This document shows, piece after piece, positions 1-64,000 of a stretch of 64,000 nucleotides of DNA; positions within the stretch are counted from its first letter, which is position 1; every line of letters starts with the position of its first letter. The stretch covers positions 320,001 to 384,000 of the forward strand of contig JASGJN010000022.1 in assembly GCA_049840735.1 (NCBI GenBank). The letters are read 5' to 3'. Source of the DNA: Anaeromyxobacter sp. (GTDB taxonomy: Bacteria > Myxococcota > Myxococcia > Myxococcales > Anaeromyxobacteraceae). The notes under the pieces are model-generated. The model saw only the letters and a list, made by a program, of their open reading frames with translations, did not search any database and was not told the origin of the DNA. The translations under genes were made by a program, and so were the position numbers.

Positions 1-2
1 CG

Positions 3-173
3 CGCGAGGTGGACGCCTTCCGGGCGGCGCACCCGGAGCGTCAGGTGCGCCTGGCCGGACACCTGGGCCTCGACGAGCGGCTCCTGGCCTTGCTCGACGA
101 GCGGCTGGCGTGGGTCACCGACGGCACGGGCGCCTCGCCCTGCGGCGCCTGCCCCAGGACGGCGGCGGCCTGA
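3..173 (+). CDS. cbiX: Sirohydrochlorin cobaltochelatase CbiX, C-terminal fragment (runs off window start)
   Basis: Frame 3 reads REVDAFRAAHPERQVRLAGHLGLDERLLALLDERL...CGAC...stop. This resembles the CbiX C-terminus with its CxxC tail and sits at the head of the cob operon. Confidence 0.6.
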   Translation, partial: REVDAFRAAHPERQVRLAGHLGLDERLLALLDERLAWVTDGTGASPCGACPRTAAA

Positions 174-235
174 CCGGCGCGGCGGACAGCTGCGTCCGCC
201 GCCCGCGTTCCATTCGAGCCAAGGCGAGGAGCCCC

Positions 236-1033
236 GTGAAGAAGATCTGCCTCGTCGGGATCGGCACCGGCCATCCCGATCACCTGACCATCCAGGCCGT
301 CCGCGCGCTGGCGCAGGCGAAGGCCTTCTACATCCTGGAGAAGGAGACCGAGCGCAACCAGGACCTGGTGAAGGCCCGGCTCGAGCTGCTGGAGCGCCAC
401 GCGCCCGGGAAGGATCACCGGGTGCGGCTGGTGCGGATCCCGGCGCGGAGGCGGGGCGGCCGGGCGCTGGCCGACTACCAGGAGCGGGTCTCCGCCTGGA
501 GGCGGCGGAAGGCCGAGCTGCTCGCGGCCGCGATCCGGGAGGACCTCGGCGAGGGCGAGACCGGGGCCATCCTGGCCTGGGGCGATCCGGCCCTGTACGA
601 CGGCCACATCGAGATCCTGGAGGAGATCCGGCGCGAGGGGTGGGTGGACTTCGAGCTGGAGGTCATCCCCGGCATCACCAGCATGCAGGTGCTGGCCGCG
701 CGCCACCGGATCCCGCTGAACCTGGCCGGCGAGAGCGTGCTGGTCACCACCGGCCGGCGCCTGCGCGAACTCGATCCGGCTGGGGTCGAGACCGCGGTGG
801 TGCTCCTCGACAACGCCCAGTCCTACCGCCGCCTGGGCGAGGCGGAGCTCGACATCTACTGGGGCGCCTACCTCGGGACGGAGGACGAGATCCTCGTCTC
901 CGGCGAGGCGAGGGCGGTGGTCGACCAGATCGTGCAGGCGCGGCAGGAGGCCCGCAAGCGCAAGGGCTGGGTGATGGAGACGTACCTGCTGCGGGCCCGA
1001 AACGCCCCGCGCAGCCAGGAGGACGCGCCGTGA
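236..1033 (+). CDS. cobF: Precorrin-6A synthase (deacetylating)
   Basis: GTG after GAGGAG. LVGIGTGHPDHLTIQAVRAL, LAWGDPALYD, VIPGITSMQVLAARHRIPLN, IYWGAYLGT and RKGWVMETYLLR are CobF-type motifs. Confidence 0.85.
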   Translation: MKKICLVGIGTGHPDHLTIQAVRALAQAKAFYILEKETERNQDLVKARLELLERHAPGKDHRVRLVRIPARRRGGRALADYQERVSAWRRRKAELLAAAIREDLGEGETGAILAWGDPALYDGHIEILEEIRREGWVDFELEVIPGITSMQVLAARHRIPLNLAGESVLVTTGRRLRELDPAGVETAVVLLDNAQSYRRLGEAELDIYWGAYLGTEDEILVSGEARAVVDQIVQARQEARKRKGWVMETYLLRARNAPRSQEDAP

Positions 1034-1651
1034 GCGGGCGCTTGGTGGCGGCGGGGAGGCGGATTCGAGGAGGAGAGCTTCGCGATCATCGATCGCGAGG
1101 CGGGCCGCCACGCGTTCGGCCAGCGCGAGTGGGCGGTGGTGCGCCGGGTGGTCCACGCCACCGCCGACTTCGAGTTCGTGCGGACGCTGGAGCTCCACCC
1201 GGCGGCGGTGGCGGCAGGGGTCGCGGCCCTGGCGGCGGGCGCGTCGGTGGTGGCGGACGTGCGCATGATCGCCGCCGGCCTGCCCCGGCTCGAGGTCCGC
1301 TGCTTCATCGGCGACGCCGACGTGGTCGAGGCGGCGCGGGCCGCCGGCACCACCCGAGCCGCCCAGGCCATGCGCAAGGCGGCGCGCCTGGGGCTGCTCC
1401 AGGGCGCGGTGATCGCGGTGGGAAACGCGCCCACCGCGCTGTCCGAGCTCCAGCGCCTGTGCCTGGAGCAGGGGGTCCGGCCGGCGCTGGTGGTGGCCGT
1501 GCCGGTCGGCTTCGTGGGCGCGGCCGAGTCGAAGGAGGCCGCGCGGGCGCTGCCGGTGCCCTGGGTCGTCTCCCGGGGGCGAAAGGGCGGCACGCCGGTC
1601 GCCGTGGCCATCCTGAACGCGCTGGCCCTCCTGGGCGAGGAGGCGTCATGA
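1030..1651 (+). CDS. cbiC: Precorrin-8X methylmutase (one-base frameshift at ~1064, probably a sequencing error)
   Basis: IEEESFAIIDRE, RRVVHATADF, VGNAPTAL, PVGFVGAAESK, GRKGGTPVAVAILNAL. Removing one T from GATTC (1062-1066) joins the frames. Confidence 0.9.
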
Positions 1652-2892
1652 GCCGGCTGGTCGCGCTGATCGGCGTCGGCGCCGACGGCCGCGCAGGGCT
1701 GACCGCACGGGCCGAGGCGGCCCTCGCGGCGGCCGAGGTGCTGGCCGGCGGCGAGCGCCACCTCGCGCTCTTCCCCGACTTCCGGGGCGAGCGGCTGGTG
1801 ATGGGCAAGGACCTGGCCGCGGCGGTGGAGCGGCTCGCGGCGCTGGCCGCGGAGCGCGCCGTGTGCGTGCTCGCCTCGGGCGACCCGCTCTTCTTCGGCG
1901 TGGGCGCGCGCATCCTGGCGCGCCTGGGGGCGGACCGGGTCGAGGTCCTGCCCCAGCCCAGCTCGATGCAGTGGGCCTTCGCCAGGGCCGGGATGTCCTG
2001 GGAGGACGCGGCGCTGCTCTCGGTGCACGGGCGGGCGCTCTCCGGCGTGGCCGCGCGGCTGCGGCGCGCCCGAAAGGCCGCCGTCCTCACCGGGGGTCCG
2101 GAGGGCCCCGCGGCGCTGGCGCACCACCTGGTCGTACACGGCGAGCGCGGGCTGGCGGCCTGGCTGTGCGAGGACCTGGGCGGCCCGGCCGAGCGCGTGC
2201 GCCGCTTCGCGGATCTCGAGGCGCTGGCCGCCGCCGGTGAGGCCGCGCCGCTCAACCTGGTGCTGCTCGCGCGGCAGGACCCGGCCTGGCGGCCGCCGCC
2301 GGCGCTCCTCCACCTGCCCGAGGAGGCGCTGGAGATGCGCCGCCCGCGCGCCGGCCTGGTGACGAAGCGCGAGGTGCGGGCGCTGGTCCTGGCTGCGCTC
2401 CGGCTCCGGCCCGACGCGGTGGTGTGGGACGTGGGCGCGGGCTCGGGTTCGGTGGCCCTCGAGGCGGCGGCCCTGGCGCCGGAGGGGCGGGTCTACGCGG
2501 TGGAGCGCAACGCCGAGTCGGCCGCCCACTGCCGCGCCAACGCGCGCGCCCACGGGATGGACCAGCTCACGGTGGTCGAGGGCGCGGCCCCGGAGGCGCT
2601 CGCGCGGCTGGAGGCGCCGGACGCGGTCTTCGTCGGCGGGAGCGGCGGCGCGCTGGAGGCCATCGTGGCGGCGGCGCTGGCGCGGCTCCGCCCCGGCGGG
2701 CGGCTGGTGGTGGCGGCGGTGACGCTCGAGACCCTGGAGGGCGCGCGCCGTGCGCTGGCGGCGGGCGGCGCGGTCCCGGAGCTCATCCTGGTGTCCGCAG
2801 CGCGCGGCGTCCCGGTGGGCGAGCGGTTGCGGCTCGACCCGCTGACGCCGGTCTTCCTGCTCGCGGCCACGCGCCCGGGGGACCGCCCGTGA
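1648..2892 (+). CDS. cbiET: Bifunctional precorrin-6Y C5,15-methyltransferase (decarboxylating), CbiE-CbiT fusion
   Basis: ATGA overlap. VLASGDPLFFGVG, LSVHGR, TKREVR, VWDVGAGSGSV, PDAVFVGGSGG. Confidence 0.9.
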   Translation: MSRLVALIGVGADGRAGLTARAEAALAAAEVLAGGERHLALFPDFRGERLVMGKDLAAAVERLAALAAERAVCVLASGDPLFFGVGARILARLGADRVEVLPQPSSMQWAFARAGMSWEDAALLSVHGRALSGVAARLRRARKAAVLTGGPEGPAALAHHLVVHGERGLAAWLCEDLGGPAERVRRFADLEALAAAGEAAPLNLVLLARQDPAWRPPPALLHLPEEALEMRRPRAGLVTKREVRALVLAALRLRPDAVVWDVGAGSGSVALEAAALAPEGRVYAVERNAESAAHCRANARAHGMDQLTVVEGAAPEALARLEAPDAVFVGGSGGALEAIVAAALARLRPGGRLVVAAVTLETLEGARRALAAGGAVPELILVSAARGVPVGERLRLDPLTPVFLLAATRPGDRP

Positions 2893-3611
2893 GCGCCACC
2901 CTCCTCGGCGTCGGGGTCGGCCCCGGCGCGCCGGACCTCCTCACGCTCCGCGCGGTGGCGGCGCTGCGCGGCGCGCCGGTCCTGGCCGCGCCGCGGACCT
3001 CGGACGAGGCCGAGCCGCTGGCCTGGCGGATCGCGCGGGAGGCGGCGGGCGAGGTGCCCGGCCAGGAGCGGCTGCTCCTCACCTTCCCCATGACCCGCGC
3101 CCCGTCCGTGCGCGCGGCGGCCCGGGAGGCGGCGGTGGCCGCGGTGGCGGCGCGCCTGGCCGCGGGCCGCTCGGTGGCCTTCGTGACCGAGGGTGATCCG
3201 CTGCTCTACAGCACCTTCCTCGATCTGCTCGAGGCGGCGCCGCGGGCCGGCGCGCGCGTCGAGGTGGTGCCCGGGATCTCGTCGGTGACCGCCGTGGCGG
3301 CCGCCGCCTGCGTTCCGCTGGCCGACGGCGAGGACGCGGTGGCGGTGCTGCCGGCGGCCCGCGCGCTGCGCGACCTGCCCGGCCTGGTGCGCGCGTTCGA
3401 GACCCTGCTGCTGCTCAAGGCCGGGCGGCACCTGCCGGCGCTCGCCGCCGGGCTGGGGGAGCTGGGGCTGGCGGGGCAGGCCTGGGCGGTCACCAACGCC
3501 AGCCGTCCCGACCAGCAGGTGACGCCGCTCACCCGGCTGGAGGCGACCGCCCCGCAGGCCGGCTACTTCACGACCGTCCTGGTGCGGACGGCGCCGGAGC
3601 TGCGTCCATGA
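2889..3611 (+). CDS. cbiL: Precorrin-2 C20-methyltransferase
   Basis: GVGVGPGAPDLLTLRAV, FPMTR, EGDPLLYSTF, VVPGISS, YFTTVLV. Confidence 0.88.
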   Translation: MSATLLGVGVGPGAPDLLTLRAVAALRGAPVLAAPRTSDEAEPLAWRIAREAAGEVPGQERLLLTFPMTRAPSVRAAAREAAVAAVAARLAAGRSVAFVTEGDPLLYSTFLDLLEAAPRAGARVEVVPGISSVTAVAAAACVPLADGEDAVAVLPAARALRDLPGLVRAFETLLLLKAGRHLPALAAGLGELGLAGQAWAVTNASRPDQQVTPLTRLEATAPQAGYFTTVLVRTAPELRP

Positions 3612-4700
3612 GGCGCCGGCTCGCCATCCACGCCGCCACGGCCGGCGGCGCGCGCCTCGGTCGGCGGATTGCCGCGGGCCTCGGCGGCGAGCTGTTCGCG
3701 GCCGAGCGCTTCGCCGCGGAGGTGGGGGGCGCGCCCGTTCGCCCTGCCGATGCGCGACGCGGTGGCAGGGGCCTTTCGCGCCCACGACGCCCACGTCTTC
3801 GTGCTGGCGGTCGGGGCCACGGTGCGGCTGGTGGCCCCGCTCCTGACCCGCAAGCAGGCCGATCCGGCGGTGGTGTGCGTGGACGAGGCCGGCCGGTTCG
3901 CGGTGGCGCTGCTCGGGGGTCACCGCGGCGGGGCCAATGCGCTGGCCGGCGAGGTGGCGGCGGCCATCGGCGCCACCCCCGTGGTCACAACCGCCTCCGA
4001 CGTGCTGGGAACGCTGGCGGTGGATTTGCTGGGGCGCGAGCTGGGCTTCGTGCTGGAGGATCCGGGCGGAGTGGCCACGCGCGCCGCGGCGGCGGTGGTG
4101 AACGGCGAGCCGGTCGCGCTGGTACAGGAGGCCGGCTCGCGCGCCTGGTGGCCCGCCGGCGAGCCGCTGCCGCCGAACCTCACCCCGCTCTCCTCGGCCG
4201 ACGCGCTCGACCCCGACCGGTTCGCCGCTGCGCTGATCATCAGCGACCGGCTCCTGGCCGGCCCGCTGCGCGTCCGCGCGCTGCTCTACCGGCCGCCGAC
4301 CCTGGCGGCCGGGGTGGGCTGCGACCGCGGCGCGCCGGCCGCTGCCATCCTGGGGGCGCTCGAGGCCGTGCTGGCCGGGCGCGGACTGGCCCGGGCCTCC
4401 GTCGCGTGGCTGGCCTCCGTGGACGTGAAGCGGGACGAGGCGGGCCTCATCGAGGCCGCCGCGGCGCTGGCGCGGCCGCTGCGCCTCTACCCGGCCGGCG
4501 AGCTCGACGCCGTCCCCGGCCTCGAGCGCCCATCGGAGGTGGTGCGCCGCTGCGTGGGGACGCGCGGCGTGTGCGAGCCGGCCGCGCTGCTCAGCGCCGG
4601 CGCCGACCGCCTCCTCGTCCCCAAGCAGCTCCACCGCGATCCCGACTCCGGCAAGGCCGTGACCATCGCGATCGCCCGCATCCCGCAGGAGCAGGCATGA
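3608..4700 (+). CDS. cbiG: Cobalt-precorrin-5A hydrolase (extra G in a G-run at ~3724)
   Basis: GATVRLVAP, DPAVVCVDEAG, LLGGHRGGANALA, PVVTTASD, GVGCDRG, KRDEAGL, GVCEPAAL. Confidence 0.88.
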
Positions 4701-5488
4701 GCCGGGGTTCCTTGAAGGTGGTCGGCCTGGGGCCGGGCGCCCACGATCAGCTGACGCCGGCCGCCAGGGCCGCGCTGGAGGAGGCCGAGGTGGTCCTCGG
4801 CTACCGTCCCTACCTCGAGCTGGCCGGACCGCTGCTGGCCGGCAAGGCGCGGGTGGACGGGCGCATGCGCGGCGAGACCGATCGGGCGCGGGACGCCATC
4901 GACCGCGCGCGCCAGGGGCGACGCGTGGCGCTGGTCTCCTCCGGCGACGCCGGCGTGTACGGGATGGCGGGCCTGGTGCTCGAAATCCTGCGCGACCAGG
5001 GCTGGCGGCGCGGCGACGGCTTCGACCTGGCCGTCCTCCCCGGCGTCACCGCGCTCGGCTCGTGCGCGGCGCTGGCCGGCGCGCCGCTGGGCCACGACTT
5101 CTGCGCCATCTCGCTCTCCGACCTGCTCACGCCCTGGGAGGTGATCGCGCGGCGCCTGGAGGCGGCCGCGGCGGCGGACTTCGTGGTGGGCCTGTACAAC
5201 CCCGCCAGCACCCGGCGGCGCCGTCCGCTGGCCGAGGCCCACGCCATCCTCTCGCGCCACCGTCCGGCCACCACGCCTGTGGCGGTGGTGACCGACGCCT
5301 ACCGCGAAGGCCAGCGGGTGGTGCTGAGCGACCTGGGGCGGCTCCTCTCCGAGGAGATCGGCATGACCACCACCGTGGTGGTGGGAGCGACCAGCACCTT
5401 CGCCTTCGAGGGCTACCTGGTCACGCCGCGCGGCTACGGCGACAAGTACGGCGGCGAGCGCGGGCTGGCCGGGGAGGCGCGGCCATGA
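4697..5488 (+). CDS. cbiH: Precorrin-3B C17-methyltransferase
   Basis: VVGLGPG, VSSGDAGVYGMAG, GAPLGHDFCAISLSDLLTPWE, YNPAS, TPRGY. Confidence 0.92.
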   Translation: MSRGSLKVVGLGPGAHDQLTPAARAALEEAEVVLGYRPYLELAGPLLAGKARVDGRMRGETDRARDAIDRARQGRRVALVSSGDAGVYGMAGLVLEILRDQGWRRGDGFDLAVLPGVTALGSCAALAGAPLGHDFCAISLSDLLTPWEVIARRLEAAAAADFVVGLYNPASTRRRRPLAEAHAILSRHRPATTPVAVVTDAYREGQRVVLSDLGRLLSEEIGMTTTVVVGATSTFAFEGYLVTPRGYGDKYGGERGLAGEARP

Positions 5489-6249
5489 AGGTCTGGTTCG
5501 TGGGGGCAGGCCCGGGGGCGCCGGACCTCATCACCGTGCGTGGCGCCGAGCTGGTGGCCCGGTGCCCGGTGGTGCTGTACGCCGGCTCGCTGGTCCCGCG
5601 GGCCGTGGTGGCCCGCGCCCGGCCGGACGCCCTGGTCCTCGACAGCGCGGGCATGACGCTGGACCAGATCGTGGAGGTCTTCGTCGAGGCCCGCCGCCGC
5701 GATCAGGACGTGGCCCGCGTGCACACCGGCGACCCCTCGCTCTTCGGCGCCATCGGCGAGCAGCTGCGCCGGCTCGACGCGCTGGGCATCGAGCACGAGG
5801 TGGTCCCGGGCGTCTCCTCGTTCACCGCCGCGGCCGCCGCGCTGCAGTGCGAGCTCACGCTGCCGGGCGTCTCGCAGGCGGTGATCGTGGCCCGGGCGGC
5901 GGGGCGGACGCCCGTCCCGGCCGGCCAGGAGCTGGCGGCGCTGGCGCAGCACCGGGCCACGCTGGCGCTGTTCCTGTCGGCAGGGCTGCTGGAGGAGGCG
6001 GTGGCGGCGCTGGCGCCGGCCTACGGCGCCGGCTGCCCGGCCGCCATCGTCCACCGCGCCAGCTGGCCCGACCAGCGCGTGCTGCGAGGCCGGCTGGAGG
6101 AGCTCCCGGCGCTGGCGCGCGCGCACGGGATCGGCGCCACCGCGATGGTGCTGGTGGGCCAGGCGCTGGGGGCCGGCGAGTTCCCCGACTCGCGGCTGTA
6201 CGCGGCGGAGTTCGCCCACGGGTTCCGCACGCCGGAGGTCGAGCCATGA
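5485..6249 (+). CDS. cbiF: Precorrin-4 C11-methyltransferase
   Basis: MKVWFVGAGPGAPDLITVRG, YAGSLV, RVHTGDPSLFGAIGEQ, RASWPDQ, SRLYAAEFAHGFR. Confidence 0.93.
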   Translation: MKVWFVGAGPGAPDLITVRGAELVARCPVVLYAGSLVPRAVVARARPDALVLDSAGMTLDQIVEVFVEARRRDQDVARVHTGDPSLFGAIGEQLRRLDALGIEHEVVPGVSSFTAAAAALQCELTLPGVSQAVIVARAAGRTPVPAGQELAALAQHRATLALFLSAGLLEEAVAALAPAYGAGCPAAIVHRASWPDQRVLRGRLEELPALARAHGIGATAMVLVGQALGAGEFPDSRLYAAEFAHGFRTPEVEP

Positions 6250-7564
6250 CGCCGCTGCGCATCGCCGTCACCGGCTCGGCCGGCACCGGCAAGACCACGC
6301 TGGCGCGGATGCTGGCGGAGCGGCTGGGGCTGCCGCTGGTGGCCGAGGAGACCCGCGCCTGGCTGGAGGGCGGCGGCCCGTGCCTGTCTTCGCTGCCGCC
6401 GGCCCGGGCGCGCGAGGTCCTCTCCGAGCTGTGGCGGCGCCGGCAGGCCGCGGAGCGGGCCCACCCTCGCGGCTTCGTGGCCGACAACTGCAGCCTCGAC
6501 TTCGCCGCCTACGCCCTGCACCACGGCTGCGCCGCCGAGGGGGACGCGGGCTCCGCCGCGCTGCTGGCGGAGGCCTCGGCGCACCTCGCGAGCTACGACG
6601 CCGTCCTGGTCCTGCCGTGGGGAGCCATCCCCTACGCGCTCGACGGCGTGCGCTCGCCCGAGCCGGCGCTGGAGCTCAGGTACCAGCTGGTGCTGGAGGG
6701 GCTGCTCCGGCGCGACGGCAATCCCGAGCGCGTACACGCGGCGGCGGCCGGGCCGGCCTCGCCCGCGGCGCGGCTGGCCTGGGCGCTGGAGGTGGCCGGC
6801 CGCGCGCGCCCCGGGAGCGGCTGGGTGGCGCTGGTGGGCGCGGGTCCAGGCGATCCCGGCCTCCTCACCGTCCGCGCCCGCGCGCTGCTCGCCTGCTGCG
6901 ACGTCGTCGCCTACGACGAGCTGGTCCCCCCGGCGCTGCTGGCGCTGGTGCGCCCCGGCGCCGAGCGCCTGGCCGTGGGCCGCCGCTGCCACGGCCGGCG
7001 GGCGCCCATGCGGCTCCATCCGGACGTGCTGGAGCGGGCCCTGGCCGGGAAGCGCGTGGTGCGCCTCAAGGCCGGCGATCCCTTCGTGTTCGGCCGCGGC
7101 GGCGAGGAGGCGGAGGACCTGGCGCGGGCCGGCGTGGCCTTCGAGGTGGTGCCGGGGATCTCCGCCGCGCTGGGGGCCGCGGCCGCGGCCTGGATCCCGC
7201 TCACCCACCGGGAGCTGAGCTCGGACGTCACCTTCGCCACCGGCCATGACCTGACCCACGCCGCCCTGCCGGCCCGGAGCGCCTGGGCGGCGCTGGCGCC
7301 GGGCGGGACCCTGGTCCTCTACATGGCCTCGCGCTCGCTGGCGCGGAACCTCTCCCGGCTGGTGGCGCATGGGCGATCGCCGACCACGCCTGCAGCCTGG
7401 ATCGCCGCGGCCACCCGGCCTGAGCAGCAGGTGGTGGTGGGCACGGTGGGCGACCTCGCCTCCCGGGTCGGCGAGCAGGGGGACGCCCCGGCCCTGGTGA
7501 TCGTCGGGGAGGTGGTGCGGGTGCGTGAGCGGCTGCAGGCCCTGGTGCAGGCCGGGAGGGCCGC

Positions 7565-7568
<4 letters not shown>
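6246..7568 (+). CDS. cobA: Fusion of an N-terminal NadR/Ttd14-like P-loop (AAA_28) domain and uroporphyrinogen-III C-methyltransferase
   Basis: N-terminus [15 protein letters not shown]...YDAVLVLP...DGVR. C-terminus [50 protein letters not shown]. One continuous frame. Confidence 0.85.
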
Positions 7569-8103
<535 letters not shown>

Positions 8104-8104
<1 letters not shown>

Positions 8105-9463
8105 TGCGCGCCGCAATCCCTGCGCTGGTGCTGGGCGCGGCCTCGAGCGGGAGCGGCAAGACCACCCTGGCGGTGGCGCTCTGCGCCGCGCTGCGGGCGC
8201 GCGGGCTGCGCGTCGCCCCCTTCAAGTGCGGGCCGGACTACCTCGACCCCGGCCATCACGCCCGCGCAGCCGGCGCGGCCAGCCACAACCTCGACGGCTG
8301 GATGATGGGCGAGGAGGCGGTAAGGGCCACCTTCGCCCGCGCCGCGGCCGGCGCCGACGTGGCGGTGGTCGAGGGCGTGATGGGGCTCTTCGACGGCGCC
8401 GGTCCGGCCACCGACGCAGGGTCCACCGCCGAGATCGCCCGCTGGCTGGGGGCCCCGGTGGTCGCGGTCCTGGACGCGTCGGGCATGGCGCGGACCGCGG
8501 CGGCGGTGGCGCAAGGCCTGGCCGGCTTCGATCCGCGGGATCCGGGTGGGCGCGCTGGTCTGCAACCGCGTGGGGAGCCGCGGCCACCTCGAGCTCTTGC
8601 GCGAGGCGGTGACCGGACCGCCGGTGATGGGCGGCCTCCCGGCCCGCGACGAGCTGGCCTTCCCGGAGCGTCACCTGGGGCTGGTCACCGCCGCCGAGGC
8701 GCTGCCGGACGAGCGGATCCGCGCCTGGGGCGCGCTGGCCGAGGAGTGGCTGGACCTGGACGCGCTCCTGGCGCTGGCCAGCACGGCCGCGCCGGTCGAG
8801 GCCCCCGGGGCGCCTGCCTCCGTCATGGGGCGCCGGTGCCGGATCGGCGTGGCCCAGGACGAGGCCTTCCACTTCTACTACGCCGACAACCTGGCCCGGC
8901 TGGAGGCGCTCGGCGCGGAGCTGGTGCCGTTCTCGCCGGTGCGCGACGCCTGGCTCCCCGAGGTGGACGGGCTGCTCCTGGGCGGCGGCTATCCGGAGGA
9001 GCACGCTGGCGCGCTGGAAGCGAACAGGTCCATGCGCGAGGCGATCCGCGGCTTCGCGGCGGCGGGGCGGCCCATCTACGCCGAGTGCGGCGGCCTCATG
9101 TACCTGGCCACCGCGCTCCGCGGCCGCGACGGGCGCGAGCACCAGATGGTGGGGCTGGTGCCCGGCGTGGCGGTGGTGCGCGACCGGCTCCAGGCGCTGG
9201 GCTACGCCGAGGTGACCACGCGGGCCCCCTCGCTGCTCGGCCCGGCCGGCCTGGTCTTCCGCGGCCACCAGTTCCGCTACTCCGAGCTGGAGGTCGATCC
9301 CGCCGTCGAACGCGTCTACCAGCTCGCGCGACGGCGGGGTGCGCCGCTGCTGGAGGGGTACCGGGTGGGCTCGGTGCTCGCCTCGTACGTGCACGCCCAC
9401 TGGGCCTCCTGCCCCGAGGTGGCCCGGGCGCTGGTCGAGGCCTGCGCGAGGAGATCGCCGTGA
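8104..9463 (+). CDS. cobB: Cobyrinate a,c-diamide synthase (frameshift at ~8538)
   Basis: [65 protein letters not shown]. Confidence 0.92.
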
Positions 9464-10017
9464 ACGAGGTGATCCTGGTGGGCGGCGGCGTGCGGTCGGG
9501 CAAGAGCGCCTTCGCGCTCGGGCTGGCGCGGCGCCTGGGCGCCCGGCGCGCCTTCGTGGCCACCGCCCAGGCGTTCGACCGCGAGATGGAGGAGCGGATC
9601 GCCGCCCACCGCGCCGAGCGCGCCTGCGGGTTCACCACCATCGAGGAGCCGCTGGACCTGCCACGCGCGTTCGCCGCCGCCGCCGAGGGGGGCGCCGAGG
9701 TGGTGGTGGTGGACTGCCTCACGCTCTGGCTCTCCAACCTGGTGCTGCGCGGCGACTCGGCCGCGCAGGCCGCCGCAGAGGTGGAGCGCCTGGCGCAGGA
9801 GCTGGCCCGGCGCCGCCTCCACGCCGTCGTCGTCACCAACGAAGTCGGCATGGGAGTGGTGCCCGAGCACGCCCTGGGCCGCCTCTTCCGCGACGTCGCC
9901 GGCCGGGCGCACCAGCGCCTGGCCCGCGACGCCGATCGCATCTACCTCGCCGCGCTGGGGTGCGTCCTGCGCCTCCGCCCCAACCCCGTCACACTCGCCA
10001 ACCCTGAGGAACCATGA
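9460..10017 (+). CDS. cobU: Adenosylcobinamide kinase / adenosylcobinamide-phosphate guanylyltransferase
   Basis: [53 protein letters not shown]. Confidence 0.93.
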
Positions 10018-11073
10018 CCCTGCTCGATCAGACCCTCGCCGCCCTCCCCGAGCCCGATGCGTCCGCCGCCGCCGAGGCCCAGCGGCGCCTCGATCTCAAG
10101 ACCAAGCCGCGCGGCAGCCTCGGGCGCCTGGAGGCGCTGGCGTGCCGCCTGGCCGCCGTGCAGGGCACGCCCGCGCCGCACGCCGAGCGGAAGGCGGTGG
10201 TGGTGATGGCCGCCGACCACGGGGTGGCCGAGGAGGGCGTCTCCGCCTTTCCGCAGGAGGTCACCGCCCAGATGGTGGCCAACTTCGCCCGCGGCGGCGC
10301 CGGCATCAACGTGCTGGCCCGGCAGGCCGGCGCGCGCGTGGTGGTGGTGGACATCGGCGTGAAGGCGCCCATCGCGGGTCTGCCTGGCGTGCTCGACCGC
10401 CGCGTCGCGCCCGGCACGCGGAACCTGGCGCGCGGCCCGGCCATGACGCGGGCGGAGGCGGTGCGCGCGCTGGAGGCCGGGATCGAGGTGGCGGTCGGGC
10501 TCGCCGGGGAGGGGGTGGACGTGATCGCCATCGGTGAGATGGGGATCGCCAACACCACCGCCGCGAGCGCGCTGACCTCGGCCTTCACCGGCGCGGCCGC
10601 GGACGAGGTCACCGGCCGCGGGACCGGGATCGACGCGGCGGCCCACGCGCGCAAGGTGGCGGTGGTGAGCCGGGCGCTGGCGGCGAACCCGGTCGAATCC
10701 GGCCGATCCGCTGGGCACGCTGGCGGCGCTGGGCGGGCTGGAGATCGCCGGCATGGCGGGCGTGGTGCTCGGGGCGGCCGCCCGCCGCGTGCCGGTGGTG
10801 GTGGACGGCTTCATCGCCAGCGCGGCGGCGCTGGCGGCGGTGCGGCTGGCCCCCCGCGCCGCCCATGCGCTCATCGGCGCCCACCGCTCGGTGGAGGCCG
10901 GCCACCGCGCCGTGCTCCAGGCGCTCGACCTGCGGCCGCTGCTCGACCTGGACCTGCGGCTGGGCGAGGGAACGGGCGCGGCCCTGGCGCTCCACCTGGT
11001 GGAGGCGGCGGTCCGGATCCTGGTCGAGATGGCCACCTTCGAGGCCGCCGGCGTGAGCGACGCGGAGCGCTAG
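10014..11073 (+). CDS. cobT: Nicotinate-nucleotide-dimethylbenzimidazole phosphoribosyltransferase (frameshift at ~10696)
   Basis: [57 protein letters not shown]. Confidence 0.93.
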
Positions 11074-11078
11074 CCGCC

Positions 11079-12017
11079 ATGCTCGCCGCCTCGCTCCACG
11101 CCGGCGCGGTCCTGGCCGCCGCCCTCCTGATCGACGCGCTGGCCGGGGAGTTCCCGGCCCGCCTCCACCCGGTCGTGTGGATGGGGCGGGTGATCACGCT
11201 GCTGGAGCGGCGGGCGCCGCGCAAGGGGCGGGCGCTGCCGTTCCTGTACGGCCTGGGCATGGCCCTCGCCGTCCCGGCGCTCTTCGCCGGCGGCGCCGCG
11301 CTCGCGATCCGGGCCGCGCGGGGCCAGCCGCTCCTGGCGGTGCTGGTCGAGGCCCTGCTCCTCAAGTCCGCCTTCGCGGTGCGCGCGCTGGGCGAGGCCG
11401 CGGCGGAGGTGGCGAGCGCGCTGCAGGCGGGCGAGCTCGACCGGGCCCGCGGCGCGCTGCGCGCCCTCTGCAGCCGCGACCCCGCCACCCTGGAGGCCGG
11501 GCAGGTGGCGGCGGCGGCGGTCGAGTCGGTGGCCGAGAACGCCTCGGACAGCGCGGTCGCGCCGCTGCTCTGGTGGGCGCTCCTGGGCGTCCCGGGCGCG
11601 ATCGCCTACCGGGCCCTCAACACGCTCGACGCGCGGATCGGATATCACGGTAGGTACGAGTGGCTGGGGAAGGCCTCCGCCCGGCTGGATGACCTGGCCA
11701 ACCTGGTGCCGGCCCGGGTCACCGCGGCGCTGCTCCTGGGCGCTGGCGCCGTCCGGGGCGGGTGCGTGCGGCGCGGCCTGGCCATCCTGCGCCGCGACGG
11801 GGCCAGGACCGAGAGCCCCAACGCCGGCCGTCCCATGGCGGCCATGGCCGGGCTGCTCGGGGTCGAGCTGGCGAAGGAGGGACACTACCGGCTGGGCGAT
11901 CCGGGCGCGCCGGTGGACGCGGGCACCATCGGCGCGGCCTGGCGACTCTCCGCGACCGCGGCCCTGGGGGCGGCCATCGCGGCCTTCCTGGTGGCGGGGG
12001 CGCTCCATGGCGCGTGA
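11079..12017 (+). CDS. cbiB: Adenosylcobinamide-phosphate synthase
   Basis: [55 protein letters not shown]. Confidence 0.92.
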
Positions 12018-13285
12018 CGGTGGCGGCCATTCAGGACCTGGGCTTCGACTTCGCGAGCCCTGCGGGCTCGCTACGCCCAGCCCGAACGGTGCTGGAGAGA
12101 CCGCTCGCCCTGAGCCCTTCGACTTCGCGTCCGCTCCGCGAACGCTACGCTCAGGGCAGGCGGAGTCGGAGGGCGCCGCTGGAACGGCTGGCCTCGTCAG
12201 CGCGTGGGCTCGATGCGCTGGTCCGGCGGTGCCGTTGTCCGCCCGGGTCCACGGCGGGCGCAAGGTGGCGGAGCTCGCGGCGCTCGGGCTGGACCCTTCC
12301 GCCGTGCTCGACCTGAGCGTCAACGTGAACCCCTACGGCCCGGCGCCGGCCGTGGTGGCGGCGGTGCGCGCGGCGCCGCTGGAGGCCTACCCGGACCCTT
12401 CCGCCAGCGCGGTGCGCGCCGCGCTGGGCGCGCGCTGGGGGCGGGCGCCGGAGGAGGTCCTGTTCGGGAATGGCGCGGCCGAGCTCCTGTGGGACCTGGC
12501 GCGTCACCTGGCCAGGACCGGCGCGCGGACCCTGCTGGTGGAGCCGGCCTTCTCCGAGCTCCGGGTGGCGCTGGCGGCCGCGGGCGGCGACGCGTGCGAG
12601 TGGCGCGCTTCACCCGAGCGCGGGCTCGCCCTCGAGCTCGACGCCATCGGCGAGGCGCTGGTCCGGAGCGGTGCGCGGGCCGCCTACCTGGCCGCGCCGA
12701 CCAGCCCGGGCGGCGCGGCGGTGCGCTCGGAGCACGTGGCGGCCCTGGCCCGCGCCCACCCCGAGGTGTTGCTGGTGCTGGACGAGTCCTTCCTGGCCCT
12801 CTCCGACGGGCACGCCGACCTCGAGCGCCCGCTGCCCGCCAACCTGGTCCGGCTCCGCTCGCTCACCAAGGAGCACGCCATCCCCGGGCTCCGGGTGGGC
12901 TACCTGCTGGCCGCGCCGGAGCTGGTGGCGGCGCTGGAGGCGGCGCGGCCGACCTGGTCCACCAGCGCCCCCGCGCAGGCGGCCGCGCTCGCCGCCCTCG
13001 GCGAGGAGGCGTTCGTGGCCGATAGCCGCGAGCGGCTGCGCCTCGAATCGCGAGGCCACGCGCGAGGGGCTGGAGCGGCTGGGGCTGGCGCCGCTCCCCT
13101 CGACGGCGCCCTACCTGATCTTCCCCGTCCCCCGCGCGGCCGCGCTGCGCGCCCGCCTGCTCTCCCGCGGCGTGCTGGTGCGCGACTGCGCGTCCTTCGG
13201 GCTTCCCGGCTATCTTCGCGTGGCGGCGCGCCCCGGGTCCGAGCGCGCCCGCCTGCTCGCCGCCCTCTCCCAGGAGCTCGCATGA
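12007..13285 (+). CDS. cobD: L-threonine-O-3-phosphate decarboxylase (PLP). Start uncertain, N-terminus contains a repeat element, frameshift at ~13046
   Basis: [58 protein letters not shown]. Confidence 0.85.
12043..12174. repeat. REP-like palindromic element, copy 1 (composite)
   Basis: CTTCGACTTCG-[hairpin GCGAGCCC TGC GGGCTCGC]-TACGCCCAGCCCGAACGG...CCCTTCGACTTCG...CTACGCTCAGGGC...GAGTCGGAGGG. Same family as the copies at 51486 and 55120. Confidence 0.75.
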
Positions 13286-14821
13286 CCGCCGCCGTCCTGA
13301 TGGTGCAAGGCACCGCCTCCTCCGTGGGCAAGAGCCTGGTGGTCACCGGTCTTTGCCGGCTGTTCCGCCGCGCCGGCCTCCGCGTGGCGCCGTTCAAGGC
13401 GCAGAACATGGCCCTCAACTCGGCCGTGGCGGCGGACGGGGGCGAGATCGGGCGCGCGCAGGCGGTGCAGGCGGAGGCCGCCGGGATCGACCCCACGGTG
13501 GACATGAACCCGGTGCTGCTCAAGCCCGAGGGCGAGGCTCGCGCGCAGCTGGTGGTGAACGGCCGGCCCGCCGGTAGCTACAGCGCGGGCGAGTACCACG
13601 GCCGCAAGGTGGAGCTGCGCGCCGCCGTCCGCGCCGCGCTGGGTCGGCTGCGGGAGCGGGTCGACCTGGTGATCATCGAGGGCGCAGGCAGCCCGGCCGA
13701 GGTGAACCTCAAGGACCGGGACATCGTGAACATGGACGTGGCGAAGGCGGCCGGCGCCCGGGTGCTGCTGGTCGGGGACATCGACCGGGGCGGCGTGTTC
13801 GCCGCGTTCGTGGGGACGCTGGAGCTGCTCGAGCCGGAGGAGCGCGCCCTGGTGGCCGGCTTCGTCGTGAACAAGTTCCGCGGCGACGTGCGCCTGCTCG
13901 AGCCCGGGCTGGACTTCCTCGCGGCGCGCACCGGGGTGCCGGTCGCCGGGGTGCTCCCGTTCCTGCGCGGGCTCCGCATCGCCGAGGAGGACTCGGTCTC
14001 GCTCGACCAGCGGCGACGCACCCGGCGCGCCGCGCCCGGGGAGCTGGAGAATCGCGGTGGTGCGCCTTCCGCGCATCTCCAACCACGACGAGCTGGACCC
14101 GCTCGAGCACGAGCCGGGCGTGGTGCTGCGCTTCGTGGAGCGGCCGGAGGAGCTCGCCGGCGCCGACCTGGTGATCCTGCCGGGCTCCAAGGCCACCGCG
14201 GCCGACCTGGCCTGGCTGCGGGCCAGCGGCCTGGCCGACGCGGTGATGTCGCGGGCCGGGCGGGGTGACCTGGTGCTCGGGATCTGCGGCGGCTTCCAGA
14301 TGCTGGGGCGCGCGCTGCTCGATCCCGACGGCGTGGAGGGGCAGGAGCCGGAGGTGCCCGGGCTCGGGCTCCTGCCGGTGGTCACCACCTTCCGCCGCGA
14401 GAAGACCACCGCGCGCGTGCTCGGCGCGCTCGAGCCCTCGGCGCTCTTCGCGGCCGGGGCGGCCCGAGGCTACGAGATCCACATGGGCGAGGTGCAGCGG
14501 CTGGAGGGGGCACCGCCGGCCCTCCGGCTCACCGCGCGCAACGGCGAGCCCTGCGACATCGAGGACGGGGCGGTGTCGCCCGGCGGCGCCGTGGTGGGGA
14601 CGCTGGTCCACGGGCTGCTCGAGGACGACGCGGTCCGCGCCGGCCTGCTGGCGCGCCTGCGGGCCCGCCGCGGCCTCCCCGCGCCGGCGTCCCCGCCCGT
14701 CGCCACCCGCGAGGAGGAGTACGACCGGCTGGCGGATGCGCTGGCGGCGCACCTCGACTGGACGCTGCTCTGCTCGGCGGCGGGGCTGCCCGCGCTCCCC
14801 AGGCCGGGGGCGCGGACGTGA
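13282..14821 (+). CDS. cobQ: Cobyric acid synthase (frameshift at ~14050)
   Basis: [81 protein letters not shown]. Confidence 0.93.
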
Positions 14822-15546
14822 GGCGGCTCGCCGTCGCGGCGTCGTTCCTCACCGCCCTGCCGCTGCGCGTGGACGCGGACGCGTGCGACGTGGGCCGGTC
14901 CACCGCCTGCTTCCCGCTGGTGGGCGCCGCGCTGGGGGCGGCGCTGGCCGGGTTGGCGGCCCTGCTCGCCCGCGCGCTGCCGTCGCCGCTGGTGGCGGTG
15001 CTGCTGGTGGCGGCCTCGGCGATGGCCACCGGCGCGCTGCACCTCGACGGCATGGCCGACACCGCCGACGGCCTGGGCGGCGGACGCGACGCCGAGCACG
15101 CCCTGCGCATCATGAAGGACCACGCGGTGGGCGCCTACGGCGCGACGGCGCTGGTGCTGGCGCTGCTGGTGAAGGCGACCGCGCTCCAGGCGCTGATCGC
15201 GGAAGGGCGCGCCATGACCTGGCTGCCGGTGGCCGGCGCGCTGTCCCGCTGGATCGTGGTCCCGCTGGCGCGGCTCCCCAGCGCGCGGCCGTCCGGGCTC
15301 GGCGGCTCGATCGCGGCGCACGTGGGAAGGGCCGAGCTCGCCGCTGCGTCGGCGCTGGCCGCGGGCTTGGCGCTGGGGCTGGGCGGAGCGAGGGGCGCGG
15401 TGGTCGCTGCGGCGGTGGCGGCGCTCGGCGCAGCCTGCGGCGCGCTCTTCCGGCGGCGCCTGGGCGGCGTGACCGGCGACACGCTGGGCGCCTCGGCGGA
15501 GCTCTCCGAGGCGCTGGCGCTGGTGCTGGCGGTGGGGCTCCGGTGA
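14818..15546 (+). CDS. cobS: Adenosylcobinamide-GDP ribazoletransferase (cobalamin synthase)
   Basis: FLTALP, FPLVG, TGALHLDGMADTADG, IMKDHAVGAYG, GGVTGDTLGA. Confidence 0.93.
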   Translation: MRRLAVAASFLTALPLRVDADACDVGRSTACFPLVGAALGAALAGLAALLARALPSPLVAVLLVAASAMATGALHLDGMADTADGLGGGRDAEHALRIMKDHAVGAYGATALVLALLVKATALQALIAEGRAMTWLPVAGALSRWIVVPLARLPSARPSGLGGSIAAHVGRAELAAASALAAGLALGLGGARGAVVAAAVAALGAACGALFRRRLGGVTGDTLGASAELSEALALVLAVGLR

Positions 15547-16169
15547 TCGGCGCGCCGCCGGAGGGCGCCGCGCGGCTGGTGCTGCTGCGCCACTGCCAGG
15601 CGGAGGTGCCCCCCGGCGTGCTGTGCGGCCGGCTCGACCCGCCGCTCTCGATTGCAGGCGGCGCGCACGCCGCGAGGCTCGCCGCCGCGCTGGCCGGCCT
15701 GCGGGGCGCGACCGTCCACGCCAGCCCCGCCCGCCGCGCGCAGGAGACGGCGGCCCCCATCGCGCGCGCCCTGGGCATCGAGGTCGAGGTCCAGCCCGCG
15801 CTGCGCGAGGTCGACTTCGGATCGCTGGAGGGGCTCACCTGGCAGCAGGCCGCGGCTGCGCATCCGGAGGTCTGCCGGACGTGGCTCGCGCGCCCCGAGG
15901 AGGTCCGCTTCCCTGGGGGCGAGGGATACGGGGAGGTGCAGGACCGCGCGACGGCCGCCGTCGAGGCCATCGCGCGCGGGCGTGAAGGTGCGACGGCGGT
16001 CGTGGTCGCGCACGCCGGGGTGAATCGGGCCGTGCTGGCCTGGGCGTTGGGTGCGCCGCCCGCGACCGCCTTCCGGCTGGAACAGCGGCACGGGGCGATC
16101 AACGTGCTGGAGCGGTTCGGCGACGGGACCTGGGTCCTGCGGCTGGCGAACGGCGCCGAGCTGGCGTGA
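15543..16169 (+). CDS. cobC: Histidine phosphatase, probable alpha-ribazole phosphatase
   Basis: LVLLRHCQ, SPARRAQETA, LREVDFGSLEG, FPGGE, VVAHAGV. Last gene of the operon. Confidence 0.8.
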   Translation: MIGAPPEGAARLVLLRHCQAEVPPGVLCGRLDPPLSIAGGAHAARLAAALAGLRGATVHASPARRAQETAAPIARALGIEVEVQPALREVDFGSLEGLTWQQAAAAHPEVCRTWLARPEEVRFPGGEGYGEVQDRATAAVEAIARGREGATAVVVAHAGVNRAVLAWALGAPPATAFRLEQRHGAINVLERFGDGTWVLRLANGAELA

Positions 16170-16246
16170 CGGACGCGATCATCCACGGCGACTCGACCCG
16201 ACGCCAAGCGCGGCCCCTGAGGCCGAGGAAGGGAGCGGCCCGTCCC

Positions 16247-16645
16247 TCAGGGCCGGTCGGCGCGGCGCGCGAACGCGACCACGTTCCCGCCCGGATCGGT
16301 GCAGTAGCCGACCTCGTCTCCCCAGTCGCGCGGGGTCACGGGCGAACGCAGCGTGCCGCCGTACTCCACGGCGCGGGAGAGCGCAGCAACCGGGTCCGCC
16401 ACCGTGACGTAGAGCTCGGTGGGCCGGATGCCGCCCGCCGGCGACGCCGGGGCCCCGCCCACGTTCCGGGCGTAGGCGTCACGCTGGTAGAGCCCGAGCC
16501 GTGCGCCGCCCTCTCCGGCGAGCTCGACGTAGACGGGGACGTCCACCTCGCGCCGCCAGCCGCACGCCGCCTCGTAGAACCGGGCGGTGAGCTCCAGCTC
16601 CTCCACCGCCAGGATCACCAGCCCGAGCCGTCCGGAGGGGATCAT
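16247..16645 (-). CDS. VOC/glyoxalase family protein
   Basis: ILAVEELELTARFYE, TELYVTV, PRDWGDEVGYCTDPGGNVV. Confidence 0.8.
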   Translation of the reverse strand: MIPSGRLGLVILAVEELELTARFYEAACGWRREVDVPVYVELAGEGGARLGLYQRDAYARNVGGAPASPAGGIRPTELYVTVADPVAALSRAVEYGGTLRSPVTPRDWGDEVGYCTDPGGNVVAFARRADRP

Positions 16646-16805
16646 GAGCGAGCCCCCGCCACCGCGGCGACCGCCGAGAGCACGATGGGGAGCCACGGGA
16701 GCGAGAGCGATGACATGGGGGCCTCACGAGGGGGAGCGCGGAGCCGATTCTAGAGCGCCCTCCGGAAGCGGCGCCACACGGCGACGGACGGGATAGATTG
16801 CCCGG

Positions 16806-17787
16806 GTGTCCCGGACCATCTCCCCCAGCGTCGAGTACCTGGCCCGCATCCACCGCGTGCAGGACCACATCGAGCGCCACCTGACCGGGGAGCTCCGGCT
16901 GGAGGACCTGGCCCGCGTGGCCTGCTTCTCGCCGTTCCACTTCTCGCGCATCTACGCCGCGGTCACGGGAGAGACGCTGCGGGAGTTCATCCTCCGGCTG
17001 CGGGTCGAGCGCGCGGCCGCGCAGCTGCGGACCCGGCCGGAGCAGAGCGTGACCGGGATCGCGCTCGACTGCGGGTTCGGCGGCTCGGCCGCCTTCGCGC
17101 GCGCCTTCCGCGCCGCCTTCGGGGTCACCGCCTCGGACTGGCGCAAGCAGGGCAAAGCGCTGCGCAAGCCGGGTGAAGCGGATCGCAGCCCGGGGCAAGT
17201 CTCCCCTGGCGCCGCGGCCTACGTTGCCGGCGTCGGCGAGGCGCCGGATGGTCCGGAGGTCGCCGGCGACGGAGGTGTCTCCATGAAGGCGGTGAAGACG
17301 AAGGCGGCGGACGAGGTGAAGGTGGTGGAGCGGCCCGCGACGACCATCGCGTACGTCCGGCACGTGGGGCCGTACGCCGGCGACGCGGCGCTCTTCCAGC
17401 GGCTCTTCGGCCGGGTGTACCAGTGGGCCGGTCCACGCGGACTGGTGGGGCCGGACGCGCCGGTGGCGATCTACCACGACAATCCCGGCGTGACGGCCCC
17501 CGAGAAGCTGCGCCTCAGCGTCGGGATCCCGGTGCCGGCCGGCACGGCGCCGGAGCGCGACGTGGGCATGATGGAGCTCCCCGCCGGCCGGTACGTCGCG
17601 GCCCGGTACGAGCTCGAATCCCGTCGAGTACAGCGCCGCGTGGGCGTGGCTGTGTGGCACCTGGCTGCCGTCCAGCGGGTACCAGCCCGACGACGGTCCC
17701 GCGTTCGAGCGCTACCTCAACGACCCCGCGCAGGACCCGCAGGGCAAGCACGTGGTGGAGCTGTGCTTCCCGGTGAAGCCGCTCTGA
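16806..17787 (+). CDS. AraC family regulator with C-terminal GyrI-like effector domain (frameshift at ~17617)
   Basis: LEDLARVACFSPFHFSR, IALDCGF...FARAFRAAFGVTASDWR, YVRHVGPY, IYHDNP, WLPSSGYQPDD, FERYLND. Confidence 0.88.
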
Positions 17788-17891
17788 CGCGAGGACCGCC
17801 GGCCGCGTCCGCTCCGGCGGGCGCGGCGGCGCTGGCGTCGTCCGCCTCGAGCCCCTGGTCGTGCTGAAGGGGTGACGAGGAGGCCCGTCGT

Positions 17892-18254
17892 TCAAGCCTC
17901 GGCGCGCGTGGCGTGCTCCGCCAGCGCGCGATCAGCCACGCTCACGTGCCTGACGAGCCAGTCGAAGAGCAGCTCGCGCAGCGCGACGACCGTGCCGTGC
18001 TCGAGCGGCCGGGCAGCGAGGCCGGCGGCCAGCGTCCGGAGCCGCTGCTCCAGGGCGAGGTGTTCCCCCGCATGTCCGGTAGCGTCGGGATACCCGAGCG
18101 TCTCCATCAGGCGCTCCTCGGTCGCGAAGTGGTCGTGGCAGGCGCTGCATAGGGCCTGCGCGATCGTCCCGATCTTCTCGAGCTCCTGGCCGGAGATCAG
18201 GGCGTCGAAGAGCGTGTCGGCGCAGTCGTAGATCTGGGCATGCTGCCCGTCCAT
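17892..18254 (-). CDS. Bacteriohemerythrin (start may lie further upstream)
   Basis: DGQH, HFATEERLM, YPDATGHAGEH, WLVRHVSVADR give the hemerythrin iron-ligand pattern. Confidence 0.8.
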   Translation of the reverse strand: MDGQHAQIYDCADTLFDALISGQELEKIGTIAQALCSACHDHFATEERLMETLGYPDATGHAGEHLALEQRLRTLAAGLAARPLEHGTVVALRELLFDWLVRHVSVADRALAEHATRAEA

Positions 18255-18628
18255 GACCGAACAGCCCACCTCGAGCGGGCGCTTGCTGCAAGGTGGCGCC
18301 GGGGGTCGCTCATCGCAGGGGTTCGTTGACGGTGTCACCGCAGGTTGACGCGTCATGAGGGGTGACAAGGAAGCACGCGCTGTGCCAGCCGGTACGCTCG
18401 CCACCCGTCGCGGATTCGGCGGTCCGGGCCGGTCCAGCCGGCGGTCGGAGGTCGGACAATGGGCGCAGCCGCGGGTGGATGGCTCGATGCCGGAGTGACG
18501 AGCGCACCAGGGCGGCTGACCCGTGTCCGCGGGGCCCCGCACGCAGGGCTGAGGGAGCGACCAGGGCCGCTTGCCCCTCGGCCGCGTGGCTTTCCCGGAT
18601 GCGGCGAGAGAGTACGATTTCGAAGTCA

Positions 18629-19624
18629 ATGACGGCGGACTCCGCAGACCGCTCGCAGCGCGCGCCCCTGCCCGGGGCCGGCGCGGCGTCGGGCGTCGCG
18701 CAGCCGGTGGACGGCATGGACATCCTGGTCGCGGACGACAGCGCGACCATCCGGGCGCTGCTCCGCGCCGCGCTGGGGCGGTGGGGGTTCCGGATCCACG
18801 AGGTGAGCGACGGCGAGCAGGCGTGGCGCGCGCTCCAGGAAGACGACGCGCCGAGCCTCGCGCTCATCGACTGGGAGATGCCGGCGCTGACCGGGCTGAA
18901 CCTGGTCCGCAGGATCAGGGCGAACGAGGCGCTCGGCGGGAAGCGCTACACCTACATCATCCTGCTGACCGCACGTCGCAGCGCGGCGGACGTGGTCGAG
19001 GGCATGGACGCCGGGGCGGACGACTACGTCTCCAAGCCCTTCAATCCCCACGAGCTCCGGGTCAGGCTTCGCGCCGGCCGCCGCGTGGTCGAGCTCCAGG
19101 CCGAGCTGTACCGGATGCAGGAGGTGCTGAGCCGGCAGACGCGGACGGACCCGCTCACCGGCTGCCTGAACAGGCGCGGCATCACGGAGCAGCTCGCCAA
19201 GGAGACGGCCAAGGTGCGGCGCCAGCCGGGCCGGTTCGCCCTGGGCATGATCGACATCGACCACTTCAAGCGCGTCAACGATCAGCATGGCCACGCCGCG
19301 GGGGACGCGGTCCTCCGGGAGCTCGTCGCGCGGGTGTCGAGGACGATCCGATCGTCCGACACCGTCGGCCGCATGGGCGGGGAGGAGTTCCTGGTCATCT
19401 GGCCCGGGCTGGACGCTGAAGACGCCCAGCGGGCCGCGGAGCGGCTCCGGGAGGCCATCGCGGCCGCGCCCTTCCAGATCGGGGAGGTGGAGCTGCCGGT
19501 CACCATCAGCATCGGGTTCGGCACCACCGACGGGGTGGAGGAGCCCGAGGCCCTCGTGAACCGGGCCGATCAGTCCCTGTACGCGGCGAAGTCGGCGGGG
19601 CGGAACCGCGTCGTGGGGGGATGA
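18629..19624 (+). CDS. Response regulator diguanylate cyclase (REC-GGDEF)
   Basis: ILVADD, LIDWEMP, GADDYVSKP, DPLTGCLNRR, DIDHFKRVND, RSSD I-site, GGEEF. Confidence 0.92.
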   Translation: MTADSADRSQRAPLPGAGAASGVAQPVDGMDILVADDSATIRALLRAALGRWGFRIHEVSDGEQAWRALQEDDAPSLALIDWEMPALTGLNLVRRIRANEALGGKRYTYIILLTARRSAADVVEGMDAGADDYVSKPFNPHELRVRLRAGRRVVELQAELYRMQEVLSRQTRTDPLTGCLNRRGITEQLAKETAKVRRQPGRFALGMIDIDHFKRVNDQHGHAAGDAVLRELVARVSRTIRSSDTVGRMGGEEFLVIWPGLDAEDAQRAAERLREAIAAAPFQIGEVELPVTISIGFGTTDGVEEPEALVNRADQSLYAAKSAGRNRVVGG

Positions 19625-19672
19625 GCGGCCCCGGCAGCGGCCGTGAGGGAGCGCGGGAGGCGCTCCAGGCGG

Positions 19673-21443
19673 TCACGGGCCGGGGTGTCGCGGCGGCGCT
19701 GCGGTGATCCGATCGCGCCCCTGATGCTTGGACGCGTAGAGCGCCTCGTCGGCCGCGTGGAAGAGCGTCTCCTCGTCGGTGCCGTCCGCCGGGAAGGTGG
19801 CGACGCCGGCGGAGATGGTGACGGTACCGAGCGTCCGGCCGTCGCAGGGGACGTTGAGCGAGGCGACCGCAGCGCGCAGCGCCTCCGCGCGCCGCACGGC
19901 ATCGCCCGAGGCGCAGTCGGGCATCAGGACCAGGAACTCCTCACCGCCGTAGCGGCAGACCACGTCGGCCGTCCGGAAGGTGCTCCGGAGCAGGCCCGCC
20001 ACCTCCTTCAGGACGGCGTCGCCGGCGGCGTGGCCATGGGTGTCATTGAACTTCTTGAAGTGGTCCACGTCGAGCATGACCACAGAGAGCGGGCTGCCGG
20101 TGCGTCGGACCCGCGCGAGCTCTCGGGCGGCGGTGTCCTCCAGGTAGCGCCGGTTGAACAGTCCCGTGAGCGGGTCGCGGGTGGCCTGGTTCCGCATGGC
20201 CTCGCGCAGCCGCATGTTGGCGAGCGTCAAGGCCAGGATCTCCCCCAGCTCGGCGGCGACGCGGGGCACGTCACCCTGGTCCACCAGCACCAGCTGGAGC
20301 AGCCCGACGGTGTCGCCCTGGGCCATCAGCGGGATGCAGGCCGTCGTCCCGTGGCTCGCGGCGCCATGCTGGCACGGCACCCTGCCGTCGCCGCCCGCCA
20401 CGTGCGCTCGCCCGAGGCGGAACGACCAGCAGGCGTCCGGAGGGAAGGGCTCGTTCGCGACGCCGTCCCCCCAGCCCGCGACCGGGCTGAGCAGGTTGCG
20501 CGAGGCGTTGAGCAGGAAGAGGCGTCCGGCCGATCCCGGCAGGCACCCCGGCGCGAGCGCAGGCACGATGCGGCCCACGTCCTCGAACGAGTGCGCGGCG
20601 TGGAGCATCTCCCGCAGATCGTTCAGCTGGCGCGCTTCCCGGTCGCGGCCGTCGAGCTTGGCGGCCATGGCGTTGAACGTGCGCGCCAGCTCACCGATCT
20701 CGTCGTCGCCGGAGGCCTCGAATCCGGTGGCCGAGATCGCCCCCCGCGATGGCCCGCGCGGAGGACGCGACCGAGGCCAGCCGCCGCCCCACCCGCCGGG
20801 CAAAGACGACCGCGCCGCCGGCCCCCAGCAGCGCGACGAACGCCGACCCGAACATGCCCAGGAGGTCGAGCTGGCGGGTGGTCGCGCTGCTCTCGCGCTG
20901 GCGCTCCGTGAGCAGCACCTGCTCGGCGCTCACCAACTCGTCGGCCGTGGCGCGCAGCGCGTCGATCCGCGCCTTGCCCCCGCGGATGATCTCCCGCTCG
21001 CCGGCGCCCAGCTCGCCCGCTGGCGGCTGGCGGATGAGCGGTTCGGCGCTCCCTGTCCTCCAGGCCCGGTACAGCTCACCGAGCCGCGCCGCCCGCGCCA
21101 GCTGCGCCGGGTTGTCCTCCAGCAGGTCCGTCAGCCGGGCCAGGTCCGACGCGAACGCGCCGTTCCCTTCGGCGAACTGGTCCAGGAAGGCGCGGTCGTG
21201 GGAGAGCAGGTAGCCACGGAAGCCGCTCTGGGCCTCGATGGCGTCGCGCGCCACCGCCTGCGCCAGGCCGATCACCTCGTGCGTGTGGGCGACCCAGCGC
21301 GCGCCCTGCTCGGCCCGCTGTACGGCGAGGTGCAGCCCGATGACGCTCGCCGCGCCGAGCAGGCCGACGAGGAGGCTCGCCAGGGCGGCCTCGCTGCGCA
21401 GCGTCAGGTTCTGGATGGGCGGGCGGAGACGATACAGGCGCAT
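19673..21443 (-). CDS. Membrane sensor diguanylate cyclase (TM-CHASE3-TM-HAMP-GAF-like-GGDEF), frameshift at ~20721
   Basis: WVAHTHEVI...RGYLL (CHASE3), GDLGHRIEASGDDEIGELA (HAMP, after removing one base), DPLTGLFNRRY, RTAD, RYGGEEF. Confidence 0.88.
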
Positions 21444-21650
21444 GGATTTGACGCTCGCGAGCGGGATCGCCAGCTTCTGCACGCGGCGTGCCCGGTCAAC
21501 ATCGGGGCGGCCGTCGCGGAAGGTGCGGCGCGGTCGGATTCGCTCCCCTGGGTAGGGCTCCGGAGCACGTCGTTCGCCGTCCATGATCCTGCTAGCGTCG
21601 CCACGTCCAGTCGATGGCTCGCCCGCCGTGGCGCGGGCAGGAGGGGAAGC

Positions 21651-22553
21651 ATGAAGCGCGTTCTGATGGTCTCGACGCTGGGGGCCCTGGTCGCCTGTGG
21701 TGGCGGCGACGGTGGCGTGAAGTTCAAGGACCCGGACTCCGTCACCTTCACCTACGGTACGCCGCAGGCTCCGACCCTGACGGAGCAGGACGAGGCCGCG
21801 GCGGCGGGCCAGTACGCCGGCGCCGCCGTGACGCTCCAGGACGAGCAGGACGACGCGGTGGCGACGGAGGAGTCGATGGACCTCGCCAACCTGCCCAACG
21901 AGCTGGCGGACTTGTTCCCAGGTCCGGCCGTCGTGGGTCTGCGCTCCATGCAGGACCGCCCCGAGCTCGCGCGCGCCGCCGCGGTGCTGAGCAGCAAGGT
22001 CGAATCCATGCCGGTCTGGGACAACCCCGACTGCTGGCAGGTGACCGCCACGGCGTCCGAGGCCGGCGTCACCGGCGCCATCTCCTTCGATGGCTGCACC
22101 ATCACCGAGGTGGACGGTACCGCGACCATGACCATGGTCCTGGATGGTTCGTTCAACCGGATCCCTGGTCGCCGGTTCTGGGATGCCTCCGTGCACGTGA
22201 ACATGTCCGAGCCCACCGAGAACGGGACCGCGAGGTTCTCGGTCTCCGAGCACCTGTCGGGTGACGTCTCCATCACCGAGACGACCATCCAGGGCTTCGC
22301 CCGGTCGGACGTCGCGGCGCAGGTGAGCGTCCCTGGCGCCTCGGACAGCCTCGCGGTCACCTACAACGCGGATCTGGACCTCGTGTACGAGGTTCCGTTC
22401 TGCGTGGTGGACGGCTCGCTGATCGCGAAGCGGATCTGGACGACGCGGCCGACCTCCGGCGACTTCACGGCCGAGGAGCTGGCCGACGCGGCCGTCCGGT
22501 TCGACTGGCTGGGCTGCGGGAACGTGCAGGTCTCCTGGGGCACGCTGCCGTAG
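21651..22553 (+). CDS. Uncharacterised lipoprotein
   Basis: MKRVLMVSTLGALVAC lipobox after a GGAGGGG RBS. Acidic, beta-rich body with coding-like codon usage. Confidence 0.75.
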   Translation: MKRVLMVSTLGALVACGGGDGGVKFKDPDSVTFTYGTPQAPTLTEQDEAAAAGQYAGAAVTLQDEQDDAVATEESMDLANLPNELADLFPGPAVVGLRSMQDRPELARAAAVLSSKVESMPVWDNPDCWQVTATASEAGVTGAISFDGCTITEVDGTATMTMVLDGSFNRIPGRRFWDASVHVNMSEPTENGTARFSVSEHLSGDVSITETTIQGFARSDVAAQVSVPGASDSLAVTYNADLDLVYEVPFCVVDGSLIAKRIWTTRPTSGDFTAEELADAAVRFDWLGCGNVQVSWGTLP

Positions 22554-22575
22554 CTGACGGGATCCAGTCAAGGAA

Positions 22576-22606
22576 CGACCCGGCTCCGCACCGCGGGGCC
22601 GGGTCG
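22576..22606. terminator. Hairpin between convergent genes, likely intrinsic terminator
   Basis: CGACCCGGCTCCGC-ACC-GCGGGGCCGGGTCG, followed on the minus strand by TTCCTT. Confidence 0.6.
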
Positions 22607-22640
22607 CGCAGTCCTGGGCGGAGAGTGGCGAAGCGGAGTC

Positions 22641-23711
22641 CTAGCGCCGCGCCACCGTCTTCCCGTTGGCGCCGAGGTCTGCGAAGGCCTCCTGCAGGCG
22701 TTCGACCACGCCCTGCTCGGCCTTGCGCAGCACCTGCCGCGGGTCGTACTGCTTCTTGTAGGGCTGGTCGGTCTCGGGATCGATCTGGTACTGGAACGCC
22801 CGCGGGTTCGCGGTCACGTAGTCGCCGATGGGCTTGGCGAACGCGAACTGCGTGTCGGTGTCGATGTTCATCTTGAAGACGCCGTAGCTCACGGCCTCGC
22901 GGATCTGGGCCTTCTCCGAGCCCGAGCCGCCGTGGAACACGAGGTTGAGCGGGTTCGGACCGGACTTCGTCTTCTCGCGGACCAGCGTCTGGCTGTTCTT
23001 CAGGATCTCCGGCCGCAGCTTGACGTTGCCCGGCTTGTAGACGCCGTGCACGTTCCCGAACGACGCCGCCACCGAGAAGTGACCGATGGGCGAGAGCTTC
23101 TGGTAGGCGAGGTACACGTCCTCGGGCTGGGTGTAGAGCTTGGCGTTGTGCTCGCTGCTGTCCACGTCCGAGCCGACGCCGTCCTCCTCGCCGCCCGTCA
23201 CGCCCAGCTCGATCTCGATGCTCATGTCCATCTTGGCCATGCGCGTGAGCAGCCGCGCGCACTCGCCGAGGTTGAAGTCGATGGTCTCCTCGGAGAGGTC
23301 GAGCATGTGCGAGCTGAAGAGCGGCTTCCCGGTCTGCGCGAACCAGCGCTCCCCGTGCTCCAGCAGCGCCTCCACCCAGGGGATGAGCTTCTTGTTGGCG
23401 TGGTCGGTGTGGACGGCCGCGCAGATCCCGTACTCGGCGGCCAGGAGGTGGATGTGCTGGGCCGCAGCGACCGCGCCCAGCACCTTGGCCTTGGCGCCGT
23501 CGGGGATGCCCTTGCCCGCGTAGAACTCGGCGCCGCCGTTCGAGAGCTGGATGATGACGTCGCTCTTCGCCTTGGCCGCCGCCTCCAGCACCGCGTTGAG
23601 GGTGTTGGTGCCCGTCACGTTCACGGCGGGTAGCGCGAAGCCGCCAGCCTTCGCGTTGGCGACGAGCGCCTGGTAGTCCTTGCCTGTCACCACGCCTGGC
23701 TTGAGATTCAT
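22641..23711 (-). CDS. fbaA: Class II fructose-bisphosphate aldolase
   Basis: FALPAVNV, HTDHANKKLIPW, PLFSSHMLDLSEE, EIELGVTGGEEDGV, FGNVHGVYKPGNV, VFHGGSGS, KMNIDTDTQ. Confidence 0.97.
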   Translation of the reverse strand: MNLKPGVVTGKDYQALVANAKAGGFALPAVNVTGTNTLNAVLEAAAKAKSDVIIQLSNGGAEFYAGKGIPDGAKAKVLGAVAAAQHIHLLAAEYGICAAVHTDHANKKLIPWVEALLEHGERWFAQTGKPLFSSHMLDLSEETIDFNLGECARLLTRMAKMDMSIEIELGVTGGEEDGVGSDVDSSEHNAKLYTQPEDVYLAYQKLSPIGHFSVAASFGNVHGVYKPGNVKLRPEILKNSQTLVREKTKSGPNPLNLVFHGGSGSEKAQIREAVSYGVFKMNIDTDTQFAFAKPIGDYVTANPRAFQYQIDPETDQPYKKQYDPRQVLRKAEQGVVERLQEAFADLGANGKTVARR

Positions 23712-24042
23712 GTGATTTCTCCGTCGTGCACCCACTGGGGCGCGCTGATCGCGGCCGGGCGCCGGGTTGGAAGTCCGTTCAGGAGCAAACCGCTCCTCTG
23801 CCCCAGCAGGGTCGGGGACGCACGCCGGGCCGGTCCGTCGGCATCGGTTTATCGGGGAGGTCCGCTCCGCGCCATACTTGCGGCTCGTCGAGTGGCCGAG
23901 GGTGTTGCTCGTGTGGGGGGTGTGCGGCGGGCGAGCGCAGGCGCGCGGGGGCGCGCACTGTCAGTGCCTGGGCAGGCTGCGAGCGGGGGTGGCGGCGGCG
24001 GGGTCGTACTCCCGGTGCACCTCGTCGCGGTCGAACGGGATC

Positions 24043-24123
24043 GCGGTCCCGCCGGAGTCCGCCACCGAGACGTTCGCGGCGCTGCGCCTCTACGTGAACA
24101 GCTGGCGCTGGCAAGGCGTCCCC
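24043..24123 (+). pseudogene. zwf: Short remnant of glucose-6-phosphate dehydrogenase
   Basis: Translates AVPPESATETFAALRLYVNSWRWQGVP, matching the G6PD C-domain motif TETF/Y.A....N.RW.GVPF. Flanks are not homologous. Confidence 0.7.
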
Positions 24124-24230
24124 TGCTCCGCGACGCGCTCGCCGGTGACTCGTTCCGCTTCGCACCAGGCCCGCCCGAGGGGCCCTGTCGTGTTCACGGA
24201 GGACGTCGAATCCTCTTGCTAACTGAGCGT

Positions 24231-26981
24231 ATGACCCCCGAGACTGCTCCCAGCCGTTCGACTCCCCTGGCCCTGGCAGGTTCGCCGAAGCCTGTGGCGC
24301 AGGCTCCGGGCCCCGCCCACGAGCAGCTCGAGGCGTACCAGTACCTGCGCGCCCGGGCGCGCGCCGCCCCCGGGCCGCTCTCGCCCGAGCAACTCGCGGG
24401 GCACGCGCTCCGTGTGACCGCAGGCGCCGGCTTTCCGGTCCAGGAAGCTGCGCTCGAGGCGTTGCTGCGCCGAGCGCGTTCCGCTGGGGAGGTCAGGGTT
24501 TTGGGCCCACCGCCCCGGGGCCGCCAGCTCGGGCTGTACCGGGTCCGCGGAGCCGCCTCCTCGCCGGAGTACACCGTGCTGCTCCGCTCGGTCGCCGATG
24601 CGCGGGGCTCCTGCGACTGCGCCGACTTCGCCCGGAGCTCGCTCGGACTGTGCAAGCACCTCCTCGCCGTGCTTGCGTGCGCAGCTCGCCCCGGGGCCCG
24701 GCGAAACGAAGGCGAGGGCACGCTCGACGACGCGCTGCCTCATCTGGAGTGGGATCCGATCCGCGGGCTCACGGGCCCGGGTGACTGGCTGGAGCGGGTC
24801 TCGTGCCGAGGCCCCGATTCGCGCCGCAAGTCCGATGGTGCGGCAGGCCGGTGGTTCAAGGGCGGGCGGTTGCGGGACGCCTTCGCCGCGGACCCGGTGA
24901 CCCGGCTGGATCTGGTCCGGGATCTGTCGCGCGTGGTGAAGGCTGGGGAGCGGGCCAGTCCCTCCGATCCCGCACTGCGCCCCCTCCTGGCCGCCGAGGA
25001 GGAGCGGCTCACCCGCCTCCTCGACGTCCGCGGGCGATGGCCGCAGGCCCGCGCCGCCCTGCGCTCGCTCAAGGTGTCGCTCTACCCGTATCAGCTCGAG
25101 GGCGTGCAGCGGTTCCTCTCGACCGGCCGGCTCCTGCTGGCCGACGACATGGGCCTCGGCAAGACAGCGCAGGCGATCGCGTCGTGCCACGCCCTCTTCG
25201 CCCTTCGGCGCATCCGCCGGGGGCTGGTGATCGTGCCAGCCGCGCTCAAGCCGCAGTGGCAGCGGGAGTGGCAGGCCTTCACCGACGCGCCGCTCACGGT
25301 GGTGGAGGGGGGCCCAGGCGCTCGTGCCGAGCTCTACGGATCCTGCGAGCGCGGCTTCCTGCTGTTGAACTACGAGCAGGTGCTGCGGGATCTGCCCATG
25401 CTCGAGGCCCTCGCGCCGGAGCTCGTGGTCCTGGACGAGGCGCAGCGCATCAAGAACTGGGCGGCCAAGACCTCGGCCTCGGTGAAGCGGCTCCAGCCGG
25501 CCTACCGCCTGGTGCTCACCGGCACGCCCATGGAGAACCGGCTGGACGAGCTGGCGTCGCTCGTCGAGTGGGTCGATGACCTGGCGCTGGAGCCGAAGTG
25601 GCGCCTGGCTCCCTTCCACGCCGTGCGCGCCGACGGCGTGCGGGAGGTGACCGGCGCGCGCAATCTGGGGACCCTGCGCGAGCGGCTGGCCCCCTGCATG
25701 CTTCGCCGGGTGCGCCGGGAGGTGCTGGCGCAGCTGCCGCCGCGGACCGACACGCACCGCCCCATCCGCTTCACCGACGCGCAGGACGCCGAGCACGAGA
25801 GCTTGAACCGGCCCATCGCGGCGCTGGCCGGCATCGCCGGCAAGCGGCCGCTGACGCAGCCCGAGTTCCTCCGGCTCATGACCCTCCTCAACACGCAGCG
25901 GGTGATCTGCAACGGGCTGGGCCAGCTGCGGTTCGAGCAGGAGTGGCCCGCGCTCGCCGCAGCGCCCCGGCCCACCGAGGCATTGCTGGAGGGTCTTGCC
26001 AGCCCGAAGCTGGTGGAGCTGCGGGAGCTCATCGCCTCCATCGCGATCTCCCAGGAGCGGAAGGTGGTGGTCTTCAGCCAGTGGCGCCGGATGCTGCGCC
26101 TCGCCAGCTGGGCGGTCTCGGACCTGCTCGCGGACGCCGGCCTGCGCGGGGTGTTCTTCTCGGGCGAGGAGGGGCAGCGGCGCCGGGCCCAGAACCTGGT
26201 CGAGTTCCACGACGACCCCGGCGTGCGGATCCTGTTCGCGACCGACGCCGGCGGGGTCGGACTCAACCTGCAGCGTGCAGCGAGCTGCTGCATCAACCTC
26301 GAGGTGCCCTGGAACCCGGCGGTGCTGGAGCAGCGGGTCGGCCGGATCTTCCGGCTGGGCCAGGCGCGGCCGGTGGAGGTCTACCACCTCGTCTCGGAGG
26401 CGGGCATCGAGTCGCGGATCGCCGGGCTTGTGGGTGACAAGCGCGCCCTCTTCGACGGCCTCTTCGACGGAAAGAGCGAGGAGGTGGCCTTCGAGCGCTC
26501 CGGCTCGTTCCTCCAGCGGATCGAGAAGGCGTTGCCGCCCCGCTCCGCGTCCCCGCTGGCAGGGGCCGCCGCAGCGCCCGAGGTCGAGCCCGAGGAGCCC
26601 GAGCAGTCGGAGGAGCTCGCGGACTCGCTTCCCGGCGTCCAGCCGGCGCCGGGGCCGGCGAGCGCCCCGGTCCAGCTGGGAGGGCAGGCGCTCATCTCGC
26701 CGCGCCAGCTCGGCGACCTCCTGGGCCAGGTGAAGCTGCGCCCCGCCGCCGAGGGCAAGGTCACGCTCGAGGCGCCTGCCGAGGTGGCCGCGTCCCTCGC
26801 CGCGATCCTCCAGGACCTCGCGCGGATGCTGGTGGGTGGTCAGGGTGAGGCGGCGGAGAGCGCGCCGGCGCGAGGTGCGCCTCCAGCGGCAGCCAGCCGC
26901 GCCACCCCCTCGTCCACTCGCGCCGCCTCGATGAGCCCGAAGCCGATCGCCAGCCCGGTCACGCGCCGTCGCACGGCGTAG
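24231..26981 (+). CDS. SWIM zinc finger + SNF2-family helicase
   Basis: CDCADF...LCKH (SWIM), LYPYQ, LLADDMGLGKT, LDEAQRIKN, LTGTPMEN, VFSQW, GGVGLNLQ, WNPAVLEQRVGR. Confidence 0.92.
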   Translation: MTPETAPSRSTPLALAGSPKPVAQAPGPAHEQLEAYQYLRARARAAPGPLSPEQLAGHALRVTAGAGFPVQEAALEALLRRARSAGEVRVLGPPPRGRQLGLYRVRGAASSPEYTVLLRSVADARGSCDCADFARSSLGLCKHLLAVLACAARPGARRNEGEGTLDDALPHLEWDPIRGLTGPGDWLERVSCRGPDSRRKSDGAAGRWFKGGRLRDAFAADPVTRLDLVRDLSRVVKAGERASPSDPALRPLLAAEEERLTRLLDVRGRWPQARAALRSLKVSLYPYQLEGVQRFLSTGRLLLADDMGLGKTAQAIASCHALFALRRIRRGLVIVPAALKPQWQREWQAFTDAPLTVVEGGPGARAELYGSCERGFLLLNYEQVLRDLPMLEALAPELVVLDEAQRIKNWAAKTSASVKRLQPAYRLVLTGTPMENRLDELASLVEWVDDLALEPKWRLAPFHAVRADGVREVTGARNLGTLRERLAPCMLRRVRREVLAQLPPRTDTHRPIRFTDAQDAEHESLNRPIAALAGIAGKRPLTQPEFLRLMTLLNTQRVICNGLGQLRFEQEWPALAAAPRPTEALLEGLASPKLVELRELIASIAISQERKVVVFSQWRRMLRLASWAVSDLLADAGLRGVFFSGEEGQRRRAQNLVEFHDDPGVRILFATDAGGVGLNLQRAASCCINLEVPWNPAVLEQRVGRIFRLGQARPVEVYHLVSEAGIESRIAGLVGDKRALFDGLFDGKSEEVAFERSGSFLQRIEKALPPRSASPLAGAAAAPEVEPEEPEQSEELADSLPGVQPAPGPASAPVQLGGQALISPRQLGDLLGQVKLRPAAEGKVTLEAPAEVAASLAAILQDLARMLVGGQGEAAESAPARGAPPAAASRATPSSTRAASMSPKPIASPVTRRRTA

Positions 26982-28285
26982 CCCTGCAACCCCTCCACCG
27001 CCACGCCGGCCTGCCGGGCCCTCGCGATCCAGGCGGGGACGTCCAACCGTTCGTCGCGGCAGCGCGCGGCGAGGTGCAGCCCGGCGGCGCCCGGGAAGAG
27101 CTCCAGCACCTCCCCCAGCTCGCGCTCCAGCGCGGTCACCAGCCGGTCCCGGCGGTCCCGGTAAATCCGGTGCAGCTTGCGCAGATGCCGGGAGAAGAGC
27201 CCCTCCTCGATGAGCGTGGCCAGGGCGCGCTGCGGCTCGGGGGGGCCGTGGGAGTCGGAGAGCCGTCGCGCGGCGCGCAGCGCTCCCATGAGCGACGCGG
27301 GCGCGACGACGTAACCCAGCCGCAGCGTAGGGAGGAGCAGCTTCGAGAAGGTGCCGACGTACAGGACGCGCCCGTGCCGGTCGAGCCCTTGGAGCGCCTC
27401 TAGCGGCCGGCCGTCGTGACGGAACTCCGCGTCGTAGTCGTCCTCCAGGATCGCGGCCCCGCGCCGGCGGCTCCATTCCAGGAGGGCCTGCCGTCGCGCC
27501 AGCGACATCGGCACGCCCAGCGGGAACTGATGCGAGGGCGTGACCACCACCAGCTGCGCGTCCGCAGGCAGGGCGGCGACCACCAGCCCCTCGCCGTCCA
27601 CCGGGACCGGGACCACCCGGGCCCCCTGCGCCTCGAGGACCTGGCGTGCGGGCGGGTAGCCGGGGTCCTCGACCGCGACGCAGGTCCCGGGCTCCACCAG
27701 GATCCTCGCCACGAGGTCGAAGGCGTGCTGGGCGCCCGCGCAGAGCAGCACGTCCTCCGCGCCGGCGTGGACGCCGCGCGAGGCGGCGAGGTGCCGGGCG
27801 ATGGCCGCGCGCAGACGCTCCTCCCCCTCGGGCGGCGCGTAGCCGGGAGCGGGACGCCGCCCGCGGAGCTCCCGGGCCAGCGCGCGGCGCCAGGTGTCCC
27901 ACGGGAAGAGCCGCGGGTCGGGCGCGCCCACCCGGAAGTCGAACGGCGCCGGAGCGATCGGCGCGGGTGGGTCGGCGAGCGCGGCCCACCGCGGGAGCGG
28001 GCGCAGGCGGCGGCCCGAGGGCGCGCGGCTGGGCGCCGCCCGGACGCCGTCCGCCACGAAGGTCCCGGCGCCCACGCGGCCACCCAGGAAGCCCTCCGCC
28101 CCGAGCCGCCCGTAGGCGCCGAGGACGGTGTTGCGGGAGACGCGGAGCGCGCGGGCCAGCGCGCGGCTCGCGGGGAGCCGCGCGCCCGCCGGCAGCCGGC
28201 CATCCAGGATGCGCTGCCGGAGCTGCTGGTAGAGATCGGAGCCGAGGCGCCCGCCCCGCCCCAGCGTGATCTGGAGGCTCACCAC
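26840..28285 (-). CDS. MocR/GabR family regulator (GntR HTH + PLP aminotransferase-like domain)
   Basis: LPASRALARALRVSRNTV, VEDPGY, TPSHQFPLG, EDDYDAEF, GTFSKLLLPTLRLGY. Confidence 0.93.
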   Translation of the reverse strand: MVSLQITLGRGGRLGSDLYQQLRQRILDGRLPAGARLPASRALARALRVSRNTVLGAYGRLGAEGFLGGRVGAGTFVADGVRAAPSRAPSGRRLRPLPRWAALADPPAPIAPAPFDFRVGAPDPRLFPWDTWRRALARELRGRRPAPGYAPPEGEERLRAAIARHLAASRGVHAGAEDVLLCAGAQHAFDLVARILVEPGTCVAVEDPGYPPARQVLEAQGARVVPVPVDGEGLVVAALPADAQLVVVTPSHQFPLGVPMSLARRQALLEWSRRRGAAILEDDYDAEFRHDGRPLEALQGLDRHGRVLYVGTFSKLLLPTLRLGYVVAPASLMGALRAARRLSDSHGPPEPQRALATLIEEGLFSRHLRKLHRIYRDRRDRLVTALERELGEVLELFPGAAGLHLAARCRDERLDVPAWIARARQAGVAVEGLQGYAVRRRVTGLAIGFGLIEAARVDEGVARLAAAGGAPRAGALSAASP

Positions 28286-28361
28286 GGCAGGTTAAATGGC
28301 ACCATGGACTTTGTGAAGAGTGGACCTGGGAAGGGGCCACCGCCCGACCTATCCCTGAGCC

Positions 28362-28763
28362 ATGATCGACTCCGACACGCTCCCCTGGCTCCCCTGCACC
28401 CCCGGCTTCAGCCTGAAGCTCCTCCGCGGCGGCGCCGACGACGATCCGCGCGTCCTGCTCCTGCGGCTGGAACCTGGCACCCTCGTCCCGCGCCACCGCC
28501 ACACGGGCGACGTCCACGCGTTCAACCTGCGCGGCTCGCGCGTCCTCCTCGAGACCGGCGAGGTGGTCGGGCCCGGGGGCTACGTCTACGAGCCCGTCGG
28601 CAACGTGGACAGCTGGCGAGCCATCGGCGACGAGCCCGTCCACGTGCTCGCCATCGTCCGCGGCGCCATGGAGACGCTGGGGGAGAATGGGCAAGTCACC
28701 GACCGGACCACCACCGGCTCGCTCACGCAGGCGTTCCAGCGGTTCCTGGAGGCCCGGCGATGA
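28362..28763 (+). CDS. ChrR-like cupin domain protein
   Basis: PRHRHTGDVH...GYVYEP cupin motifs. Divergent from the MocR gene. Confidence 0.75.
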   Translation: MIDSDTLPWLPCTPGFSLKLLRGGADDDPRVLLLRLEPGTLVPRHRHTGDVHAFNLRGSRVLLETGEVVGPGGYVYEPVGNVDSWRAIGDEPVHVLAIVRGAMETLGENGQVTDRTTTGSLTQAFQRFLEARR

Positions 28764-29230
28764 GGGGCGACCGCCTGGCACCGGCGCTGCTCCGCCTCGC
28801 GCTGTCCGCGGCCTTCCTGTCCGCAGTCGCCTCCCGGCTCGGCGGCTGGGGCGGCCACGCCGGTCAGCCGGCGGTGGCCTTCGCCGGTTTCGTCGCGGCG
28901 GTGGGCGAGCTCAACCCGTGGCTGCCCAGCAGGCTCTGGCCGGCGCTGGCCGTGCTGGTCACCGCGCTCGAGGCCGGGCTCGGCGTGGCGCTCCTGCTCG
29001 GCGTCGCGCCCCGGCGGACGGCGCTCGGGGCCGCCGGACTCCTGACCGTGTTCGCGGTGGCCATGACCGCCTTCACCGGCCCGAAGTCGGCGCTGGACGC
29101 ATCCGTCTTCTCCGCGGCGGCCGGAGCCTTCCTCCTCGCCAGGGTGGAGGGCGAGCGGAGCACCGCCGCCCGGGACGCGAGGGAGGGCGCACAGGGCGGC
29201 GCGGGGGATCGGTGCGCGGGCGCGTCGTAG
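28760..29230 (+). CDS. DoxX-like membrane protein
   Basis: LRLALSAAFLSAVASRLG, hydrophobic helices, KSALDASVFSAAAGA. ATGA-coupled to the cupin gene. Confidence 0.75.
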   Translation: MRGDRLAPALLRLALSAAFLSAVASRLGGWGGHAGQPAVAFAGFVAAVGELNPWLPSRLWPALAVLVTALEAGLGVALLLGVAPRRTALGAAGLLTVFAVAMTAFTGPKSALDASVFSAAAGAFLLARVEGERSTAARDAREGAQGGAGDRCAGAS

Positions 29231-29549
29231 CGACGCGTGACTGCCTCGCGGGGTCAGGAACCGCCGCTGCCTCCAGCAGCCTGGCGCGCGCCTGCGCCTG
29301 GATTTCGATGACAGCCTGAGTCCCGCTCGGCTGGAACAAGGAGCGGGCGCCAGCAGGAACTCGGCGCGGCCTCTCGCTGCCCGCCGCAGCGTGCAGGGCG
29401 CTCTCGCCGACCCCGGTTCACCCACGGTACGTTGACGGTTAGTCACTTCGCTGTGCCGCGCGCCACCGGATGAGCGTTTGCTCCCCCATTTGATGACCTA
29501 GCACCCGTCGCCCTCGGACGCTGACGCAGCGGCCGAGAAGGAGCGACGG

Positions 29550-30741
29550 ATGAGCAAGCGAACGAAGGACAAGGTCGGGTCCGGGAACGGACGCGGTGGG
29601 GTGCGGCGGAGCGGCTCGGCGGGGAACCCGAGGATCCACCCGTTGGCGTTCAGGCTGCGGGCGGTGGGGCAGGTGGTGGACAAGCAGGTGCCCATCACGC
29701 AGGTGGGCCCGATTGTACGGGCTGTCGTCTGACGACGCTGCGGACCTGGGTGGAGCGGTTCAAGGCGGACGGGGTGGCCGGGCTGGAGCCAAAGCCGAAC
29801 CTGGGCCGGCCGACGAAGGCGGCCAATCCGGCGGACCCCAAGCGCGTGGCGGTCACGGAGTTGCGCGGTGAGCACCCGGAGTTCGGGACGCGGCGCATCT
29901 CGCAGACTGCTGGGCCGGTTCCAGGCGCTGGGCGTGTCGGAGCACGAGGTCCGGCGGATCCTCCACGAGGAAGGGCTCATCGAGGAGAAGGAACCGGCCG
30001 GGCCGCGCGATCACCCGGGAGCGGCGGTTCGAGCGGGCGCAGCCTGAACGAGCTGTTTGGGCAGTCGGACATCTTCACGTTCCTGCTGCGGCGGCACGAG
30101 CGGCTGTACATGGCCGCCTTCATGGACGACCACTCGCGGTTCCTGGTGTCGCACGCGATCGCGCACCACCAGCGGTCGGGGCTGGTGATGGAGGCACTCG
30201 ACCGCGGGATCGCGGCGTACGGCGCGCCGCGGGAGAATCCTGACGGACCCAGGGGCGGTCAGTACACGGCCTGGCGCGGGACGACCGAGTTCGAGGCGGA
30301 GCTGCGCCGGCAGGGGATCCGGCACGTGAAGAGCCGGCCGCAGCACCCGCAGACGCTGGGCAAGATCGAGCGGTTCTGGAAGACGCTGTGGGACGAGCTG
30401 TTGTCCCGGACGGTCTTCTCGGACTTCGCCGGACTGCGCGCGGCGGATCGGGCTCTTCGTCGACGGCTACAACTTCCAGCGGCCGCACCAGGCGCTGGTG
30501 GGGCTGGTGCCGGCGGATCGCTTCTTCCAGGCGGCGCCGCAGGTGCGTGCCGCGGTGGAGCGGAGCGTGCAGGCGAACGCGCTGCGGCTGGCGAAGGGAG
30601 AAGCCGCCGCTCAAGCCCTTCTACCTGGTGGGCCGGTTGGGGGACCGGGACCTCTCGATCGCGGCCAGCGCCGAGGGGCTGCGGGTGAAGGTGGGCGGCG
30701 AAGGAGCAGACCATTCCGCTGAACGAGGAGCGCGTCCATGA
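29550..30741 (+). CDS. IS481/IS3-like HTH + rve DDE transposase (several frameshifts)
   Basis: Fragments FRLRAV, WVERFK...GL, HPEFGTRRIS, QSDIFTF, MDDHSRF, ILTD, PQTLGKIERFWKTL, YNFQRPHQAL. Confidence 0.8.
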
Positions 30742-31254
30742 GCGAGACGAAGACGAGGCAATCGAGGCGGCACCGGCCGCGGCCCGTGCCCAGGTGGCTG
30801 TAAGACGCGGCAGGAGCTGGACGAGATGGCGCGGCGGCGGTGCCTGCTGGTGCTGTCGGTGCTGTCCGGGGAGCGGCCGGTGACGGAGGCGATCGAGGAG
30901 GCGAAGCTGTCGCGGGGCCGGTACTACCAGCTGGAGGAGTTGGCGCTGCAGGCGATGCTGGACGCGCTGTCGCCGACGCCGGCGACGAAGCCAGGGCGGC
31001 CGCCGAGCCAGGACCGGAAGATCGTGGAGCTGGAGGCGAAGGTGACGCGGCTGGAGCAGGAGAAGCGGCGGGCCGAGCGCGCTCCTGCACATGACGCGGA
31101 AGGTGCTGGGGAAGGGGCGCGTGACGCTGCCCGGGGTGGGCCGGCCCAGCTCGACGAAGGATGGGCGCGAAGCCTTCGAAGCGGCTCGGTGACGAGGAAG
31201 GGGGAGGCCGGCCCGGCTTCGATCCCGAAGACGGGTGGCGCGGTCGCGCCCTGA
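30738..31254 (+). CDS. HTH + coiled-coil accessory protein of the element (frameshifted)
   Basis: LVLSVLSGERPVTEAIEEAKLSRGRYYQLE...PGRP...IVELEAKVTRLEQE. Confidence 0.6.
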
Positions 31255-31318
31255 GGTGGGATTCGGAAACTCGCGGGAGAGATCGCGGCGTGTGACGCTG
31301 GGTCCGAGGAGCGCGCCC

Positions 31319-31708
31319 ATGCCGAAGAAGACCTACGAGCCGATGCCGGAGGTGCCGCCGGAGCTGCAGGAGCGCCTGGCCGACGATGCTGGCGGTGATG
31401 GCCGGGGAAGTGTCGGTGAGCGAGGGGGCCCGGAAGCTGGGCCTGTCGCGAAACCACTTCCAGACCCTGCTGCACCGCGGCCTCAAGGGGATGCTGGAGG
31501 GGGTGACGCCGCTGGCCCCGGGTCGGCAGGCGAGGCCGGAGCGGGAGGCGGAGCTGGAGCGCCAGCTGGAGGCGCTCCGGCGGCAGAACCGGCAGCTCCA
31601 GGCGCGGGCGGAGATGATCGACCGGATCTTCGGAGCGATGAGCCAGGTGGTGCATACCCGGGTGCGGACCCCGCGGCCCAGGAAGAGCCGCCCGGGCGGT
31701 GGCGGTGA
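31319..31708 (+). CDS. Second HTH + coiled-coil accessory protein of the element (frameshifted, end uncertain)
   Basis: ATG after GAGGAG. MLAVMAGEVSVSEGARKLGLSRNHFQTL...PGR...ELERQLEALRRQNRQL. Confidence 0.6.
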   Translation: MPKKTYEPMPEVPPELQERLADDAGGDGRGSVGERGGPEAGPVAKPLPDPAAPRPQGDAGGGDAAGPGSAGEAGAGGGAGAPAGGAPAAEPAAPGAGGDDRPDLRSDEPGGAYPGADPAAQEEPPGRWR

Positions 31709-31712
31709 GGTC

Positions 31713-32728
31713 GATGAACCCGACGGTGCGGAGGTGCTGATGCGGCTCGAGGCCGAGCGGACGCTGCGGGAGGCCGGGATTGCCGGCGGCGCTGTCGGTG
31801 CGCGCTGGTCGGCGCTAGCCCGGCCACCGTGGCGCGCTGGCGCAAGCAGCTGGCGGCGGGCGAGCCGCCCGCGCAGCTCGTCGCCCCGCTCGGCCCCGAA
31901 CTCAAGGACGAGGTGGTCGCCGTGGTCCGCGGCCTGCGCGGATTGATCGGCGCCGAGGCCATCCGCCACGCGGTGCCGGGCGTGTCCCGGCGCCAGGCGG
32001 CGGCGGTGAAGCACGAGACGCTGACGGCGATGGAGCGGGAGCGCAAGGCGGCCGCCGCTACCGTGGAGGTCACCACGGCCGGCGCCGTCCGCGGCTTCGA
32101 CGCCATGTACCTGGCCACCACCGCCGGCCGCCGCTTCGCCCTGGTCGCGGCCGACGCCGCAATGCCCTACCGCACCACCGCCGCGGCGGTGCCGGCCTAC
32201 GACGGCCACGCCGTGGCCGCCCACGCTGGCTCATGACTTCGCTATCCACGGCGCGCCTCTGGTGCTGCGGGCGGACCGTGCCAAGTGTCACCGGACGGCC
32301 GAGGTGCTGGACGTGCTCCGGAGCCACAAGTGTCCTGCTGCTGTCATGGCCCGCCAAGCGGCACCCCGGCTACTACGGCCAGCTCGAGCGCCAGAACCGG
32401 GAGCACCGGGAGTGGCTCTTTGCCCAAGATAGGGCAATCCCGGAGGATGACCTGGAGCGGCTGTGTGAGGAGATGCTGCTGGCATTGAATGGCGCCTGGC
32501 CAAGGCATAGCCTGGGCTGGCGCACCAGCGAGGAGGCCTGGCAGGCGCGCCCGGAGCTGCACGAGGACCGCGACGCGCTTCGCGAGGAGGTGCAGGGACC
32601 GAGCCGCCCGGATCAGGCGGCGCGTGGAAGGCCGCGGTGCGACCGCGGCGATGGCCGAGCGCCTCGCCATCGAGTGGGCGCTGACGAAGCGCGGCTACCT
32701 GCGCTGCGAACGGGGAGGCGGATGCTAG
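31713..32728 (+). CDS. Second integrase-core (DDE-like) protein of the element (frameshifted, start uncertain)
   Basis: Fragments GFDAMYL...LVAADAA, LVLRADRA, PGYYGQLERQNREHREWL, LNGAWPRHSLGWRTSEEAW resemble an rve D-D-E layout. Stop falls inside the right inverted repeat. Confidence 0.55.
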
Positions 32729-32732
32729 GTGA

Positions 32733-33440
32733 TTGAGGCCGGATCAAACGGCTGACTCCGGCGGCGCGGCACACCGGTACAACGGACGGATATACGATTC
32801 CGGAACCGGCTTCCATGACAACGGCGCGCGGATGTACTGGCCAGAGATTGCGAGGTTTGTCAGTTCTGACTCGTACCAGGGAAGCACCGCAAGCCCGGCA
32901 TCGATGAACCGGTATAGCTATGTAGTTAACAATCCGTACAGGTACACGGATCCGACGGGGCACAAGTTCGTCGAGATCGATGCGAGCGTTGAGCCGGTGC
33001 TTCGCGAACTTAGGAAGACCGAGACAGGGAAGGCGCTCTACGACAAGTTGGAAGGTTCCGCGCACGAGTTCCGGATTAAGGAGGAGAAGGGACCTGACGT
33101 TACGCGAAGCGTTCCGGACTCCCCCGACCTCGCCGAGTATCGCAACCGCAAATTGGGCGGCACGGGCGGCACTACGCGTTTGAGAATGGACGTTCGATAC
33201 AAGTTTGAGGACGAGAAGGGTCAGTGGCAGGAGGCTCCTCTATCTGAGGTCCTGGCCCATGAACTCAATCATTTGAGTGACTTCGATTCGGGGATGGAGG
33301 ACAACAATCCAGATCACAGTCACAGGGCGCGGACCACGAAGGAGCGGGAGGCTATGGATACGGAGAACAAGGTCCGCAAGGAACTGGGGCTGCAGGGGAG
33401 CAGGATTCAATATGATCGTTCTGTGCAAGAGCCGAAATAG
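32733..33440 (+). pseudogene. Orphan Rhs C-terminal module: core tail + HExxH metallopeptidase-like toxin tip
   Basis: RYNGRIYDSGTGFHDNGARMYWPEIARF...NRYSYVVNNPYRYTDPTGH, then VLAHELNH...EAMDTENKVRKELG. No upstream YD repeats. Confidence 0.85.
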
Positions 33441-33960
33441 CCTTCTTCTCGTGATCGGGTTGGGGATCGGGGCCGCGTGTGTGACGCCCATCGATCGTCC
33501 GTGTGACTATGGCGGTGTCATTTCCGTGGTCGCTCCGAACACGCATGCCGATCGGCGCCCCGAGATGCGGAGGTGTGTAGATGGGTGGCGGCCGTGGCAT
33601 GCGTTCCGCCAGGACCTCTTTCGCCGCTTGGGTGCGAGTCGTGCGGCTGGGGCCCGCACGGTAGTCTTGATCGAGAGCGGGCACCCTGCCTGGGCCGGAT
33701 ATGGGTACGCTCTTGTGGTCGATGGAAAGGTGGAAGGCGTTCCGCCCGCATCAGGAAGCGTCGAACGGATGCCGCCAGTAGAAGGGCTGGTGAGCGTAAT
33801 TCGGAGCGATATCGAGGACGGCGGGTGTTGGTTCTTGACGGTCTCTGAAAACGGTAAGACGTCACAGGCGATTGTCTACGGAGAGTTGGGCGGGACGGAC
33901 AGTACAAGTAGGTTGGCAAGGTGGATGGCTGAGCGAGAAAGGCGCGTCCCGTTGCCGTAG
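33412..33960 (+). CDS. Putative immunity protein (lipoprotein-like signal)
   Basis: Overlaps the toxin stop. N-terminus LLLVIGLGIGAAC. Confidence 0.55.
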   Translation: MIVLCKSRNSLLLVIGLGIGAACVTPIDRPCDYGGVISVVAPNTHADRRPEMRRCVDGWRPWHAFRQDLFRRLGASRAAGARTVVLIESGHPAWAGYGYALVVDGKVEGVPPASGSVERMPPVEGLVSVIRSDIEDGGCWFLTVSENGKTSQAIVYGELGGTDSTSRLARWMAERERRVPLP

Positions 33961-34616
33961 GTCGGCCTGGGCCCAGAGGTCGGACGGGGGTGAAGCACTG
34001 GGATGCCCCCGAAGGCGCCGACCGCCTCCTCGGGCAGAGTAAGGTGCATGCGGGGACGTCGCTCAGGGAGGTGCGGAGCGGAATCCATTAGGCGGGCATG
34101 AGCGCGACGACAACCGTCTGCGGGGGAGATGCTGGCAGTCCTGGAAGGCGAGCATGGTTCATGTCTCGCGTGGTACTAGAGGTTTTCGGCGTGAGCTCGG
34201 CCGCGGTGCTGCCGAGCGGGTTTCCTGGGGTAGCCAGCGCGTTCGCGTGGCAGTGATCGGCGCCCTTTCGCGTCGCCCCGGCCAACTCCGTCTGCTGACG
34301 AGGAGAGTTGCCGGGGCGGACCGGTCCCGATTCGGTATCCGCGAGAACCGACGTGGCGAGTAGGTCGTCAGCGACCCCGGAAACGCGAGGCCGGAAACGC
34401 GAGGCCGCTGTGTGCGGCTCGACGAGGGAGTGCATCGGCCTAGGCGAGCGGGCGAGTGCACCTGACCCGACACTGAGGATCTGATGGCCGGGCGAAGAGT
34501 TCCGGAATCTCGTTGACTTGCCGCGCCGCTGCAGGTCGGGGCAAGGTATTCGCCTTGCCCGGGAACGACGAAGGGCCTCCAGGTCACCCTGAAAGCCCCG
34601 TCGATGCACCAGGATT

Positions 34617-34661
34617 TGGAGCGGGAAACCGGGTTCGAACCGGCGACCCTCAGCTTGGGAA
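34617..34661 (-). repeat. att core copy 3: exact 45-bp 3' half of tRNA-Gly(CCC)
   Basis: TGGAGCGGGAAACCGGGTTCGAACCGGCGACCCTCAGCTTGGGAA, identical to 50571-50615. Confidence 0.95.
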
Positions 34662-34791
34662 TTTGGTCGGGCACGGAAGATCGCGCGGAAATGGGCGCAA
34701 AACGCAGGGTAGCGCGCTGGTTCAGTCCCGCTGAATCCTCTTCGGCCGGAACAGACCTTGCCCAGACCTTGCCCAGGTCAGCGGCCCCCGC

Positions 34792-37143
34792 TCAGTCCGC
34801 GCGTGCGTCGTCCTTGGGCCTCCAGGCTAGGCGCGTTCGATGCGCTTCGGTGCGCCGAAGCGCTGCTTCGAAGGCGGCGGTAGAGTCGGCGCGAGTCCTG
34901 GCCACGATTCCGTCGTGCGACACCAGCGCTTGCAGGCGCGAGAGCGTCTCCACTCGCGGCGCGCGACCGGCAAGGACGTCGCGAATGTCGATGAAGGCCC
35001 GTCCGCGCTGCCCGGCGATCTGGGTCTGAGCGCCGAAGTGCACGAGGTTGCAGTAATCACCGCCGCCCATCGCCGGTCCACGTAGCCCTCGACCGATCAT
35101 CTGAGCGTAAAGCCGGAGGCTCAGGGTGGGGCGTGCGAGAATGAGCGTTTGCACCGGCGGAAGGTCGAGGCCCTCAGAGACGATGTCAACGCCGATGAGT
35201 ACCGCCTGTTCATCCTGCCGGGCGCGCATCAGGAACTCGTCCCGCCTGAGCTCCAGCTCGCGCATCCGCGGATGGGGGCCGAGCACTGAAATCCTGGAGT
35301 GGAACTGCCGGACCCATACATCACGTCCGAGGCCCATGAACATCGTGCGGAGCCCGCGCTCCAGCCGGGCGGCATGATCAACATCGACTGCGAAGAACAG
35401 AGTGGGGCCAAGCGGACCGATCTCGTCCGCGTACCGGGTGAGCAGCAGTCGATAGACGGTGAGAACGAGCGGCGTGTAGTTCTTCGCGAAGAGGCCGAGC
35501 TGGCGGCGCTCTTGAAACGCCAGCGACCAGGGGTCATCGGCCACCGCCTTCAGCACCCAGCCCGTTTCGACCGAGACGTGCCGGACGTGTGCAAGGACAG
35601 GCCGACCTTGTTCCTTCAAGCGCAATGCCGTGGTCAGTGGCATCCGCTGCACCACCGCGTTCCTGGGGAACTGGATCTCGAAAGCGCGCCGTGACAGTCC
35701 GCGTCCTCGCCGCCCAGGTGTCGCGGACAAGCCCACGAGCATCTGAGTGCGCAACGCATGGGCGATCGCGCGATACCGCTTGGCCCCGAATCGATGCGCT
35801 TCATCGATGATGATGGCGCTGAACTTCGAGCGTCCAATGGCAGGCAGGTGGTGGGCCGCTGAAGCATCGGTCGCCAGGAGCACCGACGGAGGATCGGGCA
35901 CGGTCGAACCCTTGCCCTTCAAGGTGTGAATACCCACCCCAGGTCCGAGTTGCCTTGTCAGCGTCATCGCCGCTTGCTCCAGAAGCAGTTGTCGGTGCGA
36001 GAGCCAGAGAACCCGCCCACCGCGATCGACGATGGTACGTACGAACTCGGCGGCGATGAGCGTCTTGCCCGTGCCGGGAGGCATCTCGATTGTGTAGCCG
36101 GGCAACCCTTCGGCGTGCTGAGGTCTCCCCTGGCTGACAGAATGCCAGATCGCTCGGAGTGCCTGGATGCGTGCAGCCTGCCAGCGGTACGGGCGAATCC
36201 TTCCCCGGGAAGGCGCATCAGCGCCCAGCGCCAGTTGAACGGGTGCCGCCTCGCGCCAGAGTGCTTCGGCCAATGCCTCGAAGCCATGTGGGTCGCCGAA
36301 TCGCCATGCCAGGGCGACGTTCAGTTCGCAGTTCTCGATGTACCCGGCGAAGGTGGCATTGGACGAGCCGACGATCGCGATATGGTGACCAGTCGCGAGC
36401 CGGAGTAGCAGAAGCTTCGCATGGAGCGGCGCGTCGGCTGATTCTTCCGTGCGCATCCGAATGCAATGCCGGAGCACCTGGCGCCGGGACCATCGACGGA
36501 TCGATGCGAGTCGTTGCACGACCGGATCGAGATCCGATGCAGGATCACCCACGACGATGCGCACGCTGTCGAATGCGGGTGAGCAGGTTGACAGCGGCTG
36601 CGCGAGCGCGAGATCGCTCAGCGCTCCGGAGGAGCAGGTGAAAGTGGATAGGAACGCCTGGCGGACTGTCGTTGCCCTGCATAGGCCTCGCAGCAGCACC
36701 GCGAGCGGGACCCATGGAGTGCTCAAGCCTGGGGGGCCAACAAGGGTTCGAGTCAGCGCGTCCAGGAGGACTGCGGGCTGTCCTCGATCGGGAACACCTC
36801 CGTACAGCGGCGTCTCTCGCTTTCGAGCGTTGGTGCTCTCGCCCGCCGCGAGGACCTCGAATGCGGAGTTCCCCATCTCCAGAAGATCGCCTCTGCGGAG
36901 CAGGTGCTGCCCGACGATTCGTCGACCGTTGACGTAAGTGCCTCGCTCCGAGTCGAGATCCCAGACCGAAGCAGAGCCGCCGCGAGGAGCGAGGGCCGCA
37001 TGCCGTTCGGATGCAAGGGGATCGACCAACACCACGTCGACCGACGGGCTTCGTCCGAAGACCATGCGCTTCCGGACCGCGATGCGTGCAACAGGCGATA
37101 CGCCCTGAAGAACCGATAGGGAAAGCGGACCGGGCATGGCCAA
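34792..37143 (-). CDS. FHA + phospholipase-D-like nuclease + SF2 (ResIII-like) helicase fusion
   Basis: FHA: FGRSPSVDVVL...SERHA...DLDSERGTYVNG. PLD: LHAKLLL...IVGSSNAT...NCELN. Helicase: PPGTGKT, IIDEAHR, LSATP, EGLDLP, QMIGRGLR. Confidence 0.85.
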   Translation of the reverse strand: MAMPGPLSLSVLQGVSPVARIAVRKRMVFGRSPSVDVVLVDPLASERHAALAPRGGSASVWDLDSERGTYVNGRRIVGQHLLRRGDLLEMGNSAFEVLAAGESTNARKRETPLYGGVPDRGQPAVLLDALTRTLVGPPGLSTPWVPLAVLLRGLCRATTVRQAFLSTFTCSSGALSDLALAQPLSTCSPAFDSVRIVVGDPASDLDPVVQRLASIRRWSRRQVLRHCIRMRTEESADAPLHAKLLLLRLATGHHIAIVGSSNATFAGYIENCELNVALAWRFGDPHGFEALAEALWREAAPVQLALGADAPSRGRIRPYRWQAARIQALRAIWHSVSQGRPQHAEGLPGYTIEMPPGTGKTLIAAEFVRTIVDRGGRVLWLSHRQLLLEQAAMTLTRQLGPGVGIHTLKGKGSTVPDPPSVLLATDASAAHHLPAIGRSKFSAIIIDEAHRFGAKRYRAIAHALRTQMLVGLSATPGRRGRGLSRRAFEIQFPRNAVVQRMPLTTALRLKEQGRPVLAHVRHVSVETGWVLKAVADDPWSLAFQERRQLGLFAKNYTPLVLTVYRLLLTRYADEIGPLGPTLFFAVDVDHAARLERGLRTMFMGLGRDVWVRQFHSRISVLGPHPRMRELELRRDEFLMRARQDEQAVLIGVDIVSEGLDLPPVQTLILARPTLSLRLYAQMIGRGLRGPAMGGGDYCNLVHFGAQTQIAGQRGRAFIDIRDVLAGRAPRVETLSRLQALVSHDGIVARTRADSTAAFEAALRRTEAHRTRLAWRPKDDARAD

Positions 37144-37298
37144 GGGTCCTCCAGCGTCCTTTGTCGTGCATGCGTCTCCTTAACGCAGTCTCGGCAGAGG
37201 AGCAGCACGCGCTGGTCAGGGGCGACGAGCGCGCGCTCGTGAGGGCGCAAGACATCTGGGGAGTTGACGCGTCACTGGAGGCTGAGAACGCTCGTCCC

Positions 37299-37844
37299 AT
37301 GACCACATCGGAACATCCGAATGAGCAGTCAGGTCGCCGCCGTCCGCCCGGTGCGTCACTCGGAGAGGAGGCGGAAATCCAGGCGCTCGTCAAGGTTCAG
37401 CGGGCCTTGGCGCCGCTGCGCCCTGAGTCTCGTACCAGGGTTCTCGCGTGGTTCTCTCAGCCGAGCGCGCCGGGTGGGCTGAGTGTTCCCGCGTCGAACG
37501 CGGAATACGAGGACCTCAGCGCGCTATTCGAGGCGGCAGGGCCGAAATCGGAGCCGGAGCGTGTACTGGTGGCGTGCTACTACCACCTCCAGACGCGAGG
37601 CGAGTCCGACGTGGGTGCGAGGGTCATCTCGGACGAACTAAAGCAGATGGGACACGGCACGAGCCACGCATCATGGATTCTGCACCAACTCAACGCGCGC
37701 GAGCCCGCCCTCTTGATGGTGGCGTCGAGGAGTGGCTCTGGACGGGGCACGAAATACAGGTACCGCCTGACCTCGGCCGGCGCCAAACGCGTGTCGCAAA
37801 TGCTCCAATCACGCACCGATGGCAGGCCGTCAAGCAAGCACTAA
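37299..37844 (+). CDS. Hypothetical protein with probable C-terminal winged HTH
   Basis: Helical N-terminus EIQALVKVQRALAPL...RVLAW. C-terminus ISDELKQMGH...YRLTSAGAKRV. Confidence 0.6.
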   Translation: MTTSEHPNEQSGRRRPPGASLGEEAEIQALVKVQRALAPLRPESRTRVLAWFSQPSAPGGLSVPASNAEYEDLSALFEAAGPKSEPERVLVACYYHLQTRGESDVGARVISDELKQMGHGTSHASWILHQLNAREPALLMVASRSGSGRGTKYRYRLTSAGAKRVSQMLQSRTDGRPSSKH

Positions 37845-37932
37845 GGCAGCCGGGGAGAATCGGCGGCCCCACAGGCTCAGTAGCCGGCCTGGGGTGGCTC
37901 GGGCGATCGTCGGACGCATGCAAGCTTGCATG

Positions 37933-39666
37933 CTACTTGGAAGTCGGGGGGCGCTTACCCGAGGCCACGCGGTACTTGGTATTCGGCGAGCGCGGGCTAC
38001 TCGTCGTGGTCGTCACCCGGCCTTCCTTTCGCAAGATACGAAGCCATCTGCGAACCGCCTCGGAGCCCAGGGCGAGCGCTGCCGCCAGTTCCCCGGCTGC
38101 GAGGTCCCCGCGCTCTCGCAGAACCCGCACGATGTCGTCCCTTCGGTCCTTGCGCTGACGCGGGGGCGCGTGGAGGACAGGCTTGAACTCATACGTTGCC
38201 CACCTCCGCGTGCCCTTCTGCAAGATGATACGGCGCGACACGAGATCGCTGAGTTCGCGGGTTGCGAGGCGGCTGTCCAGGCCAAGCAGTTGACGGTACT
38301 TGGCGTTTGTCAGTACCTGCCCGTGCTTCATCATCGCCAAGCCCATTCGTTGGCTGTCGGTGAGCTGGCCAGGGATGGTCGAGAGCCAGGCCACGGTGGC
38401 ATCGTCCAAGAGAGTCTGGTTTGGGAAGGTCACGCGAAAAGTCGAAACCCCGTCTTCGAAGACGGGTGGAGTCATGCCCGACTGACGAAGGGCGGCCACC
38501 ATGGCGCCAATCCCGGAGCCGCGATTCTCGCAGACCGCGAAGCGGTCGCCAGGCGTGGCGACATCTTCCAGCAGTCTCATGAGCACCTGGTTGCGGGCGG
38601 ACGAGACCCCCTCCTCGCCCAAGCGTTCCAGAGATACTGGACCGTGAAGGCCACCGGGATTGACGACTGCCAAACGGTCCGGGAACATCTGAACCTGAAC
38701 TGGAGAGCTCCGGCCTGGTCCGCTCAAGTCGCGATGGACCAGCGCGTTGACGAGGGCTTCGCGAAGCGCTGTCTCCGGATACTCCCAAAGGTCCTGGCGA
38801 AACCCCTCGTGCACGATCGCGCGCCGCTTCATGTTCCGTCGAAGGGCGTCGAGCAGCGGCCCGATCATCCTCGGAACCGGGCCGTCGACCCTTCGGTTGT
38901 CCAGGAACCGCTCGCCTCCGGGTCCGGATTCGCCAACGCGTGGTGTCGGGTAGGCCACGAAGGTCGCGCCCAGGGCCGGATAGAACTGTTGCGGGTACTT
39001 CCCCAGCGCGAGTAGGCCGCCAAGAGTCGGATGGATTCCGGATTCGACGCGCGCCGCCGCCTTCAGTGTCAACAAGGCGCCAGCATCATCGAGCTTGCGA
39101 AAGGCGCTGCCTTCCGGCTCGCGCTTCCGGGCAAGCAGCGCTCCCACGAGCTCCGGATCGAGATCTTCGAGGGTTGCCTCCAGCACTGGCGTCTCGTCTT
39201 CGCGAGGTTGTCCACGAGACGCGAACAGCAGGTGCACCTCGTACTCGCTGAGCTTCCTGTCCCCGTCGCCAACGCGCAGGAACGCGCCGTTCTTGAGTCC
39301 CGCGGGGACGTAGTAGCAGGGCTTCTCCGAACTTGAGAGCTCGGGAACAGCGCAGGTGACCAAGGTCTTGCCTTCGAATCGCACCGTTTCGATTCGGGGG
39401 CTGAGTCGTGGCTGCATGTCGGCGCACATCGAGGCCAGATCGCCCTGGACCTTGCGCGCATCCAGGACTCCGACCGCAGCAAAGCCGTCGTCCTCATCGA
39501 GGCCGAGGATGATGAGTCCGCCGCCGGGTGTATTCGCAAAGGCGGACAGCGTCTCCCAGAGCCGCCTGGGAAGCTCGCGATGTGCGCGCTTCGCCTCGAC
39601 GTGCTGGTGGTCCGTCGTGAAGACGCGCAGCTCCTCGATGGCCCGATCAAGGTCTTCGGTACTCAT
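37933..39666 (-). CDS. AlbA_2 (Schlafen-like) + HATPase_c_4-like + tandem HTH protein
   Basis: VEAKRA...ETLSAFANTPGGGLIILGLDE, YPETALREALVNALVHRD, NPGGL, ENRGSGI, and two C-terminal HTH-like segments. Confidence 0.9.
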   Translation of the reverse strand: MSTEDLDRAIEELRVFTTDHQHVEAKRAHRELPRRLWETLSAFANTPGGGLIILGLDEDDGFAAVGVLDARKVQGDLASMCADMQPRLSPRIETVRFEGKTLVTCAVPELSSSEKPCYYVPAGLKNGAFLRVGDGDRKLSEYEVHLLFASRGQPREDETPVLEATLEDLDPELVGALLARKREPEGSAFRKLDDAGALLTLKAAARVESGIHPTLGGLLALGKYPQQFYPALGATFVAYPTPRVGESGPGGERFLDNRRVDGPVPRMIGPLLDALRRNMKRRAIVHEGFRQDLWEYPETALREALVNALVHRDLSGPGRSSPVQVQMFPDRLAVVNPGGLHGPVSLERLGEEGVSSARNQVLMRLLEDVATPGDRFAVCENRGSGIGAMVAALRQSGMTPPVFEDGVSTFRVTFPNQTLLDDATVAWLSTIPGQLTDSQRMGLAMMKHGQVLTNAKYRQLLGLDSRLATRELSDLVSRRIILQKGTRRWATYEFKPVLHAPPRQRKDRRDDIVRVLRERGDLAAGELAAALALGSEAVRRWLRILRKEGRVTTTTSSPRSPNTKYRVASGKRPPTSK

Positions 39667-39900
39667 ACAAGCAGCATGGTATCATCATGTCAGCTTGTAT
39701 GCTTGCTCGAAGCGGCGCTTGGGACGGACACTGGGTACCGAGGCCGGACAGGAACCTTGCCCAGATCTTGCCCGGCCGAGAGGCGCTCAGATGGCTCCAT
39801 TGCCTGCGAGAGAAGGGGGACGGTGGTGTCCCGCAGAGCCGCGACCGTCAACCCCAACGAGAAAGGGGTCCCGCCGGTGGACGGAACCCCTCGGAAGAAC

Positions 39901-39945
39901 TGGAGCGGGAAACCGGGTTCGAACCGGCGACCCTCAGCTTGGGAA
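39901..39945 (-). repeat. att core copy 2: exact 45-bp 3' half of tRNA-Gly(CCC)
   Basis: Identical to 34617-34661 and 50571-50615. Confidence 0.95.
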
Positions 39946-40502
39946 AGTGGTCGGGCGCGGAAGACCACGCGAAAATGGGCGCAAAACGCGGGGTCGAGGC
40001 TGGTTCAGTCCCGCTGAATCCCGTTCGGCTGGGACGGACCTTGCCCGGACCTTGCCCGGTGGGCCGCGCGCCGCCGTGCCTTCGAAGAGCACGAGCACGC
40101 GCAGCGCCGGAGACGCGTCTCAAACTTGCTGCCCTGTCGCGCCGAGGCGTCAAGAAGCCGCAGATGGCCGGGTGCTTTGGGCTGCGGCCGCAGGCGTTCA
40201 GCGGGTCCTGCGGCAAGACCCGGAGTTCACTTCGCATCTCGGTCTTCGTCGCTCTGCTCGCCGTCTGCACGAGTTCACCAAACGCGAAGCGGTGCTCCTC
40301 GATTCAGCGCCTCTTTTGGAAGGCCGTTGACCCTTCGCGGCCATCCTGCTGACATCCCCGCACCGCAGCTGCAGTTGGGGGGGGAGCGCTGGGACGGACG
40401 GGCCGCGCCCGTGGACCTCAGCGCCCCTCGACAGAACACTACGTAGATTCCTCGCCCGGCCGAGGGCGCGACTCGTGTGCGCGTCGCCTGCCTGGAGGAC
40501 GA

Positions 40503-43500
40503 ATGAACCGCTTGCTCCAGGCTGTCGGAGTTGTGCTGCTGCTCGTGTCTACCGCGAGTGCGGCGTCCCCGTCGAAGCCGAACACCTCGCGCCTCGAGCC
40601 GGCGGCGCTAGCGAGCCCGGGCAACGCGCGGGTGGGTGACGGGTTGCGCCTCGACTACGCCGTGAGGAACCCCACCGCGCTGGCATCCGCCCGTGGCCAG
40701 GTGACGTTCTCGCTGTCCTCGGCCACGAGCACGGCCGCCTCGCTGCAGGCCAGCGGGGCAGCAGCCCCCAGCGCTGTCGCGGCGGGAAGAAGCTACCGGC
40801 TCACCAGCGTTTCGCTGGAGGGCCTGGCGGCGGGCCAGACGGTGAGCGGTTCCGTGGTCGCCGCGGTGCCCAACATGGCCGCGGGCGAGTACAACCTCGT
40901 GGCCGTGGTGCACGAAAGCGGGCACCCCGTCACCGACGATCGGGCTCTGACCTCGACCCACGTGGTCACGGTGGCCGCCCGCACAAGCGTGCTGCCGAAC
41001 CTCTCGGTGGTAAGCGTGAGCGGCCCGACCCTGGTAGCGACCGACACGACCATCACCGGAACGGCCATCTTCGCGAACGATCCGGCCGGCTCGGTCGCGG
41101 CCGGTGACTTCGTCTCGGAGTTCCAGCTGGCGCTCGATGGCTTCCCCGAGGTGATCGCTGCGGCGGAGCAGCCTACCGTCGCGGGCCCCCTCAGCCCGGG
41201 CGCCCAGGTGCAGGTGCAGGCCGCCCTGGCCGTGCCCGCGAACGCGACACCGGGGACCTACCGGATCCTGGCCCGGGCCGACGTCACCGACACGGTGCTG
41301 GAGTCCAGGGAGGACGACAACCAAACGGCGGGCGCGGAGATCCAGGTGGTGGTCGACGCCCTGCCGCCGGAGCTCCACGTGACGGCTCCAGCGGATGGGC
41401 TGGTCCTGTCCGGCACCGAGGCGACCGTGACCGTGAGCGCCACCGACGACGCCGGGGTCCGCGCCGTCACAGCCAACGGCCTTCCGCTGCTGCCGAACCC
41501 TAGCGGAACTTGGAGTGGGGCCGTGCCACTGCTCGAGGGCCCCAACGCGCTGGTGGTGACGGCGACCGATCTCGTCGGACACGAGACCACCCAGGAGATC
41601 CACGTCCGGCGAGACACCATCGCGCCTGCGCTGGAACTCACCTCGCCGGCGGGCGGCAGCGAGGTCTACGCAACCTCAATCAGGTTGGCGGGCCGGTTGG
41701 TCGACGCTGGTCCTGTCGCTTTGCAGGTTGCGGGCGCAGCGGTTCCAGTGGCGGCCGATGGATCCTTCGGCGTCGACGTGCCCCTGGCGATGGGGGACAA
41801 CGCGTTCACGCTGGTGGCGGTCGACCAGGCGGGGAATCGGGCGTCGGCCATCGTGCATATCCAGCGGGTGACGCCGCCGCTGCGCGTGACGGTGAGCGAG
41901 CCGGCGGCAGCTTTCGTGGTGAAGTCGGCCTTGCTCTCGGTGCGTGGCGTCGTCACGGGTGCGCAGGGCACGGCTACCGTGACCGTGAACGGTACCCAGG
42001 CGCCGCTCTCCGGCGACGGGTCCTTCTCTGCGATGACCACGGTTGCTGTCGGGCAGGTCTCCGTGGAGGTGGCTGCAGCCGACGCCTCGGGGCAGACCGT
42101 TCGCGTGGTGATCCAGGGGACGCGCGTCGGGGCCGGTACCGACGGCGCTGCGGCGGGCTGGTGCGACTCGAAGCCTGGGACGGCCATGACCTATGACCCG
42201 GCCGGGAACCTGACAGGCATCTACGACACGGCCAACGACGTGTCCAACTGCGGCTGCCCGGGCCACGCCTGTGCGCCGAGCGCCGCGGGCGCTGCGGCCT
42301 GCAGCAAGGGCGTTTGCGGCGTGGTCGCCGGAGCGGGGTTCATCGGACTTTCGAACGACCCGACCAACTGCGGCACGATCGGGCACGTGTGTCCGGCGGT
42401 CGCGAATGGTGGGGCCACCTGTGAGAACGGCTCCTGCGCTGTCGAGTGCGCCACCGGCTACGCGGCCATCGGGAGCGGGTGCTTCGACATCCTGCGCGAC
42501 CCGCTCAACTGTGGCTCGGTCGGGAACGTGTGCCAGGCCACCACCATGGGCGTGCCGGTGTGCACCGATGGTCTCTGTGGGCTCGAGTGCCGGCCGGAGC
42601 ACGTCTCGGTGGGCGGGCGGTGCATCGACATCAACACCGACCCGCAGAACTGCGGGACCGTCCAGAACGTTTGCCCCGGGACGGACAACGGATCGGGCGT
42701 CTGCGTGGACGCTCGCTGCGGCCTGCAGTGCGACCCCGGGTACGTGATGAGGGGTTGGTACAGCTGCGTGGACCTTTCCACCGACCCCGAGAACTGCGGA
42801 GCGGTCTACAACCAGTGCCCCACGTCCGATCACGGCACCACGACCTGCTCGAACGGAGTCTGCAACCTTCAGTGTGAGCCGCACTACTTGCAGCAGGCCG
42901 GGGCCTGCATCGACGTCGCGGTCGATCCCGCGAACTGCGGCGGAGCCGGCGTGGCCTGCTCGGTTCCCCGCAACGCGTACCCCACCTGCACTGACGCGGT
43001 CTGCGGCTTCGCCTGCAACCCCGGGTACGTGCTCCGCGGAGGTCAGTGCGAGCCGCGCGATCCGACCTCGGATCTGGACTACTGCGGCGCGGACGCGGTC
43101 CAGTGCCCTCCGGACGAGCACGGCGTCGCCGATTGCGACAACGGCGTCTGCGGCGTGACCTGCAACGCGGGTTACGGGCTGTACGGGGGCGTCTGCGTCC
43201 CCTCGACCGACCCGGCGCACTGCGGGACGCGCACCACGGCCTGCCCGACCGTGGCGCACGCGGTCGCGCTCTGCATCAACAACACCTGCGATCTCCGCTG
43301 CGCCGACGGCTACGAGCGTTCCGGCAACACCTGCGTAGCCGTCGCGGCGGACCCGCTCAACTGCGGCTGGGTGGGCCACCGCTGCACGACGCCGGCCCAC
43401 GGAACGGCCGTGTGCGAGGCCGGCGCCTGCGGCGTGAGCTGCAATGCAGGATATCCCGAGCAGGACGGGGCCTGCGTCGACGTCCAGACTGATCAGTGGA

Positions 43501-44987
43501 ACTGCGGGGCGCTGGAGAACATCTGCCCGGGGGCGTACGAGAACTCGGCCACGTGCTCGGCGGGCGTCTGCGCGACGGTAGGCGCGCCCTCGATCACCGG
43601 GGTAGCCCGGATGCGCACGGTGTTCGCGATCAGCTACACCTCCTCCACGGGCCTGCTCGCCCTCCAGGACGATCTGACGAGCAATCCCCCCTCCTCGGTG
43701 ATCGGCGGTGACGGGACGACCGAATACCAGGTCCTCTCGGTCTCGCCGGCGGGGCTGATGCTGGCGCGCGGGCTCGATCCCGCGGTGGTGCTCACCGGCG
43801 AGGAGTGGGCCGAGGGCACCTGGTGGAAGGCGAGGCTCGTGTTCCCGCCGTCGGCCAGCGACACGATCGACCTCACCCGCAATGACGGCCTCGTCGTGCG
43901 CGGAACGGGCCTGCGCGCCGATGGGCAGCTCGGGCTGATGACGACCGCAGGAGACGTCCCCGGCGACCTGTCCTCGGCCATCTACTCGGCCGACAAGGCC
44001 GTGGTGCCCGAGATCCGCGACATCACCGAGCGCTTCGCCTTCGTGGCCTTCCGATCGGTTCGCGGGGACGCTGCCACCTGGAATCCGGTCAGGTGGAGTG
44101 ACGCACCGCGGATCACGAGCATCCGGGCCGAGGGCGACTACGACTGCGGAGCGGATACCTGGGCGTGTCCTTCCTACGTGGCCTACGGACGGCAACTAGC
44201 GGTCGAGGGCTACTGGCTCGACAACGTCAACCTGGTGTCGTTCGAGCATGTGGTGTCCGGGGACAACGCGGAGGAACTGGTGCCTGCCCGCGGCTCCGGG
44301 AGCGCGTCTCCTGACTGGTATCAGGTGACCGACGCCAATCACCTCACGCTCTGGCTGGATGTGGACGGCGGCCCGGTGGCGCGCGGCCTGTTGCTGAGGA
44401 GCACCTACAACGGGTCCTACACCACGTATCTGCAGGAGCCGTATCCGGGGCTTCGGTATCTGTCGTTCATCCAGTCCGATGAGAACGGCCTTCAGGGCTT
44501 CTCCGTGGCACTGACTGCGGTGCCCCCGTCCACTAAGGCGATCAGCTACGGTCGCGTGCTCACCAACCGGGGCTATCGCAGCGATTGGGACTCGTTCGAG
44601 GTGGGCACCGTCAGCCCTCTGGACGACGACCGCCTGCTCTTCCGCGCAAACGCCTTCACGGCTGGAGACGTGGACTCCATCCGCTTCGTCTCCCACTGGG
44701 GTGGCACGCCATGCCCGGCCGCGGTGAAGAGCTTCGGGGGCTCGCCCATCGTCGTGCGCTTCGAGCCGATGGACTACTTCCCGTCCGCGTACTGCCGCAT
44801 GGTCGTCCGGCTAAAGGATGGCTCGGAGATCTACAGCCCGTTCACCTTCTGGTTCGCCAGCAAGCACGCACCGCTGCCCCCGACGCCCGATCCGGGTGAT
44901 CCCGGGCCGGACCCTGACCCGCAGCCGTTCCCGATGCCCCAGCCTCGCACGCCGGGCCAGGGCTCGACCAACACGGTGATCCCGTGA
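40503..44987 (+). CDS. Large secreted protein: CARDB/Ig-like domains, ~10 Cys-rich repeats, uncharacterised C-terminal region, Pro-rich tail
   Basis: Signal peptide MNRLLQAVGVVLLLVSTASA, ESREDDN (CARDB-like), DxxPP/GxN..TxxAxDxxGN Ig-like repeats, DPxNCG repeats. Confidence 0.85.
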   Translation: MNRLLQAVGVVLLLVSTASAASPSKPNTSRLEPAALASPGNARVGDGLRLDYAVRNPTALASARGQVTFSLSSATSTAASLQASGAAAPSAVAAGRSYRLTSVSLEGLAAGQTVSGSVVAAVPNMAAGEYNLVAVVHESGHPVTDDRALTSTHVVTVAARTSVLPNLSVVSVSGPTLVATDTTITGTAIFANDPAGSVAAGDFVSEFQLALDGFPEVIAAAEQPTVAGPLSPGAQVQVQAALAVPANATPGTYRILARADVTDTVLESREDDNQTAGAEIQVVVDALPPELHVTAPADGLVLSGTEATVTVSATDDAGVRAVTANGLPLLPNPSGTWSGAVPLLEGPNALVVTATDLVGHETTQEIHVRRDTIAPALELTSPAGGSEVYATSIRLAGRLVDAGPVALQVAGAAVPVAADGSFGVDVPLAMGDNAFTLVAVDQAGNRASAIVHIQRVTPPLRVTVSEPAAAFVVKSALLSVRGVVTGAQGTATVTVNGTQAPLSGDGSFSAMTTVAVGQVSVEVAAADASGQTVRVVIQGTRVGAGTDGAAAGWCDSKPGTAMTYDPAGNLTGIYDTANDVSNCGCPGHACAPSAAGAAACSKGVCGVVAGAGFIGLSNDPTNCGTIGHVCPAVANGGATCENGSCAVECATGYAAIGSGCFDILRDPLNCGSVGNVCQATTMGVPVCTDGLCGLECRPEHVSVGGRCIDINTDPQNCGTVQNVCPGTDNGSGVCVDARCGLQCDPGYVMRGWYSCVDLSTDPENCGAVYNQCPTSDHGTTTCSNGVCNLQCEPHYLQQAGACIDVAVDPANCGGAGVACSVPRNAYPTCTDAVCGFACNPGYVLRGGQCEPRDPTSDLDYCGADAVQCPPDEHGVADCDNGVCGVTCNAGYGLYGGVCVPSTDPAHCGTRTTACPTVAHAVALCINNTCDLRCADGYERSGNTCVAVAADPLNCGWVGHRCTTPAHGTAVCEAGACGVSCNAGYPEQDGACVDVQTDQWNCGALENICPGAYENSATCSAGVCATVGAPSITGVARMRTVFAISYTSSTGLLALQDDLTSNPPSSVIGGDGTTEYQVLSVSPAGLMLARGLDPAVVLTGEEWAEGTWWKARLVFPPSASDTIDLTRNDGLVVRGTGLRADGQLGLMTTAGDVPGDLSSAIYSADKAVVPEIRDITERFAFVAFRSVRGDAATWNPVRWSDAPRITSIRAEGDYDCGADTWACPSYVAYGRQLAVEGYWLDNVNLVSFEHVVSGDNAEELVPARGSGSASPDWYQVTDANHLTLWLDVDGGPVARGLLLRSTYNGSYTTYLQEPYPGLRYLSFIQSDENGLQGFSVALTAVPPSTKAISYGRVLTNRGYRSDWDSFEVGTVSPLDDDRLLFRANAFTAGDVDSIRFVSHWGGTPCPAAVKSFGGSPIVVRFEPMDYFPSAYCRMVVRLKDGSEIYSPFTFWFASKHAPLPPTPDPGDPGPDPDPQPFPMPQPRTPGQGSTNTVIP

Positions 44988-45046
44988 AGCGCCCAGCGGC
45001 TGTGTCCCGTCCTTCGCGTCCTGAACACCGAGGCCTCGAGGCTCTC

Positions 45047-48000
45047 ATGAGAATCAAGTCTTTCTGCGGATTCGCCCTCCTCGCCCTCCTCGCGCTGCCG
45101 CTCGGCGCCTGGGCGCAGCAGACGTCCCAGCCCCGCGGTGACGTGGCCGACGCGTTCTTCCGCTTCACCGGCACCGAGAACAAGCCCTTCGCCTCGGAGC
45201 TGCCTGGCGAGACGGTCGATCCGTTCACCGGGACGCTGCACATCGTGCAGACGGATGTGGTGCTGCCGGGGCACGGCGGGCTCGACTTCCGCATCATCCG
45301 CTCGTACAGCAGCAAGATCTGGGGCAGAGCCGACCTGCTCGACTCAGAGCCCCTGCTGGCCGAGAAGGAAGCGTCGATTCTCGGGTACGGCTGGAGCCTG
45401 CACTTCGGGCGCCTTCGTAACCCCTGGGCGACCGGGAAGAGCGACATCTGTGGCGGCGACTTCCCTGTCTTCGAGGAGCCGGACGGTACCTCGCACGTCT
45501 TCTACCCGCACCGGACCCTCGGGAACGTGTTCGTCTCCAAGGACTACTGGCGGATGGAGCGGAACTGCGCAGCGGCCGGCGCTGGCGGGACCTGCGTCTG
45601 GTCCAGCAGCGGTCTCCGCTATGACTTCCTACCGTCCAGCACGGTGGATGGGGTGGCTCGACTCAACACGTTCCAGGTGGGCGGTACCGCGGTGCTTCCG
45701 GCGGTGCGCGTCGTGGACCCGTTCGGCAATCAAATCACGTACACCTATATCGCTTCGACCGGTGCTCCCGAGTCAGTTAAGGATACGTACGAAAGAATCG
45801 TCGAATTCCGCTATAGCGTGATCAATGCCGAGCGCCGGCTCCAGAGCATCCTGCTCAACGGCAAGGCCTTCACCTACGGGTACGAGACGCTCAGACCCGA
45901 GGACGTGGCTGGCCACACTGGCCGATTTCCGCTGCCCGGACCCAGGCGCTTCCTCACGCAGGTCACTCCGCCCGCCGGCCCCTCGTCCTACTACAGCTAC
46001 TGGCTCGATACCCCCGTCGGTGAGAACCAGTATGCGCTGCGGACGATCACCTATCCTGCCGGCGGATCCACGACCTACAACTACGGCGCGGTCGCGTTCT
46101 TCACCGGACTCGAGACCGTCTCATTTGCGACGGTGACCAGCCGCGTCACCGGCGGTCGGGGAATCGCCGCAGGAGAGTGGACGTACGAATACCGATCGCC
46201 CGGCTACAAGACGTACGATTCGACTGATCCCGAGGACGGAAGCAAGTCTGACCTTCACGTCACGACGATCACGCGTCCGGACGGTCTCCACGATACGTAT
46301 ACGCTGTACGGATTCGGGTGGGCTGCCGATCAGGATCGTTTCGGCTACACCTACGCCGTGGGGTTGACGCGCTCGATAGCAAGAGCGGACCGGGCCGAGG
46401 TCGAGTACTTCGACTGGGACCTGCGCATCGAGCAACCGGTCTCCGACGCGACGTTCAGCGCTCCGGTCTACTCCACCAGCTGCGGAGCCCACTTCGTGGC
46501 GGACGGCGGCGTGTACGCGCCACAGGTCGCGCACCACTGGTTGATGCGCGACGAGGATCAAGGAACTGGCCAAGCCGCCTGGTTTCAGACGGACTACAGC
46601 AATTTCGACGCTTACGGCCAGGCATTGTCGATGGTGGAGACCGGTTACAGCGGCAGCCTTGGAGACATCCCGCCGGTCCCGGCCGTGAGGACGACCGAGC
46701 TCTCCTACTTCTCGGCTCCCGAGGAAGGCGGCCAGACGCTCAACATGGTCCGGGGGAAACTCCTGACGCAGTCGATCTGCGTGAGCGGCGACTGCTTCCA
46801 GGATGCTTGGAGCTACGACGAGCCCGGCCACCCTGTGCACCTGGAGGTGAAGAGCGGCGTCGCCACCCGGTTCGACCACTACCTCGACGGCGATTCTCAA
46901 GAGCGTGACCAACGCCGCGAACAAGCAGGTCACGCTGTCCGACTATGAGTTCGGTCTGCCCAAGACTGCTTCGGTTCGGGGCGGTCCGACCACCAGCAGG
47001 TCGGTCACCTGGGAAGGTTGGGTCAACAGCCGCACGACTGGCCGGAACTTCACGACCACGATCGATCTTGACGACGTCGGGCGGCCGCTCCTTGTGACGC
47101 CACCCGGTGCGAGCGAGCCGACCCGATACACCTACGCCGCAGATGGCTCGACGCTGACAGAGACCCGGGGCGCCTACAGCAAGGTGGCTTCTCTTGACGG
47201 GCTGGGCCGAGCCGTGGCGACGCTCGACTCGCTGGGCGTGAAGTCCAGCGTCACCTTCGACGCGATGGGAAGAACGACGTTCAAGTCCTACCCTTACGAC
47301 GACACCCGCGGCGAAGTCGGCGAGCTGAGCGAGCTTGACGGCCTCGGGCGCGTTATCACCGCGACCCAAGGTTACCGACCCAGCCGGGGAGCGTGCGATA
47401 GGCCCGGGGCTTGTCAGACGCGAATTGCCTATAAGTACAACTGCACGGAGAGTTGGGTGGAGCGCGGCCCCAAGGACGTCACCGAAACGGGCGCGTGCTT
47501 CGTCTCCTACGGTAGCCCGGACGAACAGCGGCTCGCGCAGGTGGCCGCGCGCACGGCCCCGGGCGGAGGCTGGGCCTACTGGCAGTATGCATATACCGCC
47601 GCAGGCCAGCTCAAGGGCGTGACGGCGCCGCTCGACCAGGCCGACGCCCAGCAGAACTTCGACGAGCACCAGTTCCTGCGGCGCGCTGTGAGCCATGAAA
47701 GCGGCGAGACCGTCTTCACCCCGAACGCCATCGGGCAGCCGACGTCGCGCGTGGACGCCCGCTCGGTCGCAACGCAGTATGGCTACGAGGATCCGCTCAG
47801 CCGCCTCCGCACGATCACGTACCCGGGTGACCCGGCCAACGACGTCCGACTGGACTACGACGAGGACAGCAACCTGAGCACGAGCGCCAGCGCGAATGGG
47901 GGTTCGTACAGCTACGGCTACGACGAGCGGGATCGCCTCACATCCCAGACCTGGACCATCGCCGGGCACGCCTACATCACCACGTACCACTACGATCCAA

Positions 48001-49572
48001 CGGGCTGTCTGGACTCCGTCACCTACCCCACCGGAACCACCTTGACCCAGACCTGCGACGCCGCGAACCGGGTCGCGAGCCTCACGGCCAATGGGCAGCC
48101 GATCGTGGGCCAGGTCACCTACCATCCGACCGGGCAACCTGCGACCTTCACTTATGGAAACGGCGTCGGAGACCGAGGTGGTCATCGACGATCGGGGCCG
48201 GGTCTCGTCCATCACCGCGGGCGACGTGATGGCGTTGACCTACGGCTACGACGGAGCCGGGAACGTGACGTCGCTGGACGACCGCGCCGTGGGAGGCAGC
48301 GCACGCTTCATGGTGTACGACCCCGCCGACCGTCTTCAGAGCGTATCCGCGCCCGGGCTGTGGGGCTTGGCCTTGTACGCCTACGATGAGCTCGGCAATC
48401 GGACGCTCAAGCACGTTGGCGACGACGTGACCTACAGCTACGACGCGAACAACCGGCTCAGGTCCTCGACCGAGGCGCCGAGCCGTGGGACCATGACGCT
48501 GACCTGGGATGGCGAAGGCCGGCTGGCGACGTCGTCGGACGGAGCCCTCTACCGGTACAACGGTCAAGGTCTCCGCGTGCTCAAGCGTGACGGCTCAGGC
48601 GTCACGGTGTACCACCACGATGGCGCCGGCCGCGTGATCGCCGAGACCCGCCCTGACGGCACGCTCCTCCGGGAGTATTTCTTCTTCGCGGGCCAGCTGG
48701 TCGCGGTCCACGGCTGCGTCGCGGGTAGCGCTAGCTGCAGTGCGCTGGAGTGGTATCACACTGACACGCTCGGCAGCGCCACGGCCCGGACCGATGCCAG
48801 CGGCAACGTCACGTCCCGCGTGCAGTACGATCCATGGGGCGGCGAATGGTCCGAGCAGGGCGAGATGGGCGCTCGGCGGTTCAACGGGCGGGTCCACGAC
48901 CCAGGGACCGGCTTCCATGATTACGGTGCGCGGTTGTATTGGCCGGAGATGGGACGATTCGCCAGTGCGGACACCGTTCTCGGAAAGTCGGAGAGCGTGG
49001 CCTCCCTGAACAGGTACAGCTACGCTTGGAACAACCCATACAAGTTCATCGACCCAAGCGGGCACAGTGTGTTTGTGGTAGGCGACCCTGAGGCCTACGA
49101 GACCGCTACGGCATACCTACGCCAGGACCCAGCAATGCGCGAGGCCATTGACCAACTTCAATCGCCGGATACGCCGCTGGTGACCGTTGTCGTCTGCGAT
49201 ACGTGCAAAGACTCCTACAAACCAAGTGCCAGGGAAATCAGGTGGAACCCGAAACTTGCACACACGGGGTTCGCGGATGGATCCGGGCCGCGGACAGAAT
49301 CGGGCGAGCCGGGGGTCCAAAGTCCCGCGATGGCGCTTGGACATGAACTGGCACATGCTGCTGGACACGGTGCCGGTGGCCCCGCAGGGGAGGAGATAGT
49401 CGACTACCCTGCAGGCGCATACGTTAACATGGAGGAGATGCGCGTGATCACCGGTCCGGAGGCCAGTGCCGCGCGGACCCTTGGCGAAGATGCTCGAATG
49501 GATCATCGCGGCAAATCGGTGCACGTATCTGGCCCCCTGGATCGGACGGTTCCTGATGAACACGCGAGATAA
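45047..49572 (+). CDS. Rhs/YD-repeat polymorphic toxin with Sec signal peptide and HExxH tip (frameshifts at ~46894 and ~48169)
   Basis: MRIKSFCGFALLALLALPLGAWAQ, VDPFTGTLH...IRSYSS, many YD repeats, YHTDTLGS...YDPWG...GARLYWPEMGRF...NNPYKFIDPSGH, LGHELAH. Confidence 0.9.
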
Positions 49573-50041
49573 GCCAGGAGGTTGGGTCGCCCTTGGGGTA
49601 GTCCTTGTCGCGTTGGGCTGTCCTGGCCGTCCCTTGGCGGAACCGGTCAGCCCAGCGGTGAAGGCCTTTGCCGCGGCACGGTTTCAACCGCTGAGGCGGC
49701 TTGCGGATCTCCCGCAAGACGTGAGGGTGGCTGTAGACGCCGCGCTGCAGCACGAGCCGCTGGCCGATGCTGGAGAGGACTGGAACCCGACCTGTCTCGT
49801 CAACGAGGACTTGCCTGGCCAGCATCTTCTCTTTGCTGGCGGCTCGAAGGACCTCTGGTTCATCTACATCGAGATCGGCGGATACGGGTTGGGCTACCAC
49901 GTGTACACGTTCCGCCGCGCCAAGGGACGTGTGATCCTCGAGGGCGACTGGAGCGTGTCAGCCGATCCCGTCGCGTCCATAGACGCTCTGCAGACAGCGG
50001 TCCTATCTGAGGCGCAGGCTGCAGAGTTCCGGGACAGATGA
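49556..50041 (+). CDS. Putative immunity protein (lipoprotein-like signal)
   Basis: Overlaps the Rhs stop. WVALGVVLVALGC. Confidence 0.6.
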   Translation: MNTRDKPGGWVALGVVLVALGCPGRPLAEPVSPAVKAFAAARFQPLRRLADLPQDVRVAVDAALQHEPLADAGEDWNPTCLVNEDLPGQHLLFAGGSKDLWFIYIEIGGYGLGYHVYTFRRAKGRVILEGDWSVSADPVASIDALQTAVLSEAQAAEFRDR

Positions 50042-50520
50042 TCCCCGTCCAAAGGGCGCGCTTGAGCGCTTGTACAACCGACCCCGGGCCGGCTTGCGTG
50101 AATCCTTGGCCCGCACCGCACAGCGCTGGACCATCGGAACATCGGGCGTGCTCGTTATGCGTTGAGCACGCCAGCGCCTAGTGGATTCCCTGGCCAGGGG
50201 AGTTGGTCCACGTCGCCTCGTATTCCGCAAGCGGCTGCCGATCTCTATCGGCGGGCGACCAGTTCAGCGGGTTGCTAGAACCGCATCGTGGGTCGCGGTC
50301 GTACATGGTCGACAGTCGACCTCCTGGAGTCATGGGCCTGGGTTCCGTCCCGGCCAGGCCCGCCGGCCAGGCGTTCGCTCGACGCCGTAGAAGCGAGCTT
50401 GCCTGACAGCGCGCCCGGCCCGAAACTCAGGATTCTGAGGGTCGCCTGAAAACCGAAGGTCCCTCAGCCGCTTGCTGCGACCCCGCGGGCCCGGGCAAGG
50501 TATTCACTTGCCCGCAGAAA

Positions 50521-50557
50521 GACGAAGGACCTCCAGGTTTCCCCGAAAGCCCCGTCG
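50521..50557 (-). terminator. Hairpin downstream of the tRNA (homologous hairpin at 34567-34603, analogous one at 39864-39891)
   Basis: Minus strand GGGCTTTCGGG-GAAA-CCTGGAGGTCC-TTCGTCTTT. Confidence 0.6.
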
Positions 50558-50570
50558 CTACATCGGAATT

Positions 50571-50646
50571 TGGAGCGGGAAACCGGGTTCGAACCGGCGA
50601 CCCTCAGCTTGGGAAGCTGATGCTCTACCAACTGAGCTATTCCCGC
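50571..50646 (-). tRNA. tRNA-Gly (anticodon CCC)
   Basis: Reverse complement GCGGGAATAGCTCAGTTGGTAGAGCATCAGCTTCCCAAGCTGAGGGTCGCCGGTTCGAACCCGGTTTCCCGCTCCA: full cloverleaf, TTCGAA T-loop, encoded CCA. Confidence 0.98.
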
Positions 50647-50658
50647 GTCGCGATGACC

Positions 50659-50687
50659 GTTTTGCCGTGAAGGGCCCCTGGAGTCAA
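50659..50687 (-). promoter_or_regulatory. Putative sigma70 promoter of the tRNA
   Basis: Minus strand TTGACT-N17-CAAAAC ending 12 nt before the tRNA 5' end. Confidence 0.5.
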
Positions 50688-50783
50688 GGAGTTCGCGGCG
50701 CCTCGGCCCGGGCGGGCGAGGGGGTGTGGGATGGCCCTGCGCGGGGGCGCGGGGGGCGCTAGGCTCACGCCGGGAGGTCGTGC

Positions 50784-51476
50784 GTGGGCGACGGGAAGGG
50801 CAGCTTGGACGCGGCCATCGCGGCGCTGCGGGCGAGGTTCGCGGCGCGGGTGGCGGCCACGCCGGCCGTCTCCGATCCGGCGCCGCAGGGGGAGGGGCCG
50901 CCGAACCGGCATGGGATGCCGCGGGTCCCGGTGGGCCAGCGCGTGGCGGCTCCGGGCAAGTGGCCGGTGCTCGATCTGGGCGAGCACCCGGACCTCGCGC
51001 CGGAGGCCTGGCGGCTCCAGGTGGACGGCGCCGTGGAAGCCCCGCTCTCGCTCTCCTTCGCCGAGCTGATGGCCCTGCCGCAGGTCGATCAGCAGGCGGA
51101 CTTCCACTGCGTGACGGGGTTCTCCGTCCTCGATTTGCGCTGGGCGGGCGTCCGGCTGGAGACGGTCCTGGCCCTGGCGCGGCCAGTGGACGCCGCCAGC
51201 CACCTCCTGGTCCACGGGGCCGACGGCTACTCCACCAACCTCCCGCTCGAGGAGGCGCTCAAGCCGGACGTGCTGCTGGTCCACGCGGTGGACGGCCGGC
51301 CGCTGCCGCGCGAGCACGGCGGCCCGGTGCGCGTGATCACGCCCCAGCTCTACGCCTGGAAGGGCGCGAAGTGGGTCTCGCGGCTGGAGGTCCTCACGGC
51401 CGATCGGCGCGGCTACTGGGAGATCCGCGGGTACAGCAACACGGCGCACCCGTGGCGCGATGATCGGAACTGGTAG
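50784..51476 (+). CDS. Sulfite oxidase-like molybdopterin-binding oxidoreductase
   Basis: WPVLDLG, DFHCVTGFS, YSTNLPL, PREHGGPVR, YAWKGAKW, GYWEIRGYS. Confidence 0.88.
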   Translation: MGDGKGSLDAAIAALRARFAARVAATPAVSDPAPQGEGPPNRHGMPRVPVGQRVAAPGKWPVLDLGEHPDLAPEAWRLQVDGAVEAPLSLSFAELMALPQVDQQADFHCVTGFSVLDLRWAGVRLETVLALARPVDAASHLLVHGADGYSTNLPLEEALKPDVLLVHAVDGRPLPREHGGPVRVITPQLYAWKGAKWVSRLEVLTADRRGYWEIRGYSNTAHPWRDDRNW

Positions 51477-51485
51477 CGGACCTGG

Positions 51486-51580
51486 CCTTCGACTTCGGGC
51501 CCGCGGACGCGGGCCCTACGCTCAGGCCGAACGGACGGATAGGAACCCGCTCGCCCCGCGCCAGGCTCGGGGCGAACGGT
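51486..51580. repeat. REP-like palindromic element, copy 2
   Basis: CCTTCGACTTCGGGCCCGCGGACGCGGGCCCTACGCTCAGGCCGAACGG, lying between convergent genes. Confidence 0.75.
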
Positions 51581-51604
51581 CGGCTGCCTGCGGGCGCCCG
51601 AGGG

Positions 51605-51985
51605 CTACTTCTTCTTCGCGAACCGCCGGAAGAAGTCGACGGTCTGGGTGGTGGCGCCCTTCCAGTCGAGCGTCTCGGCGGGCTCGTCTTCCTCGCCCTC
51701 GATCCAGATGCCGCCGCAGGACTCGCAGGTGTCGTAGTGGAGGCTGCGCTTCTCGCCCCCCTCCACGGCCACGAGGTCGACGTTGCACGCCGGGCACATG
51801 CCGGCGATCTCGTCTGGATTGGCGGTCCCGCCGATCGTCGACAGGGCCGGCAGGTTTCCGTGGAGCAGGATCTTGTTCAGATCAGTGACGTCGACCCAGA
51901 GCCCCCCGCAATCGCCGCATCGCTGGATGGCGCTCTCATCGTGGGTGATCTCCTGGAGCTCGACGGCACAACGCGGACAATCCAT
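51605..51985 (-). CDS. Tandem zinc-ribbon (zf-TFIIB-like) protein
   Basis: CPRC...CGDCGGLW and CPAC...CESCGGIW. Confidence 0.8.
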   Translation of the reverse strand: MDCPRCAVELQEITHDESAIQRCGDCGGLWVDVTDLNKILLHGNLPALSTIGGTANPDEIAGMCPACNVDLVAVEGGEKRSLHYDTCESCGGIWIEGEEDEPAETLDWKGATTQTVDFFRRFAKKK

Positions 51986-52096
51986 GACGGTACGGGTCCT
52001 CCTAGGGACCGTGGGCACGGCAGATGAGAGAAGGGGGGTTCAAGCGGACGCCGGGGCCTGGAATCGTTGGATAGTAGTCAGAACGCCGCGCCCGTT

Positions 52097-52803
52097 TCAA
52101 CGGGCATTCTTCTGGAGGGGCTGGAGGTCCTGTCCGACCACCTGCCGGAGGGCGTCGATCAGCCTCCGGAGCCGCTCGGCATGGAGCTTCAAGGCCACCC
52201 GGTTCACCACCAGCCGGGCGGACACCTGGAGGACCTCCTCCTCGATCACCAGACCATTGGCGCGCAGCGTTTCGCCGGTCTCCGTGATGTCCACGATGGC
52301 GTCGGCCAGGCCCAGCGACGGCGCCACCTCGATGGACCCGTGGAGCGGTATCACCTCCGCCGGGACCCCCTTCTGCGCGAAGTGGCGGGCGGCCAGGGAA
52401 ACGTACTTGGTGGCCACCCGCGGCGCGACCCCGGCGGGGAGGGGGGCGGCGTCCTTGGGCCGGGCCACGATGACGGTGCAGCGCCCGATCCCCAGGTCGA
52501 GCGGCTCGTAGAGGTCCCGGGGCTCCTCCCGCAGCACGTCCAACCCGACGATGCCGACGGCGGCGGCGCCGTGCTCGACGTAGCTGGCCACGTCGCCGGC
52601 CCGGATCGAGATGAACCGCAGCCCGGCCTCCGGGGCGTCGGCGTGCAGCTTGCGCGTCCCCTCGAGCAGCTTCCGGGGGGACACGTCGAGCGCCTTCTCG
52701 AACAGCGCCGACGACTCCTGCAGCAGCCGGCCCTTGGGCACGGCCACCGTGATCAGCTCCGTCACCTTTCCCGTCCTCTCGCGCGCAGCCCGCGCCGTCC
52801 CGG

Positions 52804-52807
<4 letters not shown>
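52097..52807 (-). CDS. hisG: ATP phosphoribosyltransferase, short form (start may be GTG at 52765)
   Basis: [60 protein letters not shown]. Confidence 0.95.
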
Positions 52808-54072
<1,265 letters not shown>

Positions 54073-54229
54073 CGTCCTTCTCCGTTCGGGAAACGGCTGT
54101 CCGTCCGTCCGCTGGTTGCGCGAGCCCCCATGGGCTCGCCGGCGCGGGCGCTGGAGAGCGTCCTCCCGCCCTCCTGCCTTGCAGGAGCGGGGCCGCCCTC
54201 CGCGGTGGGGGGGCGAGCGGGGGCGGATT

Positions 54230-55098
54230 CTACGGGATGCGGCGCTCGCCCGCCACGTGCGCCACGGTGTAGCGGGGGAGGCCGGCCAGGTCCCGGCGGG
54301 CCTCCGCCCGGTCGAACCCGCCCTCGAGGCAGAGCCGGGGGAGCAGGGGCTCGTGCGACTCGTGCATCTCCAGCACCAGGGCGCCCCCGGGGTGCAGGCG
54401 GGCGGCCGCCTGCGACACGATGCGGCGCAGCAGGTCCAGGCCGTCCGGGCCGCCGTCCAGGGCCTCCCGCGGCTCCCGGCGCACCTCGGCCTGGAGCGTG
54501 TCCAGCTCGCCACGCGGGACGTAGGGCGGGTTGGACACGATCACGTCGAAGCGGGCGTCGGGGGGCACCGGGGCCCACAGGTCGCCCTGCAGCAAGGTCA
54601 CCGCGGCGCCCAGCCGCGCGGCGTTCTCCCCGGCCACCTCCAGGGCGGCGGGGGAGAGGTCGGTGGCGGTGACCTGGCTGCCCGGCCGCTCCAGCGCCAG
54701 CGAGACGCCCAGGATGCCGGAGCCGGTGCAGAGGTCGAGCGCGCTGCCGCCGGCAGGGAGGGCCGCCAGCGCCGCCTCGAGGACCAGCTCGGTTCGGGCT
54801 GGGGGATGAGCACGCGCCGGTCCACCGCGAAGCGGCGGCCGTAGAACTCGCGGGCGCCGGTCAGGTAGGCGGTGGGCTCGCCCTCGGCGCGGCGGCGCAC
54901 CAGCTCGCGGAAGGCGGCCAGCTCCGGGTCGCCCAGCGGCTTGTCGAAGTCGAGGTAGAGCCGGATGCGATCGCACCTGAGCGCGTGGGCCAGCAGCACC
55001 TCGGCGGTGAGGCGCGGCGAGTCCACGCCCTTGCGCGCGAAGAACTCCTGCGTCCAGGCGATCAGCTTGAGGGGGGTCCAGGGCTCGGCGGCGGGCAC
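54230..55098 (-). CDS. prmC: Release factor glutamine methyltransferase (frameshift at ~54795)
   Basis: [44 protein letters not shown]. Lies downstream of prfA. Confidence 0.93.
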
Positions 55099-55119
55099 GC
55101 GGCTCCTAGCGAGGCTTGG

Positions 55120-55328
55120 CCTTCGACTTCGGGCCCGCTTCGCGGGCCCTACGCTCAGGCCGAACGGACAGAGGGCAGGGGCTCCAGTCTCCGTTCACCC
55201 TGGGCGCAGCGAGCCCGCAGGGCGGGCGCGGAGCGGAAGGGCTCAGGCCGAAGGGACGCAGGACCGGCGCTTCGGGTCCCGTTCGCCCTGAGCGAGGCGA
55301 GCCCGGAGGCCGAGCGGAGTCGAAGGGC
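55120..55328. repeat. REP-like palindromic element, copy 3 (inverted pair with internal partial units)
   Basis: CCTTCGACTTCGGGCCCGCTTCGCGGGCCCTACGCTCAGGCCGAACGG ... CCGTTCGCCCTGAGCG...GGAGTCGAAGGG. Confidence 0.8.
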
Positions 55329-55333
55329 AGGGA

Positions 55334-56431
<1,098 letters not shown>

Positions 56432-56481
56432 GGGGGCGATTTCTTACCGTTCCCCGCAGGGTTAGGCAAGGCTCGCCTGGA

Positions 56482-58215
56482 TCAGCACTCCTCGATGCGC
56501 CAGCCCCACCCCGGCAGCCCGCCGGCGGGCTGCTCGCCGAGGTTGGCGGCCACCTTCAGCCCGGGCCGCGTGAGCGTCAGGGCCAGGCCGTCCACCTGCA
56601 CGGTGGGCCACTGCGCGCCGATGAGCCGCGCGTTGCGCCGGCGCACCGCCAGCAGGCCGCGGTGGTGGCGCCACAGGTCGCCGTGGAAGCCGTCGCGGCG
56701 GTGCGTGAGCACGCAGCGGCGGAAGGTCTCCTCGTCCTGCGGGTCGGCGAAGGGGATGTCGGACCTGAGCTGATGCTCGGCCTTGCGCCCCTGGCGGACG
56801 GCCTCGGCCAACGCGGCGTCGCCGTGCGAGGTGAAGTACAGGAAGGGCCGCTGCTCGCCGTACTCCTCGCCCATGAACAGCAGCGGGAGCCCGGGGCCCA
56901 GCGTGAGCAGCACCGCCAGCGGCGGCAGCGCGGCGCGGGGGAGCAGCTGCGCCAGCCGGGCGCCGGCGGGGTGGTTGCCGACCTGGTCGTGCGTCTGGAG
57001 GTAGGTCACCACCTGATCCGGGCGGACCCGGTCCAGCCCGTGCCCGCGCAGGCGGCCCCACTCGGCGGTGACGCAGTTGCGGACGCCGACGCCGGTGGCC
57101 AGCGCCTGCGCCACCTGGGCCACGTCGCCGTAGGCGCCCAGCGCCACGTAGCGCTCGCCGGTGAGCAGCGCGTGGGCGGCGTTGTGCAGGTCGTCGTTCC
57201 ACATCGCGCAGCAGCCCCAGCCCTCGGGCGGCGGCGCCACCACGGCGCGGTCCAGGGCGTCCACCGCCTCGGCGATCACGTGCACGGTCCGGCCCTGCGC
57301 CTGCGCCTCGGCCCGCGCGGCCTCCGCCAGCTCCAGCACCACGTGGCGCGGGCCCTGGTCGCGGAACATGTGGGCGGCGTCGATGCGCAGCGCGTCCACG
57401 CGGAAATCGCGCACCCACTGCGCCGCGGCCTGCACCACGTAGGCGCGCACCGGGGCGGCGCCGGGCCCGTCCAGGTCGAGGGCCGGGCCCCAGGGCGTGG
57501 GGTGACGGTCGGTGAAGTACGGGCCGAAGGCCCCCAGGTAGTTGCCCTCCGGGCCCAGGTGGTTCAGGACCAGGTCCAGGCAGACGGCCAGGCCGGCGCC
57601 GTGGGCGGCGTCCACGAAGCGCTGCAGGGCCTCGGGCCCGCCGTAGGCCTCGTGCACCGCGTGCAGGGAGACGCCGTCGTAGCCCCAGTTGCGCGCGCCG
57701 CTGACCGGCGAGAGCGGCATCAGCTCCACGCAGGTGATCCCCAGCGCCGCCAGGTCGGGCAGGCGCGCCGCGGCCGCGTCCAGCGTCCCGGCGCTGGTGA
57801 AGGTGCCGACGTGCAGCTCGTAGAAGACCAGCGCCTCGCGCGGGATGGTCACCGCCGCATGGCGCCAGCCGTACCGGGACGGATCCCAGAGCTGCGCGGC
57901 GCCGTGCACGCCGTCCGGCAGCCGCCGCGCGCCGGGATCCGGCAGGGCGCGGCCGTCGGGCAGGACGAAGGCGTAGCGGTCGCCGGGGCGCGCGCCGGCC
58001 ACGGTGGCGCTCCACCAGCCGTCGGCGGCGCGCGCCAGCGGCAGCGTGGCCTGGCCCAGCCGCAGCTGCACGCGCGGCACCTCGGGCGCCCAGACGTCGA
58101 ACCGCACCCGCCCGGCCTCGAGCGTGGGGCCGTGCGCGCGGTGCGCCCCGAGGCGCGGCGCGGGCGTGGACGTCCAGGGGATGGGCGTGGCCAGCGAGCT
58201 GGACGTGGTCGACAC
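56482..58215 (-). CDS. treZ: Malto-oligosyltrehalose trehalohydrolase (GH13), start approximate
   Basis: FDVWAP, YELHVGTFT, RNWGYDG, NHLGPEGNYL, LRIDAAH, WNDDLH, THDQVGN, LFMGEEYG, PFLYFTSH. Confidence 0.9.
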   Translation of the reverse strand: MSTTSSSLATPIPWTSTPAPRLGAHRAHGPTLEAGRVRFDVWAPEVPRVQLRLGQATLPLARAADGWWSATVAGARPGDRYAFVLPDGRALPDPGARRLPDGVHGAAQLWDPSRYGWRHAAVTIPREALVFYELHVGTFTSAGTLDAAAARLPDLAALGITCVELMPLSPVSGARNWGYDGVSLHAVHEAYGGPEALQRFVDAAHGAGLAVCLDLVLNHLGPEGNYLGAFGPYFTDRHPTPWGPALDLDGPGAAPVRAYVVQAAAQWVRDFRVDALRIDAAHMFRDQGPRHVVLELAEAARAEAQAQGRTVHVIAEAVDALDRAVVAPPPEGWGCCAMWNDDLHNAAHALLTGERYVALGAYGDVAQVAQALATGVGVRNCVTAEWGRLRGHGLDRVRPDQVVTYLQTHDQVGNHPAGARLAQLLPRAALPPLAVLLTLGPGLPLLFMGEEYGEQRPFLYFTSHGDAALAEAVRQGRKAEHQLRSDIPFADPQDEETFRRCVLTHRRDGFHGDLWRHHRGLLAVRRRNARLIGAQWPTVQVDGLALTLTRPGLKVAANLGEQPAGGLPGWGWRIEEC

Positions 58216-58760
58216 CGCTTCCCCCCGGGCCTTCCTGGGCGGGAGTCGTTCCCGCCGCGAGGTCCGGCCATCGCGCAGCTGCGTGCGCCCGATCCCCCGT
58301 GCCGCCGATCGGGGAGCGGTCAACGCTAGGCGGGGGGCGATTGCCTGGGCAAACCGGCCAAGACCCTGCTGGGCGCGAACATCGGCGCTCGGCACGCACA
58401 CGGGGCCTGGCGGGCCCACCTCGCCGGGCGAGGCCAAGCGGCCGTGATCGCTGGAGACGGCCGGCTGGCGGAGGAGCGCGACGCGAGCCGCGGGTCGTCC
58501 AAAACCCCCGTTAAGAGGTAACCCGTAATGCGGCCACCGGTCGGGCCAGGGGGTTCACGGGGGGTGGATGGACTCCCGGACCCGGCGATCGACCCGCCCC
58601 GCGGGCCCGCGCGATCCCCTGGTTCGATGACGGCCACCTGGGTTCACCCGAAAGAGTGTAGGCGGGTTGGAGCGGTTGCGCGGCGCCGTCGCGCCCGAAG
58701 AAAGCCAAACATCCTTGTTTCAATCACTTACACGACCAGGCTCATACTTCTTAGGGGTCA

Positions 58761-58787
58761 AAGATGTCGGACAAAGACCGACATCTT
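58761..58787. promoter_or_regulatory. Perfect 10-bp inverted repeat, candidate operator upstream of the amylase genes
   Basis: AAGATGTCGG-N7-CCGACATCTT in an AT-richer intergenic tract. Confidence 0.5.
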
Positions 58788-58941
58788 CACGTCTCGCCGG
58801 AACCTCCCGCCCATTGCCGGTGCCCTGCCCGGCGCCTACGGTGGGCCCCCTCTTCCGTGAGTTGGGGTTCGTCCGATTCGGTGCGCGCTGGGCGCAACGA
58901 GGGTCCGCTCTCCGCTCCGGGATGGATGGCTGGGAGGCCGG

Positions 58942-61900
58942 ATGAAGGCGAGCGTGGTCCGCGTGTCGCGCGCGGCGCTGGGGATGCTGGTCGTGGCGCT
59001 GGTGGCTTGCGGGGGGTCGGGCAAGAAGGGCACGACGCCGGTCGATCCGGGCGGCGACACCACGCCGCCCTCGATGCCCGCCGCCGTGCTGGCCGTCTCG
59101 AGCGGCACCACCAGCATCACGCTGACCTGGTCGCCCTCCACCGACGACGTGGGGGTTCAGCGGTACGCCGTCACGCGCACCGGCGGCACGCAGGGCGAGG
59201 AGATCCACTCCACGACCGGCACGGCGGTCACCGCCGGCGCCCTCACGCCCGCGACCACCTACACGTTCACCGTCCGCGCCTACGATGCGGCCGGCAACGG
59301 CTCGGAGGTCACCGCGCCGGTCAGCGCCACCACCGACCCCGAGCCGCCGGATCCGGAGCCGACCAACTCGGCCACGGTCTACTACGCGCCGCAGTCGGGC
59401 TGGACCACCGTGAAGATCCACTACGGCATCGGCTCCACCTGGACCACGCCGCCCGGCGTGGACATGGACGACGCCTGCACCGGCTGGAAGAAGAAGCTGG
59501 TGGACCTGGGGACCGCCAGCACCTTCGCCGTCACCTTCAACAATGGCGCGGGCGCCTGGGACAACAACGGCGGCAACAACTACACGCTGGGCACCGGCGT
59601 CACCACCGTGCAGGACGGCACGGTCACGGCCGGCGCCACCAGCCCGTGCGGCGGCACGGACGTGGACACCACGCCGCCGTCGGTGCCGCAGGGCGTGAGC
59701 GCCGCCGCGAACGGCACCAGCGTCACGGTGACCTGGTCCGCCTCCACCGACGACCACGGCGTGTCCGGCTACGAGATCACCCGCACCGGCGGCGCCGAGG
59801 GCGCGGTGGTGGCCACCTCGGCCTCCACCAGCTTCACCGTCTCGGGCCTCACCGCCAGCACCACCTACCACTTCACCGTGAAGGCCTTCGACGCGGCCGG
59901 GAACCAGTCCGCCGCCAGCGAGGGGGCCGACGCCACCACCGGCGCGGTCTCCACCGCCATCCGCATCTACTACAAGGCCTCCTCCGCCACGACCATCTGG
60001 ACCTGGGAGCCGGGCTACCGCGCCCTCAGCCAGCTCGCCGGCCACAGCTGGCCCGGGCCGGCCATGACGGCCGACCCCGAGAACCCGGGCTGGCTCTACT
60101 GGGAGCTGCCCGCGGCCTACGCGCCCTTCGAGCACGCGCTGGCCTTCCTCTTCGCCGGCACGCAGAACCAGATCAACCTGCCCGGCCCGGTCACGAAGTC
60201 GATGTGGTGGAACGGGACCGCCTGGTCCGACCACAACCCGGATCCGCCGGCCGCGCCGGTGGTGGTGGTGAGCCCGAACGGCGGCTGGTTCGGCACGGCC
60301 ACCTCGACCAGCGCCACCATCACGGTCTCGGCCAGCGCCCAGGCGCCGGTCACCGCCATGACCTACCGGATCGGCACCGGCGCGGTCACGCCCTTCTCAG
60401 CGAGCCCGTTCACGGTGGTCGTGCCGCTCTCGGCCACCCCGGTCACGGTGACCGTCGCGGCGACCAACAGCGTCGGCACCACCAGCGTGACCACCCAGGG
60501 CTTCCAGCAGGGCACGCAGCCGGTGCCCAGCTTCAGCTGGCGCAACGCCACGGTCTACTTCGTGATGACCGACCGGTTCGTCAACGGTGACCCCGCCAAC
60601 GACGGCGCCTACGGCCGCGTGAAGGTGGACGCCACGGGCTCGAACATCGGCACCTTCCACGGCGGCGACCTCAAGGGCCTCAAGCAGAAGGTGGACGACG
60701 ACTACTTCACCAGCCTGGGCATCAACGCCATCTGGATCACCGCGCCCTACGAGCAGATGCACGGCTGGACGGGCGGCGGCGACGCCGGCGACTTCGCGCA
60801 CTTCGCGTACCACGGCTACTACGCGCTGGACTGGACCAACCTCGACGCGAGCATGGGGACCCCCGCGGACCTCAAGGCGTTCGTGGACGCGGCCCACGCC
60901 AAGGGCATCCGCGTGGTGTTCGACGTGGTGATGAACCACACCGGCTACGGCACGCTGCGCGACATGGCGGACTTCGACTTCGGCGGCAAGAAGGCCAGCT
61001 TCGATCCGGCCTGGGTCCCGGGCGCGGGCCAGACCTGGCACTCCTGGAACGACCTGATGATCGACTACGCGTCGACCTCGGTCGAGGCCGCCTGGCAGAA
61101 GTGGTGGGGCAAGCCCTGGATCCGCTCCGGCATCGTGGGCTACGACGCCTGCGGGGGCGGCGACATCCTGAAGTGCCTCTCCGGCCTGCCGGACGTGAAG
61201 ACGGAGAGCGCCGACCTGGTGGGGCTGCCCGCCTTCCTGGCCAGCAAGGCCACCTTCGGGAAGGGCTACCTCCAGGCCTACTCCGCCAGCGGCACGAAGC
61301 GCCCGCGCGACTGGCAGGTCGAGTGGCTCTGCCGCTGGGTGCGCGACTACGGCATCGACGGCTTCCGCGTGGACACCGTCAAGCACGTCGAGAACGACAC
61401 CTGGGGCGCCATGAAGACGGCCTGCGTCCAGGCGCTCAAGGACTGGCGCACCGCCAACCCCACCGCCGCCGGCGCCGGCTGGACCGACGACTTCTGGGAC
61501 ACCGGCGAGGTCTTCGGGCGCGGCGCGGTCGGCTACGACTCGAACTTCTACGGCACCGGCAAGTTCGACAGCCTGCTCAACTTCGGCTTCGGCGGCGCGG
61601 CCTCCGGCGCGTCCGGCTCGGCCGCCGCCCTGGCCGGCCTGGAGTCCACCTACTCCGGCTACGCCGCGCAGCTCAACACCGACAAGGGCCAGACCTGGTC
61701 CATCCTCACCTTCATCGACAACCACGACCAGCCCAGCCTGTTCTTCAACGGCGACCTGGAGCGGCAGAAGCGGGCCGGCAGCGCGCTGCTGATGTGCCCG
61801 GGCCCGGTGCACCTCTACTACGGCGACGAGTACGGCCGCGCCTACGGCGCCACCGGCTCGGATCCGAACCAGGGGACGCGCTCGGACATGAACTGGACCA

Positions 61901-62235
61901 CGGTCACCGCGCAGGCGGCCGACGCCGCCTCGACGCTCTCGCACTGGCGGAAGCTCGGGAGCTTCCGCAAGGCGCACATCGCGGTCGGGGCGGGTGACCA
62001 CAAGCAGGTCACCGACGTCACCAGCGGCTACGCCTTCACCCGCAGCTGGAACGCGGACAAGGTGGCGGTGGTGCTGGGCGGCAGCGGCAGCGTCACGGTG
62101 AACGTGTCGACCGTCTTCGGCGACGGCGCCTCGGTCCGCAACACCTACGACGGCACCACCGCGACGGTGAGCGGCGGCCACGTCACGTTCAGCGCCGGCA
62201 CCAACGGCGTGATCCTCATCGAGGCGGCGAACTAG
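58942..62235 (+). CDS. Lipoprotein alpha-amylase: FN3-CBM25-like-FN3-...-GH13 (MalS-like catalytic domain)
   Basis: LVAC lipobox, WSPSTDDVGV/AYDAAGN FN3 repeats, WDNNGGNNY CBM, ATVYFVMTDRF, YHGYY, DVVMNH, DGFRVDTVKH, GEV, NHD. Confidence 0.92.
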   Translation: MKASVVRVSRAALGMLVVALVACGGSGKKGTTPVDPGGDTTPPSMPAAVLAVSSGTTSITLTWSPSTDDVGVQRYAVTRTGGTQGEEIHSTTGTAVTAGALTPATTYTFTVRAYDAAGNGSEVTAPVSATTDPEPPDPEPTNSATVYYAPQSGWTTVKIHYGIGSTWTTPPGVDMDDACTGWKKKLVDLGTASTFAVTFNNGAGAWDNNGGNNYTLGTGVTTVQDGTVTAGATSPCGGTDVDTTPPSVPQGVSAAANGTSVTVTWSASTDDHGVSGYEITRTGGAEGAVVATSASTSFTVSGLTASTTYHFTVKAFDAAGNQSAASEGADATTGAVSTAIRIYYKASSATTIWTWEPGYRALSQLAGHSWPGPAMTADPENPGWLYWELPAAYAPFEHALAFLFAGTQNQINLPGPVTKSMWWNGTAWSDHNPDPPAAPVVVVSPNGGWFGTATSTSATITVSASAQAPVTAMTYRIGTGAVTPFSASPFTVVVPLSATPVTVTVAATNSVGTTSVTTQGFQQGTQPVPSFSWRNATVYFVMTDRFVNGDPANDGAYGRVKVDATGSNIGTFHGGDLKGLKQKVDDDYFTSLGINAIWITAPYEQMHGWTGGGDAGDFAHFAYHGYYALDWTNLDASMGTPADLKAFVDAAHAKGIRVVFDVVMNHTGYGTLRDMADFDFGGKKASFDPAWVPGAGQTWHSWNDLMIDYASTSVEAAWQKWWGKPWIRSGIVGYDACGGGDILKCLSGLPDVKTESADLVGLPAFLASKATFGKGYLQAYSASGTKRPRDWQVEWLCRWVRDYGIDGFRVDTVKHVENDTWGAMKTACVQALKDWRTANPTAAGAGWTDDFWDTGEVFGRGAVGYDSNFYGTGKFDSLLNFGFGGAASGASGSAAALAGLESTYSGYAAQLNTDKGQTWSILTFIDNHDQPSLFFNGDLERQKRAGSALLMCPGPVHLYYGDEYGRAYGATGSDPNQGTRSDMNWTTVTAQAADAASTLSHWRKLGSFRKAHIAVGAGDHKQVTDVTSGYAFTRSWNADKVAVVLGGSGSVTVNVSTVFGDGASVRNTYDGTTATVSGGHVTFSAGTNGVILIEAAN

Positions 62236-62246
62236 CAGCAGCTCTC

Positions 62247-62280
62247 GCCCGGGCCCGCCACCAGGGAGGCGGGCCCGGGC
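62247..62280. terminator. Strong intergenic hairpin between the two amylase genes
   Basis: GCCCGGGCCCGCC-N8-GGCGGGCCCGGGC. No U-tract. Confidence 0.45.
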
Positions 62281-62346
62281 GGGCGCAGACCCGGCGCGGT
62301 GCCGGGCGCGCCCGGGCGTCACCCAGAATCGGCTGGAGGCGGGGAA

Positions 62347-64000
62347 ATGCGGACGTTCAGGCCCTTGGTGCAGGTGCTTCTCGCGTTCACGCTGGCGGCG
62401 CTGGTCGCCTGCGGCAGCTCCGGCGGCGGCCAGTCGCCCGGCGGGGACACCACCCCGCCCTCGATGCCCGCGCAGGTGACGGCGGTGGCCAGCGGCACCA
62501 GCATCACGGTGATCTGGGCCGCCTCCACCGACGACACCGGCGTGGACCACTACCAGGTGACCCGCACCGGCGGCACCGAGGGCCTGGTCGCGGCCACCAC
62601 CGGCGGGACGACGCTCATCGTCACCGGGCTCACCGCCGCGACCACCTACAGCTTCACCGTCCGCGCCTACGACGCGGCCGGCAACGCCTCGACCGCCTCC
62701 GCCGCGGCCAGCGCCACCACCGACGGCGGCTCGGGCGGCGACACCACGCCGCCGTCGATCCCGCAGAGCGTCAGCGCGGTGGCCAGCGGCACCAGCATCA
62801 CCCTGATCTGGGCCGCCTCAAGCGACGACACCGGCGTGGACCACTACCAGATCACCCGCACCGGCGGGACGCAGGGCACGGTGGTGGGCACCTCCAACAG
62901 CACCACCTTCACCGCCAGCGGCCTCACCGCCGCCACGCCCTACAGCTTCACCGTGAAGGCCTTCGACGCGGCCGGCAACGGCTCCGACCCGTCCGCCTCC
63001 GCCAGCGCCACCACCGACGCGGATCCCACGCCGGACCCCGATCCGGACCCGGCGCCGGGCACCGCGGTGGTCTGGTACGCGCCGCCCACCAGCTGGGCCA
63101 GCGTCAACATCCACTACGGCATCGCCGGCGTCTGGACCACGCCGCCGGGCGTCGCGATGGAGGCCGGCTGCGCCGGCTGGGTGAAGAAGTCCGTCGACCT
63201 GGGCACGGCCACCACGTTCGCGGTGACCTTCAACAACGGCACCACCTGGGACAACAACAACGGCAACAACTACACGCTGGGCCTGGGCATCACGCGGGTG
63301 AGCGGCGGCGTGGTGACCGCCAACTCCACCAGCCCCTGCACGCCCGACGTCACGGCCCCCAGCACGCCCACCAACGTCCTGGCCACGGTGAGCGGCGGCG
63401 TGAACGTCACGGTGAGCTGGACCGCCTCCACCGACGACCGCGGCGTGACGGCCTATGACCTGGTCCGGACCGGCGGCACGCAGGGCACCTCCGCGCTCAC
63501 CGCGACGTCGTCCACCTACGTGGACCTGAACCTCGACGAGAACACCACCTACGCGTACACGGTGAGGGCCCGCGACGCGGCCGGGAACGTCTCCGGCACC
63601 AGCGCGTCGGCCTCGGGCCACACCACCACCAAGCCCATCATCATCGTGCCGGACGCCTCGGAGCCCATCGGCACCGACCCGCGCGAGGACTCGATCTACT
63701 TCGTGATGACGGCGCGGTTCTATGACGGTGACCCCAGCAACAACCGGGGCGGCAGCCAGCACACCAAGTCCGGCAACGCGGCCAACAACGACCCCATGTA
63801 CCGCGGCGACTTCGCCGGGCTGATCGAGAAGCTCGACTACATCAAGGCGCTGGGCTTCTCGGCCATCTGGATCACGCCGGTGGTGCTCAACCGGTCCGAC
63901 TACGACTTCCACGGCTACCACGGCTGGGACTTCTACCGCGTGGACCCGCGGCTCGAGTCCCCCGGCGCGACCTACCAGGACCTGATCAACGCGGCCCACG
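62347..64000 (+). CDS. Second lipoprotein alpha-amylase (FN3-FN3-CBM25-like-FN3-GH13), truncated by window end
   Basis: MRTFRPLVQVLLAFTLAALVAC, repeated FN3 units, WDNNNGNNY, SIYFVMTARFYDGD, GDFAGLIEKLDYIKALGFSAIWITPV, HGYH. Confidence 0.9.
   Translation, partial: MRTFRPLVQVLLAFTLAALVACGSSGGGQSPGGDTTPPSMPAQVTAVASGTSITVIWAASTDDTGVDHYQVTRTGGTEGLVAATTGGTTLIVTGLTAATTYSFTVRAYDAAGNASTASAAASATTDGGSGGDTTPPSIPQSVSAVASGTSITLIWAASSDDTGVDHYQITRTGGTQGTVVGTSNSTTFTASGLTAATPYSFTVKAFDAAGNGSDPSASASATTDADPTPDPDPDPAPGTAVVWYAPPTSWASVNIHYGIAGVWTTPPGVAMEAGCAGWVKKSVDLGTATTFAVTFNNGTTWDNNNGNNYTLGLGITRVSGGVVTANSTSPCTPDVTAPSTPTNVLATVSGGVNVTVSWTASTDDRGVTAYDLVRTGGTQGTSALTATSSTYVDLNLDENTTYAYTVRARDAAGNVSGTSASASGHTTTKPIIIVPDASEPIGTDPREDSIYFVMTARFYDGDPSNNRGGSQHTKSGNAANNDPMYRGDFAGLIEKLDYIKALGFSAIWITPVVLNRSDYDFHGYHGWDFYRVDPRLESPGATYQDLINAAH

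Follow-up and report, generated by a model that had tools for sequence, protein, structure and literature searches.

The integrase-less units arrayed at a tRNA-Gly(CCC) gene in the window (the whole 64,000-nucleotide stretch of Anaeromyxobacter sp. DNA analysed here) are probably non-autonomous elements in which the arms of a lambda-type attP surround cargo, with the tyrosine integrase Int-B as the most likely recombinase, and they probably belong to a standing family that is exchanged between genomes. We conclude that they are CIME-like satellites of Int-B islands, non-autonomous and not integrons, because their ends recur with unrelated cargo and because Int-B lies beside the same arms in 5 of 92 genomes of the family. 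In the model we favor, each unit would consist of cargo flanked by two arms of attP, and a circular unit would recombine at the 7-bp anticodon loop of the tRNA; insertion would supply a new tRNA 3′ half and terminator and move earlier units farther from the tRNA. Int-B is a three-domain tyrosine integrase found on small, rare islands at this tRNA; it is predicted to bind TTGYCC arm repeats and may act in trans or from a neighboring unit. The ends would be kept and traded between lineages, and the units would not be separate wrecks of their own integrase-bearing islands.

The borders of the units are set by a 45-bp core, the tRNA 3′ half, which is 100% identical in three copies starting at 34617, 39901 and 50571 (spacings of 5284 and 10670) and has no further copy at 100% identity elsewhere in the 6.67-Mb assembly. 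Identity ends exactly at the 7-nt anticodon loop, a crossover point that corresponds to the ‘A’ subsite in what PMC4383910 sets out for Islander. The locus thus has the form of a tRNA island: an intact tRNA, displaced 3′ fragments in the same orientation, and a crossover at a known subsite. A first-pass annotation of this DNA had proposed three exact tRNA 3′-half copies that delimit two units of 10670 and 5284 bp and part of a third; ARAGORN and sequence comparison place the copies at the same positions, and the borders were reproduced (Table 1). The tRNA gene is the sole Rfam match within 29000-51000.

Table 1. Features of the tRNA-Gly(CCC) array, in window coordinates
Feature	Position	Strand	Basis
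IS481-like element, TGT...ACA ends, frameshifted	29452..32773	+	
Unit C remainder: Rhs core and peptidase-M91-like tip (to 33440)	32774..33960	+	domain searches
Putative immunity lipoprotein, unit C	33412-33960	+	
Unit C proximal arm, type b: dyad 34465-34490, arm sites 34539 and 34554, terminator	34465..34616		
Core copy (tRNA 3′ half) separating units C and B	34617..34661	-	sequence comparison
Unit B, 5,284 bp, without integrase	34662..39945		sequence comparison, integrase HMM
Unit B distal arm; arm repeats at 34757, 34768	34662..34774	+	
FHA + PLD-like + SF2 (ResIII) helicase, defence-like	34792..37143	-	Pfam, NCBIfam
Gene without assigned family, about 171 aa, start approximate	37329..37844	+	
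Schlafen/AlbA_2 + HATPase_c_4 (RecG-like) + HTH protein	37933..39666	-	Pfam
Unit B proximal arm, type c: direct arm repeats 39756/39767, then terminator, then core	39756..39900		
Second half-site of the type-c arm, direct orientation	about 39842-39852		
Core copy (tRNA 3′ half) separating units B and A	39901..39945	-	sequence comparison
Unit A (tRNA-proximal), 10,670 bp, without integrase	39946..50615		sequence comparison, integrase HMM
Unit A distal (P-type) arm; tandem CTTGCCC arm repeats at 40040, 40051	39946..40057	+	
Secreted Ig-like / cysteine-rich repeat protein, 1494 aa	40503..44987	+	Pfam, NCBIfam
Rhs gene: DUF6531, YD repeats, Rhs core, peptidase-M91-like tip	45047..49572	+	domain searches
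Small gene behind the Rhs tip, putative immunity protein	49481..50041	+	position only, without family match
Unit A proximal arm, type b: inverted arm site 50493, direct arm site 50507, replacement tRNA terminator	50419..50570		
Second inverted core-type dyad, unit A proximal arm	50419-50444		
tRNA-Gly(CCC), integration target	50571..50646	-	ARAGORN, Rfam, sequence
Core portion of the tRNA, putatively brought by the newest unit (A)	50571-50615		
Anticodon-loop overlap in the tRNA	50609-50615		

Within the window, the cargo resembles Rhs toxin/immunity and defence genes, with no complete known defence system matched. The Rhs gene of unit A is spread over three overlapping frames, and these breaks may be assembly indels; its Rhs core is 49% identical to that of unit C. 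Neither a distal arm nor a core of unit C is left beyond the IS481-like element, which has no target duplication around it and a second copy (91%) on C4. Because unit C is cut by this element, it is a truncated Rhs unit, and its reading as an orphan-toxin cassette was ruled out. The first-pass description of the cargo as toxin/immunity or defence-like only holds inside the window but fails for the family, which also carries Hcp/Rrf2, dehydrogenases, transporters and regulators, along with TA pairs, Wadjet and Rhs; given this metabolic, transport and regulatory cargo, ‘conflict-gene array’ does not describe the family.

The ends of the units are homologous, as had been noted: the right arms (34664-34774 and 39948-40057) are 87% identical over 111 bp and the left arms of units C and A (34517-34616 and 50471-50570) 79% over 101 bp, with the likeness extending left to about 34465 and 50419. 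The left arm of unit B (39756-39900), missed at first reading, differs in layout from this type b. Arm repeats (TTGYCC; variants CCTTGCCC, GGTTGCCC and TTGTCC) lie on both sides of the 7-bp overlap in a lambda-type att layout, with the lambda-like Int-B as their predicted binder. Tandem CTTGCCC repeats are confined to the array, which contains all three occurrences in the genome. In 40 of 43 distal arms the repeats stop 112-113 bp from the overlap, and in 17 of 18 units the two ends carry the same arm variant (C or T). We rejected a transposon-like insertion of the att module, since target-site duplications are lacking (17 units, p 0.64) and this genome has no copy outside the array.

The one integrase per unit that characterizes tyrosine-integrase islands is missing from the window units. 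PF00589 and PF00239 gave no match on the array contig, and an integrase HMM (39 sequences, --max, six frames of the window) reached a best E of 0.15; these searches revealed no degraded integrase or resolvase fragment. Pfam, NCBIfam and HMM scans likewise support the earlier statement that the units lack recombinase, replication and phage genes. Replication, packaging and relaxase genes, a module of which would mark a phage satellite or IME, were found neither in the window units nor in the 91 proteins scanned from related units and islands.

The proposal that the integrase is encoded elsewhere in the same genome fared less well: our searches did not find Int-B in the genome that holds the array (G000, 94% complete), where the only candidates are XerC/D, other-clade integrases at 31% identity and short motif matches. 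An alternative is that the units are moved by the TTGCTAC-arm integrases common at this tRNA, by host XerC/D or by homologous recombination only, the association with Int-B being historical. Int-B is rare, while integrases of the other clade are frequent here and use an identical core; four TTGCTAC-type integrase loci lie away from the array in this genome. However, the arm repeats of TTGCTAC islands differ, as does their spacing, the arm variants co-vary at both unit ends, and the dyad spacers described below are 7 bp as opposed to the 6-bp dif spacer. We consider movement by these agents highly improbable.

The end sequences of the array recur across Anaeromyxobacteraceae. Among distinct complete TTGYCC-arm units from genomes and metagenomes, 1 of 28 has an integrase match and 27 have none; within 21 genomes, an integrase is present in 1 of 18 such units versus 12 of 16 units that belong to other arm classes but share this tRNA (p 5e-5, with kin that are not independent). 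Duplicates (L202, L216, L239) and rearranged loci (L214, L235) are left out of these counts, and type-a ends, with a repeat period of 12 and not 11, were read by eye and counted under ‘other’. The L217 unit is an integrase-less unit with a plain type-a arm. A minority of relatives do carry integrase-bearing islands with these arm repeats. Of the units observed repeatedly, five of six retain both ends while their neighbors switch at the core. Ends that are 92-99% identical bracket unrelated cargo at tRNA-Gly in relatives, and three of five such pairs span genera. Directly at the tRNA are 9 of 27 type-b ends, and seven distinct TTGYCC units are tRNA-proximal to a junction of the integrase-bearing class. 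Two open units contain remnants of another integrase island. Unit anatomy and unit-like behavior across genomes bear out the first-pass picture of minimal, att-flanked, integrase-less cassettes stacked at a regenerated tRNA. Because no integrase remnants are present in the units and the arms lie mostly outside integrase-bearing islands, neither remnants in every unit nor confinement of the arms to such islands, the two marks of ordinary decayed islands, is what we observe.

Int-B lies beside TTGYCC arm repeats in G027, G041, G043, G028 and probably G025, in which the link spans a contig break. It retains R-K-H-R-H-Y, and its N-domain is modeled as three strands and a helix, with lambda Int as the best fold match. 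The excisionase of the Int-B island found matches only in G027, G025 and, weakly, G018. Decay of Int-B islands does occur, the gene being broken or truncated in G028, G041 and G043; the broken copy in G041/L196/L199 sits between both arm types. Just 2 of the 92 genomes have an apparently intact Int-B, and searches did not find it in the unit-carrying G023, G026, G071, G075 and G079; the helper is therefore rare for a family that seemingly turns over. A search of genome contigs returned only G027’s own locus. As to the route between cells, no phage or plasmid carrier was found: plasmids gave a tRNA match only and phages none; the junction pattern had 0 matches in viral contigs, and five matches to a looser pattern were dismissed as chance hits within phage genes. 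One phage contig encodes a 44% relative of Int-B, and no phage relative of the G025 subtype was found.

The units could also be ordinary CIMEs, that is, decayed Int-B islands in which the integrase was deleted in place, the att sites were homogenized by RecA and movement took place only in cis with a newcomer island. CIME accretion is an established route in what PMC5704250 and PMC7563491 describe, and the broken or truncated copies of Int-B and the existence of degenerate junctions without a core fit it. The observed array orders are free of contradiction, and RecA-mediated loss across 300-bp junctions, starting from a longer array, therefore explains them as well as fresh insertion does. Against decay, all 27 distinct type-b ends lack an integrase match, and none of the Int-B islands seen has an end of this type, whereas the remaining arm classes at this tRNA have mostly retained their integrase; 99%-identical ends around unrelated cargo in two genera are also hard to obtain by decay alone. 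We regard decay in place as possible but doubtful.

A further feature of the 27 type-b ends is a second core-type site in inverted orientation, accompanied by arm repeats of its own (two rows of the 27-row comparison, G081 and window unit C, are mis-anchored). This dyad occurs at fixed spacing and scores at least 8/10 in 35 of 39 inverted-arm junctions versus 22 of 121 others (background 17%). Cargo edges are sharp: in 5 of 5 end pairs with at least 92% identity they lie 14-16 nt left of the inner half-site of the dyad, and on the distal side 68 of 95 arm pairs with at least 88% identity have the edge 0-1 nt beyond the final arm repeat. Such edges, the conservation of the dyad, and rearranged joints close to half-site-like sequences (G071, G033, L214/L235) are what one might expect of an active capture platform, in which an att backbone of ~300 bp and its dyad join new cargo at fixed edges and store it at the tRNA, integron-like in function with lambda-type chemistry. 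However, the breakpoint lies outside the whole dyad and not in its 7-bp spacer, and a plain dyad crossover is therefore not the cargo’s entry route; the outer half-site moves along with the arm, and we rejected the dyad as a capture crossover. Added to the missing target-site duplication, we found no donor locus that extends as far as the dyad, except between related units, and there is neither a resident integrase nor a cassette promoter. Active capture is thus quite unlikely. In type-b/c ends, the dyad most probably gives Int an additional site to bind, delimits the att segment on its outer side and now and then takes part in recombination. Cargo inversion between the dyad and the distal core left no product among type-b units; a reversed arm in G031 resembles a noisy inverted duplication.

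Returning to satellites of Int-B islands, the array in this genome probably lies idle until a helper arrives, because Int-B was not found here, and is probably eroding, as the IS deletion of unit C illustrates. Only tentatively do we extend this to a helper-dependent cassette system, in which the ~300-bp att backbone with its second inverted core-type site would acquire new cargo at fixed edges, spread across genera and build integron-like tRNA-Gly arrays via a visiting lambda-type integrase. Catalogues that demand an integrase overlook such units, and at this tRNA the integrase-less units are as common as integrase-bearing islands. With Int-B and the natural att variants, the family supplies tyrosine-integrase islands with a helper/satellite pair that is defined and open to testing, a counterpart of MITEs and CALINs, and pairing arm variants with Int-B variants would chart arm-site specificity. 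The units also pose the question of base-precise cargo swapping at their edges and of the role of the second core site.

Among the closest known systems are the CIMEs of the ICESt1/ICESt3 model which, as far as PMC5704250 and PMC7563491 describe them, are likewise att-flanked 1-20 kb cargo units without integrase or transfer genes that stack at the 3′ end of a target gene and outnumber their helpers. Units A and B keep both attL and attR, unit C lacks its distal end, and Pfam, NCBIfam and HMM scans detected no recombination or transfer genes. As to ancestry, Int-B islands share the arms, no conjugation genes or conjugative parent were seen, and type-b units hold no Int-B remnant. In those accounts CIMEs are decayed ICEs or IMEs reported farthest from the target, whereas the units here are often the newest member, with a family-wide end design absent from the integrase-bearing islands seen. 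Islander/TIGER islands share the tRNA 3′ fragment, anticodon-centered crossover and tandem arrays, but the tools as presented in PMC4383910 and PMC12424338 demand an integrase per island and would therefore reject these units. Tycheposons and additive flexible genomic islands share serial tRNA insertion, partial tRNA copies between insertions and rich cargo (bioRxiv 10.1101/2020.12.28.424599, PMC10872708); the former, in the parts of the preprint that bear on this, encode their own integrase, and the latter are described in the corresponding parts of PMC10872708 by the tRNA repeat alone, without conserved arms or a helper. Integrons and CALINs share serial, exchangeable cassettes, the newest by a fixed site, with frequent TA and defence cargo, and CALINs are mobilized by an enzyme from elsewhere, in the portrayal of PMC11389934. 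As a mechanism, however, ‘integron-like’ does not hold: TIGR02249 (IntI) found nothing over its cut-off in this genome (Int-B scores 48 versus 265), no IntI with adjacent attI is present, and by anatomy and Rfam the junctions are tRNA cores, arm repeats and a terminator and not attC, that is, double-stranded lambda-type att sites around multi-gene units of up to 20 kb. MITEs, the non-autonomous IS partners, as PMC11389934 depicts them, also keep conserved ends without the enzyme; the units here differ from them in making no target duplication and in combining site-specific recombination chemistry with a single target site and large cargo.

The observation itself is real. An exact repeat of the tRNA-Gly(CCC) 3′ half, noted three times in the first-pass annotation, is present at 34617, 39901 and 50571 (45 bases, 100% identical), and the whole G000 assembly, to which the window belongs, holds no further copy at 100% identity. 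The last part of this identity block is the 7-nt anticodon loop, which in tRNA islands is described as crossover subsite ‘A’ (PMC4383910). The homology proposed for the unit ends also stands: the tRNA-distal arms of units A and B are 87% identical across a 111-bp alignment, and the proximal arms of unit A and the truncated third unit, C, are 79% identical across 101 bp. Every proximal arm of the window contains a hairpin with a U-rich tail (z −3.0 to −4.4) that, judged by sequence, could stand in for the tRNA terminator.

Features of the tRNA-Gly array and its surroundings
Feature	Coordinates	Strand	Content or remark
tRNA-Gly(CCC) gene	50571-50646	minus	
Unit A	39946-50615		secreted Ig-like protein; Rhs gene in three frames; putative immunity gene
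Unit B	34662-39945		Schlafen/RecG-like ATPase; small gene without assigned family; FHA-PLD-helicase
IS481-like element	29452-32773		interrupts unit C
Second IS481-like copy	G000:C4:164324-167637		
Short REP-like intergenic repeats	51508-51539; 55141-55316		by hisG-murA-prmC-prfA genes

Neither distal arm nor core remains of unit C, and a search for a target duplication around its IS481-like element found none. The second copy of this element, on contig C4, is 91% identical; both copies have an Rhs core as neighbour on the same flank, neither with a target duplication, and the element may favour Rhs genes or adjacent deletions may have recurred. Because the two copies differ by 52 gap positions and an xerD-like gene loses its frame close to its end, indel errors in the G000 assembly are likely; frame breaks in that gene (G000:C17 17141-18175) and in an island integrase (C4 66731-68220) are a sign of them. 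An integrase hidden by frameshifts in the window is ruled out, since a 39-sequence integrase HMM, run in all six frames, gave a best E of only 0.15. Family searches found no tyrosine or serine recombinase on the window’s contig, so the earlier claim that the units encode none is upheld, and the HMM check for integrase or resolvase pieces that accompanied it found nothing.

Window-type arms, recognized by a TTGYCC repeat, recur within the Anaeromyxobacteraceae; outside the family, none occurred in 301 class genomes sampled, bar one core-only match. The 120 regions that we analysed gave cores in 78 of 92 genomes. Two broad island classes share this tRNA-Gly: islands with TTGCTAC-type arms, in which an integrase adjoins the proximal end, and those with TTGYCC arms. 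An integrase lies in 1 of 18 complete TTGYCC-arm units versus 12 of 16 with other arms (21 genomes; p 5e-5, kin not being independent). A metagenome scan added 55 stretches; with three duplicates and two rearranged loci removed before counting, the pooled set comprises 44 distinct TTGYCC unit starts, 28 of them complete, and the single integrase among these 28 is broken. Units span 1-20 kb. Cargo that is toxin/immunity or defence-like only, as first described, fits units A and B but not the family, which carries HigBA-, HicAB-, MqsR-, MNT-HEPN- and PIN-type TA genes, full Wadjet and Rhs, and also Hcp/Rrf2, dehydrogenases, transporters and regulators. One open unit encodes a small serine resolvase domain. 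One integrase-less unit (L041, G023:C52:19377-27362) is filled by an entire Wadjet type I operon together with an MqsR toxin gene. At three loci (L209:3840-5259, L197, L189:10130-13430), a tRNA-like stub just past the distal arm precedes a regulator fragment and an oppositely oriented integrase fragment, by their sequence what is left of a different island that either lies nested within the unit or has fused with it.

The probable enzyme is Int-B, a lambda-type tyrosine integrase of a second clade found at tRNA-Gly beside plain (type-a) TTGYCC repeats in four genomes (G027, G041, G043, G028), and probably, across a contig break, in G025. Counting G025, it occurs in 5 of 92 genomes and looks intact in two. 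The G025 and G028 enzymes form one subtype (92% DNA identity), and the G028 arm is of the CCTTGCCC variant, as in the window. Int-B retains its catalytic residues; its predicted structure has an N-domain of three strands and a helix and best matches lambda integrase, and a small regulator and an excisionase-like ORF lie upstream. In G028 (L113:5658-7274), the N-terminal half of Int-B continues in frame into unrelated sequence, and a beta-protein (PF14350) gene set comes next. The proposal of an integrase encoded elsewhere is not supported for Int-B within the same genome, as searches of G000 (94% complete) and of five other array-bearing genomes did not find it; a 401-genome phylum sample yielded none outside the Anaeromyxobacteraceae. 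Metagenomes contain ~150 relatives. The C-terminal end of an Int-B relative, P0008 (48% identity), runs through the tRNA-Gly core, so the clade's use of this tRNA as target extends past the genomes studied here.

The elements behave as units: six were seen repeatedly, and in five of these both ends stay the same while the neighbours change at the core; three different units follow one left end. One unit, internal in G023, takes the tRNA-proximal position in two contigs. Ordinary decay in place is an alternative that we consider unlikely; it is compatible with the array orders, since no two contradict and deletion from a longer array would fit. Of 27 distinct type-b ends (those with a second dyad), nine immediately adjoin the tRNA. 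Seven distinct TTGYCC units are closer to the tRNA than a junction of the integrase-bearing class.

In type-b ends, this second core-type dyad is inverted, ~145-160 bp from the core, and comprises a conserved half-site similar to the anticodon stem of the tRNA, a 7-bp spacer that varies (23 different spacers among 27 ends, none with the tRNA overlap sequence) and a weaker outer half-site; inverted arm sites lie mostly 61-62 bp from it. The segment resembles, in sequence, an inverted, worn type-a attL. A half-site scoring at least 8/10 is present in 35/39 inverted-arm junctions, versus 22/121 others and 17% of random windows. No integrase match accompanies any of the 27 type-b ends in the sequence available, and 17 of 18 units have one and the same arm variant at their two ends. 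A direct-orientation version of this module (type c) occurs in unit B, in L212 and, twice, in G033. Unrelated cargo adjoins near-identical ends, the break falling at the dyad’s outer edge in 5/5 pairs at ≥92% identity and, for distal arms, 0-1 nt beyond the last repeat in 68/95 pairs, which are not independent. An active capture platform, in which the ends would acquire new cargo, could be imagined from such breaks, but we judge it improbable: the outer half-site is carried along with the arm, so crossover in the dyad spacer, considered as the capture step, was rejected, and no target duplication was found at the units. Occasional off-target recombination is suggested by a small number of rearranged joints, in G071 and L214/L235, that fall at sequences resembling half-sites; some integrases, such as IntDOT, tolerate overlap mismatch (PMC2817482). 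In the first 520 bases (reverse strand) of L214 and L235, from two assemblies, a type-b arm runs into an inverted tRNA core, the join lying at the A-rich stretch just ahead of the terminator; this resembles integration in inverted orientation, or an inversion, at a pseudo-site. We found no account of a second inverted core site in the mainly open-access literature.

We favour, as reasonably probable, the interpretation that the units are non-autonomous satellites of Int-B islands. Unit circles would integrate at the anticodon loop of tRNA-Gly, restoring the tRNA and its terminator, and units would accrete while the Int-B helper visits rarely. A search for a phage or plasmid carrier between cells found none.

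Mainly open-access literature yielded no paper on this integrase-less TTGYCC family of Anaeromyxobacteraceae. TIGER/Islander, as outlined, requires an integrase per island (PMC12424338), and one survey reports integrase vestiges missing in only 6% of att-delimited islands (bioRxiv 10.64898/2026.01.13.699239). The integron-like mechanism first suggested was not borne out, as integron tests on the array and Int-B were negative; the likeness to CALINs, cassette arrays without an integrase, is in outline only (PMC11389934). Tycheposons, as described, encode their own integrase, unlike the window units, and the description of additive islands relies solely on tRNA repeats. Accretion works as in the accounts of CIMEs, att-flanked elements without integrase or transfer genes (PMC5704250); however, streptococcal CIMEs are reported always farthest from the target (PMC7563491), whereas TTGYCC units are often tRNA-proximal.
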